Notes under the pieces: generated by a model
What the model was told of the DNA's origin: nothing
Seen by the model: the letters and a program-made list of their open reading frames with translations, nothing else
The model's database searches: none
Made by a program: the position numbers and the translations under genes
Part shown: in pieces, positions 1 through 64,000 of the stretch
How the letters are laid out: the number at the start of each line of letters is the position of its first letter
How positions within the stretch are numbered: the first letter of the stretch is position 1
Sequence record: AP017925.1
Strand: one strand, 5' to 3'
DNA length: 64,000 nt

Positions 1-496
1 GTTCCAGCAACGGCATGAACTCCTTCGGGATCAGATAGGAGTAATTGATGACGTGGGTGCGGATATCGCGGTTGGTCGATACCCTGGCACGAATTTCGTC
101 ACGCCAGCGGCGGGCATTGTTGACGTCTGTCGAGCGGTATTCGAATTCCAGCGTCAAGATGGTGGGCGAATACACCGGTCGCAAAAACACCCCGATGGCC
201 TGGTCGAAGAAGAACTCAGGGTATTCCGTTTGATGCACTGCGGTCGACAGCAAGCGGTCAGTCTGGTGTTCTTCCCGGACATTTACGCGCCACAGCTCAC
301 GCGAAGCAGTATTGTTGAAAGCCGGAGCACCGTCGATATCGGAGCCCGGTTGGATGGCGGCTTCGGTGTCACCATTAAAAAGGATGGTCATTGCGCTCAG
401 ACCAGTCCATTCTTGGATCTGCCGAGTGATGTCAAACACCACCGGTCGGGTTACAGATTCCCGAATCCCGTCGTTGGTATGCAGTACCTTTGGCAT
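1..496 (-). CDS. phiKZ-like virion structural protein, partial (runs off the window; absent from the ORF track)
   Basis: Manual translation from ATG at 496: MPKVLHTNDGIRESVTRPVVFDITRQIQEWTGL..., open to the window edge; same strand and codon style as neighbouring virion genes. Confidence 0.75.
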   Translation of the reverse strand, partial: MPKVLHTNDGIRESVTRPVVFDITRQIQEWTGLSAMTILFNGDTEAAIQPGSDIDGAPAFNNTASRELWRVNVREEHQTDRLLSTAVHQTEYPEFFFDQAIGVFLRPVYSPTILTLEFEYRSTDVNNARRWRDEIRARVSTNRDIRTHVINYSYLIPKEFMPLLE

Positions 497-631
497 GATT
501 GACTCGTGAAGTATGGATAGGAAACGTCTTTTTCAGACTCACAACAATTTGCGGACATAAATGCCCCCTCCAATAGCGCTTAAACGGCCCTAGAACCGTT
601 TAAGACGCTCTGGAGAGGGATTATGTCGTCA

Positions 632-2188
632 TTATGACGGAAAGCGCTGTAGAGCCTGCAAAGCCGTCTTGGTAATGACGTAGCTTTCCAGTGCCGGATT
701 ACTCATCTCGGTGTTCTGCTTGATGAAGAACCGGCTGGTGGCTGCTCGATCCTTGGGATCTTCCAGCACTGACAGCTCAACCAGCGACACCACCACCATT
801 GCACAACGCACGTACATCCACGCCATGTGTGCATATGGCTGTTGGATCGACGCGATTACCGCATTGGCGATCTTGAAGTATTCCGCCGCAAAGCTCAGGA
901 ACTGCGGCTCTGCATTGGATTGCGCTTGTTTGTTCAGGACGTCCATAGCTTTCTGGAAATCCTTGGCAAACGAGTCGTTCTTCTTGGCCAACGCCTCGAA
1001 GCCCTTCAGATTGTGCAGGACGTTGACCACTTGATCAACCATCTTGAGCAGTTCGTCGACGTTCGGTACGTTCATCGACGTTTGTGCCACAACGCCCGCC
1101 TTCTTGTCGAAGACCAGGGAAGCACCATAATGCCGGATGCCTGCGGTGATCTTCTGCGGATCGCTGCCGCCGTTGTTCTTGGGAGCATGTGCTACCAGAT
1201 AACGGTTATCCAGCAACGAAGCCAGACACACGAACTTGCGATCCGGGAAGGCGTTGAGTGCAGACTGCGGAGTCTGACCCGGCTGAGTCGTGATCTCTGC
1301 TTCCTTCCAAGTCTGCAGCCAGTGGCGTTCGATGGAGTCGCGCAGCTCAATCAGTTGCTCAGCATCCGGTTTTTTGGTCGCTTGCAGCATTTGCATGCCA
1401 GCCAGTAGCTTTTCCATCACCACCGTACTGTAGCTATCAGCAGCACGCAGGACATGACGGGTTGCGTCATTCTGCACTGTCATAACGTCTTCGAACGCAC
1501 TCCAGCCACTGATGGGCTTACCGTCGACTTGGAAGAAGCGCGAGTAAGCGCCGTAGTCGAAGACATCCGACAACGGGAATTCACGTTTCTCCAACAACGG
1601 GCGCAGCTCCAGCAATCGAGCACGGAGTTTCTCTGACATCTCAACGTAATGGTTCAACGCCTTAGCGGTAAGCTTGAACTGAATCGGAATCTCGCGACCA
1701 AAACCTTGCACGATCTTCCGGAACAGACCAGCCGTGATCTCAGCAAAGCCTTCGTTGCTCGGGACGACGATTCCGCTTACTTCAACAGCACCCATTACGC
1801 CGGGACCGTATTGATCCCACAGATCGGTAGGTCCGCCTACCAGTACAGCAGTGCTGCCTGCCCCAGCATTCAGCGGTCTAGTCAGCGCGTAAGGCGAGTC
1901 GCCATCCGGATGCAGCTTGCCATCGTTATCCACGTAGGCTTCCACTGCGGCTTTATCAGCCACGGCCAGCACCTCGCCGTTTTTGTTGGCACTTGCCAGC
2001 GTCTTGAAGTCGTTGACACGCTGTTGCTGATGCTCGGACAGCTTGACCGCTGGCTCGTCAGCCACCACAGCCTGAGCCAGCGCCTCCAAGGAACCTTGGA
2101 GTTCATCGATCTGCCGGGATTGCTCTTGCAGACCTTCGTCCAGCAATTCCCCGCTCTCGATGTTATTCTGCAGTTCAGTTTCGTTCAT
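632..2188 (-). CDS. internal head/ejection protein, phiKZ gp93/gp162-type paralog family
   Basis: Acidic N-terminal propeptide with GSLE motif, helical body, sits in a tandem paralog array. Confidence 0.7.
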   Translation of the reverse strand: MNETELQNNIESGELLDEGLQEQSRQIDELQGSLEALAQAVVADEPAVKLSEHQQQRVNDFKTLASANKNGEVLAVADKAAVEAYVDNDGKLHPDGDSPYALTRPLNAGAGSTAVLVGGPTDLWDQYGPGVMGAVEVSGIVVPSNEGFAEITAGLFRKIVQGFGREIPIQFKLTAKALNHYVEMSEKLRARLLELRPLLEKREFPLSDVFDYGAYSRFFQVDGKPISGWSAFEDVMTVQNDATRHVLRAADSYSTVVMEKLLAGMQMLQATKKPDAEQLIELRDSIERHWLQTWKEAEITTQPGQTPQSALNAFPDRKFVCLASLLDNRYLVAHAPKNNGGSDPQKITAGIRHYGASLVFDKKAGVVAQTSMNVPNVDELLKMVDQVVNVLHNLKGFEALAKKNDSFAKDFQKAMDVLNKQAQSNAEPQFLSFAAEYFKIANAVIASIQQPYAHMAWMYVRCAMVVVSLVELSVLEDPKDRAATSRFFIKQNTEMSNPALESYVITKTALQALQRFPS

Positions 2189-2189
2189 C

Positions 2190-3389
2190 TCACTTCCCTA
2201 CGTTTTCGTAACGTTCAATCGACTGCGAGCACCAGCGCAGCAGTGCCTGCATCGTACGCATGATAAAGCGCAGGTGAACGATGTAGCTGTTTTGGCCGAT
2301 TGCCGTGATATTCCGCAGCGCCACGACCGAACTCTGATCCGGGTCCTTCGACTTGACGAAAGCAGCTTCACGCAGGATCTTGCGCATCAGCTCTTCGTCA
2401 CGCGAGAAGCGTACGACGTTCTCGCACACCTTCAGCGCAGTACGGCACACGCGACGGATTTCATCCGGTGTCAGTACCGGGAAGAATGCCACACGCAGCG
2501 GAACTTCGGAATCACGGCGAATGTTGCAGTGATAAGTGAAAGTACCGTTCTCACGCACTTCCTTACCAATCACACCAGTGATGTAGTTCTGGCCGAACAG
2601 CGCCTCACTGGCATAGAAGTCCAGTGAATCGTTCTTTTTTTCAGTAAAGACGGAGAGTGTGTTCGGATCAATCGGGTTCAAGGATTCCTTGATGCCGGCT
2701 TCGAGCTTGTCACGCAGGATATCGGCTTCCTTTTTGACCCGGTCGTATTCCTTGGCGCGAGCCGCACCCACCAGTCGCACCACTTCCGCTACAGCCGAGA
2801 AACGATACTGTTGCTCAAACGTATCAGCCAGACGGTCAAACAGCTCTGGCGTCTTCTGCGGTGCAATGCCGTCGATGTTGAGCGCTACCATAATGGAGCG
2901 ATCTTTGATGTTGAGCTGAGCGGCGATGGAAGACGACAGCGAATCAGCTCGACCGATGTAGTTCTTGATCGGCAGGATCAGCTTGCGCGCAGTGATCTTC
3001 TGGTTGGCGAAGAAGTCGAAGAGCGTCTTGAAGATACGCTCCACCAAAGCGTACAGGTAGAGGATCACTTTCTTCAGTCGGCTATGCTTGACCTTGTCTT
3101 CTTCTTCTTCCTCATCGGCGCTCTCCAGAGCAGCCGTCGGGATGTTGAAGCGATCGATGTAGTTCTCCACCGCGACTTCCAGCTTTTGGAGATCGATCGC
3201 AGTAGGGTCAAAAGGATCAATGCCGTTAGCAGTTTCCTCCAGACTCTGAGCTGCGTCGAGCGCCTCATTAGCGTACGCGATGGCTTCTTCTACTTCTTGG
3301 GGGTTGACGATCGGATGGTCTTCTTGGAGAGCAGTCCTGAACCCGTCCTGCGTACCGCCCATGCTAGAACCTCCAGCAAAAATTTGCAT
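2190..3389 (-). CDS. internal head protein paralog
   Basis: Acidic propeptide ending AALES-acidic run, then a basic helix (RLKKVILYLYALVERIFKTLFDFF) typical of this array. Confidence 0.7.
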   Translation of the reverse strand: MQIFAGGSSMGGTQDGFRTALQEDHPIVNPQEVEEAIAYANEALDAAQSLEETANGIDPFDPTAIDLQKLEVAVENYIDRFNIPTAALESADEEEEEDKVKHSRLKKVILYLYALVERIFKTLFDFFANQKITARKLILPIKNYIGRADSLSSSIAAQLNIKDRSIMVALNIDGIAPQKTPELFDRLADTFEQQYRFSAVAEVVRLVGAARAKEYDRVKKEADILRDKLEAGIKESLNPIDPNTLSVFTEKKNDSLDFYASEALFGQNYITGVIGKEVRENGTFTYHCNIRRDSEVPLRVAFFPVLTPDEIRRVCRTALKVCENVVRFSRDEELMRKILREAAFVKSKDPDQSSVVALRNITAIGQNSYIVHLRFIMRTMQALLRWCSQSIERYENVGK

Positions 3390-3475
3390 GATGAGTATCT
3401 CTTTATAAAAGACAAAAGGGAGTAAGGGAGCCGAAGCCCCCTTACTCTCTCGTTATGCCGTCAGGACAGAATTGC

Positions 3476-4777
3476 TTACCGTGCCTTCGAAACCGCGATC
3501 GACTTCTGGACGTAACGCACGTAGTTGGTCGAGTTCTGCAGATTCAGACGCAGCAGTTGCGGGATCACCGCAGTCGCTACCGTCGTCAGAACCTTCAGAT
3601 ATACCGCCGCGTACTTCGAAGCAGCTTCACCTTCAGCAACCTTGGCAAAACCTTCGATCTTCTGCAGACGATCTTCCAGTGCCTTCTGGTCATCGGCCCA
3701 ACGGACGATCAGATCCAGCATGTTCTTTGCCAGATGCGGATCGGCCACCACGATGGTGTCGTCGTCAACGATTTCCGGCTGCTTCGGAGACAGCCCTGCT
3801 TTCAGATACGACTTCTCGCTGATCGGAGCGGAGTACGCCAGATACAGACGCACACCGCCGATCATCGGCTCAGTCAGACTGACGCGCAGCTGCTGGCCTT
3901 CCGGCAGTTCCGGTTTTTCAGCCAAATCGCTAGCGACTCCGGGCTCGTCGAAGACGTGCTGCTGCAGACCCTTCAGAACCTTTGCGGTGTTCTCGAAGAT
4001 GGCCAGCTGATCGCTGTTCGAACCCTTCTGAGACAGTTCGTTCAGGCTCGAAACGAACGCATCATTGAAGAAGCCGTACAGGGTCTTCGTAGCCAGAGCA
4101 CCGTAGGCTTTGAATTGCTGATTAGCATCGCCGCGGTCAGCAACCAAGCGCAGGGACTTGATGAACTTCTCGTCTTCGATAACGAGGCCGGAGTTGATGG
4201 AACCGACTTGCGGGATCAACTTCTTGGCCTCTTCGGCGACGTTCATGGAACGGGACAGGATCTTGCGAATCAAGCCGACGATCCAGGCAACGATGCGCTT
4301 AGCGGCAGCAGCCAGTCGAGCCAAGATTTCCTTGGACTTGGACTTGGCTGCATCACCAACAGCTTCGGTTTGTTCAGCAGCGGAAGCATCAGCGGCGCCG
4401 TCCTCCAAAGCCGAGACCGGATTGGGAATCTTCGCACGTGCGCAGATCTGCTCCAGACCAAAAGCCAGCGATGCTACGCTAGCCTTGTTGGCCTGACCTG
4501 ACTTAACGGTCATCTCGCAGATGTGAGCCAGCTCTTCGAGCGCAGCAACGGCTTTGTTGGCTTCCGCCAAATCGCCCTGCATCTCATCGCCAGCTTCAGC
4601 GATCGCGTCGGTATCGTTCTCGAAGCACTCATCGCGCAGTTCTGCATTCTCGGCATCCATCGTTGCGTTCTGCTGTTGCAGTTCAGCAACGCTGTCTTGC
4701 GGAGTAATGCTGGTCTCCGTTACCGCACCCGTCTCCAATCCTTCGAGTGCGGCAGAGATGTAAAGATTACGTTTCAT
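3476..4777 (-). CDS. internal head protein paralog
   Basis: N-terminal SAALEGLE and internal SALED sites; close paralog of 4787-6226. Confidence 0.75.
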   Translation of the reverse strand: MKRNLYISAALEGLETGAVTETSITPQDSVAELQQQNATMDAENAELRDECFENDTDAIAEAGDEMQGDLAEANKAVAALEELAHICEMTVKSGQANKASVASLAFGLEQICARAKIPNPVSALEDGAADASAAEQTEAVGDAAKSKSKEILARLAAAAKRIVAWIVGLIRKILSRSMNVAEEAKKLIPQVGSINSGLVIEDEKFIKSLRLVADRGDANQQFKAYGALATKTLYGFFNDAFVSSLNELSQKGSNSDQLAIFENTAKVLKGLQQHVFDEPGVASDLAEKPELPEGQQLRVSLTEPMIGGVRLYLAYSAPISEKSYLKAGLSPKQPEIVDDDTIVVADPHLAKNMLDLIVRWADDQKALEDRLQKIEGFAKVAEGEAASKYAAVYLKVLTTVATAVIPQLLRLNLQNSTNYVRYVQKSIAVSKAR

Positions 4778-4786
4778 GGTGATCCT

Positions 4787-6226
4787 TTATTTCTCGGCCT
4801 TGTCCACAGCCTTGGACACTGCGATGGACTTCTCGACGTAAGCGTTGATACGCTTCGCATTCATCATGCAAAGGTTCAGCACATGCGGCAGCGTGTTGGC
4901 AGCCAGGCCGGAGAACATGGAGAGGAACACGTGGTTGTACGTGGTCGACCATTGACCACTCCAGTGACGCTCCGTGACACCTTGGCCCAGACGCTCCAGA
5001 CGACTCAGGCTCTTCTGCACCGAACGGAACTCGGACATCCAGCGCTCTACCGATTGCAGCAGTTTGTCAGCATCCTTAGCCGACAGCACCGGGATCGATT
5101 CAGGCGCACGCAGCTTCGGATCGGATGCGCGACCGATCTTCAGCATGATTTCCTTGGCATCGGACGGGTTCTGGCGCCAGGCCATATACAGCTGAACACC
5201 ACCCACGAGTTGCGGCGTAGCCCACACGTCGATGTCATTGCCTTTCGGAGCACCGTCGATCGAACCGGAGCGCGGTTCGAACGGGAACAGGTCTTCTTGC
5301 GCTGCTTTCACAACCGGCAGAATCACACGATCCCACGGAGCACTGACTTGCTTGGTGTCGCGCAGTTCTTCGAACATATCTTCCATCAGCTTGCTGAAAT
5401 CAGCATCGAAGAAGTTGAGCGCGTTCTGAGCAAAGACGTGGAAGTTGTAGTAGTATTCCGCCACCGAGTCATTACCTTCGGGGATGCGGAGCGACTTGAT
5501 GAAGCCCTGGTCGGTGATTTCCTTGCTGTCGTCGATCTGCGACAAGCTCGCGCGCAGTTCTTTGGCCTTCTCCGCCACCTTTCCGGTGTTGGTGAAGAGA
5601 TTGCGGAAGAACGACATCACTGCTTGGATGATGCGCTTGATACCTTCCACCAGCTTCTTGCCGATGTTGGCGGCCAGGGTCTTGGCTTTTTCGCCGATGG
5701 AAGCAGCTTGTTCTTCCGGCTCACCACCTTCAGCTTCCAGAGCCGGCAGCAGGCTCTTGACGCCGATGCGATCGGTAATCTGTTCCAGACCGAAAGCGAG
5801 GCCAGCCACGCTGGCGCGGTTGGCCTGACCCGACTTGACGGTCAGTTCAGCCAGGTGGGCCAGCTCTTCAAGAGCAGCGCCAGCAGCCACTGCTTCGTTC
5901 AGGTCTTCCTGCACGGAGTCCGATGCGGACTCGATAACGTCAGCATCGTTGTCGAAGCACTCGTTTTGCAGCTCTGCGTTTTCGGTAGCGAGCTGGGTGT
6001 TCTGTTCCATCAGCTCGGCAACGGCATCGGTGCTGGAGTCCATGTTGACTTCAGTCACTTCACCTGCGGCCTGGGCAGCTTGTTGCTGTTGTTCGGTAAC
6101 GCCAGCGGCAGTGACACCATCGGTAGACTGAGCACCAGCTTCGCCACCGCCATTCTCACCACCAGTGGCCGCTTGTTCTTGCTGCAGCTCTTCGAGAGCT
6201 GCCACGATAAAGGGATTGCGTTTCAT
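4787..6226 (-). CDS. internal head protein paralog
   Basis: N-terminal AALEE and internal PALEA sites; shares ENAELxxECFxND and LEELAHxxExTVKSGQAN blocks with 3476-4777. Confidence 0.75.
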   Translation of the reverse strand: MKRNPFIVAALEELQQEQAATGGENGGGEAGAQSTDGVTAAGVTEQQQQAAQAAGEVTEVNMDSSTDAVAELMEQNTQLATENAELQNECFDNDADVIESASDSVQEDLNEAVAAGAALEELAHLAELTVKSGQANRASVAGLAFGLEQITDRIGVKSLLPALEAEGGEPEEQAASIGEKAKTLAANIGKKLVEGIKRIIQAVMSFFRNLFTNTGKVAEKAKELRASLSQIDDSKEITDQGFIKSLRIPEGNDSVAEYYYNFHVFAQNALNFFDADFSKLMEDMFEELRDTKQVSAPWDRVILPVVKAAQEDLFPFEPRSGSIDGAPKGNDIDVWATPQLVGGVQLYMAWRQNPSDAKEIMLKIGRASDPKLRAPESIPVLSAKDADKLLQSVERWMSEFRSVQKSLSRLERLGQGVTERHWSGQWSTTYNHVFLSMFSGLAANTLPHVLNLCMMNAKRINAYVEKSIAVSKAVDKAEK

Positions 6227-6398
6227 GATGTTTGGTCCGACTATAGGTTATCAAAAAGAGGAAGCCGTAAACCGCTAGCGCTTACGGTAATTTTGACCTC
6301 GATCACAATATAGCCAGCATAGAAGGCAATAGGCACGGGTGTGCCTATTGCCCCTATGTTTGGTTACACGGAGTCGAGAAGACGCCTATGTCGGCCGC

Positions 6399-7823
6399 TT
6401 ATTCCTTGTGGCCGCCGCGATTGGCAGCCTTGGCTTCAGCGATCGAGAAGCGAATCCAGCGGGTCGCGCCGAAGTGGTTGAAGTACAGGCCGTGAGCGGC
6501 ACCGAACACGCAACCGGCGGACAGGTCAGCCAGAACGCGCATCAGGTTGCTGTACTTCGACAGCAGCTTGCGAGCAACTTCGCGGTCATCCTTGTCGTAG
6601 CTGTGACGGGCCTTGTACTTCGGCTCGAAGTCAGCGTCGAACAGGGCGTCCAGAGCGGACATCACTGCGCGCTCGGCGCGAACAGCGGTTTCCTTCAGGT
6701 GCTTGATGTCGGCCGGCGAAGCGATCTTCACGCCAGCCGAGAAATCACGCTTGCCTTCTTCGAACACGACCTTGGTGCCTTCCAGGCCACCGGTGTTGTC
6801 CACGGTCACGCGTTCCGGCAGGTTCACTTCAACCTTGACGGAGCTGTGCTGGAAACGGGACTCGCCCATGTCCTGCAGGCCCTTGGCGGTGCTGATGCAG
6901 CGGTTCATCGCAGCAACAACGGTCTCGGGCTTGTCGGTGGCCCAGGAGTTCGACAGGGCGCGCATTTCGCCGACCAGCTTGTTCTCGACGAGGCGGATCA
7001 CTTCGTCGAATTCCGAGCCGGCGTTATCGACGGCGGCGATCGGGTTCTTGGTCGAGGACGGTGCATAGAAGCGCTCTTGCACGGTCTTTTCCCACTTGGC
7101 GCTCTGGAACGGCTTGCCAGCGTGACCATTGAGGATCTGGCCTTCTTTCTCCAGCTTCTCGTAGATCTTCGGCAGGCCGCGGAAGTAATCCGCGAAGCGC
7201 TTCAGCTTCTCGCCGGTCAGCTCGAAAGCTTTCTTGGCGAACTTGGCCACAGCAGCCCACACCTTTTCGGCGCGTTCTTTGACCACGTCGACGAAGCCTT
7301 CGGTAGCGACGCGTTGGTCGAAGCCGAAGGATTCCAGAGCCACGCTTTCTTGCAGCGGCTCGCCGATGCCGGCCGCGTCGATAGCGGTGGTCAGCATCTG
7401 CACGGTTTCCGGGGTCAGACCTGCGCCCGGCTCGCCGACGGCAGCGGGAGCGCCTTCACCTGCTTCACCAGCTTCGCCGGCTTCAGCTTGAACCGGCTCC
7501 AGGCTGGCTTCAGCTTGTTCGGCGATGTCTTCCAGGGCAGCACCCATGCGGCAGAAGCGCATGGCGACGGATTGGAGGTGTTCCAGCGCCAGGGTATGTT
7601 CCTGGCTTTCCGCGACGGCGTCGATCTCGTCGTGGTCGGCAATGGCGGCGTCTTCGCCGAATTCCTTGGCGGCCTTCACGTCGTCGGTCGACGGTTCAGC
7701 CAGGCTGCCGTCTTCCTTGAAGCCGGGTTTCGGCTGCAGGGTCGACACTTCGGTCACTTCGGAGATATCCACCGCACCGGATGCTTCGCTTTCCAGTGCC
7801 GCGGTGAAAAAGTTTCGTTTCAT
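6399..7823 (-). CDS. internal head protein paralog
   Basis: MKRNFFTAALES start, VALES and ATEG sites, acidic propeptide. Confidence 0.75.
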   Translation of the reverse strand: MKRNFFTAALESEASGAVDISEVTEVSTLQPKPGFKEDGSLAEPSTDDVKAAKEFGEDAAIADHDEIDAVAESQEHTLALEHLQSVAMRFCRMGAALEDIAEQAEASLEPVQAEAGEAGEAGEGAPAAVGEPGAGLTPETVQMLTTAIDAAGIGEPLQESVALESFGFDQRVATEGFVDVVKERAEKVWAAVAKFAKKAFELTGEKLKRFADYFRGLPKIYEKLEKEGQILNGHAGKPFQSAKWEKTVQERFYAPSSTKNPIAAVDNAGSEFDEVIRLVENKLVGEMRALSNSWATDKPETVVAAMNRCISTAKGLQDMGESRFQHSSVKVEVNLPERVTVDNTGGLEGTKVVFEEGKRDFSAGVKIASPADIKHLKETAVRAERAVMSALDALFDADFEPKYKARHSYDKDDREVARKLLSKYSNLMRVLADLSAGCVFGAAHGLYFNHFGATRWIRFSIAEAKAANRGGHKE

Positions 7824-7914
7824 GTTGGTGTACTCGATTCTGTCAAGTCGATGGAGGCTAGTGGAATGAAGCCCGTCGTAAGATAGGCTCCATTCCTTCT
7901 AAGCAGGCTGTGGA

Positions 7915-9243
7915 TTACTCACCTTTCTTGGTGAAGGCACCCTTAACCTTGTTGCCAGCAGCGGCGGCAGCTTCGCCAGCCTTCTCGCCCAGGCTCTTGT
8001 CGCCGCGGTGAGCGGAGATAGCAGCCTGGCAGTATTGCAGCGCGATGGTCGAGGCGCTGGTTGCGTAAGCGTAAGCAGCAACCTGCGGACCCTTGATGAT
8101 GCGCGGTACGACGGCCTGCATCGCCTTGAGTTGCTTGGAGTCTTCACCAGCAGCACGGTTCTTGCTGGCAGCCTTGTCGAGTTCCTTGTTCAGGGCGTCC
8201 AGTTGGCCGATGTTCGACTGGTAGATCTTGACCAGTTGGCCCAGGCCGACGATGTATTCGGCGATGGCCTTGATCTCTTCACCGTTCGGTGCGGCAACTT
8301 CGTTCAGCGGCTTGACTTCGTCGACCTTGCTGATGCCGTGGTTCCAGTATTGCAGAGCTTCCCAGTTGTCCGGGTAGCTCACCCACGCACGGTAACCGCC
8401 GAAGAACGGCTTGGTCAGCAGGGTTTCGGTGCCAGCACCGGCCTTGACGGCTTGCGCTTGAGCCGGAGTGGCCTTCTCGTGGTAGGAACCAGCTGCCTTC
8501 GCCAGAGCGTCGGTGAAGCGTTCCATCACACCTTCGGCCGAGGAGCTGCCCGAAGCAACCACGTCGATGCAGGTGCGGCATTCCTTGGTCAGGATTTCGG
8601 CGGACTTGCCGCCTTGGTCGGTAGCGTGTTCGCTCACCGCCATCAGCACTTCACCCACCTCGACGTTCTTGTAAGTGGCGATCTTGGCCAGCAGGCCCTT
8701 GTCGTCGATCTTGGCACCGGTACTGGTGTTCAGGTCTTTCAGCTGATCGATGATCTTCTGCGCTTCGGCAGCGTTCTTGACGATGCGGTCGGTGTAGCGA
8801 GCCCAGGTTTCACGAACCCACTGAGCGATGCGCTTACCGAAGTTGCGCAGCATTTCCCAGACCTTGGCAGCGAAGGCCTTGACCTTTTCCAGCACGCCCT
8901 TCTTGGACTTGTCTTCCAGCAGCTTCTGCGCACCGCCGGCGGCTTCAGCCATGTCGTTGGATTCGAGGGCCACGTTCACGGCCTTCTCGACGAACGGTTC
9001 CAGCGGAGCTTCCGGAGCACCCGGGGCTTCATCGATCAGGGAGATGATGTCTTCCAGACCTTGAGCCGATTCGGTGATCATGGCCAGGTCGTTGTCGATG
9101 TCCTCGGATTCTTGCGGGAAGTCGACGCCGGCGGTTTCAGCTTCGAATTCGCCGTCGGTGGGTTGTTCAGCAACGATTTCGGAGTTCACGTCTTCCGCGA
9201 ACTCTTCCAGCGCAGCCATGGTTTTTGCGAAGGATTGTTTCAT
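7915..9243 (-). CDS. internal head protein paralog (start moved to MKQSFAK)
   Basis: MAALEEF motif shared with 9319-11094; VALES site; start placed at the Met that precedes the shared motif. Confidence 0.75.
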   Translation of the reverse strand: MKQSFAKTMAALEEFAEDVNSEIVAEQPTDGEFEAETAGVDFPQESEDIDNDLAMITESAQGLEDIISLIDEAPGAPEAPLEPFVEKAVNVALESNDMAEAAGGAQKLLEDKSKKGVLEKVKAFAAKVWEMLRNFGKRIAQWVRETWARYTDRIVKNAAEAQKIIDQLKDLNTSTGAKIDDKGLLAKIATYKNVEVGEVLMAVSEHATDQGGKSAEILTKECRTCIDVVASGSSSAEGVMERFTDALAKAAGSYHEKATPAQAQAVKAGAGTETLLTKPFFGGYRAWVSYPDNWEALQYWNHGISKVDEVKPLNEVAAPNGEEIKAIAEYIVGLGQLVKIYQSNIGQLDALNKELDKAASKNRAAGEDSKQLKAMQAVVPRIIKGPQVAAYAYATSASTIALQYCQAAISAHRGDKSLGEKAGEAAAAAGNKVKGAFTKKGE

Positions 9244-9318
9244 TTCAGGTATCCGAAAAATGGAGTTGGCGATCAGAGAGTGGGACAAGCCCACTCTCCT
9301 CACTCAGACAGTTGTTGA

Positions 9319-11094
9319 TCAGGCAGCTGCGCCAGCGGGAGCAGCAGCTTCGGCAGGAGCGCCGGCCAGGGAAGCAGCCACGTAGTCCAGAGCGTAGCTC
9401 AGGTTGCGCGGCAGGGCACGGTTGATCGCGTGGATCGGCATCTTCGGGGTAACCATCAGGATGCTGTTGATGAACAGCATGACCTGACGAGCCTTCGCAG
9501 CGATGCCACCTTCAGCGGCAGCGCTACCCAGATGGCTCTGGGACAGAGCAGCGATCGTGTCCTTGTACTTCTTGATCTCGGTGTTGAGTTCCTTCACACC
9601 ACCGCGATTGCCTTCGGACGCTTCACGTACAGCCTTGGCGACGGCCAGCACTTGCGCGCAGACCTTGGTCGCTTCGTTCGAGTTCAGCGCCGGCAGCGAA
9701 GCGCCTTCGGCCTTCTTGGTCGAAGCAACGACGCTGCTCATCTTGCCGATGCCGGCAGTGCTGTTCGGGATGGAGGTAACCAGCACTTGGTTGTCGAACA
9801 GGCTCACGCCGAACGAGGTGCAACCTTCAACACTGGTGCCTTCCGGCAGCGAGCGATCGTCGCCGGACTTTTCCATCTCGCTGGCCCAACGAGCCAGCAC
9901 GCCGGAGATCTTGCCACGGATCTCTTCATCCTTCTCCGGATTTTTGACCAGCTCTTCGCACAGCGCCAGTGCTTCCAGGTACTGTTTGTAGGCCTTCGGA
10001 TCGTTCAGCTTTTCAGCAGCCTTGCCCAGATTGGCGACGAAACCAGCGATGTCCTTGACCGGAGCGCCGTTCACCGACATCTTGGTGGCCAGCGACTTGC
10101 TGTCGATGGAACCGTCCTTCATCTTCGAGTTCTTCACGCGCTCGGACAGCTTTTCAGCGCGGCGTTCCACAGCCACGAAGGCATTGGTCAGACGCTGATA
10201 GGTCTCGACGGCCCACTTAGCCAGGTTGTCGAATGCGGTGCCGATAGCGGCCAGGATGCGCTTGATGAACGCAACGACCTGATCCTTGGCGTTGTTGGCG
10301 CCATCGATCTTGGCCGACGGAGTTTCCATGTCTTCCAGGGCCGGCAGCATCAGGTTCTTGACCTTCAGCGACCGGGTGACGGTGTTGACGTTGTTGCGCA
10401 GCAACGAGGCGCCGTAGATGTCCAGGCCGCCGCGTTGAGCAGCAGCGTCCAGAATGGCCACGCAGCCTTCCAGGGATTCGGTAGCGGCTTCGAGCTTCTC
10501 GACGTCTTCCTGCACGTCGCCTTCTTTGTCTTCGATCTGGTCGACGGCTTCCATCTCGCCTTCGACTTCTTCAGCTTCGGCTTCGCCTACGTCTTCGCCT
10601 TCGGCACCGCCGGCAGCAGCTGCCGGTTCACCGGTTGCTTCAGCCGCGCTAGTAGCAGCAGCGGCTGCTTGAGCAGCTTGGGTATCGTCGGCGGAAGTAG
10701 CGGCTGCAGCGGAAGCGGCCGGATCGCCGCCTTCACCTGCTTCACCACCAGCGGCCGCGCCGGTCTCACCGCCTTCGCCGGCGCCAGCGCCAGCTTCGCC
10801 GCCTTCAGCAGCACCACCTTCAGCAGCGCCCGCAGCCGCGCCACCAGCTTCACCACCTTCACCTGCAGCACCAGCGGCTGCGCCGCTTTCGCCACCTTCA
10901 CCACCGGCTTCACCGCCAGCAGCACCAGCTTCACCACCGGCCGCGCCTGCTTCGCCGCTAGCCGGAGCTGCAGCAGCTGCAGCGCCATCAGCGCCGTCGG
11001 TCTTGGCTTCGCCGCTTTCACCCGCGCCGGGTGCTTGGTCTTCTTCGTTGAATTCTTCCAGGGCGGCCATGCCCAGAGCAGACTTGAACTTCAT
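9319..11094 (-). CDS. internal head protein paralog with long Gly/Ala/Glu low-complexity propeptide
   Basis: MAALEEF start, repeated AGGEAG units, SLEG and PALED sites, family-type helical C-terminal region. Confidence 0.75.
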   Translation of the reverse strand: MKFKSALGMAALEEFNEEDQAPGAGESGEAKTDGADGAAAAAAPASGEAGAAGGEAGAAGGEAGGEGGESGAAAGAAGEGGEAGGAAAGAAEGGAAEGGEAGAGAGEGGETGAAAGGEAGEGGDPAASAAAATSADDTQAAQAAAAATSAAEATGEPAAAAGGAEGEDVGEAEAEEVEGEMEAVDQIEDKEGDVQEDVEKLEAATESLEGCVAILDAAAQRGGLDIYGASLLRNNVNTVTRSLKVKNLMLPALEDMETPSAKIDGANNAKDQVVAFIKRILAAIGTAFDNLAKWAVETYQRLTNAFVAVERRAEKLSERVKNSKMKDGSIDSKSLATKMSVNGAPVKDIAGFVANLGKAAEKLNDPKAYKQYLEALALCEELVKNPEKDEEIRGKISGVLARWASEMEKSGDDRSLPEGTSVEGCTSFGVSLFDNQVLVTSIPNSTAGIGKMSSVVASTKKAEGASLPALNSNEATKVCAQVLAVAKAVREASEGNRGGVKELNTEIKKYKDTIAALSQSHLGSAAAEGGIAAKARQVMLFINSILMVTPKMPIHAINRALPRNLSYALDYVAASLAGAPAEAAAPAGAAA

Positions 11095-11237
11095 GGTTTT
11101 TTCTCCATTCGAATGGAATTAATCTAAAGAAATCGCGCGATTCTTGAATAGGACAAATTCCCCGCCAGCATAAATGACGGCGAGGCTGTTCTATACAATG
11201 GTGTTTTGGCTAGGCGGTATTTACACCGCCTAGGCCA

Positions 11238-11837
11238 TTATCGGGTGTTATGTTCGCCGAAGAAGGTGTACAAGCTGGTCACCATGTCGACGAAACCGCC
11301 GGGATGAGACAGCCACTTCGCGATTACGTTGTGCAGGTTAGCCGTCGTCTCGTGCTGATGACGGAAGCTATAACCAGTCGGCAACATTGCCAGCAGCACT
11401 TCATCGTAATCCGGTTTATCACTCGGATCGTTCGAACCCGGCCCGATCAAACGCTCCCACATCCCTACCGGCATGTGGCGCTTACCGGTTACGATGAACC
11501 GGATAGTGTCAGTGATGAAGTCGGCATGTGTTTGCGTGATCAGCGGAGAGGCTTGGTTGATGCGCGCCCACTCGGTGAAGTTGTTGACGCCGAAAGCACG
11601 CAGAGCAATCTTGATCGCGCGCTCACGGAACTCGAAGTCGGTATGGATCACCTGACGACGGATCATCTGGTTGTAGATTTCCACCACCGACTCATCCGCC
11701 ACAACGTGCTTGATGGCTTCGGGACTCAGATCGAAGACCGAAAGGATCGGACGAGCCCGCCACGTCTGGTAGGTCTCGCTCGCCATGGCCTTCGAACCGA
11801 AGAAGCCTCGCACGTACAGTTTGAGGTCATCACGCAT
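11238..11837 (-). CDS. conserved phiKZ-like virion-block protein
   Basis: 199-aa ORF tightly coupled to 11841-12737, phage-typical codon usage. Confidence 0.6.
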   Translation of the reverse strand: MRDDLKLYVRGFFGSKAMASETYQTWRARPILSVFDLSPEAIKHVVADESVVEIYNQMIRRQVIHTDFEFRERAIKIALRAFGVNNFTEWARINQASPLITQTHADFITDTIRFIVTGKRHMPVGMWERLIGPGSNDPSDKPDYDEVLLAMLPTGYSFRHQHETTANLHNVIAKWLSHPGGFVDMVTSLYTFFGEHNTR

Positions 11838-11840
11838 GGA

Positions 11841-12737
11841 TCAGTCCTCATTCAGCTCTGCGATCTCACGGGTGAGGTCATCCGTGAGGGATTGCAGATA
11901 GGCGATCTCGCGTTCCAGCGCGGGATCTTCTTTGCCTTGACGGGCACGTTCCAGCTGCATCAGGCGCAGCTTGGCCATTTGCAGCTCGGTTTCTGCTTCC
12001 TTGGCCCGGGCGATCTTGGCTTCCACGCGATGCATGCGCAGACGACGGATCGGGTTCCAGGCAAAGTTGCTGGTCGAAAACAGGAACGGGTCGATCTTGG
12101 TTTCGCCGATCGTGTTCTTCAGGTTGGTGTAGTTGGTATCGTCAGCCAGGATATCCGGGATCTGGTCCAGACGTTCCACCATGTCACCAGCAGAGCGGGT
12201 GATCACTGCGATCGCGTTGCAGTACGGCACCAGGCCTTTCTGGAACGCTTCGATCTCGTACGGAACGAGATCGGTAGTCGGAATCGCTTCGAGCTTCTTC
12301 TCGTCGCGAGCGGCCGCAGTCTCGGTCTTCAGGGCGTAGGTGAGCAGCTTCGAGGTGTAACGGGCCGAGAAGGTGATCGCGTCGACCAGCTGCACCAGGT
12401 TGGCCTTACGATAGTTCAGGCCTTTTGCAGCGATCTTGTCTTCGAACTCACCAGCCACGATGGCTTCGAGTGCGTCGATGGTGGCTGTGATGTTGCTGAT
12501 GTTGCCAGCCAGGTAGCCAAAGATACCTTTCCCGCCTTGGCCTTTGACCACGCCGGAAAAGACTTGTTGCGCACGCTTCATTTCGTCGCCTTTGAACTTG
12601 GCGCCGAATGCCTTATCTGCGCTCGCCAGCACGCTGGAAGCAGCGGTGTACTGGTTGCGGGCAAAACGCAGATCTTCCAGCAGTCCGGATTTGCCGAACA
12701 TGGAAGCGATTTGTTGAATGTAGGTAGTGATTTTCAT
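11841..12737 (-). CDS. inner-body/head protein (phiKZ gp89-like by synteny)
   Basis: C-terminal coiled coil; lies next to the gp90-like gene; start moved to MKITTY. Confidence 0.55.
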   Translation of the reverse strand: MKITTYIQQIASMFGKSGLLEDLRFARNQYTAASSVLASADKAFGAKFKGDEMKRAQQVFSGVVKGQGGKGIFGYLAGNISNITATIDALEAIVAGEFEDKIAAKGLNYRKANLVQLVDAITFSARYTSKLLTYALKTETAAARDEKKLEAIPTTDLVPYEIEAFQKGLVPYCNAIAVITRSAGDMVERLDQIPDILADDTNYTNLKNTIGETKIDPFLFSTSNFAWNPIRRLRMHRVEAKIARAKEAETELQMAKLRLMQLERARQGKEDPALEREIAYLQSLTDDLTREIAELNED

Positions 12738-12818
12738 GTTTTTACTGAATCGCTCTCTGCGAGACAAAGATGGACGGTACAAACAATAGCGGAGGCCTCA
12801 GCCTCCGCCATCACTTGC

Positions 12819-14114
12819 TTACAGGCGCGGAGTCGAACCCGCGCGGAAGGCGTTGAGGACGTCACCGATGTCCACACCACCACCCTTGCTGGAGGCTTTC
12901 AGATCGCGCTCGGACAGCTCGGTGTATTCCGGGATGTCACGGGTGTACATGCGAACACGGCCCCACTGCTTGTCGATGATGAACATCAGCATGCCGTAGC
13001 CTTGCTGAAACAGCTTCTGACGGGTGTTAAAGTCCTTCAGCTTGCCGTAGATCTTCATCTCCAGCGCTTCGGCCGAAGCCTGCGACATGATGATGATGTT
13101 CGATGCGTTGTTGGCCGAGAGGCTGGCCGACAGAGCCGCGGACAGGCCATTCTGGCGACGCTTCTGCATCATCTGCAGATAGATGCCGGTTTTGTCGGCA
13201 CGCAGGTTCTGCTTGTGGGTATCGATCAGATCTTGACAGAACACGAGGTCACGCCAGAAGTCGATACCACCCAGGCGCCACTTCTTGAAACGTGCACCGA
13301 AGCTGATGTCTTCCGAGCCGGAGGCCAGGATGTGCACCAGCGGGGCAGTTGCCATGTACATGGCGTTCAGGCGAATCAGCACCGGAACCTGCACTTCACG
13401 ATCGTTGTCTTTGATCGTAACGTTGATCATGCGACCAACGCCCAGGTTCACCGGGTCGCTGATGTCCACGGTCTTGCCGATCGAGGCCGAGGAGCTACCG
13501 TTCAGCGTGGAAAGTGCAGCCTGCTTGGCAGCATCTTTCATGTTGGTCGGAGCGGTCGGTTGCGGGGTGTTCTTGCCAGCGGCTTGTTGGCCCTTGACCT
13601 TGAACTGGTCATTCGATTCCAGAGCCGGCGTGGCTTCAACATTGGAAGCACGTTCAGCAGAAGCTTCGGCGTCTTTCAAGACGGCTTCTTCGAGTTCTTT
13701 GATCTCGGCCGGCAGTTCGCGGACTTCACCGTCAACTACGAGGCGATCATCGAACTCTTCGAGGGCCGCGGAAGCGATGCTGCCGAGGCTGCTTACGGCT
13801 GCGCCGGTCGGCGAACGACGCGTCGAAAACTTGTCCAGACGTTGCAGAACACTGGCATTGCCAATGCTAATGTTGTGCATTGAAAATGCCCGCAGGTAAT
13901 AACCTGCGAAGACCGATTGTGCGAGCTGGAGCGTATCCGGCAGCAGGTCCGAGCTGCGCAGATCTTCGTCAACCAGAGCAGTGGGCTCGACGGTGCCTGC
14001 CTGGGCATATCCCACCAACGAATCACCGTTGGGCAGGTCGGCCAGCATCTTGAAGCCATGCTCGATGGCGGCGCCAGCCACCTTCATTCCAGCGGCTGCT
14101 GCAAGAGTATTCAT
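12819..14114 (-). CDS. inner-body/head protein (phiKZ gp90-like)
   Basis: SLxxY..VEPxxLxD and FAGYYL motifs recalled from this family; AALEE and PALES processing sites. Confidence 0.6.
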   Translation of the reverse strand: MNTLAAAAGMKVAGAAIEHGFKMLADLPNGDSLVGYAQAGTVEPTALVDEDLRSSDLLPDTLQLAQSVFAGYYLRAFSMHNISIGNASVLQRLDKFSTRRSPTGAAVSSLGSIASAALEEFDDRLVVDGEVRELPAEIKELEEAVLKDAEASAERASNVEATPALESNDQFKVKGQQAAGKNTPQPTAPTNMKDAAKQAALSTLNGSSSASIGKTVDISDPVNLGVGRMINVTIKDNDREVQVPVLIRLNAMYMATAPLVHILASGSEDISFGARFKKWRLGGIDFWRDLVFCQDLIDTHKQNLRADKTGIYLQMMQKRRQNGLSAALSASLSANNASNIIIMSQASAEALEMKIYGKLKDFNTRQKLFQQGYGMLMFIIDKQWGRVRMYTRDIPEYTELSERDLKASSKGGGVDIGDVLNAFRAGSTPRL

Positions 14115-14144
14115 TTTTTGATTCCCAGAAAAGAAGGATTTACG

Positions 14145-15302
14145 ATGTCGAATATGTTTACTGATGTCTGGGGCAGAACCTTTACCCAGGGCGGAACGGT
14201 AAACGGCGTGGAGGACGTTTGGGCGCGCAGCGCTATTGGCAATCCTGGTGTTGCAGTTACTGAAACCCTGTACGGTCTAAACCACCGGAGTCTCGCTAAC
14301 AGTATTCCCATTAATAAGGACTACTATGGCTTGGCGTTCTTCACCCGACCGGATTTGCGCTTCACCAACGATAACTTGTTGAAGCTGCGCAAATTCGTTC
14401 CGATGCTCACCACACGAGAAGCCTCGTTGCCGCGCGCCATCCGCGCCATGCTGGATTTTCGCCACAACACTCATAATGAAGAGAGCTACAATTGTAGCCT
14501 GATTGATCCGAAGCAGGCGTTTATTCCTCTTCTGACCAATCAGCTCGTCAGTATGTCTGGTTGGCCGGATCTCGAATTGCCCACCTACACCAGTGAAGCC
14601 GGGGTGTATGGTGAGATGTTTTCTTTTGCCGATGGTATTTCCGAGGTCTATCGGACTTGGGACATGACGGCAAATTTCCGCAATATCCCAGGTGACCCGA
14701 TCACCTCGATGTTCTACTACTGGTTGATGTATGCCCAAGCGGTCTTCGAAGGAACGCTCACACCGTATGCGGACAACGTTGCAGAAAACACTATCGACTA
14801 CCAGACTCGGATTTACCGGGTGGTTCTGGATTCGACCAAACGCTTTGTTCAAAAGATTGCGTGTACTGGCGCATCATTCCCTACGTCTGTACCGATGGGG
14901 ATGTCGTTCAACTTCGAGACCGACACACCAATCAACCGCCTTGATCAGATTCCGATCAGCTTCCGCTGCATCGGCGCTGAGTATCTGGATGACATGATCA
15001 TCCATGATTTCAATGCGGCCGTCTGTTTCGCTAACAACGACATGTTCGATGATCAGCGCCAAGGAGCGGGGTTGGTGAAGGTGCCGTACGAGTACATCTT
15101 CCTCTTTAACCATCTCGGCTATCCGCGCATTAATGCAAACACATTCGAGCTGGAGTGGTGGGTCTACAACAACACGTTCCAGGAACTGACCGGTGGTAGC
15201 AGCAATACCTCGGATACGGTGAACTTCAACCCGGACGCTGTGGATGCAGGTGACCTGAACACGTACACCGGCAATATTCCAATTAACGGCGTGAAACGAT
15301 AA
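14145..15302 (+). CDS. virion structural protein, baseplate/tube-like (start moved to MSNMFTD)
   Basis: GAAGGA SD upstream of 14145; FFTRPDL, GWPD and DYQTRIY motifs recalled from conserved phiKZ-like virion proteins. Confidence 0.6.
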   Translation: MSNMFTDVWGRTFTQGGTVNGVEDVWARSAIGNPGVAVTETLYGLNHRSLANSIPINKDYYGLAFFTRPDLRFTNDNLLKLRKFVPMLTTREASLPRAIRAMLDFRHNTHNEESYNCSLIDPKQAFIPLLTNQLVSMSGWPDLELPTYTSEAGVYGEMFSFADGISEVYRTWDMTANFRNIPGDPITSMFYYWLMYAQAVFEGTLTPYADNVAENTIDYQTRIYRVVLDSTKRFVQKIACTGASFPTSVPMGMSFNFETDTPINRLDQIPISFRCIGAEYLDDMIIHDFNAAVCFANNDMFDDQRQGAGLVKVPYEYIFLFNHLGYPRINANTFELEWWVYNNTFQELTGGSSNTSDTVNFNPDAVDAGDLNTYTGNIPINGVKR

Positions 15303-15313
15303 AGCTACTCAAC

Positions 15314-18241
15314 ATGTCCACTCTTACAGATCTCAAAGCGAACATCGATTCGTTCCGCTATAACCCGACCAAGATTCAAGGTGCTGTTCTGCGGATGGTT
15401 CGTGACGTCTCTGCTGGTAAGCTCGACATCGTCGATCCCAGCAACCCCTTCGTCTTTCTGGTTGAAGCTTCCGCTACGGTCGGCGCTTCGATCATGACCG
15501 AAAGTGCTACTAACAACCGCAAGCAATATGCACAGGTAGCGCAAACCGTACAAGACCTGTATCGCCACATGCACTACGGTGACTTCAATGACATCTTCGC
15601 TCTGCCGTCGAAGGCTGGCTTTGTCATGGGGTTCAACAAAGATGAACTGATCGCTCGTATGGTGCAGATGCCTGATGGCGATATCCGCAAGATCGTGATT
15701 CCGCGCAACACTACGGTCTCGATCGCCGGCACGCTGTTTAGCTTGCAGTATCCGATCGAAGTGCGTCAGCTCGCGCACGGTGGCTTGCAAGTGGTTTACG
15801 ATACGTCGAAGACCACGCCTTTGAAAAACATCGACACCAACGTAATCGAATGGCAATCGATGCGGCAGGCCGATGGTTCGGAGATGATTCTGTTCCCGGT
15901 AATTCTGGACCAGTTCAATATCATCACGCAAAGTGACGTAGTGAATGGTGCACAGAAGTTCTCGCTGTCGACTACGATCTCCGATCAGTTCTACTTCTGT
16001 CGCGTGTGGCAAGAAACCACCAATGGCTGGGTTGAACTGCCGACTACCTATAGCCAAGACATCTACAGCAACAATGGCCCGGTTGCCATTGTAAAGGTTG
16101 TGGATCAACAGGTGACGGTCGAGATCCCGATCGTGTTTGTCAAGACCGGTCAGATCTCCGGCAAGGTGCGGATGGATGTCTACCAGACCAAAGGCCCGAT
16201 CAGCCAAGACTTGGGAGGCTTTGATCCGAAGCAGTTCACGATCAACTGGTTGGCTATCGACAAGAACGAGCAAGACCAGTACGTGTCTCCGCTCAAGGCT
16301 ATGACGACTGCTGTTGTGTATTCCAGCGCGATGACTACCGGTGGTCGCAATGCCATGACTTTCGATGAGTTGAAGGACCGCGTGATCCAGAATGCTTTCG
16401 GCCCGACCATCCTGCCGATCACGCCAGCTCAAGCGCAGAAGAAGTTGGAGCGTAACGGCTACAACATCGTGAAGAACTTGGACCACGTAACGGATCGTAT
16501 CTTCGCTGCTACACGTCCGATGCCTGATCCGAAAGATGTGGAGCTGATCACGCCTGCTTCGGCTGGCATCCACACGCTGACTGAAACCATGGAGCATCTC
16601 GGCATGCTCTCGACGTCTTACGTGAATAACCAGAGTCTGACTTTGGGGCCGAAGACACTGTACCGTGTGGATCAGGGAGTGCTGAAGGTGGTATCGGATT
16701 CAGAAGTTGCTCTGCTGAATTCGCTACCGGGTGACAAGAAGGCTGTGGTGATCACGGAAGGCTCGTACTTCTACTCGCCCTTCCACTACGTGTTCGATGC
16801 GACTAGCAGCACGTTTGTGTCGCGTTCCTACTATCTGGATTCTCCGAAGATCAACGCGCGTAGCTTCATCGCGGAGAATGGCACCACCTCGTTGCAAGTC
16901 AGCACCAGTAGCGCACAAATCGCACGTACGCCTTCTGGTTGGCAGCTCACCGTCACCACCAACTCGTCGCAGGAGTGGAAGGATCTCGACGATGAAAAAA
17001 CCCACATCACCTTGGCGTACCAGCCGGACCGCTCTGGCGACTATGCCTACACGCTGGGCACTTTGCTTGGCAAGACAACCGCGGGCGAGCGGGTGTACCA
17101 GTTCGACATCAAGACCAGTTATGACATCGACGCGAACAACGCGATGCAATTGACCAACTTCATGATGTACGAACAGTCGCAACAGTTCCTGCGCACGCCG
17201 CTGGAACAGAATTTCGAGTTGTTCTATTCGGTTTCTTCGCCGATGCCGAGCACTTGGACTGCGACGACCTTCGATCCGCTGATTGGTACGTTCCTTCTGC
17301 CTTTTGGTAGCGTCGGCGTGTCTCGTGAACGTCTGGATGTGATTCTGGGTTATTCCCTGAGTAACCTCTGGACACGTGGCCGCACTGTGGTGGGTGAGCA
17401 GGACTACGCGAAGTGGGAAGTGGATGTTCAGGCGACGTACGAAAAGGATGTCTACCAAGCTGATCCGGTAACGGGCGCTGCTTTCACTGTGGTCAATGGC
17501 GTGCTGACCTACAACAAGCTGCATTCGGCTGGTGACCTCGTGTTCACGGGTCCGAACAACGACGTTCCGGTGATCAAGTACGCCAAGGGCTCGATCAAGA
17601 AGGATGCCTACGGTAATCCGATCGTGGTTGGTGGGCGTAAGCTCATGCGCCAGATCGATCTGTTCCTGTTGGAAGCACCGTATTATTTCGCGACCAACAA
17701 GGCAGCTACCGATTATCGTACGCAATTGGTGGACACGATCGTGCAATGGATTGCTGATGACCTCAAGGACATTAGCAAGATGTTGCTGGACAAGACCAAC
17801 ATCTACTTCTATCCGGTGCAGAACGTCGGCTCGGTGGATGTGATTTACGGTGCAGGTCTTAAGTCCACGATCGATGCCGGTCAATACTTCAACCTGAAGC
17901 TGTACGTGAAGGACTCGGTCTACAAGAACGACAAGCTCCGTGAATCGCTCTCCCGTTCGTCGGTGGTGTCGATCTCCGAGTGCTTGAAGTCGAAGACCGT
18001 GTCGAACTCGCAGATCGTCGATGCCTTGAAGATCACCTATGGCAGCGATGTGGTGGCGTTCGATCTGGAAGGGCTGGGTGGTACGGCACAACTCTCCATC
18101 GTCACGATGGTAGATGACTCTGCTCGTCTGACGCTTCGTAAGAAGCTGGAGTATCGTCCGGACCAGACGTTTGCGTTGCGTGAAGACGTGAACATCGAGT
18201 TCGTGGCAGCAGAACGCGCAGGCGTGACGCTGGACGCGTAA
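15314..18241 (+). CDS. large baseplate wedge-like protein
   Basis: 975 aa, beta-rich; TGGRNAMTFDELKDRVIQNA resembles the GG..E....R segment of baseplate J/T4 gp6-like proteins. Confidence 0.55.
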   Translation: MSTLTDLKANIDSFRYNPTKIQGAVLRMVRDVSAGKLDIVDPSNPFVFLVEASATVGASIMTESATNNRKQYAQVAQTVQDLYRHMHYGDFNDIFALPSKAGFVMGFNKDELIARMVQMPDGDIRKIVIPRNTTVSIAGTLFSLQYPIEVRQLAHGGLQVVYDTSKTTPLKNIDTNVIEWQSMRQADGSEMILFPVILDQFNIITQSDVVNGAQKFSLSTTISDQFYFCRVWQETTNGWVELPTTYSQDIYSNNGPVAIVKVVDQQVTVEIPIVFVKTGQISGKVRMDVYQTKGPISQDLGGFDPKQFTINWLAIDKNEQDQYVSPLKAMTTAVVYSSAMTTGGRNAMTFDELKDRVIQNAFGPTILPITPAQAQKKLERNGYNIVKNLDHVTDRIFAATRPMPDPKDVELITPASAGIHTLTETMEHLGMLSTSYVNNQSLTLGPKTLYRVDQGVLKVVSDSEVALLNSLPGDKKAVVITEGSYFYSPFHYVFDATSSTFVSRSYYLDSPKINARSFIAENGTTSLQVSTSSAQIARTPSGWQLTVTTNSSQEWKDLDDEKTHITLAYQPDRSGDYAYTLGTLLGKTTAGERVYQFDIKTSYDIDANNAMQLTNFMMYEQSQQFLRTPLEQNFELFYSVSSPMPSTWTATTFDPLIGTFLLPFGSVGVSRERLDVILGYSLSNLWTRGRTVVGEQDYAKWEVDVQATYEKDVYQADPVTGAAFTVVNGVLTYNKLHSAGDLVFTGPNNDVPVIKYAKGSIKKDAYGNPIVVGGRKLMRQIDLFLLEAPYYFATNKAATDYRTQLVDTIVQWIADDLKDISKMLLDKTNIYFYPVQNVGSVDVIYGAGLKSTIDAGQYFNLKLYVKDSVYKNDKLRESLSRSSVVSISECLKSKTVSNSQIVDALKITYGSDVVAFDLEGLGGTAQLSIVTMVDDSARLTLRKKLEYRPDQTFALREDVNIEFVAAERAGVTLDA

Positions 18242-18246
18242 TTGCG

Positions 18247-18287
18247 GCATAGGAGCCAGGAGGGTTACCCCTCCTGGCTTTTTATGC
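18247..18287. terminator. bidirectional intrinsic terminator between convergent genes
   Basis: Stem AGCCAGGAGG/CCTCCTGGCT followed by TTTTATGC. Confidence 0.8.
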
Positions 18288-18299
18288 TGTTAAGTCACG

Positions 18300-19760
18300 T
18301 TACATGGAGAACACCAGATTGATGTCGTGCTCTGCCACGCCCATCTCTTTGGCTTTTTCCAGCACTTGTTTCTTGACACCATTCCGGATGATGGTATCCA
18401 GCTGTTCGCGGGTGGCTTTGATGCCCTTCACGAAGTTCACCAGTTGACTGATGGCCGTGTAGGAGAATGCGATGCGTTGCGTAGCCGGGACGATCACGGA
18501 CCGGTTGAAGTCCTTGATCGCTTCCAGCGCGGCCTTAGCTTGCGCTTCCTTGTTGGCATCTGGCGTGTAGAGCTGCATCTGGTACAGGTGATGGCTCATC
18601 TCATCCATGCTTTCGGAGAAGCGCTTCTGATCGGCCATGTCCTGATTCAGCAGCTCGGAACCATAGTCGAAGACGGCTTTCATCTTCGGCGAGTTGAGTG
18701 CCTCCAGCAGTTGACGGTAATCTTCAACCTTGAAATCCGTGGAAGTGGTCTTGAACTCGATGATGGCCTTGGCGTGCTTGTCAGCCAGTTGCGCTACTTG
18801 CTGGAAGCTGTCGTCCTGCGTGATCTTCAGAACACCTTCGTAGTCCTTGCTACCGATGGCTCGCTCGAAGTCAGCCATCAGAACAATGATCGAAGCAATG
18901 CTCTTCTCGTGCGTGCCGATCAGACCCTCGATCTGATCCGGATCACCCAGGAACTTCTGCACGAACGGCAGGCGCACCAGAATGGCGTTTAGCTGTGTCG
19001 CCATCGCGGACTTGTATGCTTCTGCGCTACCCAGGCTTTGCACCACATTGGACAGCTTGGCCAGACGCTCAGCGCGCTGACGGTATTCGTCGGAGTCCTT
19101 GTAGTTACCCTTGGTGTGCTCCGGCTGTACTTCGGCCTGCTTCTGGAGTTCGGTTGCCCGAGTCTTGGCTGCTTCGATGATTTCCTGAGCTTTCTTCTCA
19201 GCATCGGCGATTGCCTGACTTGCATCGTTGATTTCCTTCGATGCATCTTTGAGAAGTTGCTTGTTCTCGTCGCTAGCGAGACCCTGTGCCTGAGCGCGAT
19301 CGAAGAGGTTCTTGAACCAGTCGAACACACGCTTGAACATGCTGGCAACGAACTCTTTGAGCTTCTCCAGAATACCTTGTTTCTTCTGATCCACTTCTTC
19401 CAGCGCAACCGATAGCATGGTGCGGCTCGGATGCTTGGTGAAGAAGGCAATCGGACGCTCATCGTTGAGGAAGCCTGGCATCAGTGCTTCGGCTTCCGTG
19501 GCGATGCTTTGGCTCATGCCTTTCTGAGCCTTGATGCTTTCTTGCAGCAGTTCCAGATCACGGAACTGGACTTCCAGGTTTTCAGCTGCAACAGCGATCA
19601 GGTCGATGTCGTCGCGCAGCTCCGGCACTTCACCGTTATCGCCTTCATCTTTGAATGCGTTGACAACAACAGCGGGTTCCTGTTTGGGTTCCATACTGTC
19701 ATCGGCCAAGAGGAAATTGTCGTTCAATCCTGCCATGATGGTATCTCGTAGTTGATTCAA
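18300..19760 (-). CDS. internal head protein paralog
   Basis: HPSRTMLSVALEE propeptide end followed by KLKEFVASMFKRVFDWFK helix. Confidence 0.7.
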   Translation of the reverse strand: MNQLRDTIMAGLNDNFLLADDSMEPKQEPAVVVNAFKDEGDNGEVPELRDDIDLIAVAAENLEVQFRDLELLQESIKAQKGMSQSIATEAEALMPGFLNDERPIAFFTKHPSRTMLSVALEEVDQKKQGILEKLKEFVASMFKRVFDWFKNLFDRAQAQGLASDENKQLLKDASKEINDASQAIADAEKKAQEIIEAAKTRATELQKQAEVQPEHTKGNYKDSDEYRQRAERLAKLSNVVQSLGSAEAYKSAMATQLNAILVRLPFVQKFLGDPDQIEGLIGTHEKSIASIIVLMADFERAIGSKDYEGVLKITQDDSFQQVAQLADKHAKAIIEFKTTSTDFKVEDYRQLLEALNSPKMKAVFDYGSELLNQDMADQKRFSESMDEMSHHLYQMQLYTPDANKEAQAKAALEAIKDFNRSVIVPATQRIAFSYTAISQLVNFVKGIKATREQLDTIIRNGVKKQVLEKAKEMGVAEHDINLVFSM

Positions 19761-19818
19761 TGGAATAAAACCCCAGTGGACGCTTGGCCCACTGGAGTCG
19801 TGTATTGCTTGTGCCGTA

Positions 19819-21153
19819 TTAGAACTCGACCACGAGACCCTTGCCGCGCAGTGCTTTGGCCAGCTGGTCTTTCTGAGTCTGTTCCAGACCAGAGCCGGAT
19901 TCTGCCACAGCCTTGATGAAGCTGGTCACCAGATCCAGCAAGGCATTGCCCACAGCATTGATGGAGAGCACAGCATCAGCGCGTACTTTCCACAAGCGCA
20001 GAATGTCCTTACCGACGGCAGCGATGCGGCGATAGAGTGCGATGATCTTCTGGGCGTAGCTGTTACGCTTTTCTTCCGGCACGTCGTCCGGAATCATCTC
20101 CAGCACTTCTTCGATCTTCGTACCTTCGCTGAGCTGAACCACGCTACCCACTACGCCAGTCAGGGTATCGATCTGGTTCTTGATGGACACGCGCGAGAAG
20201 TCATCAACAGCCTTCGCTACGTTCTGGAAGAGCTTGTCGAGCGACACGCCCTTGTCATCGCCGTATTCGTCCGAAGCCTGATCATTGATGACCATGCCTT
20301 TTTCGAATTCATCCAGCATCTGAGTGGCTTCGTCGATCTTGCCCAGCGCAATCATGAACTGCTCGCCGTTACGGGCTTGCATTGCCATCTGAGCAACCGC
20401 TTGTGCCTTTTGCAGGGCTTCGCTGATCGACTTGTTGGCAGAATCACTGAAGATGTCTTCCACCGTCACGATGCCCTTGGCCAGACGGAAGTGCGTGGGG
20501 TTGTCGTCCATCATCTTTTCGATGGCTTTAGCGCGTCGCGTCAGACCGTCGAATTGATTGGCCAGACCCGCTGCGAATTCCTTGGTGTCGCCATCCATGA
20601 AGCGAGCCACTTCAGCAGCGGCTTCTTCCGGGTTTTCCGGCAGCGAGGAAATGTACTGCATCCCGCTGAGGTTGCGGCGCTCGGCCAGGAAATCCTTGAT
20701 GTCTTGGCCAATGTCCAGCGCTTCTGGTTTGGCGAATTTGGCTTTCATCCATTCCGCGAAACGTTTGAACAGATCACCCACGAACTTGCGGATCTGCTGG
20801 ATCATTGCGATCAAGCGATCCTTCACGGCTGTACCAGCTTCGGCCAGACCTTCGAGCGACGGGCGATGCGTGAACACCGCATGACCGCCAGCCTTTTTCA
20901 GGAAGCCAGGAGAGAGCTTGTCCAGTTCGCGAGCAGTCGACAGGCTGATGCCTTCGCAGGCGATACGGGAACCGATGGATTCCAGCGCTAGGGCAGCATC
21001 ATCGAGCACATCGAGATCGTCCTGCAGCAGGAACTCGCCAGGCAGTTCCATATCGGCTTCTTCAGCCTCACTGGCTTTGTCTTCGCAGGAGAGCGGAACG
21101 TTGGTGATTTCCAGTTCCGGCTCGTCCTCAACGATGAGGAGTTTCAGCGACAT
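19819..21153 (-). CDS. internal head protein paralog
   Basis: ALALES and HRPSLEG sites followed by IRKFVGDLFKRFAEWMK helix; similar layout to 18300-19760. Confidence 0.7.
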   Translation of the reverse strand: MSLKLLIVEDEPELEITNVPLSCEDKASEAEEADMELPGEFLLQDDLDVLDDAALALESIGSRIACEGISLSTARELDKLSPGFLKKAGGHAVFTHRPSLEGLAEAGTAVKDRLIAMIQQIRKFVGDLFKRFAEWMKAKFAKPEALDIGQDIKDFLAERRNLSGMQYISSLPENPEEAAAEVARFMDGDTKEFAAGLANQFDGLTRRAKAIEKMMDDNPTHFRLAKGIVTVEDIFSDSANKSISEALQKAQAVAQMAMQARNGEQFMIALGKIDEATQMLDEFEKGMVINDQASDEYGDDKGVSLDKLFQNVAKAVDDFSRVSIKNQIDTLTGVVGSVVQLSEGTKIEEVLEMIPDDVPEEKRNSYAQKIIALYRRIAAVGKDILRLWKVRADAVLSINAVGNALLDLVTSFIKAVAESGSGLEQTQKDQLAKALRGKGLVVEF

Positions 21154-21163
21154 GGCCTACTCC

Positions 21164-21616
21164 TTACGCCGTGGCGAAGTTGTCGGCGATCACGTTGCAG
21201 ATGTGGGTGTACACCGTGCCGATCGCTTGATTGTTCTTGTTGGCGAACTCGATCATCTCGGGCGAGAAGAACTTGGGTACGCCGAAGACCGAGCAGAAGA
21301 AGTCACCCGGCACTTGATCCATGCGTGGGCACTTGTGCACGGCTTCGTAGCGCAGCAACCAGAAGCCGCGGGCGAAGTCCAGAGCCAGAGCAGTGTCGAG
21401 CACCGACACTTCGTTCAGCGCACTCACAACGCGCTTGGCGAACGGTTCTACCGTCATGCGGTAGTGGGTTTCTGCGTCGTCGACTTCCGAGGTCGGCAGA
21501 ACGGAGTTGCAGGCGCAGGCATAGCCGATAGCGATAGCGGCGATGCGGTGACGCTCCTGGACCGGGCCAGAGAGCGACTGCATGACATTCACGAAGGGAA
21601 ACAGTTTTGCGTTCAT
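21164..21616 (-). CDS. hypothetical virion-block protein
   Basis: 150-aa ORF coupled between two structural genes. Confidence 0.55.
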   Translation of the reverse strand: MNAKLFPFVNVMQSLSGPVQERHRIAAIAIGYACACNSVLPTSEVDDAETHYRMTVEPFAKRVVSALNEVSVLDTALALDFARGFWLLRYEAVHKCPRMDQVPGDFFCSVFGVPKFFSPEMIEFANKNNQAIGTVYTHICNVIADNFATA

Positions 21617-21676
21617 GGTGGAGAAGTTTCTCGTAATAGTGGTAGAAAAGACGAGGGCGCTCGGCCCTCGTTACTT

Positions 21677-22978
21677 TTATCGGAACTCGTGGTCACCGTC
21701 GCCGCGCTGACGGCCGGCGCCGAGCTGTGCAGCGCGAATGAACAGGTCATTGGCAGCAAGCGATTCGAGGCGGTCCGTGTATTCGCGGGAAGCACGGGCA
21801 TCCATCTTACCGCGACGGAACATGTCGAGGAACTTTACGACCATCGGCGGGCTGAAATCGCCATTGTACTTCTGGACGATCTCGTCAGTCAGCTCAATGC
21901 TCTCGACAGCCTCGGCAATCTCTTCCTTCGGCAGCCCGCTTTGCTTGAGCTTCTCCACAAACTGGTTGCGCATCTTCTTCGCTTCCTGTTTGAAGGTCGT
22001 GACATCAAGCTGATTGCCAGCGGCGTGAACGCCGGAGATGGTGATCAACGCACCCATCAAGAAGATGGGGATGCCAACTTCCGGAGCAATCGGGGCCGAC
22101 AACAGGCCGAGCAGTGACCAACCGATGCCCAGCAGGATGCCGTAGCTCTTACTGTCGGATTGGAACTTCGAACGCATCGTGACGATGGCTCGCCCTGCGC
22201 CATGACGAGCAGCGAAGATGTCCGCCAGCTCTTCAGCGGTATCCATCGAGAAGTAGCGCTTGTTGTCCATCAGACGCGGCTCAACCTGTACTGCAGTCAC
22301 CAGCACACGGAAAGCTACTTCCGGATCAGTGCCATCTTGTACAGCTTCCAGCCAATCGCGGCTCTCGACAGCCATGTCGTCGGCCGCCTTGGTCAGGATC
22401 AGCTTGACCTTCTTGTCGGCGTTGGCGTTGGTCAGCTCTTGCCAAGTACGTTGCAGCACCACGTTCACCACGATACTGTCGGCCAGGAATTGCAGGAAGG
22501 TGTAGGCGTGACCCGTTTCATGCAGAATCACCGAAGCGGCTTCTTCCGGCGTGAAAGTCGAGCCGAGCAAGAACGCCTCACCGATAAACATCCGGAAGGT
22601 GATCTCGGAGAAAGCACCGCCAACGCGGGAGTTGGCCGGATCGATCCAGCCTTTCTTTTCCAGGTTGTAGAAGGAGAGCTTGTCCGCGTCGAAGTTCTTG
22701 TCGAGGAACTTGTTGAAGCTCATGCGGTTCAGGACGTTGCCGCGAGCCAGCCCTGGCACGACAACGAAGGCGTTATCACCTCCCGGCCAGAACTTGGTAT
22801 TGGTAGTGATGCCGGTGTGGTCGGAAATGCACTTGTCAATCCGCACACAAAACTTGGACATTGCATCTTCGCCCGAGCTACCGGAGGCCCGCAGGTCTTG
22901 GACGAGCAGTGTAAGGTCTTTGAAGAATGCACCGGTCTGGAAGGCGATGCTTTCGGTTCCGAGATTGAGGAGTTTCAT
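21677..22978 (-). CDS. virion-block protein with zincin (M48-like) metallopeptidase motifs and a hydrophobic hairpin
   Basis: ILHETGH (HExxH), downstream EELADIFA (ExxAD), two hydrophobic segments; GTES site near N-terminus. Confidence 0.6.
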   Translation of the reverse strand: MKLLNLGTESIAFQTGAFFKDLTLLVQDLRASGSSGEDAMSKFCVRIDKCISDHTGITTNTKFWPGGDNAFVVVPGLARGNVLNRMSFNKFLDKNFDADKLSFYNLEKKGWIDPANSRVGGAFSEITFRMFIGEAFLLGSTFTPEEAASVILHETGHAYTFLQFLADSIVVNVVLQRTWQELTNANADKKVKLILTKAADDMAVESRDWLEAVQDGTDPEVAFRVLVTAVQVEPRLMDNKRYFSMDTAEELADIFAARHGAGRAIVTMRSKFQSDSKSYGILLGIGWSLLGLLSAPIAPEVGIPIFLMGALITISGVHAAGNQLDVTTFKQEAKKMRNQFVEKLKQSGLPKEEIAEAVESIELTDEIVQKYNGDFSPPMVVKFLDMFRRGKMDARASREYTDRLESLAANDLFIRAAQLGAGRQRGDGDHEFR

Positions 22979-23110
22979 AAACTGTCAGCCATGAATTGTT
23001 GAAATAGACGCCGGCTACGAAGGTCCTCTGTGTAGAAAAAACCTTCGAGTTTCATTCTTTTGAATAGCGGGCATATGGCCTGCGCTAACCATCACAAGAA
23101 TACCTTACAA

Positions 23111-23168
23111 ACTGCAGCGATTGTCATAGTAAAAGACATGTCGTTGCAGTATGAGTACACGACATGTC
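23111..23168 (+). promoter_or_regulatory. mutually exclusive RNA hairpins over the RBS/start codon of the DNA polymerase subunit
   Basis: 23135-23144 pairs perfectly with 23159-23168 (contains ATG 23164); 23111-23120 pairs with 23141-23150 with one G-U. Confidence 0.55.
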
Positions 23169-25047
23169 AACCAAAAAACCTAACTTTTCTCCTGAAGATA
23201 TCTCCGGTGTCGAGTGTCGTCATGTGGTTTTCATTCCACCCATCAAAGATTCGAAGGATGACTATCACCTGATCAAAGAGGTTATCCACCTGAAAGACGG
23301 GCAGCGGGTTCCAAATGTTCGCATAGTGCGTAATTACAAGCGCAAGTTCTGGATCACTAAGGAAGGCTACCGTCGCCATAAGCAAAAGAAAGAATGGGAA
23401 GACATCAGCAAGCTGAAAGAGTACGAGTGCACGCAGTCTGAGTTGGTGGAGAAAGCAGCGAAGGCACTGGGGATGTTCAAGCCTCCTCGCTCTCTCAAAC
23501 AGCTATCGCGCAGCCCGTACCTTTACGGCTCAGATATCCTGTCGACCTCAGTGATCAAGCAGGAAGTGTACCGTAACCGCTGGCCAGAACTGAACACTCC
23601 ATCGTCCAGTGCTGCATCGGATACGGAAACCGATATGGTCCAGGGCCATGGTCGGATCATCATGCAGACCATCTCGATGAAAGAGAAAGTCTATACGGCT
23701 GTAGTGCGTGACTTTCTGAGAGGGGTCGGCGGTACAGATGCTGACAAGATCAAGCTGTGTCAAGAAGCTCTGATCAAGTACCTAGACATCGATGAACCTG
23801 TTCTGAAGAAGGACGGAACGCCGGAGATTGATAAGAAAACCGGTAAGCCCAAGGTCACCAACGTCTATCGTGATCGGAAACTGGAATGGGAAATTGAGCT
23901 GGTTGAGAACGACGGCATGGTCGTTTACAACACGCTCAAGAAGGCTCATGAATGGCAACCTGACTTTATGACCTTCTGGAACATGGACTTCGACATTAAG
24001 AAGATGGAAGAGTCCCTGAAGTTCCACAAGATCCCGCTGGCTGACGCTTGGTCTGATCCTGCTGTTGCACCGGCTTATCGCTTCTATGAGTACAAGGAAG
24101 GTCAGAGCCAGAAAGTCACTGCTTCAGGTAAGGTCACTCCGATTGCTCCGCATGCTCGTTGGCATACCGTGATCACTCCGGCATCCTTCTACGTGATGGA
24201 TGCAATGTGCGCCTACAAGCAGGTGCGTACGGGTAAACAGGAGGAGCGTGCTTATACTCTTGAGTTCATCCTGAACAAGCACTTGAAGCGTGGTAAGCTC
24301 AAGTTCACTGCAGCGGACGGATTGGCTAAGGCGGACTGGCACGTCTTCATGCAGAAGAAGCACCCGATCGAGTACATCGTCTACAACGTCTTTGACTGCG
24401 TAGGTTTGGAGATGCTCGACGAGAAGACCAAAGACTTGTCCGTGTCAGTGCCTTCGGGTGCAGCTATGTCGGACTATTCCCGGTTCAACTCGCAGCCTCG
24501 TCGAGTGGTGGACAAACTCCACTACTTTGTGCAAGCGCGCGGCAAGATCATCGGGACTACTTCTGATGAAATGGCTACCGACTTCGATCAGGAGACGATT
24601 AGCCTCAAGAACTGGATCGTGATGCTACCAGCGCATTTGGTGGCGGACAACGGGCTGAAGATCATCAAAGAGTATCCGGATATCTGCAGTAACTTACGAT
24701 TACACATCGGTGACTTGGACGTGTCTGCATCCTATCCGAATGGTGAATCGGTCTTCAACATCTCCAAGGAGACGACGAAGAAGGAACTGATCTCGATTGA
24801 AGGGGTGTCGGAGAACGTACGACGGATGCAGGGTATCAATCTGTCTGCTGGCGCGACTAATGCTGTTGAGTTCTGTACGGGTATGTTCCATATGCCGCAG
24901 ATGACTCAGTGGCTGGAAGCTTACCGTCGCCAGGATGATCTGGTTCAAGTGGCTATGGATCTCCGTGATTGGGTTGACGATAGTGCAGCAACTGCTGATG
25001 CCGTTATCTCGATGCGGGAAGACGAAGACGAGAACGAGTACGCCTAA
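23164..25047 (+). CDS. split family-B DNA polymerase, exonuclease plus motif-A subunit (phiKZ gp82-like)
   Basis: ExoI SDTETD, ExoII FWNMDFD, ExoIII YNVFD, and polymerase motif A DLDVSASYP near the C-terminus; motifs B and C absent. Confidence 0.8.
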   Translation: MSTKKPNFSPEDISGVECRHVVFIPPIKDSKDDYHLIKEVIHLKDGQRVPNVRIVRNYKRKFWITKEGYRRHKQKKEWEDISKLKEYECTQSELVEKAAKALGMFKPPRSLKQLSRSPYLYGSDILSTSVIKQEVYRNRWPELNTPSSSAASDTETDMVQGHGRIIMQTISMKEKVYTAVVRDFLRGVGGTDADKIKLCQEALIKYLDIDEPVLKKDGTPEIDKKTGKPKVTNVYRDRKLEWEIELVENDGMVVYNTLKKAHEWQPDFMTFWNMDFDIKKMEESLKFHKIPLADAWSDPAVAPAYRFYEYKEGQSQKVTASGKVTPIAPHARWHTVITPASFYVMDAMCAYKQVRTGKQEERAYTLEFILNKHLKRGKLKFTAADGLAKADWHVFMQKKHPIEYIVYNVFDCVGLEMLDEKTKDLSVSVPSGAAMSDYSRFNSQPRRVVDKLHYFVQARGKIIGTTSDEMATDFDQETISLKNWIVMLPAHLVADNGLKIIKEYPDICSNLRLHIGDLDVSASYPNGESVFNISKETTKKELISIEGVSENVRRMQGINLSAGATNAVEFCTGMFHMPQMTQWLEAYRRQDDLVQVAMDLRDWVDDSAATADAVISMREDEDENEYA

Positions 25048-25052
25048 TAGCA

Positions 25053-25090
25053 GCATAAAAGAGGAGGGGGCAACCTCTCCTCTTTTTATA
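25053..25090 (+). terminator. intrinsic terminator
   Basis: GCATAAAA, GAGGAGGG/CTCTCCTC stem, T-tract. Confidence 0.75.
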
Positions 25091-25118
25091 TCATCAACAT
25101 ATTTCTAGAAAGTTAACC

Positions 25119-25616
25119 ATGCGCAACATCATTATCTTTGGTCACAAACAGCACGGTAAGGATACGGCTTGTGAATATCTGGAAGCAAAGTTTGGTGTGA
25201 GCTTTGCTTCATCTTCTCGTTTTGCTCTGGATCTTTTCTTATTTGAAAAGATGTGCGATGAGTCGTTTGGTTACGAAACGCCTGAAGAATGTTTCAGTGA
25301 CCGGGTGAACCATCGTAAATACTGGTATGAGGCAATTCGGGATTACAACACTCCGAATAAGACACGACTGGGCGGGAAACTGTTTGCCGAATACGATGTC
25401 TACTGCGGCATCCGTGACCTAGAAGAGTTCCGCGCGCTCAAAGCTGCTGGATTGGTTAATCTAGCTATTTTCATTGATGCCAGCGGTCGTCTGGAAAAGG
25501 AAGACTCTGAATCCATGAAACTGGATATCGAAGATGCCGATATCGTTATTACCAATAACGGTACGCTGGAACAGTTCTACGAGAAACTGGATAAGCTCTT
25601 CACGCAGCTGCTGTGA
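25119..25616 (+). CDS. deoxynucleoside monophosphate kinase-like P-loop protein
   Basis: N-terminal GHKQHGKDT P-loop, GIRDxxE and DADIVITNNGTLE motifs of phage dNMP kinases. Confidence 0.75.
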   Translation: MRNIIIFGHKQHGKDTACEYLEAKFGVSFASSSRFALDLFLFEKMCDESFGYETPEECFSDRVNHRKYWYEAIRDYNTPNKTRLGGKLFAEYDVYCGIRDLEEFRALKAAGLVNLAIFIDASGRLEKEDSESMKLDIEDADIVITNNGTLEQFYEKLDKLFTQLL

Positions 25617-25674
25617 ACATAAGCGACATAACGGAGAGAGGGGAGACCCTCTCTCCTATTATGCCGTTGTTTGT

Positions 25675-26037
25675 TTACGTACGTGCTTCGCCGTGATACG
25701 GTTTAGCCAACCCTTGCTCGATCAACTGATCGTTGATGCTCTTAGCCGTGTTGGGTAGGAAGACAGTCGCCAGATAGCGACCGTACTTCTCTTGTTTGTC
25801 CTGCACTGTCTGTACCACGACAGCTGTACCCACAGGCAGTGTCTTCTCCACCCATGCCTTGGATGTTTTGCCTGCGTCGGTGTTCTTTTCCGGCGCATTA
25901 ATGCCATCCAGACGGCACCGCATGTTGATACTGATGTCGCAGCCCAGATCTACTTGCAGATCCACGGTATCGCCGTCCACAACGCCGTTAACCTTGGCAT
26001 TGCGGACATACGTTTCTTTCGGTTTGGCTTTTGCCAA
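25675..26037 (-). CDS. thermonuclease (staphylococcal nuclease family)
   Basis: VVDGDT, RxRLxGIxAPE, KYGRYLA and INxxLIxxGLA motifs. Confidence 0.9.
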   Translation of the reverse strand: MAKAKPKETYVRNAKVNGVVDGDTVDLQVDLGCDISINMRCRLDGINAPEKNTDAGKTSKAWVEKTLPVGTAVVVQTVQDKQEKYGRYLATVFLPNTAKSINDQLIEQGLAKPYHGEART

Positions 26038-26282
26038 GATACTCTCCTTAGATAATACTCATTACGGCATAAAATTCTCATAGCAGCATAAAAGTCAGGG
26101 ATTGCTCCCCGACCTCTATGTGCTTCAGTTCATCAACTCACCCCGCTCTCAGAACCTCCCCGGCTAAGAGAAGCCCACGAATGTAAACCAGGTGGAGGAC
26201 ATCTTAACGTGGTTGCCGTTTCGCGCGTAGCCGATATACTGATAGCATAAAAGGCTGGGTTTCCCCAGCCTCTTACTTTGTG

Positions 26283-26570
26283 CCCGGACGGTGTTCTCTC
26301 CTAAGCGAGGTACTATGCGTCCGCATTCGAATTGTAGAAGAAAGCACTGTGTCTCCCGACATGAGTGCAGTCTTGTGGTCACTACTGGCCTAGTGCTAAA
26401 AATAGAAGTGCTTTTCCGAGGTCTCAATGACTCACGGATGTTTCGCCAATGCAGTTCGGCCGTGCAGAGTTCTCATGCCCAAGGGCCTGTGCTGTGTCCC
26501 CGCGATGGGGTTTAATCAGCCGTGTACGACGTTTGAGAACTGTGCTTCGTTTCCACATAACATAGGGTGC
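26283..26570. ncRNA. candidate structured non-coding RNA in a long intergenic gap
   Basis: Long-range stems 26464-26474/26535-26545 and 26341-26348/26407-26414, internal hairpins, flanked by a terminator at about 26250-26272, no convincing ORF. Confidence 0.3.
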
Positions 26571-26577
26571 TACCCTG

Positions 26578-27018
26578 TTATTTTTTACCCTGACTACTCT
26601 TGATCTCATTCATCAGCGCTTCGATCTCTTGATTCTGAGCCGGTGTGCGCTTATCCAGTATCTCCAACATCAAGTCGCAGACATACGTTGGTTGATTAAT
26701 GAAATCAGTCCAAGACAGGTGGAAGTGCTGCCCGATGCGTGCATCGAGATATGCTTCCATACGCTCGCGCAAGCGAGAGGCAACAATCGTGTCTTCGCAC
26801 CAGTGATGTCTCACCAGCGCGAAGTGATCATTAACCCCTTGGTGGTTGTAAATCCCATACGCCTGCTCATACCGCTCACGCAAGAGGATCTGCACGTCGG
26901 TACTCACGAAGCGCTTGGGCACTTTCGAGATGTCTTCCGTGTGATCCTCAATGCGAACTCCGTAGCCGAACTTCCAGTCTCCCACATGGGAGACTGAATT
27001 GATTTCGGCATCGGTCAT
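26578..27018 (-). CDS. conserved phiKZ-like hypothetical protein
   Basis: 146 aa; start overlaps the stop of the upstream gene (TGATG coupling). Confidence 0.6.
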   Translation of the reverse strand: MTDAEINSVSHVGDWKFGYGVRIEDHTEDISKVPKRFVSTDVQILLRERYEQAYGIYNHQGVNDHFALVRHHWCEDTIVASRLRERMEAYLDARIGQHFHLSWTDFINQPTYVCDLMLEILDKRTPAQNQEIEALMNEIKSSQGKK

Positions 27019-28664
27019 CAGCGGCGGCTGATGATAGCGACGCGCTGCGCGAGTAGGGTAAAAAAAGTGTTCACCACATCGATCGGGATCAGGTGCGGGA
27101 AGCGCGGCAGGCCGATTTCCTTACCGCTGGTTTCCGGGATCGCAACCAAGGCGCGAGTGCAATCGTCCTTGAATTTGTTGATCTCGGTTTCCAACAGCTT
27201 GGTAGCGTCTTCATCGACGGAGAGCACGTCCAGAATGCTTGCGATGTCATCGCGGTTCGTGTTCTCGGTTTCATCGATGATCACCGACTTGATCCAGGCG
27301 CCGTTATTGCGCAGGCGGGAAGCCCGGGCGTGCGTCGAGATCATGCGGTTACGCTCTTCCTGGGTCGGTACGGCTTGGGTGAACGTAGAGTCCACCGTGG
27401 CCACGATACCGGCAATCCAGTTCTCACCGTCGGCGATGTAGTTGTCGACGTCGGTCGAAGCAATCAGCACGTCCAGACCTTCACGGATCGTAACGCGACG
27501 GCCATCGGCCAGCGACGGAATGAACGTCTGCTGATATTCCTTCACCATCTCCATGGACATCTTGCCGCGATGACGGTTGGCCATGTGGGCACGATGGCGC
27601 GGTTCGAAGCTGGCGTTGTCCACCCACATCAGCTTACCGAGAGCGATCTTGGCCGAGACGGTTTGGGTGTTCTCGATCCCTTCCTGGGTAGTCAGGGAAC
27701 GCACGTAGTCGAAACCACGCGGCCAGATCAAACAAGCCAGACCCCAGAACAGGATGTTCAGGTCTTGGATCTTGATCAGCGGACGCAGTTCCTGATGGCT
27801 GTCCACACGCACCGAGGTCTCGTAGATGTGCTCGAAGCAGAAGTCGAGCAGCCACGAGTTGATGTAGCTCTGTTCGTTGGAGAACACCAGGCCAAAGGTC
27901 TCACGACCCAGCTCGATCTTCTCTTCTTGCAGACGACGCTGCAATTCAATCAGGCTGCTCTCGGTCGGAGTCTGGAGGGTAATCCAGAAACCGGAGTGCC
28001 AGAGCGGAATCGATACGATACCGCCCAGACCCATGATCGAGCGGACGCGCATGATGCCCTTCTCGCCGGTGTAACCAGCCGCGCCTGCTTCAGCAATCTT
28101 CGGCACAGAGAAGCCGAGCTTACCCGATTCCGTTTCGAGGAACTGCTTGTAGTCGGAACCATCACGCAGGGTGGTGGATTCGAATCGACCGTCCAGATAA
28201 GCACTGCGGCTAGCTGCAGCCACGATACTCTGGTTCCAGTCGGCGCCAGCGCCGTTCTTGATCGAGTTGGGCGAGACAAAGGCCCGGATGCGCTCGTCAA
28301 CAGCAGCACCGCGCTCGGCCAGGAAGAACATCACTTCGGAATTGCCGTCGAGGTCGTTGCGATCTTTCAGCGCCACCGGTTCCTTGAGGTTGTAATCCAT
28401 CGTCAGGGTAACGTGCTTGTTATCCGACGGGCCAGTGGTCATGCCTTCCCAGGCATCGGTAGGAGTTACCAGGCTGAGACCGCCAGAGGTCTGGCCGACC
28501 ATAACCGGACGTTCCTTCGGCGCCGCAGCGGCAGGAGTGGGAGTCGCAGCAGCTTGAGTCAGACTCGGAGCGACTGCTTCGGTAATTACAGGCTCCGGAG
28601 AGGCCGGAGCAGAAGAAGTGGCTTGCGCCACCTCCCCTTGTTCGAGTTGTTGGTTGTCGTTCAT
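27018..28664 (-). CDS. conserved phiKZ-like protein (possible baseplate-hub assembly factor), start moved to MNDNQQ
   Basis: Pro/Ala-rich N-terminus, IPLWHSGFWI motif recalled as conserved in this phage group. Confidence 0.55.
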   Translation of the reverse strand: MNDNQQLEQGEVAQATSSAPASPEPVITEAVAPSLTQAAATPTPAAAAPKERPVMVGQTSGGLSLVTPTDAWEGMTTGPSDNKHVTLTMDYNLKEPVALKDRNDLDGNSEVMFFLAERGAAVDERIRAFVSPNSIKNGAGADWNQSIVAAASRSAYLDGRFESTTLRDGSDYKQFLETESGKLGFSVPKIAEAGAAGYTGEKGIMRVRSIMGLGGIVSIPLWHSGFWITLQTPTESSLIELQRRLQEEKIELGRETFGLVFSNEQSYINSWLLDFCFEHIYETSVRVDSHQELRPLIKIQDLNILFWGLACLIWPRGFDYVRSLTTQEGIENTQTVSAKIALGKLMWVDNASFEPRHRAHMANRHRGKMSMEMVKEYQQTFIPSLADGRRVTIREGLDVLIASTDVDNYIADGENWIAGIVATVDSTFTQAVPTQEERNRMISTHARASRLRNNGAWIKSVIIDETENTNRDDIASILDVLSVDEDATKLLETEINKFKDDCTRALVAIPETSGKEIGLPRFPHLIPIDVVNTFFTLLAQRVAIISRR

Positions 28665-28677
28665 CTTCGGTTTCCGT

Positions 28678-29469
28678 TTACGCGGCGACTTCTTCGGCCT
28701 GCGGAGCGGCCTCGGTCGGGGTCTCGACAGCTTCAGCGCCAGTGACTTCGTGCACAATGGTGCGGATCGAGTTCAGGTTTTCCTGGAGCTTCTGGTTCAG
28801 CTCGGCCGCCAGTTCCGGGTTGACGTGCTGCAGTTCGATCAGCGCTTCTTGCAACTGTTCGGAAGCGTGCACGACCAGCGGCATCAGAGCGCTGTCGTAA
28901 CGTTCCATGAAGTTCACGTAGTCGGAGAAGATGGCGCAGGACTCCATCATCTCCGGCTGGCTCTTCGAGCCGCCTTCCTTGTCCTTGTGACCTTCCTTGA
29001 TCTTGGCCAACTCTTTGGCCAGCGCCAGCGTGTCGCGATTGATGGCGCTGACGTTACGAGCGAGCAGGTTCACGTTACGAACGTGGGAGAGCAGCTCTTG
29101 CTCTTTCAGCAGCGGCACCAGCGCCAGCGAGGTGCGCAGCAGGTCCACGCAGGCCAGATAGATGCCATTGACTTCGTCCCAGGCCTTGTTATCAGAGAAG
29201 TATTGGTCAGCGTGCTTCTGCCAGCTACGCTTCTCACCCTTCTTGGTTTTAGCGTGACCACCCACGGGAGTAGCGACAGCCGCAGCAGCGGCATCGGCCA
29301 GCATCTTGCGAGCACGCGGATTCGGTACGGCTTGTGCGGCGGTCAGCACCTGACCCATCGTGGCCACAGCCGCGACAGCATTCGATTGATGCTGCAGCTC
29401 CTTGAGCTGTGCAGCCTTCGTCTTGGGCCACTTGATGCCCGGATTCTTCGGTTTGTGTTTCTTAGCCAT
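28678..29469 (-). CDS. conserved helical hypothetical protein
   Basis: 263 aa, basic N-terminus, coiled-coil body. Confidence 0.6.
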   Translation of the reverse strand: MAKKHKPKNPGIKWPKTKAAQLKELQHQSNAVAAVATMGQVLTAAQAVPNPRARKMLADAAAAAVATPVGGHAKTKKGEKRSWQKHADQYFSDNKAWDEVNGIYLACVDLLRTSLALVPLLKEQELLSHVRNVNLLARNVSAINRDTLALAKELAKIKEGHKDKEGGSKSQPEMMESCAIFSDYVNFMERYDSALMPLVVHASEQLQEALIELQHVNPELAAELNQKLQENLNSIRTIVHEVTGAEAVETPTEAAPQAEEVAA

Positions 29470-29648
29470 GATGGTATTTGATAATTCGGGAAGTTGATGG
29501 GAACATGTAATGAGGCGAATCTTTTGAAACGTCTTTTGAAGACGCCGCCATTACCGCACTACAGAATGTTCAAGGCGAGGTAAATAAATACATGCAAACT
29601 ATTTACCGTAGTTTTGTGCACCTATACAAAGAGATGAGGATGTAAGAA

Positions 29649-30527
29649 ATGCTCGCTATCCTGCAAGACCACCTTAGCTTGACAGTGCCGCCTGAATTGC
29701 AGGCACTGTACGAGCGTGCCTGCGATATGTTCGATCAATACGATCTGGAAGACTACCAGCTCGGTTACGAAGATTTGCTGGTAAGCTCCGACGGCGCAGT
29801 CGATCATGCTAGCGTGGCTGATAACGACGCGATCTGGCGCCTGACTATGCAGTACCTTAAACAGATCACCACCGAACACCAGATCACTCTGAGCGACGAC
29901 GCTACGATGCTCAACTACATCGTGGTGCTGGAATTCATCAAACAAATCGAGCGCACCGAACTGATCCAGGAATGTCTGGATGCACTGTCCTGCGATGACC
30001 TCGACAACGTCGACAAGTTCACCCGCTGCATGTTCGACGTCAGTGGTGTACTGGAAGAAGACAGCATGGTGTTCATGCTGGATATCCCGGATTGCGTGAT
30101 CGCTACCATGCGCGAATACTTCTCTCGCCGAGTAGAGCTGGAAGTCGAAACTGAGCGCCTCGATCCTGAGACCAAGGAAGTCTATCGCGAGATGGACAAG
30201 TACGCTCGGGTAATCCAAGGTCAAGAGATGCGCAGTTACCGTTACCTCTTTGAAGATGAAGGGACTATCGGCCTGCCATTCGAACACCATTACCGGGAGA
30301 ACGAGGACTATCTGCTCCAGCTCCCACTCCAAGCCATGATCTACGAATGCATTGGCTATGCACTCGTGTCTGAAGGTGGCGTGGAGAATCCGCAACAGGT
30401 CATCATGGACTGTGTGGGTAAAACCATCTCTGATCTGGAACGTCTCACCACAATCCAGTACGAAATTTCCAAGACCCTGATCGAATACCGGAATGAGGTC
30501 GCTTCTGGTATTGGCATCGTCATTTAA
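29649..30527 (+). CDS. conserved hypothetical protein upstream of vRNAP beta-prime fragment (phiKZ gp79-like by synteny)
   Basis: Acidic 292-aa ORF with GAGGA SD, coupled to 30537. Confidence 0.6.
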   Translation: MLAILQDHLSLTVPPELQALYERACDMFDQYDLEDYQLGYEDLLVSSDGAVDHASVADNDAIWRLTMQYLKQITTEHQITLSDDATMLNYIVVLEFIKQIERTELIQECLDALSCDDLDNVDKFTRCMFDVSGVLEEDSMVFMLDIPDCVIATMREYFSRRVELEVETERLDPETKEVYREMDKYARVIQGQEMRSYRYLFEDEGTIGLPFEHHYRENEDYLLQLPLQAMIYECIGYALVSEGGVENPQQVIMDCVGKTISDLERLTTIQYEISKTLIEYRNEVASGIGIVI

Positions 30528-30536
30528 AGTCCCGTT

Positions 30537-31865
30537 ATGAACAAGCGTGAGTTTTATCTCAAAGCTCTAGCCTCCGAGGCTTACCTCGTGACGGCCTGGA
30601 ACATTGCTTGCTTCAGTCTGATTGCCGAAGGGCCGGAAGACTGGAAAGCCAAGCCCTATCCGTATCGACTGGTGCAACTCCCCAACGCGCACTACTTCGT
30701 CGATCCTGAAGACACCACCAAACTGGTGTTGATCGAAGACAGCACACCCGGCAAACCACTCTTTGTCCGCAATGAGCTGGTGCAGCTTGAACCCGGCGAT
30801 ATGCCGAACGTGTTTGCTCCGATTACCACCACGTACGGTAACGTGCTGGCCAACCAGATCATGCTGGTGCGTCCGTTCGGTGGGAAGATCGGTTTTATGA
30901 CTGGCCGTATCTCGACCAAGAAGATCGAGAAGATCATCGAGATGCGGTTGCAGGATCGTCCGGCGGCTGAACTGGTAGATGGCAATCAGCCCGAACCAGA
31001 TTTGGCACTGGCCCCGATCTACGTAGATGAGTATCAGCGCTACTGCGACGGAGCTTTCTCACTGGTAGCCTATACCCAGCTGTTCACTCCAGCCGATACC
31101 CGCAAGACCATGACACCGCCACCGGGTATCAAGCAACTGCGTGATATGCTGGTCAAGCAGAACGCTGGTCACCTGCATGACCGTGCTGTGGTGGCTGAGA
31201 TCGCCGAGAAACTCCAAAAGGTCGATGCTGACTACCTGAAGGGCGATCGTGGTGAAGACTTCCTGACTTCTGACAAGTCCCGCAAGATCGTGCGCTCACG
31301 TCTGTTCCTGATGTACGGTGCGGAAACCGGCATTGAAGAAAAGGTGGACGTGGATCTGATCGAACGCTCACTCACGGAAGGCTGGGACGTTAACAAGTTC
31401 CCGACCATGAACAATGCTCTGCGTGCAGGCTCGTTCAACCGTGGTAAGCAAACCGAGCTGGGTGGCGAAGCTGTGAAGGATCTGTTCAGAGCTTCGGGTA
31501 ACCTGAAGATCTCCAGTCCTGACTGTGGCTCCACCGTAGGTCTGCCTTCCTTCTTCACTGAACAAGACGCTGAACGCATCATCGGCTTCAGTGTGATTGA
31601 AGAAGGTGGCCCGACCAAGATCACGCATGACAACGTCGGTAAGTATCTGGGCAAAGCAATTTCGCTCCGTTCTCCGATGACCTGCAAGAACAGTCACACT
31701 GACTACTGTGCAGTGTGTCTGGGTGATCGTCTGGCTAACACTCCGACTGGTCTGTCGATGGCTGTGGCTGATTATGGTTCTGCCTTCTTGGCGATCTACA
31801 TGTCTGCCGCTCACTCGAAAGGTATTCAGGTAGCACGTCTGAATATCAAAGACCAGCTGATGTAG
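30537..31865 (+). CDS. virion RNA polymerase beta-prime fragment (phiKZ gp80-like)
   Basis: DCGST and RSPMTC...YCAVCLG zinc-binding motifs of RNAP beta-prime C-terminal region. Confidence 0.8.
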   Translation: MNKREFYLKALASEAYLVTAWNIACFSLIAEGPEDWKAKPYPYRLVQLPNAHYFVDPEDTTKLVLIEDSTPGKPLFVRNELVQLEPGDMPNVFAPITTTYGNVLANQIMLVRPFGGKIGFMTGRISTKKIEKIIEMRLQDRPAAELVDGNQPEPDLALAPIYVDEYQRYCDGAFSLVAYTQLFTPADTRKTMTPPPGIKQLRDMLVKQNAGHLHDRAVVAEIAEKLQKVDADYLKGDRGEDFLTSDKSRKIVRSRLFLMYGAETGIEEKVDVDLIERSLTEGWDVNKFPTMNNALRAGSFNRGKQTELGGEAVKDLFRASGNLKISSPDCGSTVGLPSFFTEQDAERIIGFSVIEEGGPTKITHDNVGKYLGKAISLRSPMTCKNSHTDYCAVCLGDRLANTPTGLSMAVADYGSAFLAIYMSAAHSKGIQVARLNIKDQLM

Positions 31866-31954
31866 GGCAAAAAAAAAATAGCAAGATAGGCTAGGCTAGA
31901 GTACCCCTTCCGGGGTACTCTAGTTATGCCGCTTTATTTAGAATTAGTTAGTTA

Positions 31955-32125
31955 TTAAACACCACCGCAGTCCGGACAGCAATCATAACCTACTGCACCA
32001 GGTCCATACATTTCTTCGTACGGGATCAAGGGCTTGGTTGAACCACAATACCCACACCGGTATTGGTAGACGGTATCCGTTTCTTTTTCCAAAGATGTTT
32101 CTTTTGTTTCGTGGTTCGTGCACAT
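31955..32125 (-). CDS. small zinc-ribbon protein (56 aa, absent from the ORF track)
   Basis: Manual translation MCTNHETKETSLEKETDTVYQYRCGYCGSTKPLIPYEEMYGPGAVGYDCCPDCGGV; CxxC...CPxC; AGGAAGG SD. Confidence 0.6.
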   Translation of the reverse strand: MCTNHETKETSLEKETDTVYQYRCGYCGSTKPLIPYEEMYGPGAVGYDCCPDCGGV

Positions 32126-32254
32126 GCTGGTTCCCTTCCTATTTAGAATTAGAATTTAAACCATATCCGTTTATGGTTCACACTGAGTATATGTGGTTGA
32201 AATAAATTTCATTTAACCGGCATAAAGGGAGGGCCGAAGCCCTCCCCTCGTTAC

Positions 32255-32821
32255 TTAGTACGGAAAATCAGCCTTCTTGATCTTCACCATGCGACCATCA
32301 GCGTGATGCCACACGATGCCCTCAATCGGCTTATCACTCAGGTAGTCCATCAGTTCATTAAAGCTGCGCGGGCAATCCACCAGCACGTCTTCTCCGTGAG
32401 GCACTAGCACGTGTTCAGTGAGTTGCTCCGGATTGGCTCCATGACGAGTACCAATCTTCGGACCACACACTTCATACGTCCCGTCAGGCACGCCTTGCGG
32501 ATACCTAGAGACCGCTTTGTCGATCGCTTCACGGATATAAACGGAGTCAGGACCAGTAGCAGGCACCCAACCCGGCCAGTGTCCACTGATAGGGTCCGGA
32601 TTAGGCTGAGCAGGAACAAAGTCTAGAGGCGGAGTACGCCCAGTCTTTGCATCGTAACGCTTAAACACATTACCTGCCTTAACCATAACAGCTACGCCAT
32701 CCCACTTACGAGTAGCACAGCCTTCCCCTTCCTGTACCCATTCTGCACCAGCACAGACTTCGTCACGAACTTTACGGTTACCTTCGTAGTTACGCTGAAA
32801 CAGCGAAATGATTTTCTTCAC
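32255..32821 (-). CDS. ATP-dependent RNA ligase-like nucleotidyltransferase (DUF5565 / RLIG1-C12orf29-like), GTG start
   Basis: Motif I RKWDG, GHWPGWVP, TYEVCGPK, LVPHG, motif IV EGIVWHH and motif V MVKIKK; GAAGGA SD before GTG 32821. Confidence 0.8.
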   Translation of the reverse strand: MKKIISLFQRNYEGNRKVRDEVCAGAEWVQEGEGCATRKWDGVAVMVKAGNVFKRYDAKTGRTPPLDFVPAQPNPDPISGHWPGWVPATGPDSVYIREAIDKAVSRYPQGVPDGTYEVCGPKIGTRHGANPEQLTEHVLVPHGEDVLVDCPRSFNELMDYLSDKPIEGIVWHHADGRMVKIKKADFPY

Positions 32822-32898
32822 GATACTTCCTTCGGTAGGTTTCGATAATTTTTCGAATCCCATCTCCACCACCGAAGTTACTTCTACTGCTACTGCCA

Positions 32899-32924
32899 GC
32901 ATAAGCGAGAGGTTTCCCTCCCGC
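32899..32924 (-). terminator. hairpin between tRNA-like RNA and ligase gene
   Basis: GCGGGAGGGAAACCTCTCGC followed by TTATGC on the minus strand. Confidence 0.6.
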
Positions 32925-32951
32925 CTACGGTTAGGTTGTTTGGTCATTGCT

Positions 32952-33130
32952 TTCTGAGGGAGGATTCGAACCTCCAATTTTGGTCTGAGACCGGACCCAA
33001 CGACAGGCCGACTGTGTTGCTGCGTCCGAGAACGCAACCCTTGCTAGAATTCACAGCCCTGCAGATTTCCTCTTCCAGCCCTAAGGCGTTCAAGTACAGT
33101 CCACGTGTATACCAATTCCACCACTCATCA
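32952..33130 (-). ncRNA. tRNA-like RNA with 102-nt insertion replacing the anticodon loop
   Basis: D-arm GTGGAATTGGTATACAC, anticodon stem TGGAC/GTCCG, 16-nt variable region, T-arm GGAGG-TTCGAAT-CCTCC, partial acceptor stem TGAG/CTCA, no CCA. Confidence 0.65.
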
Positions 33131-33187
33131 ACCTAACGGAGAGACCTACGGTTTCTCCCTATCAAATTAACCAACCCTGTAAAAAAG

Positions 33188-33487
33188 TTACATACTGGTC
33201 AAGATCTTCTCCGACAGCACCACGACCGGAGAATACATCTTGAGTGTCTTCTCATGGTCATTCCCTTCTTCGAGCTTCAGCTCGCTCAAGGTGTACTCGT
33301 TCTCGACCATGACCTCGACGTGGTCTTGCAACAGGTCTTTGATCATGGAGAGAATAGCAGTCTTGCCACTACCGATCTTTCCTTCGATCGTGATCTTTAC
33401 AATCGGCTTAGCATTGCCAGCCAACAGCACGTCATCAGCAAGACTGATGACAGGAGTCTGACGAACTGCGGGTTCTTGATTCTGCAT
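33188..33487 (-). CDS. small P-loop protein (kinase-like, short)
   Basis: ITIEGKIGSGKT Walker A as in nucleoside/nucleotide kinases; only 99 aa; AGGAG SD. Confidence 0.6.
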   Translation of the reverse strand: MQNQEPAVRQTPVISLADDVLLAGNAKPIVKITIEGKIGSGKTAILSMIKDLLQDHVEVMVENEYTLSELKLEEGNDHEKTLKMYSPVVVLSEKILTSM

Positions 33488-33676
33488 GGTGTTCTCCTTT
33501 ACGGTGTGGTGAATACTAATAACTTAGTCTCGTAGTAAAAATTGCATGTCTCGTAAGTTATTGATTATAATAGAGATAGTGGGTCGACTCCTTAACGATG
33601 GCTTGGTTTCTGTGAAAATTACAGAACACTTTAATCTCATGCGAGTGCGTAATATCGCTCGTGGGGTTGGTGCGAA

Positions 33677-34015
33677 ATGCACGCCAGAGGCGTGGGCTTT
33701 ATTAAGCTTATATACAAGAGGGGTCATCCTTCTTATAGACACTGGCAGGAGTCAGTGCTCCTTAGCTATTCACTACTGACGGAGGAAGACATGGGCTGTG
33801 CAGAGATCATGGAGTCGACTACGCTAGAAGAGGAGGAGTGTCTCGCTATCCTCTATCCGTGGCAGTGTTGGTCGAAGGGAATGACTCAGTATGAAGAGTT
33901 TCGTTCTCTGGAAGAGATGGCGAAAGCCAAGGCTCTGAGTGTGGACGTGATCATGGATGCCATTGCAAGCAACAAGGGCAATCTGGATGACCTGCACTTC
34001 GTGAAGCGTGCTTAA
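33677..34015 (+). CDS. hypothetical protein, possible C-terminal NUMOD1-like HTH
   Basis: EEFRSLEEMAKAKALSVDVIMDAI resembles NUMOD1-type helices; start uncertain. Confidence 0.35.
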   Translation: MHARGVGFIKLIYKRGHPSYRHWQESVLLSYSLLTEEDMGCAEIMESTTLEEEECLAILYPWQCWSKGMTQYEEFRSLEEMAKAKALSVDVIMDAIASNKGNLDDLHFVKRA

Positions 34016-34110
34016 GTCGACGAGGGTGGGTGACGCCACTCTCGTTTATGCCGCCTATTAGTTGGAGTGACCTATTGTCCTCTCTTCCATCAACCATCGA
34101 GATAAAACTC

Positions 34111-34470
34111 ATGTTTAGCTTCCTTCACTTTACCTTCCCTGTGTTGTTGTTCATCCTGATCGCTGGTCACTGCTTTGGTGACTTTGTGTTCCAAGGCGAC
34201 TTCATGGCCAAGACCAAGAACCACAAGCTGGAACCTGATCCATGCTTCTGGGTGCCGGTACTGCTTGCTCACTGCATGGTGCATGCACTTCTGGTGCTCC
34301 TGATCACTGGTGTGTTCTGGACAGCTATCGTCATGCTGGTAACTCACATCCTGATCGACTTTGCCAAGTGTCAAGGTTGGTTGGGTAAGGGAGGTTTGGC
34401 CTTCTTGGCTGACCAATTGCTGCATCTGTTCGTGGTGATTATGATCGCTGTGCAACTTACGCTGTTATAA
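34111..34470 (+). CDS. DUF3307-family membrane protein (start moved to MFSFL)
   Basis: HxxGDFxxQ, LxxHxxxH, HxxID and DQxLH motifs within hydrophobic helices. Confidence 0.75.
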   Translation: MFSFLHFTFPVLLFILIAGHCFGDFVFQGDFMAKTKNHKLEPDPCFWVPVLLAHCMVHALLVLLITGVFWTAIVMLVTHILIDFAKCQGWLGKGGLAFLADQLLHLFVVIMIAVQLTLL

Positions 34471-34580
34471 TAGCTGTTGCAGCCCTTTTAAAGGCCCTAG
34501 GAGCGTTTGTTACGCTCCTAGAGTAACTTTGTATGTGGCGCAGGTAGTCACGCTCTAAAGGGCTTTTATAAGGAGTTACC

Positions 34581-35051
34581 GTGAGTTGGCAATGCAAGCT
34601 GATTCCCATCGTAGGGACTAAGCACGTCCGGTTTGATCCGCCGAAAGACAACTGTATCGTTGGCAAGACGTTCTTGGTGCATGAGAACGGAGAGCTACTC
34701 GATCACAAAGAGCTAGAACCGGGATCGATGTTCTTCGTACCGGAGAACGCAGACATGAATGAGTGGCCTTGGTATCTGGCCACTCCGGACAACATCAGCG
34801 ATCTGTACAAAGAAGTCCGTCCGTTGTTCGTGGTATTGCCTGACCAGTCCTTGTTTCTGGTGCATGGCAAGTGCTGGTCGAATGGCCAAAAGTATGGTGG
34901 CTGGACGGTGACTGGTGAAGCACCAGAGATCACTGTTCATCCGTCGATCAATCTGGTCGGCTTCTATCATGGCTGGATTCATAACGGCATCGTGTCGGAT
35001 GATTGCGAAGGACGGCAGTTTCCTCCTAAGCTGATAGACGCCTCAGCATAA
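34581..35051 (+). CDS. hypothetical protein with DUF6527-like C-terminus
   Basis: WTVTGEAPEITVHPSI...YHGWIHNG; AGGAG SD before GTG. Confidence 0.5.
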   Translation: MSWQCKLIPIVGTKHVRFDPPKDNCIVGKTFLVHENGELLDHKELEPGSMFFVPENADMNEWPWYLATPDNISDLYKEVRPLFVVLPDQSLFLVHGKCWSNGQKYGGWTVTGEAPEITVHPSINLVGFYHGWIHNGIVSDDCEGRQFPPKLIDASA

Positions 35052-35124
35052 CCCTATTGTGTGCTTGAGGGTTTGTCCATCCAAACTCAATTTCCACCTC
35101 TTTTATTTCTTGGAGTTTTATTCC

Positions 35125-35901
35125 ATGTCGACCCTGAACACCAAAGCTGGTGCTACCCAGCTGCAAGAAGACATCGCTGCTGAAGACGCAGCTGCGCAAC
35201 AGCAAGAAACCACCACTCCGGTGCAAGAACAGACCGGTACGAGTGACCAGACCGGTCAAGAGCAAACTGCTCAAAGCACCGAAGGCGCTACTGGTGAGCA
35301 AGAAAGCGCTGGTGAACAACAGCAACAGGAAGAGCAAGACATCATCACTCAACCCGTCGCTGTAGAACCGACTGCTCCTGTGGCCAAGTCTGCTCCGGCG
35401 GTCGTGGTGATGGAAGCTGCTGCACCGGTGGCTGCTGATGCTGCCCTGCATGAAAAGCTGGCCGGCATCCTGAAGGACGTGCCGGCGGCACATCAGACCG
35501 ACATCGGTCGCATCCTGACCTACTTGGAGCGCATGGCTCCGAAGCGTCCGGTGGATGTGAAATCCGGCGTGACCGAACAGGTTGCTCTGTACAAGGCCAT
35601 CCAGAACATCATCAACCGCCAGGGTGATTATTTCACTCAGCTGTTCTCGGCCTTGCTGTTCATCTTCAAGAGCGAAGCCCGAGGTGCGCTGAGCGATCGT
35701 TATCGTTGCCGCTTCATGGACAACATCACGCTGGCTGTCGGTGACCGCAAGGCCTTTGTCAACCTGACCCAGATGCTGGCGATCCTGGCTGATCCGAAGA
35801 GCCGTGAACTGGCCATGAAACAAGTGCATATGGAGCGCGCACTGGAAAATGGTCTGACCGTCGAAGGCCGCACTCGCGTGTTGCACTACTTCGGCGTGTA
35901 A
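35125..35901 (+). CDS. conserved phiKZ-like virion protein with acidic/Gln-rich N-terminus (start moved to MSTLN)
   Basis: Disordered E/Q/T-rich N-terminus, helical C-terminal domain, GGAG SD. Confidence 0.6.
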   Translation: MSTLNTKAGATQLQEDIAAEDAAAQQQETTTPVQEQTGTSDQTGQEQTAQSTEGATGEQESAGEQQQQEEQDIITQPVAVEPTAPVAKSAPAVVVMEAAAPVAADAALHEKLAGILKDVPAAHQTDIGRILTYLERMAPKRPVDVKSGVTEQVALYKAIQNIINRQGDYFTQLFSALLFIFKSEARGALSDRYRCRFMDNITLAVGDRKAFVNLTQMLAILADPKSRELAMKQVHMERALENGLTVEGRTRVLHYFGV

Positions 35902-35992
35902 GCACATCTCGAAGTAAGTTTCATATCCTCCCTTCTACCCTCCCACAAAGAGGGTGGAAGGGGTTTATGTCTGTAATAAAGGAATAGTAAAG

Positions 35993-36838
35993 ATGGACAT
36001 GTCTAAGGTAAGCAAGTCCGACGTCGCGCAACTGCAACGTGCTCTGCGTGAGAATGTAGCACCTTCCCTTAACCCGGATGGTGTATGGGGTAATGCCAGC
36101 GTCGCTGCATTTGCGCAATTCGCTCAAACAACCGGTACGGACGAAGCAGGTGCAATGGCGCTGTTGCACAAGTACGCAGATCTGCGCTATGTGAACGATG
36201 ACGCCTATGCTCAAGCAGCCAAGGCGCTGGGTGTACCACAGAGTTACGTGCGTGCCATTCAGCAAGTGGAAACTACGGGCTCCTCGTTCCTGCCAGATGG
36301 CCGAGTGAAGATCCTCTTTGAGCGGCAATGGTTCTACCAGAAGCTCAAGGGTGCTATCGCTTCGAACGCTGCTACGCGCGCTAACGTAGCAGCCAAGCTG
36401 AAATCCACCGCTACTGACGTTGCCACGCTGATGACCCAGATGGTGCAACAGTTCGGTGACATCTGCAATCCGGTGCGTGGTGGTTACCAAGGCGGTGCCG
36501 CTGAGTGGGATCGTCTGAACAAGGCAATGGACTTCGACGTTGAGTCTGGTGCTCAGGCCGCCAGTTACGGTGGCTACCAGCTGATGGGCTTCAACTACAA
36601 GGGCTGTGGTTACAGCTCCGGTAAAGCCATGATGCTGGCGCTGGCTGCTTCGGAATCGTGCCAGTTCTTGGCGATGATTTCGTTCATCAAGTCGAACCCC
36701 AATCTCTGGAGTTCGTTCAAGGCTGCAAACTGGGCTGCTTTTGCTGAGGGCTACAACGGCTCCCAGTACAAGCAGAACAACTACGACACCAAGCTGGCCT
36801 CGGCAGAGCAGTCTTCACGTTCGTACAACGTCGCTTAG
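35993..36838 (+). CDS. modular endolysin: peptidoglycan-binding domain plus DUF3380 N-acetylmuramidase
   Basis: LQRAL..DGVWG PG-binding motif; AIQQVET, KILFERQWFY, SYGGYQLMGFN, FAEGYNG and YDTKL motifs. Confidence 0.88.
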   Translation: MDMSKVSKSDVAQLQRALRENVAPSLNPDGVWGNASVAAFAQFAQTTGTDEAGAMALLHKYADLRYVNDDAYAQAAKALGVPQSYVRAIQQVETTGSSFLPDGRVKILFERQWFYQKLKGAIASNAATRANVAAKLKSTATDVATLMTQMVQQFGDICNPVRGGYQGGAAEWDRLNKAMDFDVESGAQAASYGGYQLMGFNYKGCGYSSGKAMMLALAASESCQFLAMISFIKSNPNLWSSFKAANWAAFAEGYNGSQYKQNNYDTKLASAEQSSRSYNVA

Positions 36839-36856
36839 CAGCAAAAAAAAACAGCA

Positions 36857-36899
36857 GCATAAGCGAGAGTACCCCGAAGGGTACTCTCGCTCTTTATGC
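36857..36899. terminator. bidirectional intrinsic terminator
   Basis: Perfect 13-bp stem AGCGAGAGTACCC/GGGTACTCTCGCT with CGAA loop, flanked by GCATAA and TTTATGC. Confidence 0.85.
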
Positions 36900-36904
36900 C
36901 GTTA

Positions 36905-37840
36905 TTACTTCCACGAACCACCGCGCTGCGGCACCAGTGCTTCCAGTTCTTGCACCAGCCGGCGCGAGAAGGAAGACGACAGGCTCGACAGGCTGAACCA
37001 GCGCGGGTTAGCCGGATCGGTATCGGATGCACCGACCATGTAGATCTGGATGCTGTCCGGGTCAAGCTCGAAGCTCCACACCAGAATGCAGGTTTCCATG
37101 CGCACTACGGCGTGTTGCGGACGCTCTTCACCACCGTAGAAGCCGGACGGCAGCGTAGCGCGTTGAGCAGCATCCATCGTGAACGGATACGTGCCCTTGT
37201 ACCACTGGTAACCCGGGGAACCCACCGTGATGCTCCCACGACCCGAGTGCAGCCACGGCGCTGGTGCGAAGATCTCCAGTAACGGAGACTGCGGGCTCAG
37301 CAGACGCTCGATGCTGTTCTCAGGCACGCTGGCACGACCCGGCAGACGTTCGCCAGCAGGCGGAACAGCACCAGGCAGACCCGGCTTGGGAAGCGTGCTT
37401 TGTGCAGCCGCTGCTGCACGAGCGCCGCTTACAGTCGGCGTGCCGTTGTCGAGACGAGCCGGGGCTTCTTCGACTTGGTTGATACCAGCGGCCAGCTGTT
37501 CAGTCTGGATGCGCAGTTGTTCGACCGGATCGACTTCGGGTGCAGGCGCTGCGTTAGCTTGCATGCCCATGGCCTTGCCGAAGGCCTCCACCTGTTGGGT
37601 GTAGTAGTCGACCAGTTCTTGCAGGCTCTTCTTCAGATGCTGCATTTCCACCAGAGCGGGCTGCGTCAGGAGGATCGGACATACCTCGTTGGACAAACCA
37701 CTGGTGCGGAAGGCCACCGCATCCTTCAATGCAGTGTCCATGATACGGGTGGCGATATTCGAAGCCTTGCTGGTAGTGTCCAGCATAGCACGGATGCGCT
37801 GCATAGCAGCTTCTTGCGGGTTCTGGGTAGCAGTTGTCAT
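36905..37840 (-). CDS. conserved hypothetical protein (start moved to MTTATQN)
   Basis: Helical N-terminus, Pro/Ala linker, globular C-terminus; phage-typical codon usage. Confidence 0.55.
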   Translation of the reverse strand: MTTATQNPQEAAMQRIRAMLDTTSKASNIATRIMDTALKDAVAFRTSGLSNEVCPILLTQPALVEMQHLKKSLQELVDYYTQQVEAFGKAMGMQANAAPAPEVDPVEQLRIQTEQLAAGINQVEEAPARLDNGTPTVSGARAAAAAQSTLPKPGLPGAVPPAGERLPGRASVPENSIERLLSPQSPLLEIFAPAPWLHSGRGSITVGSPGYQWYKGTYPFTMDAAQRATLPSGFYGGEERPQHAVVRMETCILVWSFELDPDSIQIYMVGASDTDPANPRWFSLSSLSSSFSRRLVQELEALVPQRGGSWK

Positions 37841-37905
37841 AATGGTGTCGTGGATGATGGAGCTGCGGGATGACTCCCGCAGCCTGAGGGTTAATGAAAC
37901 GATCG

Positions 37906-39459
37906 TTACTTCTCCCCTACCGTGTACGGTAGGTCGACCAGGAAACATTGCTTCATGCGGGCGGGCAGTAAGAGTTCTTTGGAGACGTGGTACTCTACCT
38001 GCTTAGGGACATCCATACAAGTGAAATACTCGAACTCCATGTCTACCCCTGGTGTTTCGCGCAACCGACCTGGTCCTTGGATGTTCTTCTTACGCGCCCG
38101 CAGAGACGTCGTCATCAGAACAGTGATCAAGCCCTTGATGTCGTGACCCGTACCTGCAGAACCCAGCGTGGAAACACACACGGTTGCATTCATCAGGTTA
38201 TCGTAAGGGTCCTCCGCTACGTAACGCCGGATGTCCAGATCCGGATGCTTCGATTTCAAGAAGTCCACGATGGTCGTGCACATCTGGATCGAGGCCGCGT
38301 AGATCAGGCATTTCTGCCCAGGATCAAAGCGAGTCAAGAAGCGTTCTTCAAAACGCTCATTGATCAACTCCAGATAGGGCTTCATCAAGAAGCTATAGCG
38401 CTTGGAATAGAAGTTCTTCTCAAACGCGATATGCGAGTACATGGTCGAACCACGCTCAGTGGTCGACAGCTCTTCACCTTTCTTGATGTGGTAGCGCAAA
38501 GCGTACGACGTGATGTACTTAGCGCGCACGACAATCTTGCAACGCTCTTCGACCGGGTAAGCGATCTTGTACATCGACTCCGTAAAGGGATCGTCGTCCT
38601 CCAATGTAGCGGACAGCGAGATAGCGCGAGGAATGTGCGTGTACAAGTCGATCTTGAACATGCTGAAGAATTCTTCGTGCACCTCATCCTTGATTCTCGT
38701 ACCAGCCCGGATGACTTGACAGAACTCCGGAGGCGTACAATCGTAACCCATGTTCAGAATTTCATCACCGTGCTTCTCGTACAGGTTGATGTAGTTCATG
38801 TAGGTACGATTCGAGATCAGGATGGCTTTCTCGGTCAGAGTGCCTTCCTTTGCCCGAGCGATCACATCCATGAGGCTAGCTGCGCCCGCCACGGAAATGA
38901 TGTCCTCTTCCGCCAATCCCAGGTTTTCGACCAAGTCACTCGGCCACTTCTTCAGAAACTTCGGACACAGGAAACCCACGATCCGGAAGTTGTACTCTGC
39001 AGCTGCCCACGAAGCCAGATACGTCTTACCACGGCCAGGGTCAATCCCCACGAACTTACGCCAAGAGGGTTCGGGCACCTTCAAGTACGTGTGAAAGATT
39101 TCGTCTTGGTAATCACGCGATGGCTTCAGCTCCGTAGGAAGCATCGGCGCATTCAGCGGCTCCGGGTCCACGAAGCCATATGTCACTTCAGTGAAGCCGT
39201 GATCAGGCACACCGATGTCAGCGAGGTAGGCGCGCCACTGTTTGTATTGACCGATGTGGAAGTGGATGTGGTTCTTTCGTGGGATATAGGCCGCAAACGT
39301 CTGAAAAGGAAGGCGACGTCCACGTTCCCACTTATACTCGATAAAGTTCCGGGCAAACTTCTTGGCAAGTTCAGCCCCTCTCGGCGACATGTTTTTCACC
39401 ACAAAGTGATGCGAGAATATGTCAATCTCGAAGTATTTGCTTGGCTGTACAGCGCTCAT
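37906..39459 (-). CDS. superfamily-2 DNA helicase (phiKZ gp75/UvsW-like)
   Basis: Motif I PGRGKT, motif II DEVH, motif III SAT, motif V GTGHD, motif VI QGPGRLR. Confidence 0.9.
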   Translation of the reverse strand: MSAVQPSKYFEIDIFSHHFVVKNMSPRGAELAKKFARNFIEYKWERGRRLPFQTFAAYIPRKNHIHFHIGQYKQWRAYLADIGVPDHGFTEVTYGFVDPEPLNAPMLPTELKPSRDYQDEIFHTYLKVPEPSWRKFVGIDPGRGKTYLASWAAAEYNFRIVGFLCPKFLKKWPSDLVENLGLAEEDIISVAGAASLMDVIARAKEGTLTEKAILISNRTYMNYINLYEKHGDEILNMGYDCTPPEFCQVIRAGTRIKDEVHEEFFSMFKIDLYTHIPRAISLSATLEDDDPFTESMYKIAYPVEERCKIVVRAKYITSYALRYHIKKGEELSTTERGSTMYSHIAFEKNFYSKRYSFLMKPYLELINERFEERFLTRFDPGQKCLIYAASIQMCTTIVDFLKSKHPDLDIRRYVAEDPYDNLMNATVCVSTLGSAGTGHDIKGLITVLMTTSLRARKKNIQGPGRLRETPGVDMEFEYFTCMDVPKQVEYHVSKELLLPARMKQCFLVDLPYTVGEK

Positions 39460-39500
39460 AGCTTGCCTTTATTTGAACGCGAAGAGGCAAGCCATTTAGC

Positions 39501-40181
39501 TCAAGCCTCCTCTCGGTCCATATGCGCGTGCATGATCACACTACGCACTCGGTAGTTTCCTTCATCACCATCCGGAGGGAAGGCAACGATACGTCCATCG
39601 CGATTGGCGTACAAAACATTACGTCCCGTGAATTCAGCAATCGCGAGCGCTGCCGCTTTGGAACGCGATTGACCGTAGTTACAATGCACTATGATATTCG
39701 GACTATCGGTATGTTTTAACACAAAATCGACGATAGCTTCACCGTCTGCGATTTGAGCCCAACGATGCTTGAAGTGATGTTCATCGTATGCCGTAACGTG
39801 GTCATGGAAACCACGATGCAACACCTCTTTAGGTGGGTGGAAGAACTGCGGCGGTTCAGCGTGCGTGTCCGTAATGCTTATGCATACGTCATCCGGACGG
39901 AAGCGATAGCCAGAGGCGATATCGCGGCCCATGAAGATCACATTCCGCTTATCCGTCGGAGCATTGGTGGCATTGTTACGCAAGTGAGTACACAGGTCCT
40001 GTTCGACTCTGTCTCCATACTTGCGCATCGTCGCTTCTATAGCGGCTGGCGAGTTCCTGTCTACAGCTACAGGCTTTTGGGATTTCTGATTGACAATCAC
40101 GGTAGAGCCAGTTTTGGCTGCATGCTCTGCCATACGTTTTGCTTGGAACCGTTGTTCCATCTTGCTAAGCTTTTTAACCAC
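39501..40181 (-). CDS. protein-tyrosine/dual-specificity phosphatase-fold protein
   Basis: IVHCNYGQSRSKAAA = HCX5R(S) motif; start at GTG 40181 (GAGGT SD) or ATG 40160. Confidence 0.75.
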   Translation of the reverse strand: MVKKLSKMEQRFQAKRMAEHAAKTGSTVIVNQKSQKPVAVDRNSPAAIEATMRKYGDRVEQDLCTHLRNNATNAPTDKRNVIFMGRDIASGYRFRPDDVCISITDTHAEPPQFFHPPKEVLHRGFHDHVTAYDEHHFKHRWAQIADGEAIVDFVLKHTDSPNIIVHCNYGQSRSKAAALAIAEFTGRNVLYANRDGRIVAFPPDGDEGNYRVRSVIMHAHMDREEA

Positions 40182-40205
40182 GATAATAACCTCGTAGGAG
40201 TGGTA

Positions 40206-41021
40206 GTGGATACGATCAAAAATGGTATTCAGATCAGGACAGAGGTGGTAGGCAACCAAACGTTGCGCGTTGGCATCCGTGCTGGCAACCCTGCCAAAGC
40301 TCCTCTTCTGTTATTCAACGGCATCGGCGCGAATATTGAAATTCTCGCGCACTTTGTCGATCTGTTCGACGACATCGAAGTCATTATCTTCGACATTCCA
40401 GGGACGGGTGAATCACCGACTCCTCTGGTTCCTTATCATCTTGCTGCAATGGCTGTGTTAGCCAACAATCTGTTGGATCATTTAGGATATGCCCAGCAGG
40501 TGGACGTAATGGGCATCTCCTGGGGCGGAGCGTTGGCACAGGAGTTTGCCTATCTTTATCCCGAACGTTGCCGTAAGCTCGTTCTAGCGGCAACCACGCC
40601 CGGTATAGGGATGGTTCCGGGTAGTATCTCGGTAATCTCCAAGATGCTGAACCCAAAGCGCTACACCAATCCGGAGTACATGACTGAGATTGGGGGAGAA
40701 CTCTACGGTGGAGACTTCCGAGACAACCCGGAGCTGATCAAAGAACACGCCAGTCATCTCAAGCGACCAGAACTACGCGGTTATGTCTACCAGTTGATGG
40801 CGATCATGAACTGGAGTAGCCTGCGTTGGCTGGGAACGCTCAAACAAAAGACCTTGATCATGCACGGTAGTGACGATCCGATCGTTCCGCTGGCTAATGC
40901 TGAGATCATGGCGAGCAGGATTCCCGATTCGACACTACACGTAGTCGATGACGGCCATCTCTTCCTTGTGAGTCGAGCTGCAGAGAGCACTGCTACGATT
41001 CGAGAGTTCCTGCACGGCTAG
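40206..41021 (+). CDS. phaZ: poly(3-hydroxyalkanoate) depolymerase, intracellular PhaZ type (alpha/beta hydrolase)
   Basis: PLLLFNGIGAN, FDIPGTGESPTP, lipase box GISWGG, YPERCRKLVLAAT, GSDDPIVP and DDGHLFL match Pseudomonas-type PhaZ along the whole length; AGGAG SD before GTG 40206. Confidence 0.85.
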   Translation: MDTIKNGIQIRTEVVGNQTLRVGIRAGNPAKAPLLLFNGIGANIEILAHFVDLFDDIEVIIFDIPGTGESPTPLVPYHLAAMAVLANNLLDHLGYAQQVDVMGISWGGALAQEFAYLYPERCRKLVLAATTPGIGMVPGSISVISKMLNPKRYTNPEYMTEIGGELYGGDFRDNPELIKEHASHLKRPELRGYVYQLMAIMNWSSLRWLGTLKQKTLIMHGSDDPIVPLANAEIMASRIPDSTLHVVDDGHLFLVSRAAESTATIREFLHG

Positions 41022-41091
41022 ACAAAAAGAAAAAGACTGCACAAAAGCCCGGAGGTCTCCCTCCGGGCTTTATGACGTCGAGAAGCAGGCG

Positions 41092-41526
41092 TTACTTGGC
41101 CTTGGTCTCGTACAGCTTGACCACCGGCTTACCAGCTTCCAGCACGATGGCCAGCGCCCAGCCGGCTTCTTTGGCTTCAGCGATCAGGTCATTGGCGCGC
41201 TTGGTCAGGTCGGCCTTCAGTGCGGCCTTGGAGGGCTTGCGAACCGGTGCCTTCTTCGCGGCGGGCTTGGCGCCGGCGGGAGCATTGGACGGCTTCTTGG
41301 CGGCGGGTTTCTTCACGCCGTTCACGGCGTCTTTCAGGTTCTGGTCGACGTTGCTGTTGGGCTTGTTCGCAGCGGTCTTCAGCGCATCACCGACGGCGGT
41401 GTTGGCCGGCACAGCGGGTTTTGCCGACACGGGCTTGCGGGGAGCCGGCTTCTTGACCGGCACGGAGGCACGGTCAGCAGTCTTGGCATCGGTTGCTTTC
41501 GTCGAGTTGGTCTTGCTTGCGGCCAT
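41092..41526 (-). CDS. Lys/Ala/Pro-rich histone-H1/PhaF-tail-like protein (start moved to MAASKT)
   Basis: KKPAAKK, AKPAAKKAP, KKPAPRKP repeats; short helical C-terminal domain; AGGAGA SD. Confidence 0.7.
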   Translation of the reverse strand: MAASKTNSTKATDAKTADRASVPVKKPAPRKPVSAKPAVPANTAVGDALKTAANKPNSNVDQNLKDAVNGVKKPAAKKPSNAPAGAKPAAKKAPVRKPSKAALKADLTKRANDLIAEAKEAGWALAIVLEAGKPVVKLYETKAK

Positions 41527-41561
41527 GATTTCTCCTTGTTGGATGGCACGTTGAGTGGAGA

Positions 41562-42020
41562 TCAATTCCAATGATACTCCAGTTTGTTTTGCCGGTACTC
41601 GCCTTTGGTTACGTCACTGAGACGAAACCCATAGCGCTTAACGAATGCACGACTGTAATCATGCATCATTTCCTCCGCAACCGTGCAATGCGGAGTCTCA
41701 CTTTCCAAATGACTAAGCATCCGGTCGATGAGTTTGAGACCAAGCCCGCTGCCTTGCAAGTCATCATGCACGCGCACGCAGCGTAACTTAGGCTCGATTC
41801 CTACTTTACCCAGCGCAATTCCCGCTAGGCAATTCTTCTCCATCGCAACCAGTACAATGGAATCCAGAGATCCGACCACCTTATTAGCAAACCAGTGATC
41901 GAATCCCGGATAAAAGTGAGTCAGTCCGGTTAGGAACTGACGGGCTTGTACAAGGATACCTGAAGACTCCTCGTGACTGAGGCGAATGATGTCCATGGTG
42001 TTTGTTGGATAAATGCTCAT
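41562..42020 (-). CDS. GNAT-family acetyltransferase
   Basis: LRCVRVHDDLQGSGLGLKL = acetyl-CoA motif A (V..Q/R..G.G..L); RYGF motif B. Confidence 0.75.
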   Translation of the reverse strand: MSIYPTNTMDIIRLSHEESSGILVQARQFLTGLTHFYPGFDHWFANKVVGSLDSIVLVAMEKNCLAGIALGKVGIEPKLRCVRVHDDLQGSGLGLKLIDRMLSHLESETPHCTVAEEMMHDYSRAFVKRYGFRLSDVTKGEYRQNKLEYHWN

Positions 42021-42049
42021 AAAGAGCCAAACACCGGTATAATCCTACC

Positions 42050-42460
42050 TCAGGCTACGAAGCCCATGCCGGACTTGATAACTTGTTCACGGAAGACTTC
42101 GTGCCAGGTTGCGAGTTGTTCACCAGTCAGGCCGTCCTTGTAGGAAGGCCATTCCGTCCCGAGGAAGAAGTGCGCGAAGGCATTGAGCAGCAGGTCGCCC
42201 GTTTCGCTATCCATACCGTACAGCGCGAGCTTGATCCTGGCCTCGGCGTAGAAGAAGAGAATCGTGTCTGCGTTCAGAGTGGAGAACGTGATACCAGTCT
42301 GTTCCTGGAGGAATGCCGCGGCGTCAACGAGACGCGCTGGCGGTAGTTTGGTGTCACGATTGGCAACCAGCAGCTTGCCGAGTTGCTCGACGAGACTCAG
42401 GCGTGCCTTGTCAGATTGTTCGTACTCACGTACTGCTACGATCGGTTTTGCGATTACCAT
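42050..42460 (-). CDS. hypothetical protein
   Basis: 136-aa ORF in a co-oriented run. Confidence 0.55.
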   Translation of the reverse strand: MVIAKPIVAVREYEQSDKARLSLVEQLGKLLVANRDTKLPPARLVDAAAFLQEQTGITFSTLNADTILFFYAEARIKLALYGMDSETGDLLLNAFAHFFLGTEWPSYKDGLTGEQLATWHEVFREQVIKSGMGFVA

Positions 42461-42749
42461 GTTTCTTCATCCTTTCTTTAATGAAACGGAACAGCTCCCT
42501 ATTGAGAATCGGGATGCTGATAAGAACGAGATTAAACCCCGGCAGGGTTGCGATAAGAAACCACCAACCAATCCCTCCCCATTTCAGGTTATACCCGAAC
42601 TTGGACGTGTTTTTGCGCCAAGGCTCGCGATACATCCGGATGTCTTCCGAAATCATTACACCAAGCAAGTACAGCGTGAACACCAAGCTCAGACCCAGAT
42701 AAGCCAAACCTACCCATTTCCAAATACTCATTTTTCTTTTTTCCAGCAC
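42426..42749 (-). CDS. small two-TM membrane protein
   Basis: Two hydrophobic segments and a basic C-terminus; overlaps the next gene. Confidence 0.5.
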   Translation of the reverse strand: MLEKRKMSIWKWVGLAYLGLSLVFTLYLLGVMISEDIRMYREPWRKNTSKFGYNLKWGGIGWWFLIATLPGFNLVLISIPILNRELFRFIKERMKKHGNRKTDRSST

Positions 42750-42783
42750 AAAGTCAGGAGCCGAAGCCCCTGACCCTTATGCC

Positions 42784-44826
42784 TTAGTAGTTACCAGGAC
42801 CATTCTGCAGATTGCGCACCCGCTGTTGATGATCGAATACCTCACGCGGCATTACGATGCCGTCGAAAGGATGATCCGGTCGATTCTTCAGCGAGAACGA
42901 TTCCGGTGCGTAGATACCTTCAGCGTGATGTTCGTACGCCATGAAAGGAGCCAGCGAACGATACAGAATGATGTTACGCAGCACACCCAAGCCACTTTCC
43001 GTCCACGGCTTCGGCATCGAGTAGTCGTAACGTTCTGCAGAGCGGATCAGCGCCCCACGCAACGTCACTTCCACCACGGCGAGGTTTACCCGCGCCTTAC
43101 GGTTCATCAGTTCGGTCAGCTCCACGAGAGTCGAGGCAGGGTCGATCAGGCGATCTCGCTCCACCACTTCCTTCACGGTCGATTCCAACACCTTCGCGAT
43201 GTCTCGCGAGTGGTCAGACATGCTGAAGTCACGCATCGGCAGCGAGGCAAACGGCACGCTCCACTTCCAGCCCTTCAGCGGGATCATGTAGCAACCAGTC
43301 TCTTCATCAACCGTGTAGCTATGAGTCTTGACGTGCTCCAAGAACTCATACGTGAGGAACGGCAGACGTTTACCATCCTGCAGACTGATTTCTTCGCCTT
43401 CACCCTTGCCATTGCGAATGATCACTTCCGACAGTTCCGACATCCGCGATTCCGGCAACACCTGGAGGTTATCCACGATGAAGATGTCGCTCAGGTTCGG
43501 TGCTGCTTCGCAGTCGAACATCAAGAACAAGTCCCCATTCTTGGAGTTTGCCTTCAGCGTGTCGGCGAACAGGTAGCGGTTACCGTCGGTGGACAGCTTC
43601 ACGAACTGCTGGGTCCGTGCATCGATCGTCGCACCTGCGATGCTCTTGGACGAGTCCAAGTGCTTCGTAGACAACACACCCTGCGCGTTCTTTTCAGTAA
43701 CGTGGGTGCAGTTGGCGTGACCGATATTGCTGTTGGCCGGGATCAGTTCGGACATCATCCCGTAGCATACCGAGCAAATGCCGTTCGGATCAGTCGGATG
43801 ACCGCAGTACATCGCGCTGCGCAGCTTCAGCGTTCTGCCGATGAGGTGCTTGTCGTCTTTGTGAACGGTCTTGAGGATACCGTCGTCGTCAACGAAATGC
43901 TTACCTTCCAGGATCTCCAGATCGCTCGGACGATCCTCGCGTTTGCCTTGCACTCGCCAGTTGAGGTAGCGAGTCGTACCGCAGTCCATATGGTGCAGGC
44001 GTTCCACACCCATGTCCATCGTACGCAGCTTACGCGAGAAGTATTCCGTATCCTGCAGGTCGCCCTTTGATGCATTCAAGGCCTTCGCTGCAGAGCGCGA
44101 CTCGATCTGGATGTCCCGTTGCGAGCGGATACCCTGATAATAGCCGCGCATGATCGGAATACCGAAGCGCTCGTTGTTGATGTCCGTCAGGAAGCCGCGA
44201 GGCCCCAGACACTGATGTACCTGCTTGGACGATACCAGACCAGAACGATACAGCTTGGACAGAGCGTTGTTGCGCAGCTCCGGCTTGTGCTTCAGCACCG
44301 AATCGATCGTGTAGTAGATATCCGCAATGGACTCTTCGTCCGGCTTTGCGCGTTCGTACGCATCCACTACGTCCTGATCCTTGAACACCCGGTGGAAGTC
44401 GAACAGGTTCAACGAGGTTACGTACTCTTCCAAGCGCGTTACCATGTCGTTATAGTGCTGGTTCGACAGGTTGTACGCCAGCTCGGCCAGCTCAAACCGG
44501 ATATCGACCATCTGTTCGATGTTGTGTGAGGCGGCCAGGAAGTCTGCACAATCCCACAACACGTTTTGGATCAGCTTGATGTGGGTTTCCATCCCCACAC
44601 GGTTGCCTTTGAGCACCGACTGGATGTGGTGCTTCTTCAGGATAGGGAGTCCCGGATAGTTCGCATGGAATTCCCAGAAGTACCGGCTGTAGATGACCTC
44701 CTTGTGGTTGGTCTCCAGTTCTTCACCATCGTCAAAGACGAGGATGAACGGCCCCATTAGGGTTTCCCATGTCTGCTCGATGCTCAAACCGAGAATGGTT
44801 CGAGCAGCAATGCGTTTGAGTGACAT
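42784..44826 (-). CDS. non-virion RNA polymerase beta-prime C-terminal subunit (phiKZ gp74-like)
   Basis: SGLVSSKQVHQCLGPRG, YFSRKL, MDCGT, LRSAMYC..ICSVCYG zinc motifs, STKH. Confidence 0.88.
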   Translation of the reverse strand: MSLKRIAARTILGLSIEQTWETLMGPFILVFDDGEELETNHKEVIYSRYFWEFHANYPGLPILKKHHIQSVLKGNRVGMETHIKLIQNVLWDCADFLAASHNIEQMVDIRFELAELAYNLSNQHYNDMVTRLEEYVTSLNLFDFHRVFKDQDVVDAYERAKPDEESIADIYYTIDSVLKHKPELRNNALSKLYRSGLVSSKQVHQCLGPRGFLTDINNERFGIPIMRGYYQGIRSQRDIQIESRSAAKALNASKGDLQDTEYFSRKLRTMDMGVERLHHMDCGTTRYLNWRVQGKREDRPSDLEILEGKHFVDDDGILKTVHKDDKHLIGRTLKLRSAMYCGHPTDPNGICSVCYGMMSELIPANSNIGHANCTHVTEKNAQGVLSTKHLDSSKSIAGATIDARTQQFVKLSTDGNRYLFADTLKANSKNGDLFLMFDCEAAPNLSDIFIVDNLQVLPESRMSELSEVIIRNGKGEGEEISLQDGKRLPFLTYEFLEHVKTHSYTVDEETGCYMIPLKGWKWSVPFASLPMRDFSMSDHSRDIAKVLESTVKEVVERDRLIDPASTLVELTELMNRKARVNLAVVEVTLRGALIRSAERYDYSMPKPWTESGLGVLRNIILYRSLAPFMAYEHHAEGIYAPESFSLKNRPDHPFDGIVMPREVFDHQQRVRNLQNGPGNY

Positions 44827-44883
44827 CGTGTTTCCTTTAAAAGATCAGGCCCGAGGTGGTGAGTCTCGGGCCTCCGGCTACCA

Positions 44884-47187
44884 TTACACGAAGGTAAGGG
44901 CGGATGGTTTCGGTTCCAGTTCTTGGTACGGCTGATACGCGAACTCCCAGCCATTACACAACGCCAGGTGCTTGGTCAACTCCAAAGGCTTCGCATTGCC
45001 GAGCGGGATCTTGTTACGATCCACCAGAACAGGAATGTTCGTAGGCTTGTCGGCGCGCAGGATGGTGTAAACACCCATGCGATGCGATGCAATGTTGTTG
45101 TTGCGGTCAATGATCTCCGCCATCGGCAACCAACCCATGTAGGAAGTACCAATCGCAGTTTCCGTTTCACCCCAAGCCCGGATAGCCTGTTGACGCCACG
45201 GCGACGCATGCTTGTCCTGGTTGTTGATGTGCGACAGAATGCCGAAGTTCTGCAGTTTGCCAGACGATACCGACGTCCAGTCATCACCCGTTTTCTCCAG
45301 CAGGATGAAGTAGCACTCACCGATGAGGATCGGCTCCTTCGTTGTCACCATGCGCCCAGAGTTCCCGCGATACGTCACGCGGCTCATGTGCGGCATGTAG
45401 TCCTTCATGATCGCATCCACAGCGTCCGGCAGCTCACGATCGTTGTTACTCGGGTGATAGAGATAAATCCCATCCTCCAGCAACGAGATCATGTGCTCGG
45501 CGCGTTTACCCTTGCGAGCCACGTCGTAGTAGAACTCCGCCATCTCCATGTTGATGATTTCGATGTACGCCAAGAACCGATCCCAGGCATGATCAGCCCT
45601 CGAATCCGTATGGTGGTTCTTGAACGCTTCCTCGACGCGCATCTTGTCGGCCAGCGTGAGCTTCTGCCCATGGATATCCGGATACGCCACACCGAACAGG
45701 TCGCAGAACTCTTTGACGAGATCACGCGATGCTGCGTTATAAGCCTGTTCGTACAAGCGACCCAAGTTCTGCCGCGACACCGTTGCACCACTGTCCATCA
45801 CGATGTGTGCGCGGTTGCCTGCGGCATCCACCGGCATGTCTTCCTTCGGCACGATCTTGACGACAACGCCTTTACCGCCCCAGCAGTCCGTGATTTTGTA
45901 GCCACAAGTCGGTGTGGATTCATACTCCACCACGAACTCGATGGTGAAATCGTCCATCGGAGAGGCGCGATAGATCTTCTGAACGCGTTGCTCTTCGTTG
46001 GTCGCTTCCTCCTGCATCACCGAGTAGGCGTGCTTGACCAGGTTCTTGAAGTTGTGCGAGATCTTCAGGGCGTTCTTGCCTTGTTTCGGCTTGTTGCCCT
46101 TGAGGACGTGATACTGACGCAGGACTTCCTTGTAGAAGACCCGTGCCGCGCGATCATACTTCAAAGCCTGTTCGTTGCAGATGTTCGGCGCGAAGGGCGT
46201 GCGCGATACGTCGTGGCTGACGCGAATGTCAATCACGCGACCGCGGCCGAGTGCCATGCCTTCTTCATGCGCCGGTGTCACGTAGGTGAGCTTGTCAAAG
46301 ACGTAGTTCACTTCACGACTGGCCGCTGCAGACATTTCGACTGCCGAATAAGTGTCGCTGTAACTACGCAACGCCATCAGCAGACCATCCGTCCGAACAT
46401 AATCACCGATTTCCGGGAAAGGTTTGTAGTTGTTTTCGTCTCCGTAGATGTTGAGTGCGAAGTGTGTCGAGCCGTACGAAACCGTGCGCTTCTCGTATTT
46501 ACGAGTCTTCAACCACGGCACTGCTTCTTCGGACAGCAAAACACCGTCCTCAGCCACTTCTGGGAAGCTGGCGAACATTACGTTCAGGTTGATACCGTAA
46601 CAGTAGTTACCGTCAGGCCGTTTCGAAGGGGAGTCTTGCAGAATCGTCCCACCGAGTAGATCACTGCCACCCAGGCCAGTACGCGGATCAGGCACTCGCA
46701 GATTGCGTGCCGCATCCGTGTTCTTGTAAGGGAAACCAAAATACTGGTGGTTGGAGAAGTATTCCTTCATCGAGATGCAATCGATCTCGCCATCGTCCTG
46801 ATACTCCACGATCAGGACCGTCTCAGGATTGTGACGGATGGCTTCCGTGCCCACCATTTTGGTGTTGTAGAACGGAATCATTGCCATGATCCTGCAATCC
46901 CGCTCTACTTTCGTCGAGAAGGTCGCACGACCATATTGAATTTCAGCACCGGTCTGAATCCGGCGCGGAGTTGGTTTGGCAATCACCAGGCATTGTGATG
47001 TGTGGCTTGCACCAAACATCTGCTTACGCGATGCCGAAACAGTTCCATCGAATGGAGACAAGCTCATTACGTTCGCCAACTCCGGATAGAGTTGGTTTGG
47101 TTCGTAGTGATAGTTCCATACCGACGAGAGTGCTTGTACCAGTGTGGTGGGACTGGTACTGCTGTTATCATCAGTAATATTTTCCAT
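44884..47187 (-). CDS. non-virion RNA polymerase beta C-terminal subunit (phiKZ gp71-73-like), uninterrupted
   Basis: SASRKQM, EDGVLLSE, GYKITDCWGGKGVV, RQNLGRLYE, GECYFILLEK and GETE motifs of RNAP beta. Confidence 0.9.
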   Translation of the reverse strand: MENITDDNSSTSPTTLVQALSSVWNYHYEPNQLYPELANVMSLSPFDGTVSASRKQMFGASHTSQCLVIAKPTPRRIQTGAEIQYGRATFSTKVERDCRIMAMIPFYNTKMVGTEAIRHNPETVLIVEYQDDGEIDCISMKEYFSNHQYFGFPYKNTDAARNLRVPDPRTGLGGSDLLGGTILQDSPSKRPDGNYCYGINLNVMFASFPEVAEDGVLLSEEAVPWLKTRKYEKRTVSYGSTHFALNIYGDENNYKPFPEIGDYVRTDGLLMALRSYSDTYSAVEMSAAASREVNYVFDKLTYVTPAHEEGMALGRGRVIDIRVSHDVSRTPFAPNICNEQALKYDRAARVFYKEVLRQYHVLKGNKPKQGKNALKISHNFKNLVKHAYSVMQEEATNEEQRVQKIYRASPMDDFTIEFVVEYESTPTCGYKITDCWGGKGVVVKIVPKEDMPVDAAGNRAHIVMDSGATVSRQNLGRLYEQAYNAASRDLVKEFCDLFGVAYPDIHGQKLTLADKMRVEEAFKNHHTDSRADHAWDRFLAYIEIINMEMAEFYYDVARKGKRAEHMISLLEDGIYLYHPSNNDRELPDAVDAIMKDYMPHMSRVTYRGNSGRMVTTKEPILIGECYFILLEKTGDDWTSVSSGKLQNFGILSHINNQDKHASPWRQQAIRAWGETETAIGTSYMGWLPMAEIIDRNNNIASHRMGVYTILRADKPTNIPVLVDRNKIPLGNAKPLELTKHLALCNGWEFAYQPYQELEPKPSALTFV

Positions 47188-47336
47188 TACCGCTTCCCTT
47201 TAAGTCGCAACAACGATTTTATGTACGTCAGACATCTGAGAATCCTCGTAAATTACGGTGATTTTGTCTCTGACATCTCAAGCACAGCATACAAGAGTGC
47301 AGTAAATTTCCACTGACGCTCCTGCATTACCCTTTA

Positions 47337-47344
47337 GTAATATG
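47337..47344 (-). promoter_or_regulatory. early-promoter-like CATATTAC upstream of nvRNAP beta
   Basis: One mismatch to the phiKZ early consensus TATATTAC. Confidence 0.5.
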
Positions 47345-47375
47345 TGTTTAAAGCCTTTTACATCTAGGACCGGAA

Positions 47376-47720
47376 ATGCAAGCAAGTATTGAATCCCTCG
47401 CTAAACCGCCAGCCTCTGCGACTTTCGACGATCCGGCATTCCGTGCCGTCCTTGAAGATCTTCTGACCTGGCTGATCAATCATCCAAGCACCACCACGAT
47501 GGCTGTTACGGCCCACCAGATCGAAGTGTATGACTTCGACTGGATCGGCCTACTGAATGACCTCAGCATCTCTAGCGATTTGCACTGGATTACCATCCGA
47601 ATGAACGGCGGTAACTCCTTATCCGATGTTCCGCAGAACATGCGATCGATAAAGGTTCCGGAACAGGCACTGATCCAGAATCTGGTCATGCTTAGCGCTA
47701 GTTCCAAGCGTATCAAGTGA
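47376..47720 (+). CDS. small conserved phiKZ-like protein
   Basis: 114 aa; D.D.xGLL....I...LHWIT.RMN pattern recalled from this phage group. Confidence 0.6.
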   Translation: MQASIESLAKPPASATFDDPAFRAVLEDLLTWLINHPSTTTMAVTAHQIEVYDFDWIGLLNDLSISSDLHWITIRMNGGNSLSDVPQNMRSIKVPEQALIQNLVMLSASSKRIK

Positions 47721-47810
47721 TACGAAAAAATAAAGAGAAAGAATAACACCCATCCCCGCCCGGTGCACCCGCTGGATGCACTGGCTAGGGATGGGCGCTA
47801 TGCTGTCGTA

Positions 47811-49553
47811 TTACCGGCGGAAGAAGCCGCGCGTGGCAAGCTGTTCTTGCTGAGCTTGTTGAACGGCATTCTGCAGATAACGCGGCACTGCTTGTTGACG
47901 CTGGTTGAGTTGCACTGCTGCTGCCTGCATGTTGTTCTGCTGCAGGTTTTGCAGGAAGTGCTGGAACATCACCGGGTTCATGCGATAGAACTGCACTTCT
48001 TCGGCGGACAGGCCCGGGATCTGCGACGGATCGGTGATCTGTGCCGGTTGGCCGAAGCGACCTTGCGGTTGACCGAACTGAGCTTGTTGACCCGGCAGAA
48101 CCTGACCACCTTGCTGCACGCCAGCCAACGGCACGTACACCTTGTTGTCAACCATCACCGCGCCTTGTGGAATGCCGCTCACACCCGAGCCCTCAACCGG
48201 AATGTACAGTTGGTTGTTGATGATGCGAGCCGATTCCGGCACCTTCATGGCTTGCGGTGCTGCCGGCTGCTGTTGTTGCGGTTGCTGGAACACCGGCTGT
48301 TGCGGCTGAATCAGCGTACCAACCGGCGGAGTCGGAGTAACCGTACCCACGACCGGTGCCGGACGCGCGTAGCTCAGACCGCTCACTTGGCTGGCCGCTT
48401 GATCGCTGATCTGGTGCGTGGCGGTTTCAGCCGTCACGGTCAGGGATTTCATGCCCAGTTTGAAACGCGGTTGCGGTTGTCCGGATTGCTGCACGACTTG
48501 TGCCTCTTGCTGTTGGATGGGTTGGGATTGCTGCACGGGTTGAACCGGTTGCACCATGTCTGCCGTGATGGTCGGCGCAACATCAGCTGCGACTACCGTA
48601 CGCGCTGCGGCTGCGATCGGCGTATCGGAGATACGTGCCGGCGCCGCGGCCGCTGCCACCCGTTCGCTCGGAGCATTACCTTCGAGATACGGGATATTGC
48701 GGATTTCCGGCAACAACGGAGTGAGATCCGCCATTTCATCACGCCAGTCATCCACCAGCAGCAGTGCGTTACTGGTATTGAGCACCGGCTCCAGAATGGC
48801 CACAGCCGTGTTGATGGCATCGACGAACTTGCCGTACAGAGCCATCAGCGATTCCAGCGACGGAGCAATCTTCGAGTCGGAACCGATCTCGTAGTAGCCA
48901 TTTTCACGGATACCCGGGAACAGGAACTCGTACATGTTGCGCAGCATCTTCACATCGACGATGCGCAGCTTGAAGTTGCCCACCTGGACCGGCTTGTTGT
49001 CCTTCGGCAGTGCTTCATACAGCGGGAAGTGTGCCACAGCGACACGCGAGCGCTTCTGACCCTGCCATACGCGACCCTTGATCACCGAGAAGCGGACGAA
49101 CTCGAAGTTCTTCTTGACCACACGCTTGGTGCTGGTCAGGTCGCGCAGCAGCTTGACGAATTTCTCGTCGGAGTCGGAGAACGGACCGAGGTAGGTGGCT
49201 TGTTCGGGCGTCAGGTCCTTGTGGATCTCGCCTTTCACGCCGAGCTGCGCGATGTCGATCATCAGCATACCCAGCACGAAGTCCGAGTTGCCATTCATGC
49301 GATCACGGAACTTCTCCAGCACGCGGCTTTCACCGCCGGACAGGTTCTGCAGCAGCGGGTGGAAACCGATGCGACCAGACCAATCCGGTTGCTTCAGTTG
49401 TTCGGGTGTCGGCAGTACGCCGCGCTTGCCTTCCACAGTCCAGGGCTTCGGGGTATCGCTGCCAGGAGTCAGCGTGCTGATGAAGCCTTGGGAGTCGGAA
49501 GTCATGCCGACACTGGAAAGAATGCTCTTGTACAGTTCGATGAGGTTTTTCAT
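47811..49553 (-). CDS. conserved nucleus-block protein with Gln/Pro-rich C-terminal tail (phiKZ gp70-like by synteny)
   Basis: Lies between the PicA-like gene and nvRNAP beta; Q/P/G-rich low-complexity C-terminus. Confidence 0.6.
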   Translation of the reverse strand: MKNLIELYKSILSSVGMTSDSQGFISTLTPGSDTPKPWTVEGKRGVLPTPEQLKQPDWSGRIGFHPLLQNLSGGESRVLEKFRDRMNGNSDFVLGMLMIDIAQLGVKGEIHKDLTPEQATYLGPFSDSDEKFVKLLRDLTSTKRVVKKNFEFVRFSVIKGRVWQGQKRSRVAVAHFPLYEALPKDNKPVQVGNFKLRIVDVKMLRNMYEFLFPGIRENGYYEIGSDSKIAPSLESLMALYGKFVDAINTAVAILEPVLNTSNALLLVDDWRDEMADLTPLLPEIRNIPYLEGNAPSERVAAAAAPARISDTPIAAAARTVVAADVAPTITADMVQPVQPVQQSQPIQQQEAQVVQQSGQPQPRFKLGMKSLTVTAETATHQISDQAASQVSGLSYARPAPVVGTVTPTPPVGTLIQPQQPVFQQPQQQQPAAPQAMKVPESARIINNQLYIPVEGSGVSGIPQGAVMVDNKVYVPLAGVQQGGQVLPGQQAQFGQPQGRFGQPAQITDPSQIPGLSAEEVQFYRMNPVMFQHFLQNLQQNNMQAAAVQLNQRQQAVPRYLQNAVQQAQQEQLATRGFFRR

Positions 49554-49614
49554 TGGATGCCTTTTCGATTGATGGAGAAAAAGGAGGCAGGTTTCCCCGC
49601 CTCCTTTTCCTTAC

Positions 49615-51318
49615 TTAGTAGTCACCTGCCAGGCCGCCCCAGCGCGATTCGCCGGCACCTTGGACGGCGATTCCGTCGCTGGTGCTGAGAGTGCTACCGG
49701 GAGCGATGATCTGCTTGCACGTATCGATCACGTCGTCGATGGTTTCAGCCATACCGATCAGACGATCGAGGCTGTTCGTCACCACCGGCGCGAGCGAGGA
49801 CGAAGCGAATGCCGGAATCACGTAAGCGCGATGGATACCGCCCCAAGTGATTTCCACGAATACATCGTTGAACGCATCCGCAAACACATCCACTTCGTAC
49901 GACGTTTCTTCAGCTGCAACGATGCTCAAGCACTCCATGATCAGACGACCCTTGAGCACTTCGAGACGCTGGAACAACATACCGTCGTTGTCCATACCGT
50001 CACATGCCTGGATGGTGACCTCCGTATCACCAGTGTTCAGGTTGTTGGCGTTATACGCGAGAACTGCCACGCCCGACATCGACATCAGCGCGAGAGTCGA
50101 CTGCACGATGCTGGTTGCATGCAGTGCAATGACTTCCGCGTCACCGATGTTGGCCACCGAACGACCATCCGGAATCGAGATCGCGCCATTTTCATAAGCG
50201 CGACCGAAGACTTCGGTACGATCGTCGATCGTCAGGTCCAGCTTCAGCAGATCGCCGAAAGTGAACTGAGCCGTGGTAGCTACACCGTTTGCGAGCTTGC
50301 GATTCATCACGTGGATGAAACCGCTTTGCGAGAATGCCGTATCCTGAATGCGTTGGCCAGCCAGCGCACCGCCACCCATGTTGTCGATGTTCATCGGATC
50401 GTACGAACTCAGGCTGTTTTCATACAGGCCTTTGAGCGTGCGGCTCGCAAACGTCGGCACCAGCAAGTTGGTATCGGCAGACATCATCGGGACACTGGTC
50501 AACATGCTGTCCAGATCCTGATAAGTCATCGCAGTCGGTTCGCCGAACTGCGCAGCTTGTTCCATGCCGCGATAGAGCTGCACCTTGTCTACTGCGCGCA
50601 GTACATCCGACGGACGAGTCAGGAACATGCTGGACTGAGTGCCCAGTCCGCCGAAGCCGGAATTGCGCACCACTGCATTCGAACGGCTGATCATCGGGAT
50701 CGGGCGGCCGAGGTTATCCAGCTGACGCTGTCGCGCTTCGGTAACGTGGTTGATCGTGAACAGCATGTTCGGGTCGATGAACACGTTGGTCATGCCCATG
50801 TTGCTGGCTGCTGCTTCGTCCGTGCTACCCGAGATGAACTCGGTACGCTGGAACTTGCCGTTGCGATAAACGTCCACGACCATCGTGAAACGGAAGCGTT
50901 CGGTTTCCCAACCGTTTTCGATGTTAACTGCACCGTCCGGCGTACCGGAGTGACGGATGAAGTTGGCGCCTTGCGCCATCAGGTTGGACATGTTGGCCGG
51001 GTTGAATGCTTCCGCGCCTTGCCGCTCGACTTCGTTCTGGATGGCACTCATGCCCTGGCCATCAAGCATCACGTCGTAGGTACGACGGAACTGGTTAGCT
51101 TGCGGACGGGTCAGACCCAGATAGATCTTGCGGATCTCCATGGTCATGGCACCTTGCTGTTGGTTCTCAGCGATCGCCTGGCCGAAGTCGTAGGTTTGTT
51201 GGATCAGACTCACTTGCGGTTGGGGAGTGAAGCCGCCGCTGAGTCCGCCGAGATTCTGTTGCTGCCCCGAACCGAATTGTGCATCGAGGGAGCCGAAGTT
51301 ATTGTTTCCGAAATTCAT
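49615..51318 (-). CDS. picA: phage-nucleus protein import factor PicA/Imp1-like (phiKZ gp69-like), start moved to MNFGNN
   Basis: Position directly downstream of the sigma-like gene; I.NGW...RFRF and SMFLTRPSDV motifs recalled from the family. Confidence 0.55.
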   Translation of the reverse strand: MNFGNNNFGSLDAQFGSGQQQNLGGLSGGFTPQPQVSLIQQTYDFGQAIAENQQQGAMTMEIRKIYLGLTRPQANQFRRTYDVMLDGQGMSAIQNEVERQGAEAFNPANMSNLMAQGANFIRHSGTPDGAVNIENGWETERFRFTMVVDVYRNGKFQRTEFISGSTDEAAASNMGMTNVFIDPNMLFTINHVTEARQRQLDNLGRPIPMISRSNAVVRNSGFGGLGTQSSMFLTRPSDVLRAVDKVQLYRGMEQAAQFGEPTAMTYQDLDSMLTSVPMMSADTNLLVPTFASRTLKGLYENSLSSYDPMNIDNMGGGALAGQRIQDTAFSQSGFIHVMNRKLANGVATTAQFTFGDLLKLDLTIDDRTEVFGRAYENGAISIPDGRSVANIGDAEVIALHATSIVQSTLALMSMSGVAVLAYNANNLNTGDTEVTIQACDGMDNDGMLFQRLEVLKGRLIMECLSIVAAEETSYEVDVFADAFNDVFVEITWGGIHRAYVIPAFASSSLAPVVTNSLDRLIGMAETIDDVIDTCKQIIAPGSTLSTSDGIAVQGAGESRWGGLAGDY

Positions 51319-51384
51319 GGTCTTTTCCTTTAAGTGGTGATGTTTTTGGGCTGTGAGTTCGCTTCTCACAGCCCTGCCGTGGTG

Positions 51385-53106
51385 TTAATGAAACTTGAAC
51401 GGTGCGAAGTGCGTACCGACCGCTTGTGCCATCAGCTGCTGGTAAACTTCATCGGGATTGATCCGAACCATGGGACGCTCTGCGAGCCACTTGGCGTACT
51501 CCATGAACATCGTAACAGCGTCACGACGCAGGAAATACTTCCGGTTCGGATTGTTGCCCTGCACCCGCTGCAGTGTCGCATCGCTGAAGGTACAATTGAT
51601 ATCGTACTCTTGTAAGGAACGCACCAGCTCGTACACGTCATCGAAGACGAAGTTCCGCACTTTCTTCTGGTTACGGCTGCGTTGCTCCATCGGGAACACC
51701 GCACGGTAAGCTTCACGATCCGCCGAACGCAGCGGAGCAATCGACTCACCGATAAAGTGCGTACCACCAGAGTTATCCACTCGTTCGTACGCTGCCGATA
51801 CCAGCACTGCCAGATCGATCTTGCCGTGATGGATGAGAACTGCTTGTGCCAGACCAAGCAGACTGACCACGCGTTCCTTCAGCAGGTTACCCACCGCACG
51901 CACTTGACTGTACGGGTGGAAGAGCCATGCTGCGATGGTGATTTGCTCGTCCATCAGCGGGATGCCGTGCAGTGCTTTCGCTGAATTCAGCGAATCCTCA
52001 ACCAGCGCATAGTCGATGCCGGGCGCGACGCGCTCGATCAACGACAACGGATCAACGACGCCCTTGTGGATCAGTTCGATCTGCTGTTCCAGATAGTAGT
52101 CGCCAAGTGCTTCTTGGCCAACCGTCAGGGCAATCCGGTTGCGGAAGCCTTCGAGATAGGACTGGTTGTTCTCATCTGCCGAGTACGACGTTTCGGCAAA
52201 CTTGTTCTTGATCGCCGGCTGAGACGATGCAATGGTCGTGACGCGGTGCCGTACGTAATTGTACAGCGCCGAGACTACGGGAGTGAGGTTGTTCACACCC
52301 ATCACGTCCACTACCGGCAAACGGTTGATCACGAGACTGGTGAGCGCCCAGTACACGAAGTCATCCGTACCAATCCCCATCATGATCGCGGCTGGGTTGT
52401 TGCGGTCGTTGCCGATGGTGTGGTCAACAAACTGCTCCAGACGCTTCAGCGCTTGACATTGCGCCGGCCATGCTTGTTCGATCAGGCTGTAGGCCAGCAT
52501 GTCTTTGTGTTCACGACTCAGGACCGACTTCGTAAGTGCTGCGAAGTCGAACCAGAACGGAACTGCGGCACGCACCAGAATCGCCAGCGGGATGAGACCT
52601 TTATAGTCTTCCAGCAGGTAAGTGCGCTCACGCGTACCAGGCATGGTATCGGGATCGAAAGTGATCTTGACGTCCACCGGCACTCGCGGCCGTAGCGTGC
52701 TCCACACCCAGTTGTAGAAATGCGTCGGATCGATTTGGTCGAACAGCGCTTTCGCCATCGGGCGAATCGCTTCGATCAGATCCTCGCACTCGTCCTGCTG
52801 CATGTTCGTTGCGCGCAGAACGGTATGAATTTGTCGGTACTCCTCGAAAATCGCCGCTTGTTTCGCCCCATCGAGTTGCTCGAAGTAGGCATTGATCTGG
52901 TCGAATGCATCGGCATTCGTATCCGGTTCACTGTTCCATGTCCGAGGCGGGAAGTTCCACTGCAACTTGGCGTTGCCGTGCTCGATGATCATGTAACGCT
53001 TGCTCTTTGCCTTACCGGATTCCAGGGCGCCGCCGTAGATATCATCGGTGGTGCGCTCGGCGGATGGCAAGGCAAGATCAGCCTGACTAACCACTTTGAT
53101 TCTCAT
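51385..53106 (-). CDS. nvRNAP promoter-specificity (sigma-like) subunit, phiKZ gp68-like
   Basis: 573 aa helical protein at the conserved position between ChmC-like and PicA-like genes, with its own early promoter. Confidence 0.65.
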   Translation of the reverse strand: MRIKVVSQADLALPSAERTTDDIYGGALESGKAKSKRYMIIEHGNAKLQWNFPPRTWNSEPDTNADAFDQINAYFEQLDGAKQAAIFEEYRQIHTVLRATNMQQDECEDLIEAIRPMAKALFDQIDPTHFYNWVWSTLRPRVPVDVKITFDPDTMPGTRERTYLLEDYKGLIPLAILVRAAVPFWFDFAALTKSVLSREHKDMLAYSLIEQAWPAQCQALKRLEQFVDHTIGNDRNNPAAIMMGIGTDDFVYWALTSLVINRLPVVDVMGVNNLTPVVSALYNYVRHRVTTIASSQPAIKNKFAETSYSADENNQSYLEGFRNRIALTVGQEALGDYYLEQQIELIHKGVVDPLSLIERVAPGIDYALVEDSLNSAKALHGIPLMDEQITIAAWLFHPYSQVRAVGNLLKERVVSLLGLAQAVLIHHGKIDLAVLVSAAYERVDNSGGTHFIGESIAPLRSADREAYRAVFPMEQRSRNQKKVRNFVFDDVYELVRSLQEYDINCTFSDATLQRVQGNNPNRKYFLRRDAVTMFMEYAKWLAERPMVRINPDEVYQQLMAQAVGTHFAPFKFH

Positions 53107-53157
53107 ACTCTTCCTTTATGGTGAATTCTGCATACTTCGCACGTAGTACACAGGTTG

Positions 53158-53165
53158 GTAATATA
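53158..53165 (-). promoter_or_regulatory. early promoter TATATTAC
   Basis: Exact match to the phiKZ early consensus, about 50 nt upstream of 53106. Confidence 0.6.
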
Positions 53166-53276
53166 TGCCCAAAGAACTCTGGACTTTAACTACCCCATTT
53201 CTCAATAGAGGGACTTTTGAGCCTACGCCCTTTTCGGGGCGTAGGCTCATTATGTCACTCAGTTACCCAGCTTAGC

Positions 53277-53993
53277 TTACCAAGGGATGTCGTCGCTGCC
53301 CATGTCAGCATTGCCGGAACCTTGGCTGCGGTTGTTTTGGTAACCGCCGCCGTTACCGCCGCCGCCATTGCCACCGTTGCGGTTACCCCAGTTACCGCCA
53401 CCACCACCTTGCTGCTTCGGTTCCGGATGCTTGTACTGTTCCTTCATCAGCAGCGGCATCAGGTCTTCGATAGCCTTGACCTTGCCCAGAGCCAGGAACT
53501 TCGACTCGATGTGCTTCGGCATTTCGTTGCCGTCGCCATCCTTGAACAGGGTCTTGGTGTCGGCCAGGAAGCTGAACTTGATGTTCGGACGCTTATCCAT
53601 CACCACCGAGATGTAGACCACACCGTTTTCTTCGCGGCCAACCACGAGACGGTAGATCAGAACCGGGCCATCGGTCATCTTGCCCGGGCCGATGAACTTC
53701 TTGTCGCGGTGCTCGTAAGCCCAGCGGAACGGCTGATCGGTCAGTGCAGCATGACGGATCATTTCCAGGAACATGGTGAACTTGTCGTACGGCACGTTCG
53801 CTTGGATGCGGCCGTAGTCATTGTTCGCATCGTTGGCGACGTTGGTGCGCACTGTGATGATCGGATCGTTCTTTTTGATATCGAACGACATGTTGGCGAA
53901 CTTACCTTCACCGTTCGGCGCGTACAGCGTCAGCGCGCGGTGATTGAGGACGGTCTTGGGGCGTTGTTGCTGGTTGTTGTTGAAGTCAGACAT
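53277..53993 (-). CDS. chmC: single-stranded nucleic-acid-binding protein, ChmC-like (Whirly-type) with Gly/Asn tail
   Basis: Synteny upstream of the sigma-like gene; beta-rich core; G/N-rich tail ending SDDIPW like SSBs. Confidence 0.55.
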   Translation of the reverse strand: MSDFNNNQQQRPKTVLNHRALTLYAPNGEGKFANMSFDIKKNDPIITVRTNVANDANNDYGRIQANVPYDKFTMFLEMIRHAALTDQPFRWAYEHRDKKFIGPGKMTDGPVLIYRLVVGREENGVVYISVVMDKRPNIKFSFLADTKTLFKDGDGNEMPKHIESKFLALGKVKAIEDLMPLLMKEQYKHPEPKQQGGGGGNWGNRNGGNGGGGNGGGYQNNRSQGSGNADMGSDDIPW

Positions 53994-54061
53994 GATGGCT
54001 CTTCGGGTTATCGTTGATATCTATTCATGGAATGAACGGACGTGGTAAAAAAGCGCTGTGG

Positions 54062-54892
54062 TTACCAGCGCCTCAGATAGAGTCTGAGCTGTTCAGCAAG
54101 GAACTTATCCTTGATCTGGTTCAGCCCATAGTTGACCTTGTCCTGGCTCGTAGCAAAACTCCAGTTGTACTTCGTGCCAAGATCGACCAACGTCTTGCGG
54201 TAAGTCGCGCCAATCGGACGGAAAAGCTGACTATCGCCGAAGATGGACAGGAAACCCTCATGGAAAGGAATCATTGGCAGATCCTTGCCGTTGTAGAACT
54301 TCGTGTACCATCGACTCTTGTCCTTAATGTTACCCGTGTGGGATTCCAGTAGGGACAAGTTGCTGAACGCCTTGGTAGTCAAATCGTACGGATAGTGCGT
54401 CAACATCAAGGTGTTCGCAGACTGCGAATCAGTGATTTGCAGGGGATAAAGTTTGATCAGCTCCTTTTCGTTCTTGATGATCTGACCCAAGACCATCTGC
54501 AAGCTTTTGGCGAACAGTATCTGGTTAGGAGTGCTGTCAACGCGCAAAATCGCGTGAGGAAGACGCGATTCCAGACCGATATAGTCCGGACAATACAGAA
54601 CGGTCTTGAACTGATGTTGGCCTTGCTCGGCAGAAATCTCCAGATACGAATCCAGCTCATGCCGGAACGAATCGATCAGATCTTTCTGGTCGATCGCTGG
54701 AATGTTTTCCTTACCGATGGCTTCGTAATAGTTACGAAAGAGAGTTTTCACATTCACCCAGTGGCCGGAGAAGTCCTTCAACAACTTCGGACCAGCTGGG
54801 TGATCGGGATGGATACCGAGTGCGCCCTCTAAAGCCAACGACGTGGCAATAGACAGCGGAAAGTATCCAGTAGCGCGTTCGGATGCATTCAT
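54062..54892 (-). CDS. conserved protein, PIN/flap-endonuclease-like fold possible
   Basis: SIATSLALE and WVNVKTLFRN motifs; coupled to the SbcD-like gene. Confidence 0.5.
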   Translation of the reverse strand: MNASERATGYFPLSIATSLALEGALGIHPDHPAGPKLLKDFSGHWVNVKTLFRNYYEAIGKENIPAIDQKDLIDSFRHELDSYLEISAEQGQHQFKTVLYCPDYIGLESRLPHAILRVDSTPNQILFAKSLQMVLGQIIKNEKELIKLYPLQITDSQSANTLMLTHYPYDLTTKAFSNLSLLESHTGNIKDKSRWYTKFYNGKDLPMIPFHEGFLSIFGDSQLFRPIGATYRKTLVDLGTKYNWSFATSQDKVNYGLNQIKDKFLAEQLRLYLRRW

Positions 54893-54895
54893 GTT

Positions 54896-56101
54896 CTACA
54901 CCAGTTCAGCGAGCTTACGCTCGGCAAGTTTAAGAATGTCCTCGTCCAGGTTCTTACCAGCCAAGGAGTCCATGATGAGTTTCTGTACGTTATCGCGCGT
55001 GATCTCGATGGGTACGTACTCCTGCTTAGCTTGCAGAAGTTCGGTTTGTTGCACGATAGACAGATCTTCATCGGCCTTACCAAGGCCAGTCCAGAAGTAG
55101 TACGGCTTTTCCTTCTCGTACGTGCCAATTGATTGCAAGATTGGATTTCCGACATCCGCCATGATACGGATATGGGAACCATCTGGAAAATCCTCGGTTT
55201 CTGCGAGGACCTTTTCGTGACTCTCTTCAAAACTCAAGCCACGACAGTTGACGGTGTGGAAAATCTTGGCGTCGAGTGTCTCGACGAACTGGATCTCGTA
55301 ATCGTCACTGGCGCGAACAATTGCACGTACGTGACCCTTAGGTCCTTCTTCACCGTGTGAGATACGATCAGTTGAACCTTGGGCGATGATGCGGTCAAAC
55401 TTGCTGTGGATGTGTACATGGCCGATAAAGATCAACTTATCCACAATCTTCAAGTATGCCGATGACGAATGCTTCTGGGCTTTTACTACCGGGGGCAGCT
55501 GATACTCAAACTGCCCATGCATGATAGCGTAATCCACCTTAGCGATACCTCGCTGACGCATGAGGTCGTGTACTTCTTCTAGCGTCTTTTCTGCGCTATC
55601 CGTCCACTCATCCGGCACGAACAACACATTGATCCCGAACTTCGGAATCCAAACAATGCTCAGGGTATCCACATACAGCAGATCACAGCCAATGTCCATC
55701 GACCTGTTGATCAGTTCAAAACGTTCGGACTGATCGCGATCATGACTCGGAGTGCCTCGCAGCACCCAGAGCTGGATATCCATCGCTTTGCACAGGCGCA
55801 GCATGTAGATGATCCAGTGATCGATGACATTCACCGCATGATCAGGCAGATTCAGCAAGTGATCGTAGACATCGCCCGCCAATACGATCACGTCCAGCTT
55901 TGCCGTCTCTGCATTACGAGGAAAGACGGCTTTCAGTCGTTCAACCATTTCCTCGGGCGGGTTCTTGCCATGCCCGAGGTGGAGATCACTTGCCGAAGCA
56001 ATACGAAACTCTTTAAAGGAAGACGACTGAGGAAAGGCAGCATCAATCTCCTGAGCTACCTTTTTCAGTTTTGGTTCTTTTTTGTCAGAGGAGGTCACCA
56101 T
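54896..56101 (-). CDS. SbcD/Mre11-like metallophosphoesterase nuclease
   Basis: SDLHLG, AGDVYD, RGTPSHD, MHG and GHVH calcineurin-like motifs. Confidence 0.85.
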   Translation of the reverse strand: MVTSSDKKEPKLKKVAQEIDAAFPQSSSFKEFRIASASDLHLGHGKNPPEEMVERLKAVFPRNAETAKLDVIVLAGDVYDHLLNLPDHAVNVIDHWIIYMLRLCKAMDIQLWVLRGTPSHDRDQSERFELINRSMDIGCDLLYVDTLSIVWIPKFGINVLFVPDEWTDSAEKTLEEVHDLMRQRGIAKVDYAIMHGQFEYQLPPVVKAQKHSSSAYLKIVDKLIFIGHVHIHSKFDRIIAQGSTDRISHGEEGPKGHVRAIVRASDDYEIQFVETLDAKIFHTVNCRGLSFEESHEKVLAETEDFPDGSHIRIMADVGNPILQSIGTYEKEKPYYFWTGLGKADEDLSIVQQTELLQAKQEYVPIEITRDNVQKLIMDSLAGKNLDEDILKLAERKLAELV

Positions 56102-56675
56102 CTTCGAAGTCCAGTGCGGGCTTCTCTGTGCTCACTGCTGCGACGGAAGCTCCGTCCACCACCGAGCCATCGATCTTCAGAGTTTTGCCGTAGAGAGCAA
56201 GGATCGCATTCCAACGATCCTGGCGTTGTTTGAAAAGTTCATCGCGGTTTGTTGCGATACCACGTCCATTAAATTCATGTTCGAGGTACTTTTCGGCACG
56301 TGCCGGCGACTGATTGGAAAGCATGCCGGCGGTGATCAACATCGACGACATAGAACCACGCTTGGAAGCTTCCAGGTGATTAACGATATTGCGCTCCAAC
56401 AGACTGGGCATTCTGAAGCGCACTTTCCCCTCTGCATCAACAACATCGACTTCTGCGAACGGATTACCCGCCACCGCGGCCATCAGCAGCGGAAAATCGC
56501 TGCTGACGACCTCGCCGGTGATTACGGGCAATATTTCATTTACGAACGTGCTTTCGGGAATTTTCTTCACTTCCGCATTCACGACCAAAGCCTCGTGAAT
56601 AGCGGTAATGTCTTGCGAGAGCTTGGCGTTACGGTATTCGCCAATACCAGTGGTAGCTGTCATAGCGGCACACAA
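56085..56675 (-). CDS. conserved hypothetical protein
   Basis: 196 aa, acidic LDFEDGDLL tail, overlaps the next gene. Confidence 0.6.
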   Translation of the reverse strand: MCAAMTATTGIGEYRNAKLSQDITAIHEALVVNAEVKKIPESTFVNEILPVITGEVVSSDFPLLMAAVAGNPFAEVDVVDAEGKVRFRMPSLLERNIVNHLEASKRGSMSSMLITAGMLSNQSPARAEKYLEHEFNGRGIATNRDELFKQRQDRWNAILALYGKTLKIDGSVVDGASVAAVSTEKPALDFEDGDLL

Positions 56676-56744
56676 CCTTCTTAAAAAGGATATAAAAGGA
56701 GTGGGGGCTGTGTATGTTTACATACAATACAGCCCCAACCAGAA

Positions 56745-57323
56745 TTACAGAAGATCCGGTTCAGCGACGGCTGGCAAACCACCCGTCTTAGTGATGGGAG
56801 CAGCTGCTGCAATGGACGCAGCAGCCGGTGTCAGCGGTTGTTCTTCTGCCGGAGTTTCCGGGAAGAAGTCCTTCGCCATCACACACTGCAACAGAATGGC
56901 GCCATCGCCGGTGATGATTTGGCCGAGTTGGCGGATGATCTCACTACCGACTTCTTTCGGCAAAGTCAGGAACTTCGTCTTGGTCAAGTTGAAGTTGTCC
57001 TGTTGGTAGGCCATCAGGCTGAAACGACGCACACCGTTTTCCGTTTGACTGCGTGCCATAACCAGGTACGAGTTATCGGACGGCAGTGTGCGAGTGATCA
57101 GCAACACTGCATCGCGTTCACCAGCACCGAGAGGTTCCGGACGCACCAGGATTTCATCCTGACGTACCGGCAAATACGGGCTGGCGCTCATTTCGAGGAA
57201 CGAACCGATGTGACGCATTGCTTCGCCGACGGTGCGATTAATGAGTACCGGCGACCCGGCGGCGTCTTCCACTGCATGTGCGACTTGATGGCTGACGAAA
57301 TCCATCAGTTCTTTCTTATCCAT
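56745..57323 (-). CDS. hypothetical protein
   Basis: 192 aa, overlaps the end of 57316-57720. Confidence 0.55.
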   Translation of the reverse strand: MDKKELMDFVSHQVAHAVEDAAGSPVLINRTVGEAMRHIGSFLEMSASPYLPVRQDEILVRPEPLGAGERDAVLLITRTLPSDNSYLVMARSQTENGVRRFSLMAYQQDNFNLTKTKFLTLPKEVGSEIIRQLGQIITGDGAILLQCVMAKDFFPETPAEEQPLTPAAASIAAAAPITKTGGLPAVAEPDLL

Positions 57324-57720
57324 TGTTGACCTCGGTAATTGACTTGAATTTGCCGTTGAAATACGTGAGCAAGCGATTGGCAGTATAACTAATGCCGTCT
57401 TCTGTAAAATTCAGAGCCAGTGTAATTTTTATCGTCGTTTGCGACTCGACGGCATTATCGAGTACAAATCGGGCCTCAGCGATCACCTGTTCGTAATAGC
57501 GACCGAGGTAGGTCTGCACAGAACGAGCGATGGCTTCAGCAGTTTGCAGAGGATCACCGGAATAGTTCTCGATGATATACTGCATGTTCGAAATGTTGTT
57601 TTTGTAGACGTTGGACTGTTCCTGATCCGTGCTCACGTAGTGCGCGAGCAAGAAGTCGATTTTCGACGACAGATCCGTCACCCAGCCCTGGGTGGAAAGT
57701 GTAGGTACTGGAATCGCCAT
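57316..57720 (-). CDS. conserved nucleus-block protein (phiKZ gp59-like, tentative)
   Basis: VPTLSTxGWV and TDxxQS motifs recalled from the family; synteny downstream of beta-prime N. Confidence 0.5.
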   Translation of the reverse strand: MAIPVPTLSTQGWVTDLSSKIDFLLAHYVSTDQEQSNVYKNNISNMQYIIENYSGDPLQTAEAIARSVQTYLGRYYEQVIAEARFVLDNAVESQTTIKITLALNFTEDGISYTANRLLTYFNGKFKSITEVNNG

Positions 57721-57826
57721 GGTGCTCTCGGAGAAAAAGAAAAAGTGTTAAGGCATAAACCCCATACCATGCGCGCCACCCGAAGGCAGCACACACGGTA
57801 TAGGGAATCTACACTACACTTTTCTT

Positions 57827-58120
57827 TTATGCCGGCAACTTATTCTCGAAAGTCCAGCTGTGAGTGTCGGCGAGGCGCTGACCATACGCCACTGCTTCAG
57901 CGGCATTGCCAAAATCAGCGCAGGAGAGTGCGCGACCGTCTTTGTGGCGCAGATAGCAGGAGAAGAACTCGGGATTGGCGTTGTCGACAATCACTTCCTT
58001 TTCGTCATCGTCCGTCATCTTACCAGTGTAGCGCACACCAGTAACTTCCAAGCCGGTGAAGTTTTCGGGCTGGTCATTGATCACCTTCGATGCGTAGATC
58101 TCGTTTTTGAATTCGCTCAC
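57827..58120 (-). CDS. small hypothetical protein
   Basis: 97 aa, GTG start with AGGA SD, flanked by terminators. Confidence 0.55.
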   Translation of the reverse strand: MSEFKNEIYASKVINDQPENFTGLEVTGVRYTGKMTDDDEKEVIVDNANPEFFSCYLRHKDGRALSCADFGNAAEAVAYGQRLADTHSWTFENKLPA

Positions 58121-58146
58121 GACATTTTTCCTTTCTATTCACAATG

Positions 58147-58180
58147 GCATAAAGCGAGAGGGAAAACCTCTCGCTTTATG
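58147..58180. terminator. intrinsic terminator
   Basis: CATAAAGCGAGAGG/CCTCTCGCTTTATG perfect inverted repeat. Confidence 0.8.
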
Positions 58181-58186
58181 TTTCAC

Positions 58187-58810
58187 TTACAGACTCGCAC
58201 CATACTGGCTGGTTGGGTCTTTCTCTCCGGCCTCGTAGGCATCTTCCGCGGCTTCCTGAGAATCACGGATAGCTGCCAGCTGACGCAGCGTCAGTCGGTT
58301 GTCAGCATCGTTTTGACGATCTGCATACAGGCTGTACTGCCACGACTGTGTCTCGTGCGGCACGAGTACGCCATTCATGAGATGGCGATACGCTTGCTGC
58401 TCGTGACCGACTCGACCCGGTTCCGGATCTTCGTACGTGTCGCTATAGCCTTCGATTTTCCCGTCATACCAAGCCTGACGGAGCAAAGGACTGGTCATTA
58501 CCCAGCCTTGCATCACACTGCCTGCTGCTTGCAGCTGCGGAATCGTGAGCAGTGGCTCAATGATGTCTTGCCCCATCATGGACTCGACCTGCATGAGCAC
58601 AGCTTCGGCAGCTTCCACTGCCGCATCACTGTTGATCGCATTGAACAGTTGCATGGACCGTTCGTAGATCTTCTTCCCATATTCCGAACCCGCATTCGAC
58701 AGATTGGAGATCTGGTTTTGCAGGTAGTTGACAGTGTTTTGGCTCAACGTTCCAAACAAGCCTTTCCCGAACAACGAACCACTGTTCGGGGCGGCGACTA
58801 AACGTGCCAT
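58187..58810 (-). CDS. conserved hypothetical protein
   Basis: 207 aa immediately downstream of nvRNAP beta-prime N. Confidence 0.6.
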   Translation of the reverse strand: MARLVAAPNSGSLFGKGLFGTLSQNTVNYLQNQISNLSNAGSEYGKKIYERSMQLFNAINSDAAVEAAEAVLMQVESMMGQDIIEPLLTIPQLQAAGSVMQGWVMTSPLLRQAWYDGKIEGYSDTYEDPEPGRVGHEQQAYRHLMNGVLVPHETQSWQYSLYADRQNDADNRLTLRQLAAIRDSQEAAEDAYEAGEKDPTSQYGASL

Positions 58811-58851
58811 TGCTTTTCCTTTAGTCTGCCGGACTCAAACTTCTCTTGCGA

Positions 58852-60369
58852 TCAATGTAGAACCCTGGGTGGTGGCGCATCAGGCAGAGCCATCATGCGC
58901 GCCAGGATTACCGGATCAAGTTCTTCGTCCGTTGTTTCCATCCAGTTGGATGTGGTGCCCACCACAGTCTTGGAATGCTCCAGCGCCGAAGAGATAGCGC
59001 GGATATTGTCCAAGCTGAAGCTGTTTTTGTACGGAGCCAGATTCTTCAGCGCATTGGCGATGTAGCCATCCAGTGCAAGAGTGAACTGGAGAGCATCACC
59101 GTCAAAGTCGCAGTTCAGCGGTCGGACGATCAGGATCGACATGGAAACTGTCTGACCTTCTTCCGGACGCTTCACGCGTGCGATGAATACTGCTTGAATC
59201 GAGCCACGTTTCAGTGACGGCGGGCGGTTCAGTGTTGCTGCAATGCCGCGCGGATCAGGCGACTCAGCAATCAGTTCATTGAACAGATATTCGAGCAGCG
59301 GATGATACGTGGTCGCATACTGATGCAAAAAGTCCTGCGCCTCATTGGGAGTGAAGCCCAAGCGATACAGCTTGTTGGTGAGGTGCAGTTGGAACACCGA
59401 AGTCGCTACGCCCCACGGGATATAAATCTGCTCGTGGTGATGCGGTTCGGTGATGGATGCCACCACAGCGCGGAAGCTGAAGTGACTACGCGTTGCGAAC
59501 ACGTGTTTCCGGAAGATGCCTTCCTTCTTCGCGAGTCGCTTGGAGCATACGTAGTAGTAATACTCGGCTAGGCGCGCAACTGCACGCACAGCACGAGATT
59601 CCCGCAACCGCTGGCTTGTTGTCAGTTCTCCTTTCGAAGACGGAGTGTCGATGCCCGCCAGTGTGAGCACCGCGTTGATTGCCTTCGGAGTGAACTCGTC
59701 CAGATAGACGCCGCCAGACGTACCGTCTTCGACCACCAGGAGTGAGCGGTGGGGAATCGGGAGATGCTTGGCGAACAGGCAATTCGGATTTTCATCGAGC
59801 ATCTTGCGCAAGAAATCGGTCGTGACACGACCTTTTACCCGCGATTTGAAGATGTTCAGCGAGAACAAGAACTCCTTGATCTCCGCAAAATTCGCGATGA
59901 AGTTGTTCAGGCCGCGTTCAAACGGCAGCTGATCGATAATTGGCGAGAACTTGCCGACCTGATTCTCCGGCACGCGATATTGCGTATCCGTAAGATATTG
60001 GATCAGGTTAAAAGAGCCAATACTGAAGCGTTCGCTCAGCATTGTCCAGACGATTGGATTGATCAGCCCATCGACACCGTGTGGTGCGCGAATCCAGGTG
60101 ACGGTTTCCAAGTCCTCTGCCACCACGTCTCGCACTTCGGTGAAGCAGTATGGACAGATTGTGTTCTTGCGGAACTCGCCCTTGCTCTTCTTACAAGTGC
60201 AGGACGGTTCGTTCGACAGCATGTCCGGGGTATGGCGCGTGTAAATCGTCTTATGGATCAAATCCATGTTCTGCTCGGTAAACGCGGGCAGATCGTTAAC
60301 GATCACGGGCTCGACGGACATGGTATCAAAGGTTCGGTCGAAATCGACCAAATTCAGATGGATACCCAT
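58852..60369 (-). CDS. non-virion RNA polymerase beta-prime N-terminal/catalytic subunit (phiKZ gp55-like)
   Basis: PSCTC..CPYC zinc finger, KEGIFRKHVF, SFRAVV, LNRPPSL and catalytic NCDFDGD motif. Confidence 0.92.
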   Translation of the reverse strand: MGIHLNLVDFDRTFDTMSVEPVIVNDLPAFTEQNMDLIHKTIYTRHTPDMLSNEPSCTCKKSKGEFRKNTICPYCFTEVRDVVAEDLETVTWIRAPHGVDGLINPIVWTMLSERFSIGSFNLIQYLTDTQYRVPENQVGKFSPIIDQLPFERGLNNFIANFAEIKEFLFSLNIFKSRVKGRVTTDFLRKMLDENPNCLFAKHLPIPHRSLLVVEDGTSGGVYLDEFTPKAINAVLTLAGIDTPSSKGELTTSQRLRESRAVRAVARLAEYYYYVCSKRLAKKEGIFRKHVFATRSHFSFRAVVASITEPHHHEQIYIPWGVATSVFQLHLTNKLYRLGFTPNEAQDFLHQYATTYHPLLEYLFNELIAESPDPRGIAATLNRPPSLKRGSIQAVFIARVKRPEEGQTVSMSILIVRPLNCDFDGDALQFTLALDGYIANALKNLAPYKNSFSLDNIRAISSALEHSKTVVGTTSNWMETTDEELDPVILARMMALPDAPPPRVLH

Positions 60370-60486
60370 AACGCCTCGTGGTGAATGTGGTGTTGTGGAG
60401 GGAAAAAAAGAAAAAGCCTCCGAAGAGGCTTTTTCTCACTACTTTGAAGCACTGAGCCGGGGAGCAATCCCCGGCTTTTATGCCTC

Positions 60487-62568
60487 TTAGTAGTTACCTG
60501 CGCCGGTGCCGGTGCCCTGGCCACGAGCGTAACGACCGAAGGAGCTGGTCGCGAAGCCGGTGGAACCTTGACGACGCATGCCGCCGGCCACGAAGGCGCC
60601 AGCGTTGCCCAGGTTCTGCGGCAGGTTGCGCATGTAGGCCGGAACCATACGTGCGGTCGCTGCCGGAGCAGCCATGCCGATCTTGGTTTCGTACACCAGG
60701 CCAGCTTCAGCAACAGCGGCCGCAACCGCGTAGATGAAGGCCGGGTTGAAGGTGATACGAACAGCGCGACCGGTGATGGTCAGGCTTTCGAACAGGCGCT
60801 GCTGGATGCGGCGGGTTTCGGTCAGGCGGAACATCGGGTCGACTTCGGCGTTGGCTTGCAGGTTGGCCCAGTCGTTGATGGTTTCCAGCTCGGCGTCGCC
60901 AGTCGCGTTCAGGCATGCCAGGTAGTCGATGTCGCGGATGTCACGCTTGCCAGCCGGGGTCAGGTAGAAGCCCAGGTTGACGTACATGTTGTCGTTGTAC
61001 ACCGGGTTCGGCATCAGGCCCTTGTTGGCAGCCTTGTAGATCGGCGTGAACTTGCCGCCGGTCAGCAGGTCAGCTGCTTCGAAGATGTCGCGAATGGCGT
61101 TTTGGTCGCCACGAGCGGCAGCCGCGAACGGCGAGGTGATCCAGCTGCTTGCGCCGCATTCCGGAACGTCCATGGAGATCAGGAGATCGTCATGCACGTA
61201 GGTCTGGATCGCAGCGCCCAGCATCGCGTCGCTGACGTTGGCGTTGTTCAGCGGCAGACGAGCCGGCTTCGGCAGTTCACCACCCACGTAGCCCAGCGGC
61301 ATCTGCTGCGGAGCTTCCAGACCGATCGCGGACAGGTCACGGATGTTCAGACCACCTTCTTGGTGAGCTGCGCCGTTGCGGTGCTGTTGCACCAGAGCGG
61401 CGATCCACTTGCTGTCGTTGACCAGCGCTTGCAGGGTGCCCAGGCCTTGGATGACCACCGGCAGTTCGCAAGCTTCGTCCGGGGTGTCCAGGTTGGTGAT
61501 CACCAGACGCGGAGAGTAGATCTTCAGCTCTTCAGCCTTGGAAGCCAGGCCAGCGGTCATGCCACCGAAACCGAACGAGTTGGAAGCCATCGACGGGGTG
61601 CTGATCAGGTCGATGTAACCGAAGGTCTGGGTCACCAGTTCCTTGGCTTGGCTGGTGTTGTACTGGAACTCACCGCCTTGCTGTTGCTGGTTCTGCTGAC
61701 GGCCGGTCAGGACCGACATTTCCACCACCACGTCCGAACGAACCGGCTGGCCGGTCAGATCGGTGAAGTGCGCGTGGGATGCCTTGATCTCGTTCAGGAA
61801 GGTCAGGTTCGCGACGCTTTCGTCGATAACCCAGCCGTCTTGGGCGATCACGGAGGCCAGCAGCGTGGAGGAAGCGGTGGTCGCGTTGGCGATCACGTTG
61901 CGAACTGCTTCTTCCGAACGCAGGTCCAGGTCGGCCGGCACGGCAGTCGCATCAGCGTCGATCAGGGTGAAGCCCGGGAACTGGTTCTTCACAGCTTCTT
62001 CAACGCGAGCGCGCAGAGTTGCGTCGTAAGCATCGGCGGCCACGATCAGACGCTCGTACTTGATGCCTTGGCCGAATTGCTGTTCGACAGCGGTGGCGCC
62101 GCGGGCGGTCTGGGCCAGCAGCAGGGTGTGGTGAGCGACGTACTTCTCGTCGCTGCCCGGGTTCTTCAGCGCAGCGGCCACGACCACGGCGGAGATCAGC
62201 AGGCCTTCTTTTTCACCGTCCAGGCCGATGAAGGAGAACTTCACCGGCTGTTCGACTTCGCCTTCAGCGATCTTGTCGATCACTTCGACGATGGCGCGCA
62301 TGGCTTGGGAGGTAGCAGCACGGCTCATGCCGTAGTTGGTGCGTGCGGAGATCATGGAGCGAGTTCCTTGTTGAGTTTGTTTGGTGGTTTGCGGTTTGAT
62401 GGTTTGCTGGGTTTCTTGGGAGGCGGCACCCTGCGCGCCGGAATCCTGGGTAGCTGCAGCCGGTTTCGGCTGCGGCTGCTGCTTGTGTTGCGGCTTTTCG
62501 GCTGCCGAAGTGTCTCCGGCTTTCTTACCGTTATTGTTACCGTTGCCTTCGTCGACTTCGATGGCCAT
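60487..62568 (-). CDS. chmA: chimallin, phage nuclear shell protein (start moved to MAIEVD)
   Basis: VPADLDL, DLTGQPVRSDVVV, IRDLSAIG, KRDIRDIDYLACLNA and TGRAVRITFNPAFI..AVAEAGL align with recalled chimallin blocks; directly upstream of beta-prime N as in phiKZ. Confidence 0.88.
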   Translation of the reverse strand: MAIEVDEGNGNNNGKKAGDTSAAEKPQHKQQPQPKPAAATQDSGAQGAASQETQQTIKPQTTKQTQQGTRSMISARTNYGMSRAATSQAMRAIVEVIDKIAEGEVEQPVKFSFIGLDGEKEGLLISAVVVAAALKNPGSDEKYVAHHTLLLAQTARGATAVEQQFGQGIKYERLIVAADAYDATLRARVEEAVKNQFPGFTLIDADATAVPADLDLRSEEAVRNVIANATTASSTLLASVIAQDGWVIDESVANLTFLNEIKASHAHFTDLTGQPVRSDVVVEMSVLTGRQQNQQQQGGEFQYNTSQAKELVTQTFGYIDLISTPSMASNSFGFGGMTAGLASKAEELKIYSPRLVITNLDTPDEACELPVVIQGLGTLQALVNDSKWIAALVQQHRNGAAHQEGGLNIRDLSAIGLEAPQQMPLGYVGGELPKPARLPLNNANVSDAMLGAAIQTYVHDDLLISMDVPECGASSWITSPFAAAARGDQNAIRDIFEAADLLTGGKFTPIYKAANKGLMPNPVYNDNMYVNLGFYLTPAGKRDIRDIDYLACLNATGDAELETINDWANLQANAEVDPMFRLTETRRIQQRLFESLTITGRAVRITFNPAFIYAVAAAVAEAGLVYETKIGMAAPAATARMVPAYMRNLPQNLGNAGAFVAGGMRRQGSTGFATSSFGRYARGQGTGTGAGNY

Positions 62569-62657
62569 AATGCTTTCCTTTACGAAAATGTGATGGTTAA
62601 GTAAACAGGCTTTGCAAAGCTGTCTTTTGGAGCATATCGCACTGTAACTCCAAGATA

Positions 62658-62665
62658 GTAATATG
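62658..62665 (-). promoter_or_regulatory. early-promoter-like CATATTAC upstream of chimallin
   Basis: One mismatch to the phiKZ early consensus, about 90 nt upstream of the start. Confidence 0.55.
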
Positions 62666-62904
62666 TACTCCAAATTTCTTTGGATTCAATTTTTTCTATC
62701 GTGACAGCTCAGTGCCTATTAAACCCGCGGCATAACCGCAGGTGTGAAGAGGGCACGATGGCGTTTCTCTTCTACACAATATAGTGCGTTGTAATTTTTT
62801 ACCTTCGGTCTATTTCTCCACAATCTTGTAGACAAATTCGACAGGTGCTCTCGTTCCCCGTATCCAGAGGGCCTGTAACTAGAACCACTTTAGGTAGCTC
62901 CAGT

Positions 62905-63987
62905 ATGCAAAGCCTATTCCGTCTTGATGACAAAATCAACACGGGGAGTATTGAACTGCGTCAGTGGCGCTACGCCAAAGACGGACTGCTTCAGAACGTC
63001 GAGAAGATCGAGCAGTTCTATCAAGACTACCCCATCGCTGTATCCGGTTCACATTTGCTTGTGCGCCTGATCCAATCCGTGAACATCAGCCGTACCCTGT
63101 CGTTCGATCGTTACGTTGCGAACTGCAGCGCTCGCTCATTGAATGTTGCACAGGCGTTAAAAATCACCAGCGGTCTGAGCAAGGGTCAGATCTGGGATGG
63201 CGTGTTCTACGGCCCAGGCACCAAAGAGATCATTATTGCTCACGATACCTTGTTCCCCTTGCAGGATGCGTGGGAGAATTGGAAATCGATGCATCCGGTG
63301 ACGGTTCTACTGCACAATCAGTCTAACACCCAACTGAACGTACCAGATGGCCGTGTAAACGCTCCTGACAAGGGAGTAGCTGTGATTGCGATCAACGTTC
63401 CCATGCTGATGGCGATGTACTACCGCTTCAACCAAGAACAAGACGCGGTAGAGCTGGGTGGTGGTGAACGGCGAACCTTGTACCAGTTCATTCACAGCTA
63501 CGCTTTGACCGGGATGGTTCGTTCTCATCTCGATGGCGTGATCTTCAACCGACTCTTTAATAAGGTATCGGGTGTACCGAACACGGATGCTATCCGTAAG
63601 CACAGCTTCTTCACCAACAACTACGACTCCGCGCTGGATACCGGAGCCGACATGCAGATAGAATACCTACGAAACCTGAAGAAGCGTTTCACTGGTGTAA
63701 TGGCAGCTACACACCTGCCAGTTGCTGGTAGTCTGTTGGAATACTCGCACTTGCCGTCGATCCCGACGACTTTGCAGGCGTTCTGGGCGGTGGTTGTGTC
63801 TCGGATCAAGATCGTGGCCTTCCTCTGTATGGTGCAGAAGGACTACGAGGCGATAAATGCCAAAGAGTTGGAGACGATTCGCTGGATGATGAATCTGAAC
63901 CAAACCAAACAAGTGATCCGAAATAACCTCGGCATGGAAGCGTATTACGAAGTTGCTCCGTGGCTGGACAAGGTAGGTATCGAATAA
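62905..63987 (+). CDS. conserved phiKZ-like protein divergent from chimallin (start moved to MQSLF)
   Basis: SHLLVRLI and GVFYGPGTKEII motifs recalled from the family; conserved position. Confidence 0.6.
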   Translation: MQSLFRLDDKINTGSIELRQWRYAKDGLLQNVEKIEQFYQDYPIAVSGSHLLVRLIQSVNISRTLSFDRYVANCSARSLNVAQALKITSGLSKGQIWDGVFYGPGTKEIIIAHDTLFPLQDAWENWKSMHPVTVLLHNQSNTQLNVPDGRVNAPDKGVAVIAINVPMLMAMYYRFNQEQDAVELGGGERRTLYQFIHSYALTGMVRSHLDGVIFNRLFNKVSGVPNTDAIRKHSFFTNNYDSALDTGADMQIEYLRNLKKRFTGVMAATHLPVAGSLLEYSHLPSIPTTLQAFWAVVVSRIKIVAFLCMVQKDYEAINAKELETIRWMMNLNQTKQVIRNNLGMEAYYEVAPWLDKVGIE

Positions 63988-64000
63988 AGTTCGGGCATAA

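Follow-up and report, generated by a model that had tools for sequence, protein, structure and literature searches.

A Minimal RLIG1-Family RNA Ligase of a Ralstonia Jumbo Phage and the Conserved Leader Hairpin That Covers Its Shine-Dalgarno Sequence

Organization of the Locus and the Start of the Ligase Gene

The window analyzed here is a stretch of 64,000 nucleotides from sequence record AP017925.1, and it carries on its minus strand, at 32255..32821, the coding sequence of an RLIG1-family RNA ligase (188 codons plus TAA). The gene opens with a GTG codon at 32821 and ends with a TAA stop at 32257-32255; a Shine-Dalgarno sequence, GAAGGAAG, is found at 32833-32826, four bases ahead of the GTG. 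Over the 1.7 kb surrounding the gene, identity to Ralstonia phages RP12 and RP31 is 100%; these are PhiKZ-related jumbo phages of about 280 kb infecting Ralstonia solanacearum (PMC5468394). Judged by this match, the window would correspond to the last 64 kb of RP31, with its base 1 at RP31 base 212959. The first-pass annotation of this DNA had placed an open reading frame at this position and quoted six blocks from its product; the frame is indeed present, and all six blocks are found in the translation, namely RKWDG (residues 38-42), GHWPGWVP (80-87), TYEVCGPK (115-122), LVPHG (139-143), EGIVWHHADG (167-176) and MVKIKK (178-183).

The gene product is labeled “hypothetical protein” in the GenBank records and named “RNA ligase” in RefSeq, where the RP12 model (YP_009598952.1) is 215 residues long and starts at an ATG at 32902. 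The 81 extra upstream bases of this model (window 32822-32902, minus strand) overlap the conserved leader hairpin described below and have a counterpart in no homolog. FLC4-3B gp280, FLC9 gp221 and gp78 of mycobacteriophage Paola all have annotated starts that align with residue 1 of the shorter form, and about 90 homologs encoded on viral contigs or in bacterial genomes open with M/V-K-K-I-x-S-L-F at the same residue. Since all of these align to residue 1, the GTG start, which had already been chosen in the first pass, is judged from the alignments to be correct, and the 215-residue model to be too long.

Right after the stop codon, a GC-rich stem-loop with a short T run (32222..32247, minus strand) can be read from the sequence and would form a terminator-like end of the ligase gene; the shortness of this run explains why a simple terminator scan does not list it. 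The 390-nt gap between this terminator and an RNA polymerase subunit gene holds an unannotated 56-residue open reading frame (window 31955-32125, minus strand) with two CxxC pairs, which is zinc-ribbon-like and gave no significant family match. In two RP12-like metagenomic phages (comparison loci are cited here by their L numbers), the ligase and RNA polymerase subunit genes are separated by an inserted HNH_3 endonuclease gene (L012:4674-5645 and L015:3607-4590); RP12 and FLC4-3B have no HNH_3 gene there.

Family Membership, Fold and Catalytic Residues

The product had been proposed at first pass to be a homolog of RLIG1/C12orf29 (DUF5565), and both the family profile and the predicted structure bear this out. 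RLIG1 (PF17720, formerly DUF5565) is the sole Pfam match of the protein and lies above threshold, at 32.9 bits (E 4e-8) for a curated cut-off of 25, with an alignment that spans residues 123-183 only, that is, the C-terminal third. PHROG 14301 “RNA ligase” matches over the full length (E 6.5e-100), PHROG 562 matches weakly at motifs IV-V, and the NCBIfam profiles gave no match. When PDB sequences were searched with phmmer, “RNA ligase1” (9c6l/9c6m) was the only meaningful match (E 6e-4). An AF2 model built on an alignment of 68 relatives (pLDDT 93.4, pTM 0.85) has as its nearest fold the same solved RLIG1: when the PDB is searched with Foldseek, Yasminevirus RLIG1 chains (9c6m/9c6l) take all of the first ten places (best match E 7e-9, TM 0.77, probability 1.00), although sequence identity to this enzyme is about 20%. 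Next come the Naegleria RNA ligase and T4 Rnl1, with E of about 0.03-0.1, five to seven orders of magnitude weaker. The model displays the minimal ATP-grasp-like NTase fold, and at 188 residues the protein is too small for an extra domain.

The catalytic residues can be assigned motif by motif: K39 and D41 in motif I, R55 in Ia, E117 in III, H142 in IIIa, E167 in IV and K180/K182 in V. Motif I reads K39-W-D41-G42 in the phage and K73-T-D75-G in Yasminevirus; the lysine aligned to K39 is a methionine in 9c6m, which is the K73M mutant. In full, phage K39, D41, R55, E117, H142, E167 and K180 correspond to Yasminevirus K73, D75, R89, E174, H195, E240 and K253, and all seven are invariant in the alignment of 68 relatives. 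Mutating these seven Yasminevirus residues lowered both adenylylation and ligation (PMC11494293).

No Pfam match at E up to 1 was obtained for the T4 Rnl1 family (PF09511), nor did Pfam return the Rnl2/Rnl5 family (PF09414) or the ATP-dependent DNA ligase family (PF01068) for this protein, so that the earlier wording “rather than T4 Rnl1/Rnl2” stands. By sequence and model, the protein thus agrees with the RLIG1 family in every feature that can be examined in silico, and it appears to belong to none of the Rnl1, Rnl2/Rnl5 and DNA ligase families. This 188-residue protein is a new member of an already described family; the assignment was known in outline from RefSeq, PHROGs, Pfam and Hu et al. 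2024, and the central idea of the first-pass annotation is not new because it is contained in the latter work and in the RefSeq annotation. The newer observation is the conserved leader hairpin covering the Shine-Dalgarno sequence, not the identity of the ligase.

Comparison with Known RNA Ligases

Among characterized enzymes, the closest comparison is offered by the RLIG1 of Yasminevirus sp. GU-2018, which shares with the phage ligase its Pfam family, an NTase-only fold and the seven active-site residues. At 188 aa against 277 aa, the phage protein is smaller by about 90 residues; the N-terminal ~35 residues and one internal segment are missing from it. The two also differ in origin: Yasminevirus is a giant virus of amoebae, whereas the phage ligase comes from a bacteriophage. 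Human RLIG1/C12orf29 is the founding member of PF17720, whose threshold the phage protein passes. The human enzyme uses a KxDG lysine-AMP mechanism, joins 5′-phosphate and 3′-OH RNA ends, accepts tRNA as a substrate in vitro and has proposed roles in RNA maintenance under oxidative stress; it is far longer than the phage ligase, with an additional N-terminal stretch (aa 81-111) for which a regulatory role has been raised as a possibility. RLIG1 enzymes from humans, bacteria, a phage (“C. phage”) and a giant virus all join tRNA halves cut in the anticodon loop and bearing 5′-phosphate and 3′-OH ends (PMC11494293).

Full-length homologs of the same size are found within PHROG 14301 in phages, for example Paola gp78, Cellulophaga phage phi10:1 gp057 and FLC4-3B gp280; these are 39-68% identical to the phage ligase, belong to phages of other hosts with other genomic contexts, and have the leader hairpin in a subset only. 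T4 Rnl1, which together with T4 Pnk is the paradigm of phage repair of nuclease-cut tRNA, shares its three-step chemistry and end requirements with RLIG1-type ligases. However, its structural likeness to the phage ligase is weak (Foldseek E of about 0.1), as is the PHROG 562 match at motifs IV-V, its C-terminal RNA-binding domain is absent from the phage protein, and its Pnk partner has no counterpart found in RP12 by profile searches. The second-best structural neighbor is the Naegleria gruberi RNA ligase of the Rnl5 type, whose N-terminal OB domain and PF09414 domain are both absent from the RLIG1-type phage protein.

Distribution and Genomic Neighborhoods

A word-based database search returned 2,766 relatives, most of them about 185-205 residues long, and most of the 120 relatives listed carry a precomputed PF17720 assignment. 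Homologs occur in 45 viral contigs, many of 170-520 kb, and in named phages of Ralstonia, Burkholderia, Mycobacterium, Cellulophaga and Nocardia; among bacteria they are found in Roseateles (79% identity), Massilia and Pseudoduganella (65-70%) and further in Deinococcus, Rhodococcus, Streptomyces, Bacteroidota and Planctomycetota. With the ~190-residue form this abundant in bacteria and phages, the label “eukaryote-type” attached to the protein in the first pass is misleading and best taken as historical.

The nearest cellular copies of the ligase lie in Burkholderiales, the order of the host, and this suggests a recent exchange between Burkholderiales (or their prophages) and jumbo phages. 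Chromosomal copies in this order, 65-79% identical, are those of Roseateles and Rhizobacter (L069-L071) and of Massilia and Pseudoduganella (L073-L080); some of them retain the same leader motif.

At several loci the ligase gene is located inside or next to tRNA genes on the same strand, as in a 26-tRNA array (L098:1-5525), a group of six tRNAs (L056:43-1324), and beside tRNA-Ile (L090:2393-2467), tRNA-Ser (L078:2284-2373) and at L022:3391-3567. A published neighborhood analysis likewise reports tRNA genes as over-represented near DUF5565 (PMC10364804). At L080, only the 3′ part of a tRNA-Ser precedes the leader, as at an integration site. In the window itself, ARAGORN detects a 95-nt tRNA-Ser with anticodon AGA at 54044-54138 (plus strand); the genome paper gives only tRNA-Asn(GTT) for these phages.

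A Conserved Hairpin in the Ligase Leader

The 5′ leader of the ligase gene folds into a predicted hairpin (32826..32881, minus strand) that scores 72.5 bits with a covariance model and is backed by covariation and by folding and position statistics. In its outer helix, 32877-32869 pairs with 32838-32830, and the 3′ strand of this helix overlaps the Shine-Dalgarno sequence. The upper part is marked by a conserved core block, GGGAUUCGAAA, at 32861-32851, and across leaders it carries a GGGAYUCGAAA block; an alignment of upstream regions had brought out a conserved block of the form GG..GG..RYGGGAYUCGAAA. Of 84 non-identical ligase leaders, 22 have the core pattern 35-47 nt ahead of the start codon, for 0.08 expected. 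Other hairpins lie at L002:3944-3999, L005:3939-3994, L012:3940-3994, L026:2440-2495, L043:2437-2496, L069:2443-2496 and at more loci.

A covariance model seeded from RP31 and FLC4-3B was used to search 544 kb on both strands; all 18 of its real matches lie directly upstream of a ligase start, and it matched nowhere else in the window nor in the region of the RtcB and Rnl5-like genes. Across 151 Burkholderiales genomes, a second-round model strongly matched only the leader of the Roseateles ligase, with a further weak match to the antisense strand of one tRNA gene. Rfam 15 gave no match at E up to 1 in the window segment 31800-33800, and no Rfam family matched at the leaders of ten other loci.

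Folding statistics separate leaders with the motif from those without it: the median folding z against shuffles is -1.75 versus -0.40 (p 5e-5), and the number of paired bases in the Shine-Dalgarno zone is 8.9 of 12 versus 5.0 (p 8e-8). Cognate 5′ and 3′ arms pair at -15.6 kcal/mol and swapped arms at -11.1 kcal/mol (p 9e-5). On the alignment derived from the covariance model, 96.5% of cells in the 9-bp outer helix are paired, compared with 68.5% in shuffles and 25-58% in slid controls; each of its nine pairs changes on both sides, with 41 compensatory cells for 8.7 expected, counts that lean towards structure since the alignment was fitted to the covariance model. G-U pairs are frequent, which assigns the structure to the mRNA strand. 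RNAalifold predicted no pairs on plain MAFFT alignments of the leaders because the 3′ arms are misaligned there, and arm-swap energies and the covariance-model alignment were used instead.

In our reading, this hairpin sequesters the Shine-Dalgarno sequence, and its conserved upper part seems to resemble a tRNA minihelix. While the structure is backed by covariation, the regulation is what we infer from it: the hairpin would probably hold translation of the ligase in check. The further proposal that it constitutes a new cis-regulatory RNA class for RLIG1-type genes is possible but less likely than not. According to this proposal, the hairpin would resemble a tRNA acceptor/T-arm minihelix and keep the Shine-Dalgarno sequence paired, so that the ligase would be translated only once the hairpin opened; opening would result either from titration of the ligase (autoregulation via substrate mimicry) or from the very RNA-cutting activity whose damage is repaired, and the Y-RNA-like RNA found upstream in RP12-like phages would join the same RNA-repair module.

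A pairing of the leader with the 3′ end of a host tRNA, in the manner of a primer-binding site (PBS-like), was also considered because the strict pattern and the covariance model both match the reverse complement of true tRNA 3′ regions. This idea is not supported: in the Roseateles noduli genome, no tRNA 3′ end is complementary to the organism’s own leader within three mismatches, and the CCA complement is not universal.

Structured RNA and Reading Frame Upstream of the Leader

Between the leader and the preceding open reading frame lies a structured non-coding element of about 208 nt (32930..33137, minus strand) that is better conserved than the flanking proteins. A long-range helix closes the element (GUUAGG at 33137-33132 with CCUAAC at 32935-32930). 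Inside the element lie several hairpins that show compensatory changes, and a canonical-looking, tRNA-like T-arm at 32975-32959, GGAGG-UUCGAAU-CCUCC, whose counterpart in FLC4-3B is GAUGG-UUCGAAU-CCAUC. Twelve of its 68 predicted pairs keep pairing through double changes, a count drawn from three sequences only, and the element itself was found only in RP12/RP31, in FLC4-3B (L002, about 3670-3900) and in a metagenomic jumbo-phage contig (L021, about 2170-2400). It is possibly Y-RNA-like, and its association with the ligase is positional. At a distant ligase locus, L034, a sub-threshold YrlA/tRNA-like match occupies the same position.

Two ideas about this element were tried and rejected. A permuted tmRNA was considered because the T-arm is accompanied by ACCA and a downstream GGAUUCGA-like block, but inspection by eye gave no acceptor pairing, and both ARAGORN and Rfam were negative; ARAGORN reported no tRNA or tmRNA in this region of the window or at the FLC4-3B, FLC9 and RP12 loci. 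A Ro60/Rsr partner, as would suit a Y-RNA-like molecule, was also sought, and no TROVE domain was found in RP12.

A GC-rich hairpin (32903..32926, minus strand) sits between the structured RNA and the leader; it is kept in FLC4-3B, L021, L012 and L015 though the sequence of its stem differs, and it may be a terminator-like element or a structural spacer. The reading frame preceding the ligase (33188-33487, minus strand) encodes a 99-residue protein with a Walker A motif (phrog_33234), which was found solely in RP12-like phages, directly ahead of the ligase gene, and has two database relatives. It yields only weak P-loop matches and a poor AF2 model (pLDDT 62), and in one ortholog an alanine replaces the last glycine of the Walker A motif, giving a degenerate P-loop. 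This putative protein could be a kinase-like partner of the ligase.

Other RNA-Sealing Genes in the Phage

As judged from sequence matches, RP12 carries three RNA ligases. Besides the RLIG1-type enzyme, these are an RtcB, annotated “tRNA splicing ligase” (E 9e-129), and ORF209, a protein of 430 residues that combines a PHA02142 OB domain with PF09414 in the architecture of Rnl5/Naegleria ligases. The RtcB and Rnl5-like genes are located about 45-50 kb from the RLIG1-type gene, in a cluster (NC_041911.1 196759-203231; L011:6760-13232) that consists of the Rnl5-like gene, a nicotinamide phosphoribosyltransferase, a ribose-phosphate pyrophosphokinase and RtcB.

Six-frame family searches of RP12 found no PNK3P or polynucleotide kinase-phosphatase (Pnkp), and none gave a match to PF01068; such searches are weak for negatives, as they missed the PF09414 domain of ORF209 that hmmscan then found on the open reading frame. 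An AAA_33 match was considered as an end-healing partner and discarded, its best match being the annotated thymidylate kinase. Classical anticodon nucleases leave 5′-OH and cyclic phosphate ends. The RLIG1-type ligase alone could not seal such breaks, because no Pnkp was found in the phage; these ends are already covered by RtcB. The three ligases would split the end chemistries among them: RtcB would take 3′-phosphate or cyclic phosphate with 5′-OH, the Rnl5-like ligase nicks in duplex RNA, and the RLIG1-like ligase 5′-phosphate with 3′-OH. Without a healing enzyme, the latter would act on breaks made by metal-dependent nucleases or on ends healed by the host.

RP12 groups with chimalliviruses in a published PicA tree, and the RtcB homolog of the related phage RAY is cytoplasmic. 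By analogy, the location of the RAY protein fits a repair of RNA outside the phage nucleus. At first pass it had been reasoned that an RNA-repair ligase would be useful to a nucleus-forming phage, whose mRNA and tRNA stay exposed to RNA-targeting defenses in the cytoplasm; this rationale may apply here.

Proposed Function

We hold with good confidence that the gene encodes a minimal, NTase-only RLIG1 RNA ligase, predicted to seal broken RNA and with its translation probably checked by the leader. As deduced from the conserved residues and the fold of its homologs, K39 would attack ATP to form a ligase-AMP intermediate, the AMP would pass to the 5′-phosphate end of an RNA, and a 3′-OH end would then attack the activated 5′ end and seal the break. 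The likeliest substrates would be broken tRNAs or other structured RNAs in the cytoplasm of the infected cell, and the enzyme would have its role in RNA repair beside RtcB and the Rnl5-like ligase. For viral RLIG1, Hu et al. 2024 explicitly predict a role against host immunity like that of T4 Rnl1 (PMC11494293).

Could an active RLIG1-type enzyme serve the phage’s own RNA instead of counter-defense repair, by maturing or circularizing, for instance, the structured element upstream or phage tRNAs, or by leaving 5′-adenylylated (App-capped) ends? In RP12-like phages, the ~208-nt structured RNA that immediately precedes the gene on its strand would, together with the weak YrlA-like/tRNA-like match upstream of the ligase at L034, be in keeping with maturation; yet no more than three related phages have the structured RNA, against a ligase family of very wide distribution, and a permuted or split tRNA was not detected. 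As to capping, human RLIG1 forms Ap2N-capped RNA in vitro and accounts for about 20% of such cellular caps, but this capping is a minor and possibly abortive side reaction (PMC13598233). Both variants taken together, we regard this alternative as unlikely.

It is far less probable still that the protein is a DNA ligase or a DNA-repair nucleotidyltransferase. DNA ligases do share the covalent nucleotidyltransferase fold and its motifs, and a putative DNA ligase (3qwu) is among the low-ranking Foldseek matches (E 0.33); however, the top sequence and structure matches are all RNA ligases, the 188-residue protein has neither a Pfam DNA-ligase match nor an OB or DNA-binding domain, the phage has its DNA ligase in another gene, elsewhere in the genome (PMC5468394), and the RLIG1 family members assayed so far are RNA-specific (PMC11494293). 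Equally hard to sustain is the view of a catalytically dead or decaying relic carried by gene transfer, which could appeal to the two other RNA ligases of the phage and to the movement of the gene among very different genomic contexts, but which must contend with invariant catalytic residues, an intact frame, a confident model, a length and start kept over thousands of relatives, and a leader under purifying selection with compensatory changes.

Significance

For the gene itself, the ligase assignment mainly corrects annotation, that is, the gene start and the family name, with the precise name RLIG1 replacing “hypothetical protein” or the generic “RNA ligase”. For the family, first noticed in humans, the ~190-residue bacterial and phage form proves to be the dominant one; this form would be a convenient minimal model of the human enzyme. 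Experimental work could pay off for the leader hairpin, for the structured RNA upstream of it and for the set of three ligases. If the hairpin is regulatory, it would amount to translational control of an RNA-repair enzyme and would give a direct experimental handle on when such ligases are needed. For the phage, a chimallivirus-type jumbo phage with three RNA-sealing enzymes of complementary end chemistries next to NAD-salvage genes, the set of ligases points to a heavy investment in repairing RNA outside the phage nucleus.

What the first reader, a model, noticed from the sequence alone, without database searches (positions are those of the whole stretch)
32930..33137. Unannotated tRNA-like RNA whose anticodon loop is replaced by a 102-nt folded domain
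Seen directly on the minus strand: T8-G9 and a Leu-type D-arm (GTGG-AATTGGTATA-CAC), anticodon stem TGGAC (33103-33099) pairing with GTCCG (32996-32992), a 16-nt variable region with a GGTC/GACC hairpin, and a canonical T-arm GGAGG-TTCGAAT-CCTCC (32975-32959). The 102 nt between the anticodon strands (33098-32997) fold on their own (CAGG/CCTG, GCTGTG/CACAGT, GTTGCGTT/GACGCAGC). The acceptor stem has only 4 contiguous pairs and no CCA, and a 9-bp outer stem (GTTAGGTTG/CAACCTAAC) closes the element. The D/T elbow is intact while decoding and charging features are lost. Inference: a tRNA-mimic ncRNA (decoy for anticodon nucleases or another elbow-binding protein) or a tRNA with an unknown small intron. 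It does not match tmRNA ends, and the insert is shorter than typical group I introns.
Basis: partly seen in the sequence, partly recalled or inferred. Interest (0 to 1): 0.85.

Follow-up and report, generated by a model that had tools for sequence, protein, structure and literature searches.

The report
Braced tRNA-Leu-like phage small RNA
The flagged 208 bases encode a real, conserved, unannotated phage RNA that keeps the corner of a leucine tRNA but cannot decode or be charged; its job is unknown, and my best guess is that it binds a protein that normally recognises tRNA.

Summary
The window is Ralstonia jumbo phage RP12. The element at 32930-33137 (minus strand) is real and its limits are right.

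**What is there.** I found 18 distinct homologues in Ralstonia and Xanthomonas jumbo phages, a Paraburkholderia contig, a lambdoid temperate phage and metagenomic phages. They support, by compensatory changes:
- the outer stem
- a 3-bp remnant of the acceptor stem
- the Leu-type D arm
- the T arm
- the short variable hairpin

A model built without the RP12 clade finds this site alone in the 64 kb (103.5 bits, E 8e-23). Ordinary phage tRNA-Leu genes score 47.5 bits or less.

- The proposed anticodon stem TGGAC/GTCCG is not conserved (53% paired, 51% in shuffles).
- The D arm is instead followed by two hairpins: an anticodon-arm analogue with a variable loop, and a 7-bp helix.

**What it is not.** It is not an intron-containing tRNA, a tmRNA, a YrlA-type Y RNA or a coding region. 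Nothing in Rfam 15 matches.

**Context.** In 14 of 18 loci it lies on the same strand as tRNA genes within about 1.2 kb. In 7 of those a tRNA is within 30 nt. In RP12 it stands alone next to an RNA ligase gene.

**Function.** Untested. A non-decoding tRNA mimic or decoy is my best guess.

The parts
33129..33137 (-). P1, 5' strand of the outer closing stem (GTTAGGTTG)
   Evidence: Pairs with 32930-32938. All 8 tested pairs show changes on both sides across 18 homologues; other versions are TTATAGAAG/CTTCTATAA and AGAAGAGA/TTTCTTCT.
33124..33127 (-). Pa, 5' strand of the acceptor remnant (T-GAG); only GAG is conserved as paired
   Evidence: GAG/CTC is kept in all 18, with compensatory AAG/CTT in L022 and GAA/TTC in L014. 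The fourth pair forms in only 7 of 18.
33105..33123 (-). U8, G9 and the Leu-type D arm (GTG-G-AATTGGTAT-A-CAC), with A14, A15, G18 and G19 invariant
   Evidence: Alignment invariants. D stem 96% paired, with one pair switching GC/UA. The motif AGTGGKGGAANNGGTATAC otherwise hits more than 100 ordinary phage tRNA-Leu genes.
33061..33104 (-). hp1, the anticodon-arm analogue: basal helix GTGGA/TCTGC around a variable extension, with no conserved anticodon loop
   Evidence: In most homologues (about 14 of 18) a hairpin starts 0-1 nt after the D stem; loops run from 3 nt upward. L008 has GGGGA/TCTCC. For RP12 itself the helix is inferred from FLC4-3B and L006, because RP12's own MFE differs.
33010..33058 (-). 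Px, a 7-bp helix GGCTGTG/CACAGTC carrying an inserted hairpin GTTGCGT/ACGCAGC (33038-33019)
   Evidence: It ends 5 nt before strand b in 12 of 18. It covaries by eye: GTCAGTG/CACTGGC, GTATGCG/CGCATGC, GTAGGTG/CACCTGC, GTGAGAT/ATCTTGC. Minimal versions have a loop RATTAA.
32998..33009 (-). Conserved linker GGCCT, then strand b of the pseudoknot (GTCGTTG, 33004-32998)
   Evidence: b pairs with 32943-32949. 6 of 7 pairs show changes on both sides and 97.6% of cells are paired. Variants: GACAGTG/CACTGTC, GTCTGTG/CACAGAC, CGACGTG/CACGTCG, TCCAGTT/AACTGGA.
32982..32992 (-). V, the short variable-arm hairpin GGTC-TCA-GACC
   Evidence: Covaries by eye (GGGC/GCCC, TGAC/GTCA, GGCC/GGCC). Roughly 35 nt long in the L026/L098/L128/L037/L107 group, and absent or unfolded in L027, L013 and L014.
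32959..32975 (-). T arm GGAGG-TTCGAAT-CCTCC
   Evidence: 100% paired, and 4 of 5 pairs show changes on both sides. T54, U55, C56 and A58 are invariant.
32939..32958 (-). 3' tail: CTCA (Pa 3' strand), conserved GAAAG linker, CAATGAC (strand b'), then CAAA
   Evidence: CTCAGARAG and CRWA are conserved in nearly all homologues. b' covaries with b.
32930..32938 (-). P1, 3' strand (CAACCTAAC)
   Evidence: See the P1 5' strand.
32905..32924 (-). GC-rich hairpin GCGGGAGG-GAAA-CCTCTCGC followed by TTATG; the probable 3' end of the transcription unit
   Evidence: A hairpin at the same place in FLC4-3B and L006 is followed by TTTGTG or GTGCAC. It is not called by the simple terminator scan, so this is an inference.
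33179..33186 (-). TTTTTTAC motif directly after the stop codon of the upstream gene, 42 nt before P1
   Evidence: The same motif precedes the element, or the noncoding block that holds it, in FLC4-3B, L006, L011, L118 and (as TTTTTAC) L014. It occurs 5 times in the window against 0.88 expected. Whether it is a promoter or a terminator tail is unresolved.

Best explanation
The element is the gene for a small stable RNA of about 130-220 nt. It belongs to a previously undescribed phage family that derives from a class II tRNA-Leu.

**What it keeps from a tRNA**
- U8-A14, A15-U48, G18G19 with U55/C56, and T54-A58.
- The D arm, the T arm and usually the variable arm. Together these should form the outer corner and core of the tRNA L-shape.

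**What it has lost or replaced**
- The acceptor stem is cut to 3 bp and sealed by an outer stem, so there is no free CCA end and it cannot be charged.
- The anticodon arm is a hairpin of arbitrary loop, so it cannot decode.

**What it has gained**
- An extra helix (Px).
- A 7-bp pseudoknot between the strand just 5' of the variable arm and the 3' tail. I read this as a brace across the inner corner of the L-shape.

**How it is probably made and used**
- In most phages it is transcribed inside tRNA arrays and is presumably cut out by the enzymes that process the neighbouring tRNAs.
- In RP12 it appears to be its own unit between a T6AC motif and a GC hairpin.
- I think it most likely works as a molecular mimic. 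It would present a tRNA-Leu-shaped elbow and core to a host or phage protein that recognises tRNA shape, and bind or titrate that protein without entering translation. Candidates are a tRNA-targeting defence nuclease, a processing or modification enzyme, or LeuRS.

**Shown:** existence, family membership, secondary structure, non-coding nature, tRNA-array context.
**Inferred:** transcription, processing, the L-shape and brace geometry, and the mimic or decoy action.
For: **Family and structure**
- 18 distinct homologues.
- Covariation in P1, Pb, T, Pa and D.
- hp1 and Px recur in per-sequence folds.

**Membership without bias**
- Model R2, built without the RP12 clade, gives 103.5 bits and E 8e-23, and it is the only hit in the window.

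**Distinct from real tRNA-Leu**
- Members score 103-142 bits; ordinary phage tRNA-Leu genes score 47.5 or less.

**Derived from tRNA-Leu**
- The D-arm motif is shared with more than 100 phage tRNA-Leu genes.
- The tertiary-contact positions are invariant.

**Not coding**
- No frame is open across the homologues.

**Context**
- Same strand as tRNAs within about 1.2 kb in 14 of 18 loci, and within 30 nt in 7.
- Kept as a stand-alone gene in RP12, which has a single tRNA elsewhere (PMC5468394), and in a lambdoid phage downstream of ninG and one further ORF, ahead of a hairpin followed by a T run.

**Plausibility of a decoy**
- Defence systems that cut class II tRNA variable loops, and phage tRNAs that counter them, are documented (PMC13096335).
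Against: - No expression, processing or binding data exist for any member.
- The fold is not thermodynamically favoured: z = +0.47, and MFE -64.4 against -49 kcal/mol for the model.
- No conserved protein partner was found next to the element.
- The strongly conserved non-tRNA parts (GCCT, GARAG, the Px loop, the pseudoknot) suggest a more specific activity than passive mimicry.
- The variable arm, the target of Septu-type nucleases, is missing in L027 and is short and unfolded in L013 and L014.
- The brace geometry is my inference from connectivity, not a model.
Confidence: 0.45

Rival explanations
1. It is a cis-acting module of polycistronic or leader transcripts. A tRNA-shaped structure would recruit RNase P or other tRNA-processing enzymes, block exonucleases, or help the polymerase read through. 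That would set the ends, stability or continuation of the surrounding tRNA array or downstream mRNA, and the RNA would not act in trans.
For: - It sits with tRNA-like spacing inside arrays.
- In L008, L011 and L118 it is one block of a conserved noncoding region of about 650 nt that leads into tRNA-Tyr.
- In the RP12 clade it lies between the upstream gene and the ligase gene and its leader.
- In L036 it occupies the leader between ninG plus one ORF and a terminator-like hairpin ahead of downstream genes.
- In L036 the outer stem lies within a longer stem whose flanks are shared with Pseudomonas phages Aurca01 and Jeremy, where it encloses other inserts.
Against: - The conserved core, about 125 nt including a pseudoknot, is far more elaborate than a processing signal needs to be.
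- Flanking genes differ completely between members.
- Stand-alone copies are followed by a GC-rich hairpin: a clear terminator in L036, a weak one in the RP12 clade. That fits a discrete small-RNA gene.
Confidence: 0.2
2. It is tied to RNA repair. In the RP12 clade the RNA would be a substrate, cofactor or regulator of the adjacent small RLIG1-like RNA ligase. For example, the ligase could bind both this RNA and the tRNA-like loop in its own mRNA leader.
For: - The order P-loop ORF, element, leader hairpin, ligase is kept in RP12, FLC4-3B and L006.
- The ligase matches PHROG 14301 over its full length and Pfam RLIG1.
- The ligase leader hairpin carries a conserved loop GGTGGNGGNGRTGGGATTCGAAA, with D-loop-like and T-loop-like motifs, and covers the ribosome-binding site.
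Against: - 15 of the 18 family members have no ligase beside them.
- Burkholderia phage FLC9 has the ligase and the leader hairpin, but no element was found in the 8.5-kb fragment examined.
- The link is therefore confined to one clade.
Confidence: 0.1
3. It is a tRNA-Leu gene that is either interrupted by a small intron and spliced to a working tRNA, or simply decaying as a pseudogene.
For: - Leu-type D arm, T arm and variable arm.
Against: - Those calls disagree on amino acid and intron: Ser, Gly, Thr, Thr and Val.
- No conserved anticodon loop.
- The short acceptor remnant (3 conserved pairs), the sealed ends and the pseudoknot are conserved by compensatory change, which is the opposite of decay.
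- No Rfam tRNA or intron hit.
- Canonical tRNA-Leu genes lie on the same fragments.
Confidence: 0.03

Closest known systems
Canonical class II tRNA-Leu of phages and bacteria (Rfam RF00005)
   Same: - D arm with a 3-bp stem and 11-nt loop.
- U8, A14, A15, G18, G19, U48, and the T arm with loop TTCGAAT.
- A variable-arm hairpin.
- A place inside tRNA arrays.
   Different: - Acceptor stem of 3 bp, sealed by an outer stem, with no discriminator or CCA.
- No anticodon loop.
- An extra helix and a conserved pseudoknot.
- Not called by ARAGORN or by the Rfam tRNA model.
Bacterial Y RNAs with a tRNA-like domain (YrlA; Deinococcus radiodurans Yrn1), PMC4201824
   Same: - A non-coding tRNA mimic with D-like and T-like arms.
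- The 5' and 3' ends are closed in a stem and there is no free CCA.
- YrlA-type RNAs also occur in phages.
- The D-then-T order matches Yrn1.
   Different: - YrlA has the permuted order T, acceptor-like loop, D, and it carries an Rsr-binding helix next to an rsr (TROVE) gene.
- Here the order is that of a tRNA.
- I saw no Ro-binding motif by eye, and no TROVE gene among the neighbours tested.
- The pseudoknot and Px have no counterpart in Y RNAs.
Phage T4 stable RNAs species 1 and 2 (rnaC, rnaD)
   Same: Small stable RNAs of unknown function encoded in a phage tRNA cluster. rnaC ends in a T arm.
   Different: No homology: model R1 finds nothing at rnaC or rnaD. The architecture is different.
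tmRNA tRNA-like domain, and the pseudoknotted tRNA-like structures of plant RNA viruses
   Same: tRNA mimicry that uses a T arm, with pseudoknots as building parts.
   Different: Those have a free, chargeable CCA end. tmRNA also has a tag reading frame. ARAGORN's tmRNA search and Rfam both find nothing here.

Membership tests
Canonical tRNA / tRNA-Leu | 7-bp acceptor stem with a discriminator base and a free or addable CCA end | tested here: not met
   Only GAG/CTC (3 bp) is conserved, and the fourth pair forms in 7 of 18. The ends are sealed by P1. CCA is not conserved: ACCA in RP12, ACCG in L008, ATCG in L013.
Canonical tRNA / tRNA-Leu | 5-bp anticodon stem with a 7-nt loop carrying a Leu anticodon | tested here: not met
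hp1 has loops from 3 nt upward with no conserved sequence.
Canonical tRNA / tRNA-Leu | D arm, T arm and the nucleotides that make the elbow and core contacts | tested here: met
   A14, A15, G18, G19, T54, U55, C56 and A58 are invariant, and U8 nearly so. The stems covary.
Canonical tRNA / tRNA-Leu | Recognition by tRNA gene finders | tested here: not met
   ARAGORN finds none in 18 of 18. The Rfam tRNA model gives no hit in RP12 even at E up to 10, and 16.2 bits in L011 against a threshold of 29.
Intron-containing tRNA (group I or protein-spliced) | Exons that rebuild one consistent full cloverleaf, and an intron with a group I core or a bulge-helix-bulge motif | tested here: not met
No Rfam group I hit. 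In the smallest member the insert is 38 nt (L027).
tmRNA | Chargeable acceptor end, tag reading frame, pseudoknot series | tested here: not met
   ARAGORN's tmRNA search finds 0 of 18. No Rfam hit.
YrlA-type Y RNA | Permuted order T arm, acceptor-like loop, D arm, joined to an Rsr-binding helix | tested here: not met
   The order here is D, anticodon-arm analogue, V, T, as in a tRNA, compared with the description in PMC4201824.
YrlA-type Y RNA | Encoded next to a Ro60/Rsr (TROVE) gene | tested here: inconclusive
   No TROVE domain in the neighbours scanned. Whole genomes were not scanned.
The family defined here (models R1 and R2) | P1, GAG/CTC, Leu-type D arm, hp1, Px, GCCT-b, V, T arm, and CTCAGARAG-b' with the b/b' pseudoknot | tested here: met
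   R2, built without the RP12 clade, matches over its full length at 103.5 bits, E 8e-23. All helices are present in RP12.

The most novel reading that the evidence does not exclude
A new class of 'braced' tRNA mimic. Phages would have turned a tRNA-Leu into a closed, pseudoknot-locked L-shape that takes no part in translation. It would neutralise or sense a host factor that reads tRNA shape, for instance as an RNA anti-defence decoy against immune nucleases that attack class II tRNAs, or as an inhibitor of a host tRNA enzyme. It is carried both inside tRNA arrays and as a stand-alone gene.
Probability: 0.3. Interest if true: 0.85.

Novelty: new variant of a known kind. Interest (0 to 1): 0.7.

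Why it matters
**Annotation.** Phage tRNA arrays are normally annotated as tRNAs plus gaps. This shows that one recurring 'gap' is a conserved structured RNA. No feature is annotated under the match in the GenBank records I queried (RP12, RP31, FLC1-1B, FLC4-3B, LucasX, RTH11). It is absent from Rfam 15.

**Biology.** It is a clean natural example of a tRNA scaffold rebuilt for a job outside translation. The elbow and core are kept, both functional ends are removed, and a pseudoknot is added.

**If it is a decoy or inhibitor.** It would add an RNA-only player to the contest over tRNAs between phages and bacterial defence systems.

**Practical use.** It gives a compact RNA of about 130 nt, in its smallest form, for structural work. 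The two covariance models allow it to be annotated in other phage genomes.

Tried and rejected
- **Rfam 15.** Gathering thresholds on the window and on five loci, and E up to 10 on the region: nothing but trivial T-loop matches.
- **ARAGORN.** Plain, with introns, and tmRNA mode: no coherent call.
- **Thermodynamic support.** None, z = +0.47.
Not conserved.
- **Coding.** No frame is open across homologues.
- **Target-site duplication.** AACCGTAGG flanks the element on both sides but is not enriched: 9 matches against 7.5 expected.
- **T4 rnaC/rnaD.** Not homologous.
- **RP12 ligase against T4 57B.** No similarity.
- **Conserved protein partner.** The 99-aa proteins upstream in RP12 and in the Xanthomonas phages are unrelated. 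Pfam on neighbours shows nothing shared.
- **Collection scans.** Several pattern hits were chance matches in coding DNA or other tRNAs: L007, L009, L010, L012, L016, L017, L019-L021, L023.
- **Pseudomonas phages Aurca01 and Jeremy.** They share only the flanks of the L036 copy and are not members.
- **RNAalifold on the ligase leader.** Uninformative, because MAFFT misaligned the 3' arm.
- **Literature.** Searches for a prior description found none. The survey of 10,006 viral candidate RNAs does not single out such a motif in its text, and I did not check its supplementary list.

Full report
**Source and setting.** The window is Ralstonia jumbo phage RP12 (NC_041911, 279,845 bp). Window 32000-34000, minus strand, equals record 248205-250205 at 100% identity.

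The element lies in the 285-nt gap between ORF260 and ORF259.
- ORF260 is a 99-aa P-loop protein in PHROG 33234, of unknown function.
- ORF259 is annotated 'RNA ligase'. It matches Pfam RLIG1 and matches PHROG 14301 over its full length.

No RNA is annotated there in RP12, RP31, FLC1-1B, FLC4-3B, LucasX or RTH11. The original RP12 paper reports a single tRNA (Asn), found with tRNAscan-SE (PMC5468394). A later comparison draws the tRNA-bearing region at nt 123,647-133,418 of RP12, far from this site (PMC11530567).

**Checking the observation.**
- the 9-bp outer stem
- TGAG/CTCA
- T8-G9
- the D arm
- the GGTC/GACC hairpin
- the T arm
- the absence of CCA
- the inner stems

Standard detectors see nothing. 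ARAGORN finds no tRNA or tmRNA here, and Rfam 15 finds nothing even at E up to 10. The fold is not more stable than shuffled sequence (z = +0.47). Any case for a real RNA therefore has to be comparative.

**Homologues.** Pattern scans and BLAST recovered 18 distinct full-length relatives and one truncated copy:
- Ralstonia phages FLC4-3B and FLC1-1B
- a 283-kb IMG/VR contig (L006)
- Xanthomonas jumbo phages LucasX and RTH11
- a Paraburkholderia sp. BCC1886 contig, identical to a 172-kb viral contig (L011 = L004)
- a lambdoid temperate phage (L036 = L062)
- eleven metagenomic phage contigs

Their lengths run from 127 nt (L027) to 222 nt (L006).

**Structure from covariation.** On the 18-sequence alignment I counted pairs for the helices that lie in reliably aligned columns.

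| Helix | Pairs with changes on both sides | Cells paired |
|---|---|---|
| P1 (outer stem) | 8 of 8 | 86.8% |
| Pb (pseudoknot) | 6 of 7 | 97.6% |
| T stem | 4 of 5 | 100% |
| D stem | 1 of 3 | 96% |
| Pa (acceptor remnant) | 2 of 4 | 84.7% |

- Overall 92.8% of cells pair. Shuffles give 67.2% (0 of 500 reach the observed value) and slid partners give 41-49%.
- In Pa, GAG/CTC is kept in all 18, with compensatory AAG/CTT and GAA/TTC. The fourth pair forms in only 7 of 18.
- Pb joins GTCGTTG (33004-32998) to CAATGAC (32949-32943). It crosses Pa, so it is a true pseudoknot. Its variants leave little doubt: GACAGTG/CACTGTC, GTCTGTG/CACAGAC, CGACGTG/CACGTCG, TCCAGTT/AACTGGA.

**The segment between the D arm and strand b.** This part aligns poorly, so I folded it separately in each homologue.
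- About 14 of 18 give two adjacent hairpins.
- The first, hp1, starts 0-1 nt after the D stem. That is where a tRNA's anticodon stem starts.
  - Its basal helix is GTGGA/TCTGC in the RP12 clade and GGGGA/TCTCC in L008.
  - Its loop ranges from 3 nt upward with no conserved sequence.
- The second, Px, is a 7-bp helix that ends 5 nt before strand b in 12 of 18.
  - It covaries by eye.
  - Its loop is either a short RATTAA or an inserted hairpin, as in RP12.

**Is RP12 really a member?** A covariance model built from the 15 homologues outside the RP12 clade finds exactly one hit in the 64 kb. It lies at 32931-33137 on the minus strand, full length, at 103.5 bits and E 8e-23.

With the 18-sequence model, full-length members score 103-142 bits and the truncated L028 copy 69.6. 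The more than 100 ordinary phage tRNA-Leu genes that share the D-arm motif score 47.5 or less. The family is therefore derived from tRNA-Leu but is clearly separate from it.

**What it is not.**
- **Coding.** No frame is open across the homologues.
- **Intron-bearing tRNA.** Canonical tRNA-Leu genes also lie on the same fragments.
- **tmRNA.** No hit.
- **YrlA-type Y RNA.** Those have the permuted order T, acceptor-like loop, D, and sit beside an Rsr gene (PMC4201824). This RNA has the tRNA order, and no TROVE gene was seen among the neighbours tested.
- **T4 rnaC or rnaD homologue.** No hit. Those RNAs are still the nearest analogue by context.

**Context.**
- In 14 of 18 loci, tRNA genes lie on the same strand within about 1.2 kb. 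In 7 loci a tRNA is within 30 nt, which is tRNA-to-tRNA spacing. In L027 the order is tRNA-Leu, element, tRNA-Thr.
- In the RP12 clade the element stands alone. It follows a T6AC motif that recurs upstream of other members and precedes a GC-rich GNRA hairpin.
- In the lambdoid phage the order is ninG, a 225-aa ORF, the element, a hairpin followed by a T run, then downstream genes.
- No protein gene is consistently adjacent.

**How it most likely works.**
- *Shown.* This is a conserved, non-coding, tRNA-Leu-derived fold. The positions that make the tRNA elbow and core contacts are invariant. Both working ends are removed. A helix and a pseudoknot have been added.
- *Inferred from connectivity.*
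  - T stem, Pa and P1 can stack into one long arm.
  - The 3' strand leaves this arm after CTC, runs through GARAG, and pairs with the strand that enters the variable arm.
  - That would tie the two limbs of the L-shape together on the inside.
  - The outer corner, and the variable arm where one is present, would stay exposed, while the faces used by synthetases, EF-Tu and the ribosome would be blocked.
- *Reading.* I therefore favour a trans-acting mimic that binds a shape-reading tRNA factor (confidence about 0.45).
  - Defence nucleases that cut class II tRNA variable loops are documented, as are phage tRNAs that counter them (PMC13096335).
  - That precedent makes the idea plausible but does not demonstrate it.
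- *Rivals.* A cis-acting processing, stability or read-through module (0.2). A clade-specific link to the neighbouring RNA ligase (0.1). An intron-bearing or decaying tRNA (0.03).

**Limits.**
- There are no expression data.
- hp1, Px and V were judged from per-sequence folds and by eye, not from a structural alignment.
- E-values from the short calibration are rough.
- The metagenome and genome scans were single exact-pattern scans, so the family size is a lower bound.
- I could not check whether the motif is listed among the 10,006 unnamed candidates of PMC10690425.

Noticed in passing
window 32819-32902 (minus strand); hairpin 32830-32877: The RP12 ligase CDS probably starts at GTG 32821, not at the annotated ATG 32902. 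PHROG 14301 matches residues 1-188 from that start, and FLC4-3B and FLC9 start at the equivalent codon. The 27 extra codons cover a conserved leader hairpin whose 3' arm overlaps the ribosome-binding site. Its loop, GGTGGNGGNGRTGGGATTCGAAA, is conserved in RP12, FLC4-3B, L006 and Burkholderia phage FLC9. It looks like a translational operator with D-loop-like and T-loop-like motifs.
   Followed up: partly
window 54044-54138 (+): ARAGORN calls a tRNA-Ser (aga) here, but the Rfam tRNA model does not reach threshold. The site also overlaps a minus-strand GC hairpin followed by TTTTTTAC. This is probably a false tRNA call.
   Followed up: partly
window 26581, 27058, 33179, 54045, 62795: TTTTTTAC occurs 5 times against 0.88 expected. 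At least two copies follow GC hairpins like terminator tails, and others sit just upstream of noncoding RNA regions in several phages. It could be a terminator tail, a phage promoter, or both.
   Followed up: partly
L008 4528-5158; L011 5841-6512; L118 2171-2849: In three phages the element is one block of a conserved noncoding region of about 650 nt that runs from a T-rich ACTG motif (TTTTTTAC in L011 and L118) to a tRNA-Tyr gene. Further conserved blocks include ACGAGGGACCTCAGACCCAAACCT, GAGTCAA-CCTCTTAAT and GTCACGAGG. It may be a larger composite RNA.
   Followed up: no
L024 3077-3500; L025 3077-3250: Xanthomonas phages LucasX and RTH11 share further conserved noncoding sequence just downstream of the element (AATGAAGTGTC, AGCTNAGGGTGCAGGCT). 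In RTH11 it ends in a strong terminator.
   Followed up: no
L036 1860-2060; L147 1500-1650; L148 1500-1640: In Pseudomonas-type temperate phages a long stem (GCAGATG...GCTGATG / ATCAGC...CATCTGC) is conserved, but it encloses different inserts: the tRNA-like core in L036, and unrelated sequences in phages Aurca01 and Jeremy.
   Followed up: no
L148 about 1395-1480; L116 9286-9434; L055 4403-4535; L065 4617-4760: Other phage tRNA-like genes have an enlarged or replaced anticodon region. ARAGORN does not call them, and three (L116, L055, L065) score only 33-44 bits with model R1; the L148 copy (phage Jeremy) got no hit at E up to 0.01. Non-canonical tRNA derivatives may be common in phage tRNA regions.
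   Followed up: no

Follow-up and report, generated by a model that had tools for sequence, protein, structure and literature searches.

A poly(3-hydroxyalkanoate) depolymerase-family gene in the Ralstonia jumbo phages RP31 and RP12 and its possible role in host polymer mobilization

ORF266 of Ralstonia phage RP31 is, by profile score and alignment, a catalytically intact member of the intracellular poly(3-hydroxyalkanoate) (PHA) depolymerase family to which Pseudomonas PhaZ belongs. Substitution patterns show that the gene, here called phaZ, is kept under purifying selection in several diverged phage lineages. As a host-type metabolic gene flanked by viral genes in the complete genomes of two cultured phages, RP31 and RP12, it is a candidate auxiliary metabolic gene. 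Mobilization of host PHA is the best-supported role for its product on comparative grounds. The full reading, in which an old phaZ of the Burkholderiaceae type has been kept by phages and hydrolyzes host PHA during infection as an auxiliary metabolic gene, has in our judgment about an even chance of being correct.

The identification itself has been known since 2017, and the present analysis adds nothing to it as an identification. The preliminary description of this DNA had implied that a phage-borne PhaZ was novel; that is not so, since the genome paper of Matsui et al. (2017) lists ORF266 and its RP12 counterpart ORF269 among miscellaneous genes as "a poly(3-hydroxyalkanoate) depolymerase". 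The main text of that paper names ORF266 only within this annotation list. In the databases RP31 ORF266 is deposited as "hypothetical protein" and RP12 ORF269 is labeled "esterase/lipase" in RefSeq. No functional work on ORF266 or ORF269, nor any paper joining a PHA depolymerase with jumbo phages, was found in the literature. What is new beyond the 2017 annotation is evidence on the history of the gene, which points to an old acquisition that was then retained and lost once, and to separate acquisitions by other large phages.

The phaZ gene and its genomic slot

The window, the whole stretch of 64,000 nucleotides that was analyzed, matches Ralstonia phage RP31 (AP017925.1) at 100% identity and differs little from RP12; RP31 ORF266 and RP12 ORF269 are the same gene. 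The features of the region are as follows.

37906-39459, minus strand: RAD2/SF2-type helicase; core gene, left border of the block
39501-40160, minus strand: ORF265; conserved, divergent from phaZ, with an HC-x5-R Cys-phosphatase-like motif; in phaZ-plus and phaZ-minus relatives
40161-40205, no strand: gap of 45 bp separating the starts of ORF265 and phaZ, which diverge
40196-40200, plus strand: Shine-Dalgarno-like AGGAG, 5 nt 5' of the ORF266 GTG; sequence inspected directly
40206-41021, plus strand: phaZ-like coding sequence (RP31 ORF266); 271 aa plus stop; TIGR02240-family serine hydrolase, Ser105/Asp224/His251
41046-41069, no strand: hairpin between the convergent phaZ and ORF267; perfect 10-bp GC-rich stem, 4-nt loop
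41092-41526, minus strand: ORF267; hypothetical, convergent with phaZ
41562-41996, minus strand: ORF268; GNAT acetyltransferase in the variable block; also in IMG/VR contig L015
42050-42460, minus strand: ORF269 of RP31; small hypothetical/membrane gene of the variable block, overlapping ORF270
42426-42731, minus strand: ORF270; small hypothetical/membrane gene, last of the variable block
42784-44826, minus strand: phage RNA polymerase beta' subunit; core gene, right border of the block

ORF266 runs without internal stops from a GTG at 40206 to a TAG at 41019-41021. Translation yields the 271 residues and all the motifs quoted in the preliminary description, namely FNGIGAN (residues 37-43), GISWGG (103-108), YPERCRKLVLAAT (118-130), DDP (223-225) and GHLFL (250-254). 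The N-terminus is hydrophilic, aligns with cytoplasmic homologs from about residue 8, and has neither an extension nor a hydrophobic leader relative to them, so that no secretion signal is evident.

Within the six-gene block between the helicase and beta', phaZ is the lone plus-strand gene. The content of this slot varies among relatives, from one gene in RSF1 and two in FLC1-1B to six in RP31, so the earlier characterization of the region as an accessory island lying between core genes, in a jumbo phage related to phiKZ, holds. No synthase, phasin, hydratase or hydroxy-acid-utilization gene is present in the RP31 phaZ block. The C-terminus of ORF267 resembles the end of a gene of 400-415 aa that occupies the same position in FLC1-1B and in metagenomic contig L097.

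No sigma-70 promoter was identified 5' of phaZ in the 45-bp gap, which is too short to leave obvious room for a separate phaZ promoter. A TTGCT conserved 5' of phaZ was considered as a promoter element and rejected, as it is the coding start of the divergent ORF265. At the other end of the gene, the hairpin at 41046-41069 (-26.7 kcal/mol, z -5.5) is bordered by an A-run before it and a T-run after it and so looks like a two-way intrinsic terminator, likely serving both phaZ and ORF267. It is kept in RP31 and in metagenomic contigs L004, L005 and L097, with one compensatory G-C to A-T double change. The phages that have this terminator-like hairpin use their own multisubunit RNA polymerases.

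Some observations concern the surroundings of phaZ. ORF265, which adjoins the helicase whether or not a phage has phaZ, is a candidate phage phosphatase-like protein; its HC-x5-R(S) Cys-phosphatase signature is invariant among the RP31, L005 and FLC1-1B homologs, and it has weak DSPc and DUSP matches (Pfam E 0.008; PDB E ~0.1). ORF268 is conserved in the phaZ-lacking contig L015 (61% over the full alignment, 79% over the best 80-residue segment) and has a weak PADLOC match to PDC-M11A (E 7e-5). The helicase gene is 1554 nt long in the GenBank records of RP31 and RP12 and 1485 nt in the RefSeq record of RP12 (NC_041911); the longer start is favored because the FLC1-1B, L015 and L097 homologs align from its residue 1. 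Local GC extremes, relative to a window mean of 0.544, are 0.64 at 10001-11000 and 0.48 at 23001-26000.

Family assignment, catalytic residues and predicted fold

In the HMM search proposed beforehand, ORF266 scores 291.3 bits (E 7e-87) against TIGR02240, the NCBIfam equivalog model for poly(3-hydroxyalkanoate) depolymerase, above the curated cutoff of 250.6 bits; the second-best family reaches 102 bits. All four copies of the phage clade described below exceed the cutoff (291-320 bits; the other three 298-320). NF050089 (i_nPHAscl), the model for intracellular short-chain/PHB depolymerases, gives 39.6 bits over residues 53-132 only, below its cutoff of 300. Pfam finds only generic alpha/beta-hydrolase domains, and the PHROGs class of the protein is esterase/lipase. 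PADLOC returned no match for the ORF266 protein, so no link to defense or anti-defense was found.

The preliminary description had called the product a Pseudomonas-type intracellular PhaZ with intact catalytic machinery. Its family and its catalytic residues are borne out; its nearest kin are different, being proteins of the Burkholderiaceae (56-62% identity) as against about 49% for P. oleovorans PhaZ. In the alignment Ser105, which lies in the G-x-S-x-G box GISWGG, Asp224 and His251 are invariant in all 195 of 195 family members and align with residues 102, 221 and 248 of P. oleovorans PhaZ. The published triad of PhaZKT is Ser102/Asp221/His248 (PMC12504323). ORF266 has the FNGIG lid-core loop of the PhaZKT type at residues 37-41, and its hinge reads YVYQLM versus YYWQLF in PhaZKT.

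An AlphaFold model of ORF266, made with 39 sequences, has a mean pLDDT of 91 and the alpha/beta-hydrolase fold. Its helical lid spans about 141-201, and the lid helices lie between strands 122-128 and 215-221. Alignment and model together show an intact triad and a predicted intact lid. In the alignment of 195 members, only one residue fixed in the phage clade differs from the cellular majority, and this single phage-specific change gives no sign of altered function. Structure searches found no solved structure for any TIGR02240 member. As a means of discriminating among functions the structure search was set aside, the matches being only generic esterases and C-C hydrolases.

Phage and cellular relatives of phaZ

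The two database proteins closest to ORF266 (65-66% identity) and a third at 60% come from metagenomic contigs L004, L005 and L097, whose GC contents of 0.52-0.56 are phage-like. In all three contigs the layout is that of RP31, with phaZ as the sole plus-strand gene amid minus-strand genes. L005 contains the helicase end, an ORF265 homolog and phaZ. L097 (17.9 kb) has, on one side, an RNA-ligase-like gene, a muramidase, an ORF263-like gene, the helicase (63%) and an ORF265-like gene leading up to phaZ, and beyond phaZ a 415-aa gene followed by beta'. In L004 the phaZ neighbors match ORF265 and ORF267 weakly by tblastx, and phaZ is the sole match by tblastn with the window proteins.

The PhaZ proteins of RP31, L004, L005 and L097 share 58-66% identity and form a clade with 100% bootstrap support. 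Pairwise pN within this clade is 0.20-0.28 against a saturated pS of 0.70-0.79. A finite dN/dS was obtained for one of the six pairs (0.13); saturation at synonymous sites precluded an estimate for the other five. The phage copies have a GC3 of 0.50-0.63 (0.58 in RP31), versus 0.70-0.85 in the Burkholderiaceae.

phaZ is absent from the closest isolates, FLC1-1B and FLC4-3B, and from IMG/VR contig L015, all of which have an ORF265 homolog. The host of FLC1-1B and FLC4-3B is R. pseudosolanacearum, and their infection of it without phaZ indicates that the gene is dispensable. A helicase tree rooted on RSF1 gives (RP31,(L097,(L015,FLC1-1B))) with support of 96-100%. The phaZ-lacking phages are thus nested within phaZ carriers, and one gain plus one loss is the simplest history. 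The tree topology and the distribution of the gene fit a single old gain, long retention and one loss.

Viral databases had been named as a place to look for other phage phaZ genes, and two were found there. IMG/VR contigs L012 (229 kb) and L013 (307 kb) carry TIGR02240 genes that score 380 and 395 bits and are 45-47% identical to the RP31 copy. Both fall in the Pseudomonas-type clade of the tree, and by this placement they are captures independent of the RP31 clade. L012 is phiKZ-like: its phaZ adjoins eight tandem paralogous ORFs of ~307-331 aa (8886-16580, minus strand) with similarity to "virion structural proteins" from jumbo phages of Erwinia, Pseudomonas and Ralstonia, including FLC1-1B. 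The viral assignment of L013 rests on its IMG/VR label, a thymidylate synthase and ORFans. Among isolated phages, a collection of 50,697 records held no phaZ beyond RP31 and RP12, and none in a small phage. A metagenome scan for new phage copies with the four-sequence phage-clade alignment was also tried; none of its best 80 loci is a new phage copy, all being nearer to cellular PhaZ (GC 0.57-0.70), and the scan says little on abundance, the known contig L005 not being among the matches listed.

Among the matches listed, the cellular PhaZ proteins that come closest (56-62% identity) belong to Cupriavidus, Paraburkholderia, Caballeronia, Burkholderia and Trinickia. The cluster of C. necator and of a Paraburkholderia runs from an acyl-CoA enzyme through a MaoC hydratase, PhaC and a phasin-like gene to PhaZ, and it is the class II model that gives its synthase the highest score. 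A review names this Burkholderiaceae maoC-phaC-phaP-phaZ arrangement the "group C" phaC context (PMC8231600). The canonical Pseudomonas comparator is P. oleovorans (L087), in which PhaZ (614 bits) lies between two class II synthases; a P. silesiensis copy (L016) was dropped as comparator because no synthases flank it. The latter is a second-type TIGR02240-like gene on the 1.17-Mb megaplasmid pPL1, and it groups loosely with the IMG/VR L013 copy (48% bootstrap). Burkholderiaceae PhaZ clusters are also present on megaplasmids, and the maoC-phaC-phasin-phaZ clusters (C. necator, Paraburkholderia; L006 12838-16831, L008 12092-13169) are close to integrase or DDE-transposase-like genes. Their location hints that the whole cluster may be mobile among Burkholderiaceae.

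A phylogeny had been proposed as a way to find the donor genus. The tree does place the phage clade, as sister to the Burkholderiaceae maoC-phaC-phasin-phaZ group and not to the host genus, but it singles out no one donor genus. Ralstonia is absent among the named best matches listed for the phage and Cupriavidus proteins and among the best 80 genome loci. This is suggestive only: the host genus may have no close PhaZ ortholog, and it may still have a distant homolog beyond the matches listed. A recent capture from the host genus was rejected, with no Ralstonia among the matches listed and a best cellular identity of 62%.

Proposed role, alternatives and comparison with known systems

In the sequence of events proposed here, an ancestor of the RP12/RP31 group would have captured phaZ long ago from a maoC-phaC-phasin-phaZ cluster of the Burkholderiaceae type. 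The captured unit would have been one gene, equipped with a ribosome-binding site and a terminator of its own and placed between ORF265 and the next gene. The product, a predicted cytoplasmic serine esterase, would hydrolyze the (R)-3-hydroxyalkanoate polyester of host granules during an infection that lasts 210 min and is independent of host RNA polymerase; the cycle is known to be insensitive to rifampicin. Host enzymes could then convert the released hydroxy-acids to acetyl-CoA and reducing power for phage production, and it is through this fueling that phaZ would act as an auxiliary metabolic gene. Fuel for a long infection had been suggested in the preliminary description and is plausible. 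The bulky granules would also be removed, as a by-product that selection need not have favored. The role is supported by the setting of the cellular relatives, since the sister genes lie in maoC-phaC-phasin-phaZ clusters and the P. oleovorans copy has a class II synthase on either side. Counted against it are the low NF050089 score, a block with no PHA partner genes, the lack of phaZ in the closest isolates, and the failure to find a phaZ promoter.

The main difficulty concerns the substrate. The storage polymer for which R. solanacearum is known is PHB. The activity of PhaZKT is almost confined to medium-chain PHA, and the characterized family members are largely specific for it (PMC12504323). 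This mismatch between the family substrate and host PHB is the weak link of the PHA-mobilization role and a real problem. With no Ralstonia among the PhaZ matches listed, the host may lack the matching polymer. The Pseudomonas chlororaphis enzyme, which also cuts PHBV (44% relative activity) and soluble pNP esters, suggests that some short-chain or soluble-ester activity is possible. Settling the mismatch would reveal either a wider substrate range for the family or a different ester target.

The same enzyme could be of benefit in another way, the second one suggested in the preliminary description, if granules were cleared so that the phage nucleus can form, center and rotate and capsids can traffic, with any carbon gain incidental. 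We consider this unlikely. It draws on the same enzyme evidence as PHA mobilization and faces the same doubt over substrate class. A genome tree groups RP12 with the nucleus-forming chimalliviruses, and TIGR02240 genes recur in large phiKZ-like contigs (L012) and were found in none of the small phages among the 50,697 records; however, the nearest nucleus-forming relatives, FLC1-1B and L015, and all other isolated chimalliviruses lack phaZ. It is likewise improbable that ORF266 acts, through drift or from the outset, on a soluble or lipid ester other than PHA. Such a shift would accord with the preference of characterized relatives for medium-chain units, with the lack of a close ortholog in the host genus among the matches listed, with the hydrolysis of soluble pNP esters (C2 to C10) by TIGR02240 family members, and with generic annotation, in that the best solved structure, Est1, is a generic esterase (30% identity, TM 0.87) and the PHROGs label is esterase/lipase. 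A new specificity is nevertheless argued against by the full lid and by the retention of every family-conserved residue, with one phage-specific fixed change. The leading alternative ester is the host quorum signal, methyl (R)-3-hydroxymyristate or -palmitate, whose cleavage would lower phc signaling and exopolysaccharide near lysing cells. In its acyl moiety this signal has an (R)-3-hydroxy medium- or long-chain unit of the type bound by the TIGR02240 family, and diverse, mutually unrelated esterases (<35% mutual similarity) are published as hydrolyzing 3-OH PAME and reducing EPS. A cytoplasmic enzyme in one infected cell would have little leverage on a diffusible signal, though, and the remaining phage-clade copies are metagenomic, with no assigned host. 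The specific proposal that ORF266 spares the polymer and hydrolyzes 3-OH MAME/PAME, as a quorum-quenching esterase recruited from a PHA depolymerase that lowers phc-controlled exopolysaccharide around the burst, is a slim prospect.

That phaZ has no part in infection, as a neutral passenger, host contamination or a misassembly, is scarcely credible. The gene is dispensable in the FLC1-1B/L015 lineage and is transcribed against the direction of its neighbors, as a passenger might be. Against this, two isolates that were sequenced independently both contain it, as does the IMG/VR copy, and the same locus recurs in three diverged metagenomic phage contigs. Its composition is phage-like and pN is far below saturated pS; catalytic and family residues are intact despite ~40% protein divergence, and the terminator is kept with a compensatory change. 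Contamination and misassembly in particular are ruled out by the second isolate, the syntenic phage contigs, the phage-like composition and the selection on pN.

Mobilization of host PHA stays the preferred reading of ORF266. Retention across diverged lineages, together with the independent captures, suggests a real benefit in long infections of starved, polymer-loaded soil bacteria. Phage auxiliary metabolism has no established class for the mobilization of a storage polymer. It can be examined directly in lytic jumbo phages that are in culture and have an intact depolymerase gene, and the phaZ-lacking sister phages on the same species complex provide a natural comparison.

Virus-borne PHA genes have been described before. 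Phage contigs from PHA reactors carry phaC, phbB and others as metagenomic predictions (PMC12013262), and a phaZ candidate is reported in a Gloeobacter prophage (PMC13317609). As with RP31 and RP12, the idea is that a phage carries a gene for the storage polymer of hosts as part of its auxiliary metabolism. Those genes were predicted from metagenomes, for the most part as synthesis genes or within a prophage, whereas RP31 and RP12 are jumbo phages in culture that are strictly lytic, their genomes are complete, and the gene can be followed through a phage lineage.

Among cellular enzymes, PhaZKT of P. putida KT2440/KT2442 and P. oleovorans PhaZ share with ORF266 the TIGR02240 family, the triad positions, the FNGIG loop, the helical lid and a similar size (271 aa in ORF266 versus ~283 aa). 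ORF266 scores lower on TIGR02240 (291 bits versus 614 for the Pseudomonas enzyme) and has a lid loop 5-7 residues shorter than that of Pseudomonas PhaZ. The Pseudomonas gene is flanked by two class II synthases, and ORF266 is virus-encoded and has no such flanks. The putative group C PhaZ of the Burkholderiaceae shares the shortened lid loop with ORF266. These cellular genes adjoin a class II-like synthase, a phasin-like gene and an enoyl-CoA hydratase, whereas the phage took the depolymerase alone.

Est1, a metagenomic esterase (PDB 6eb3, 8v16), is the best solved match to ORF266 (TM 0.85-0.87, 30% identity) and is likewise an alpha/beta hydrolase with a cap, but it is a generic esterase outside TIGR02240. 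The beta-hydroxypalmitate methyl ester hydrolase of Ideonella sp. 0-0013 and the 3-OH PAME hydrolases from soil metagenomes are possible functional analogs of ORF266. These hydrolases are secreted, and they are likened to ORF266 by type of substrate, apart from any sequence comparison.
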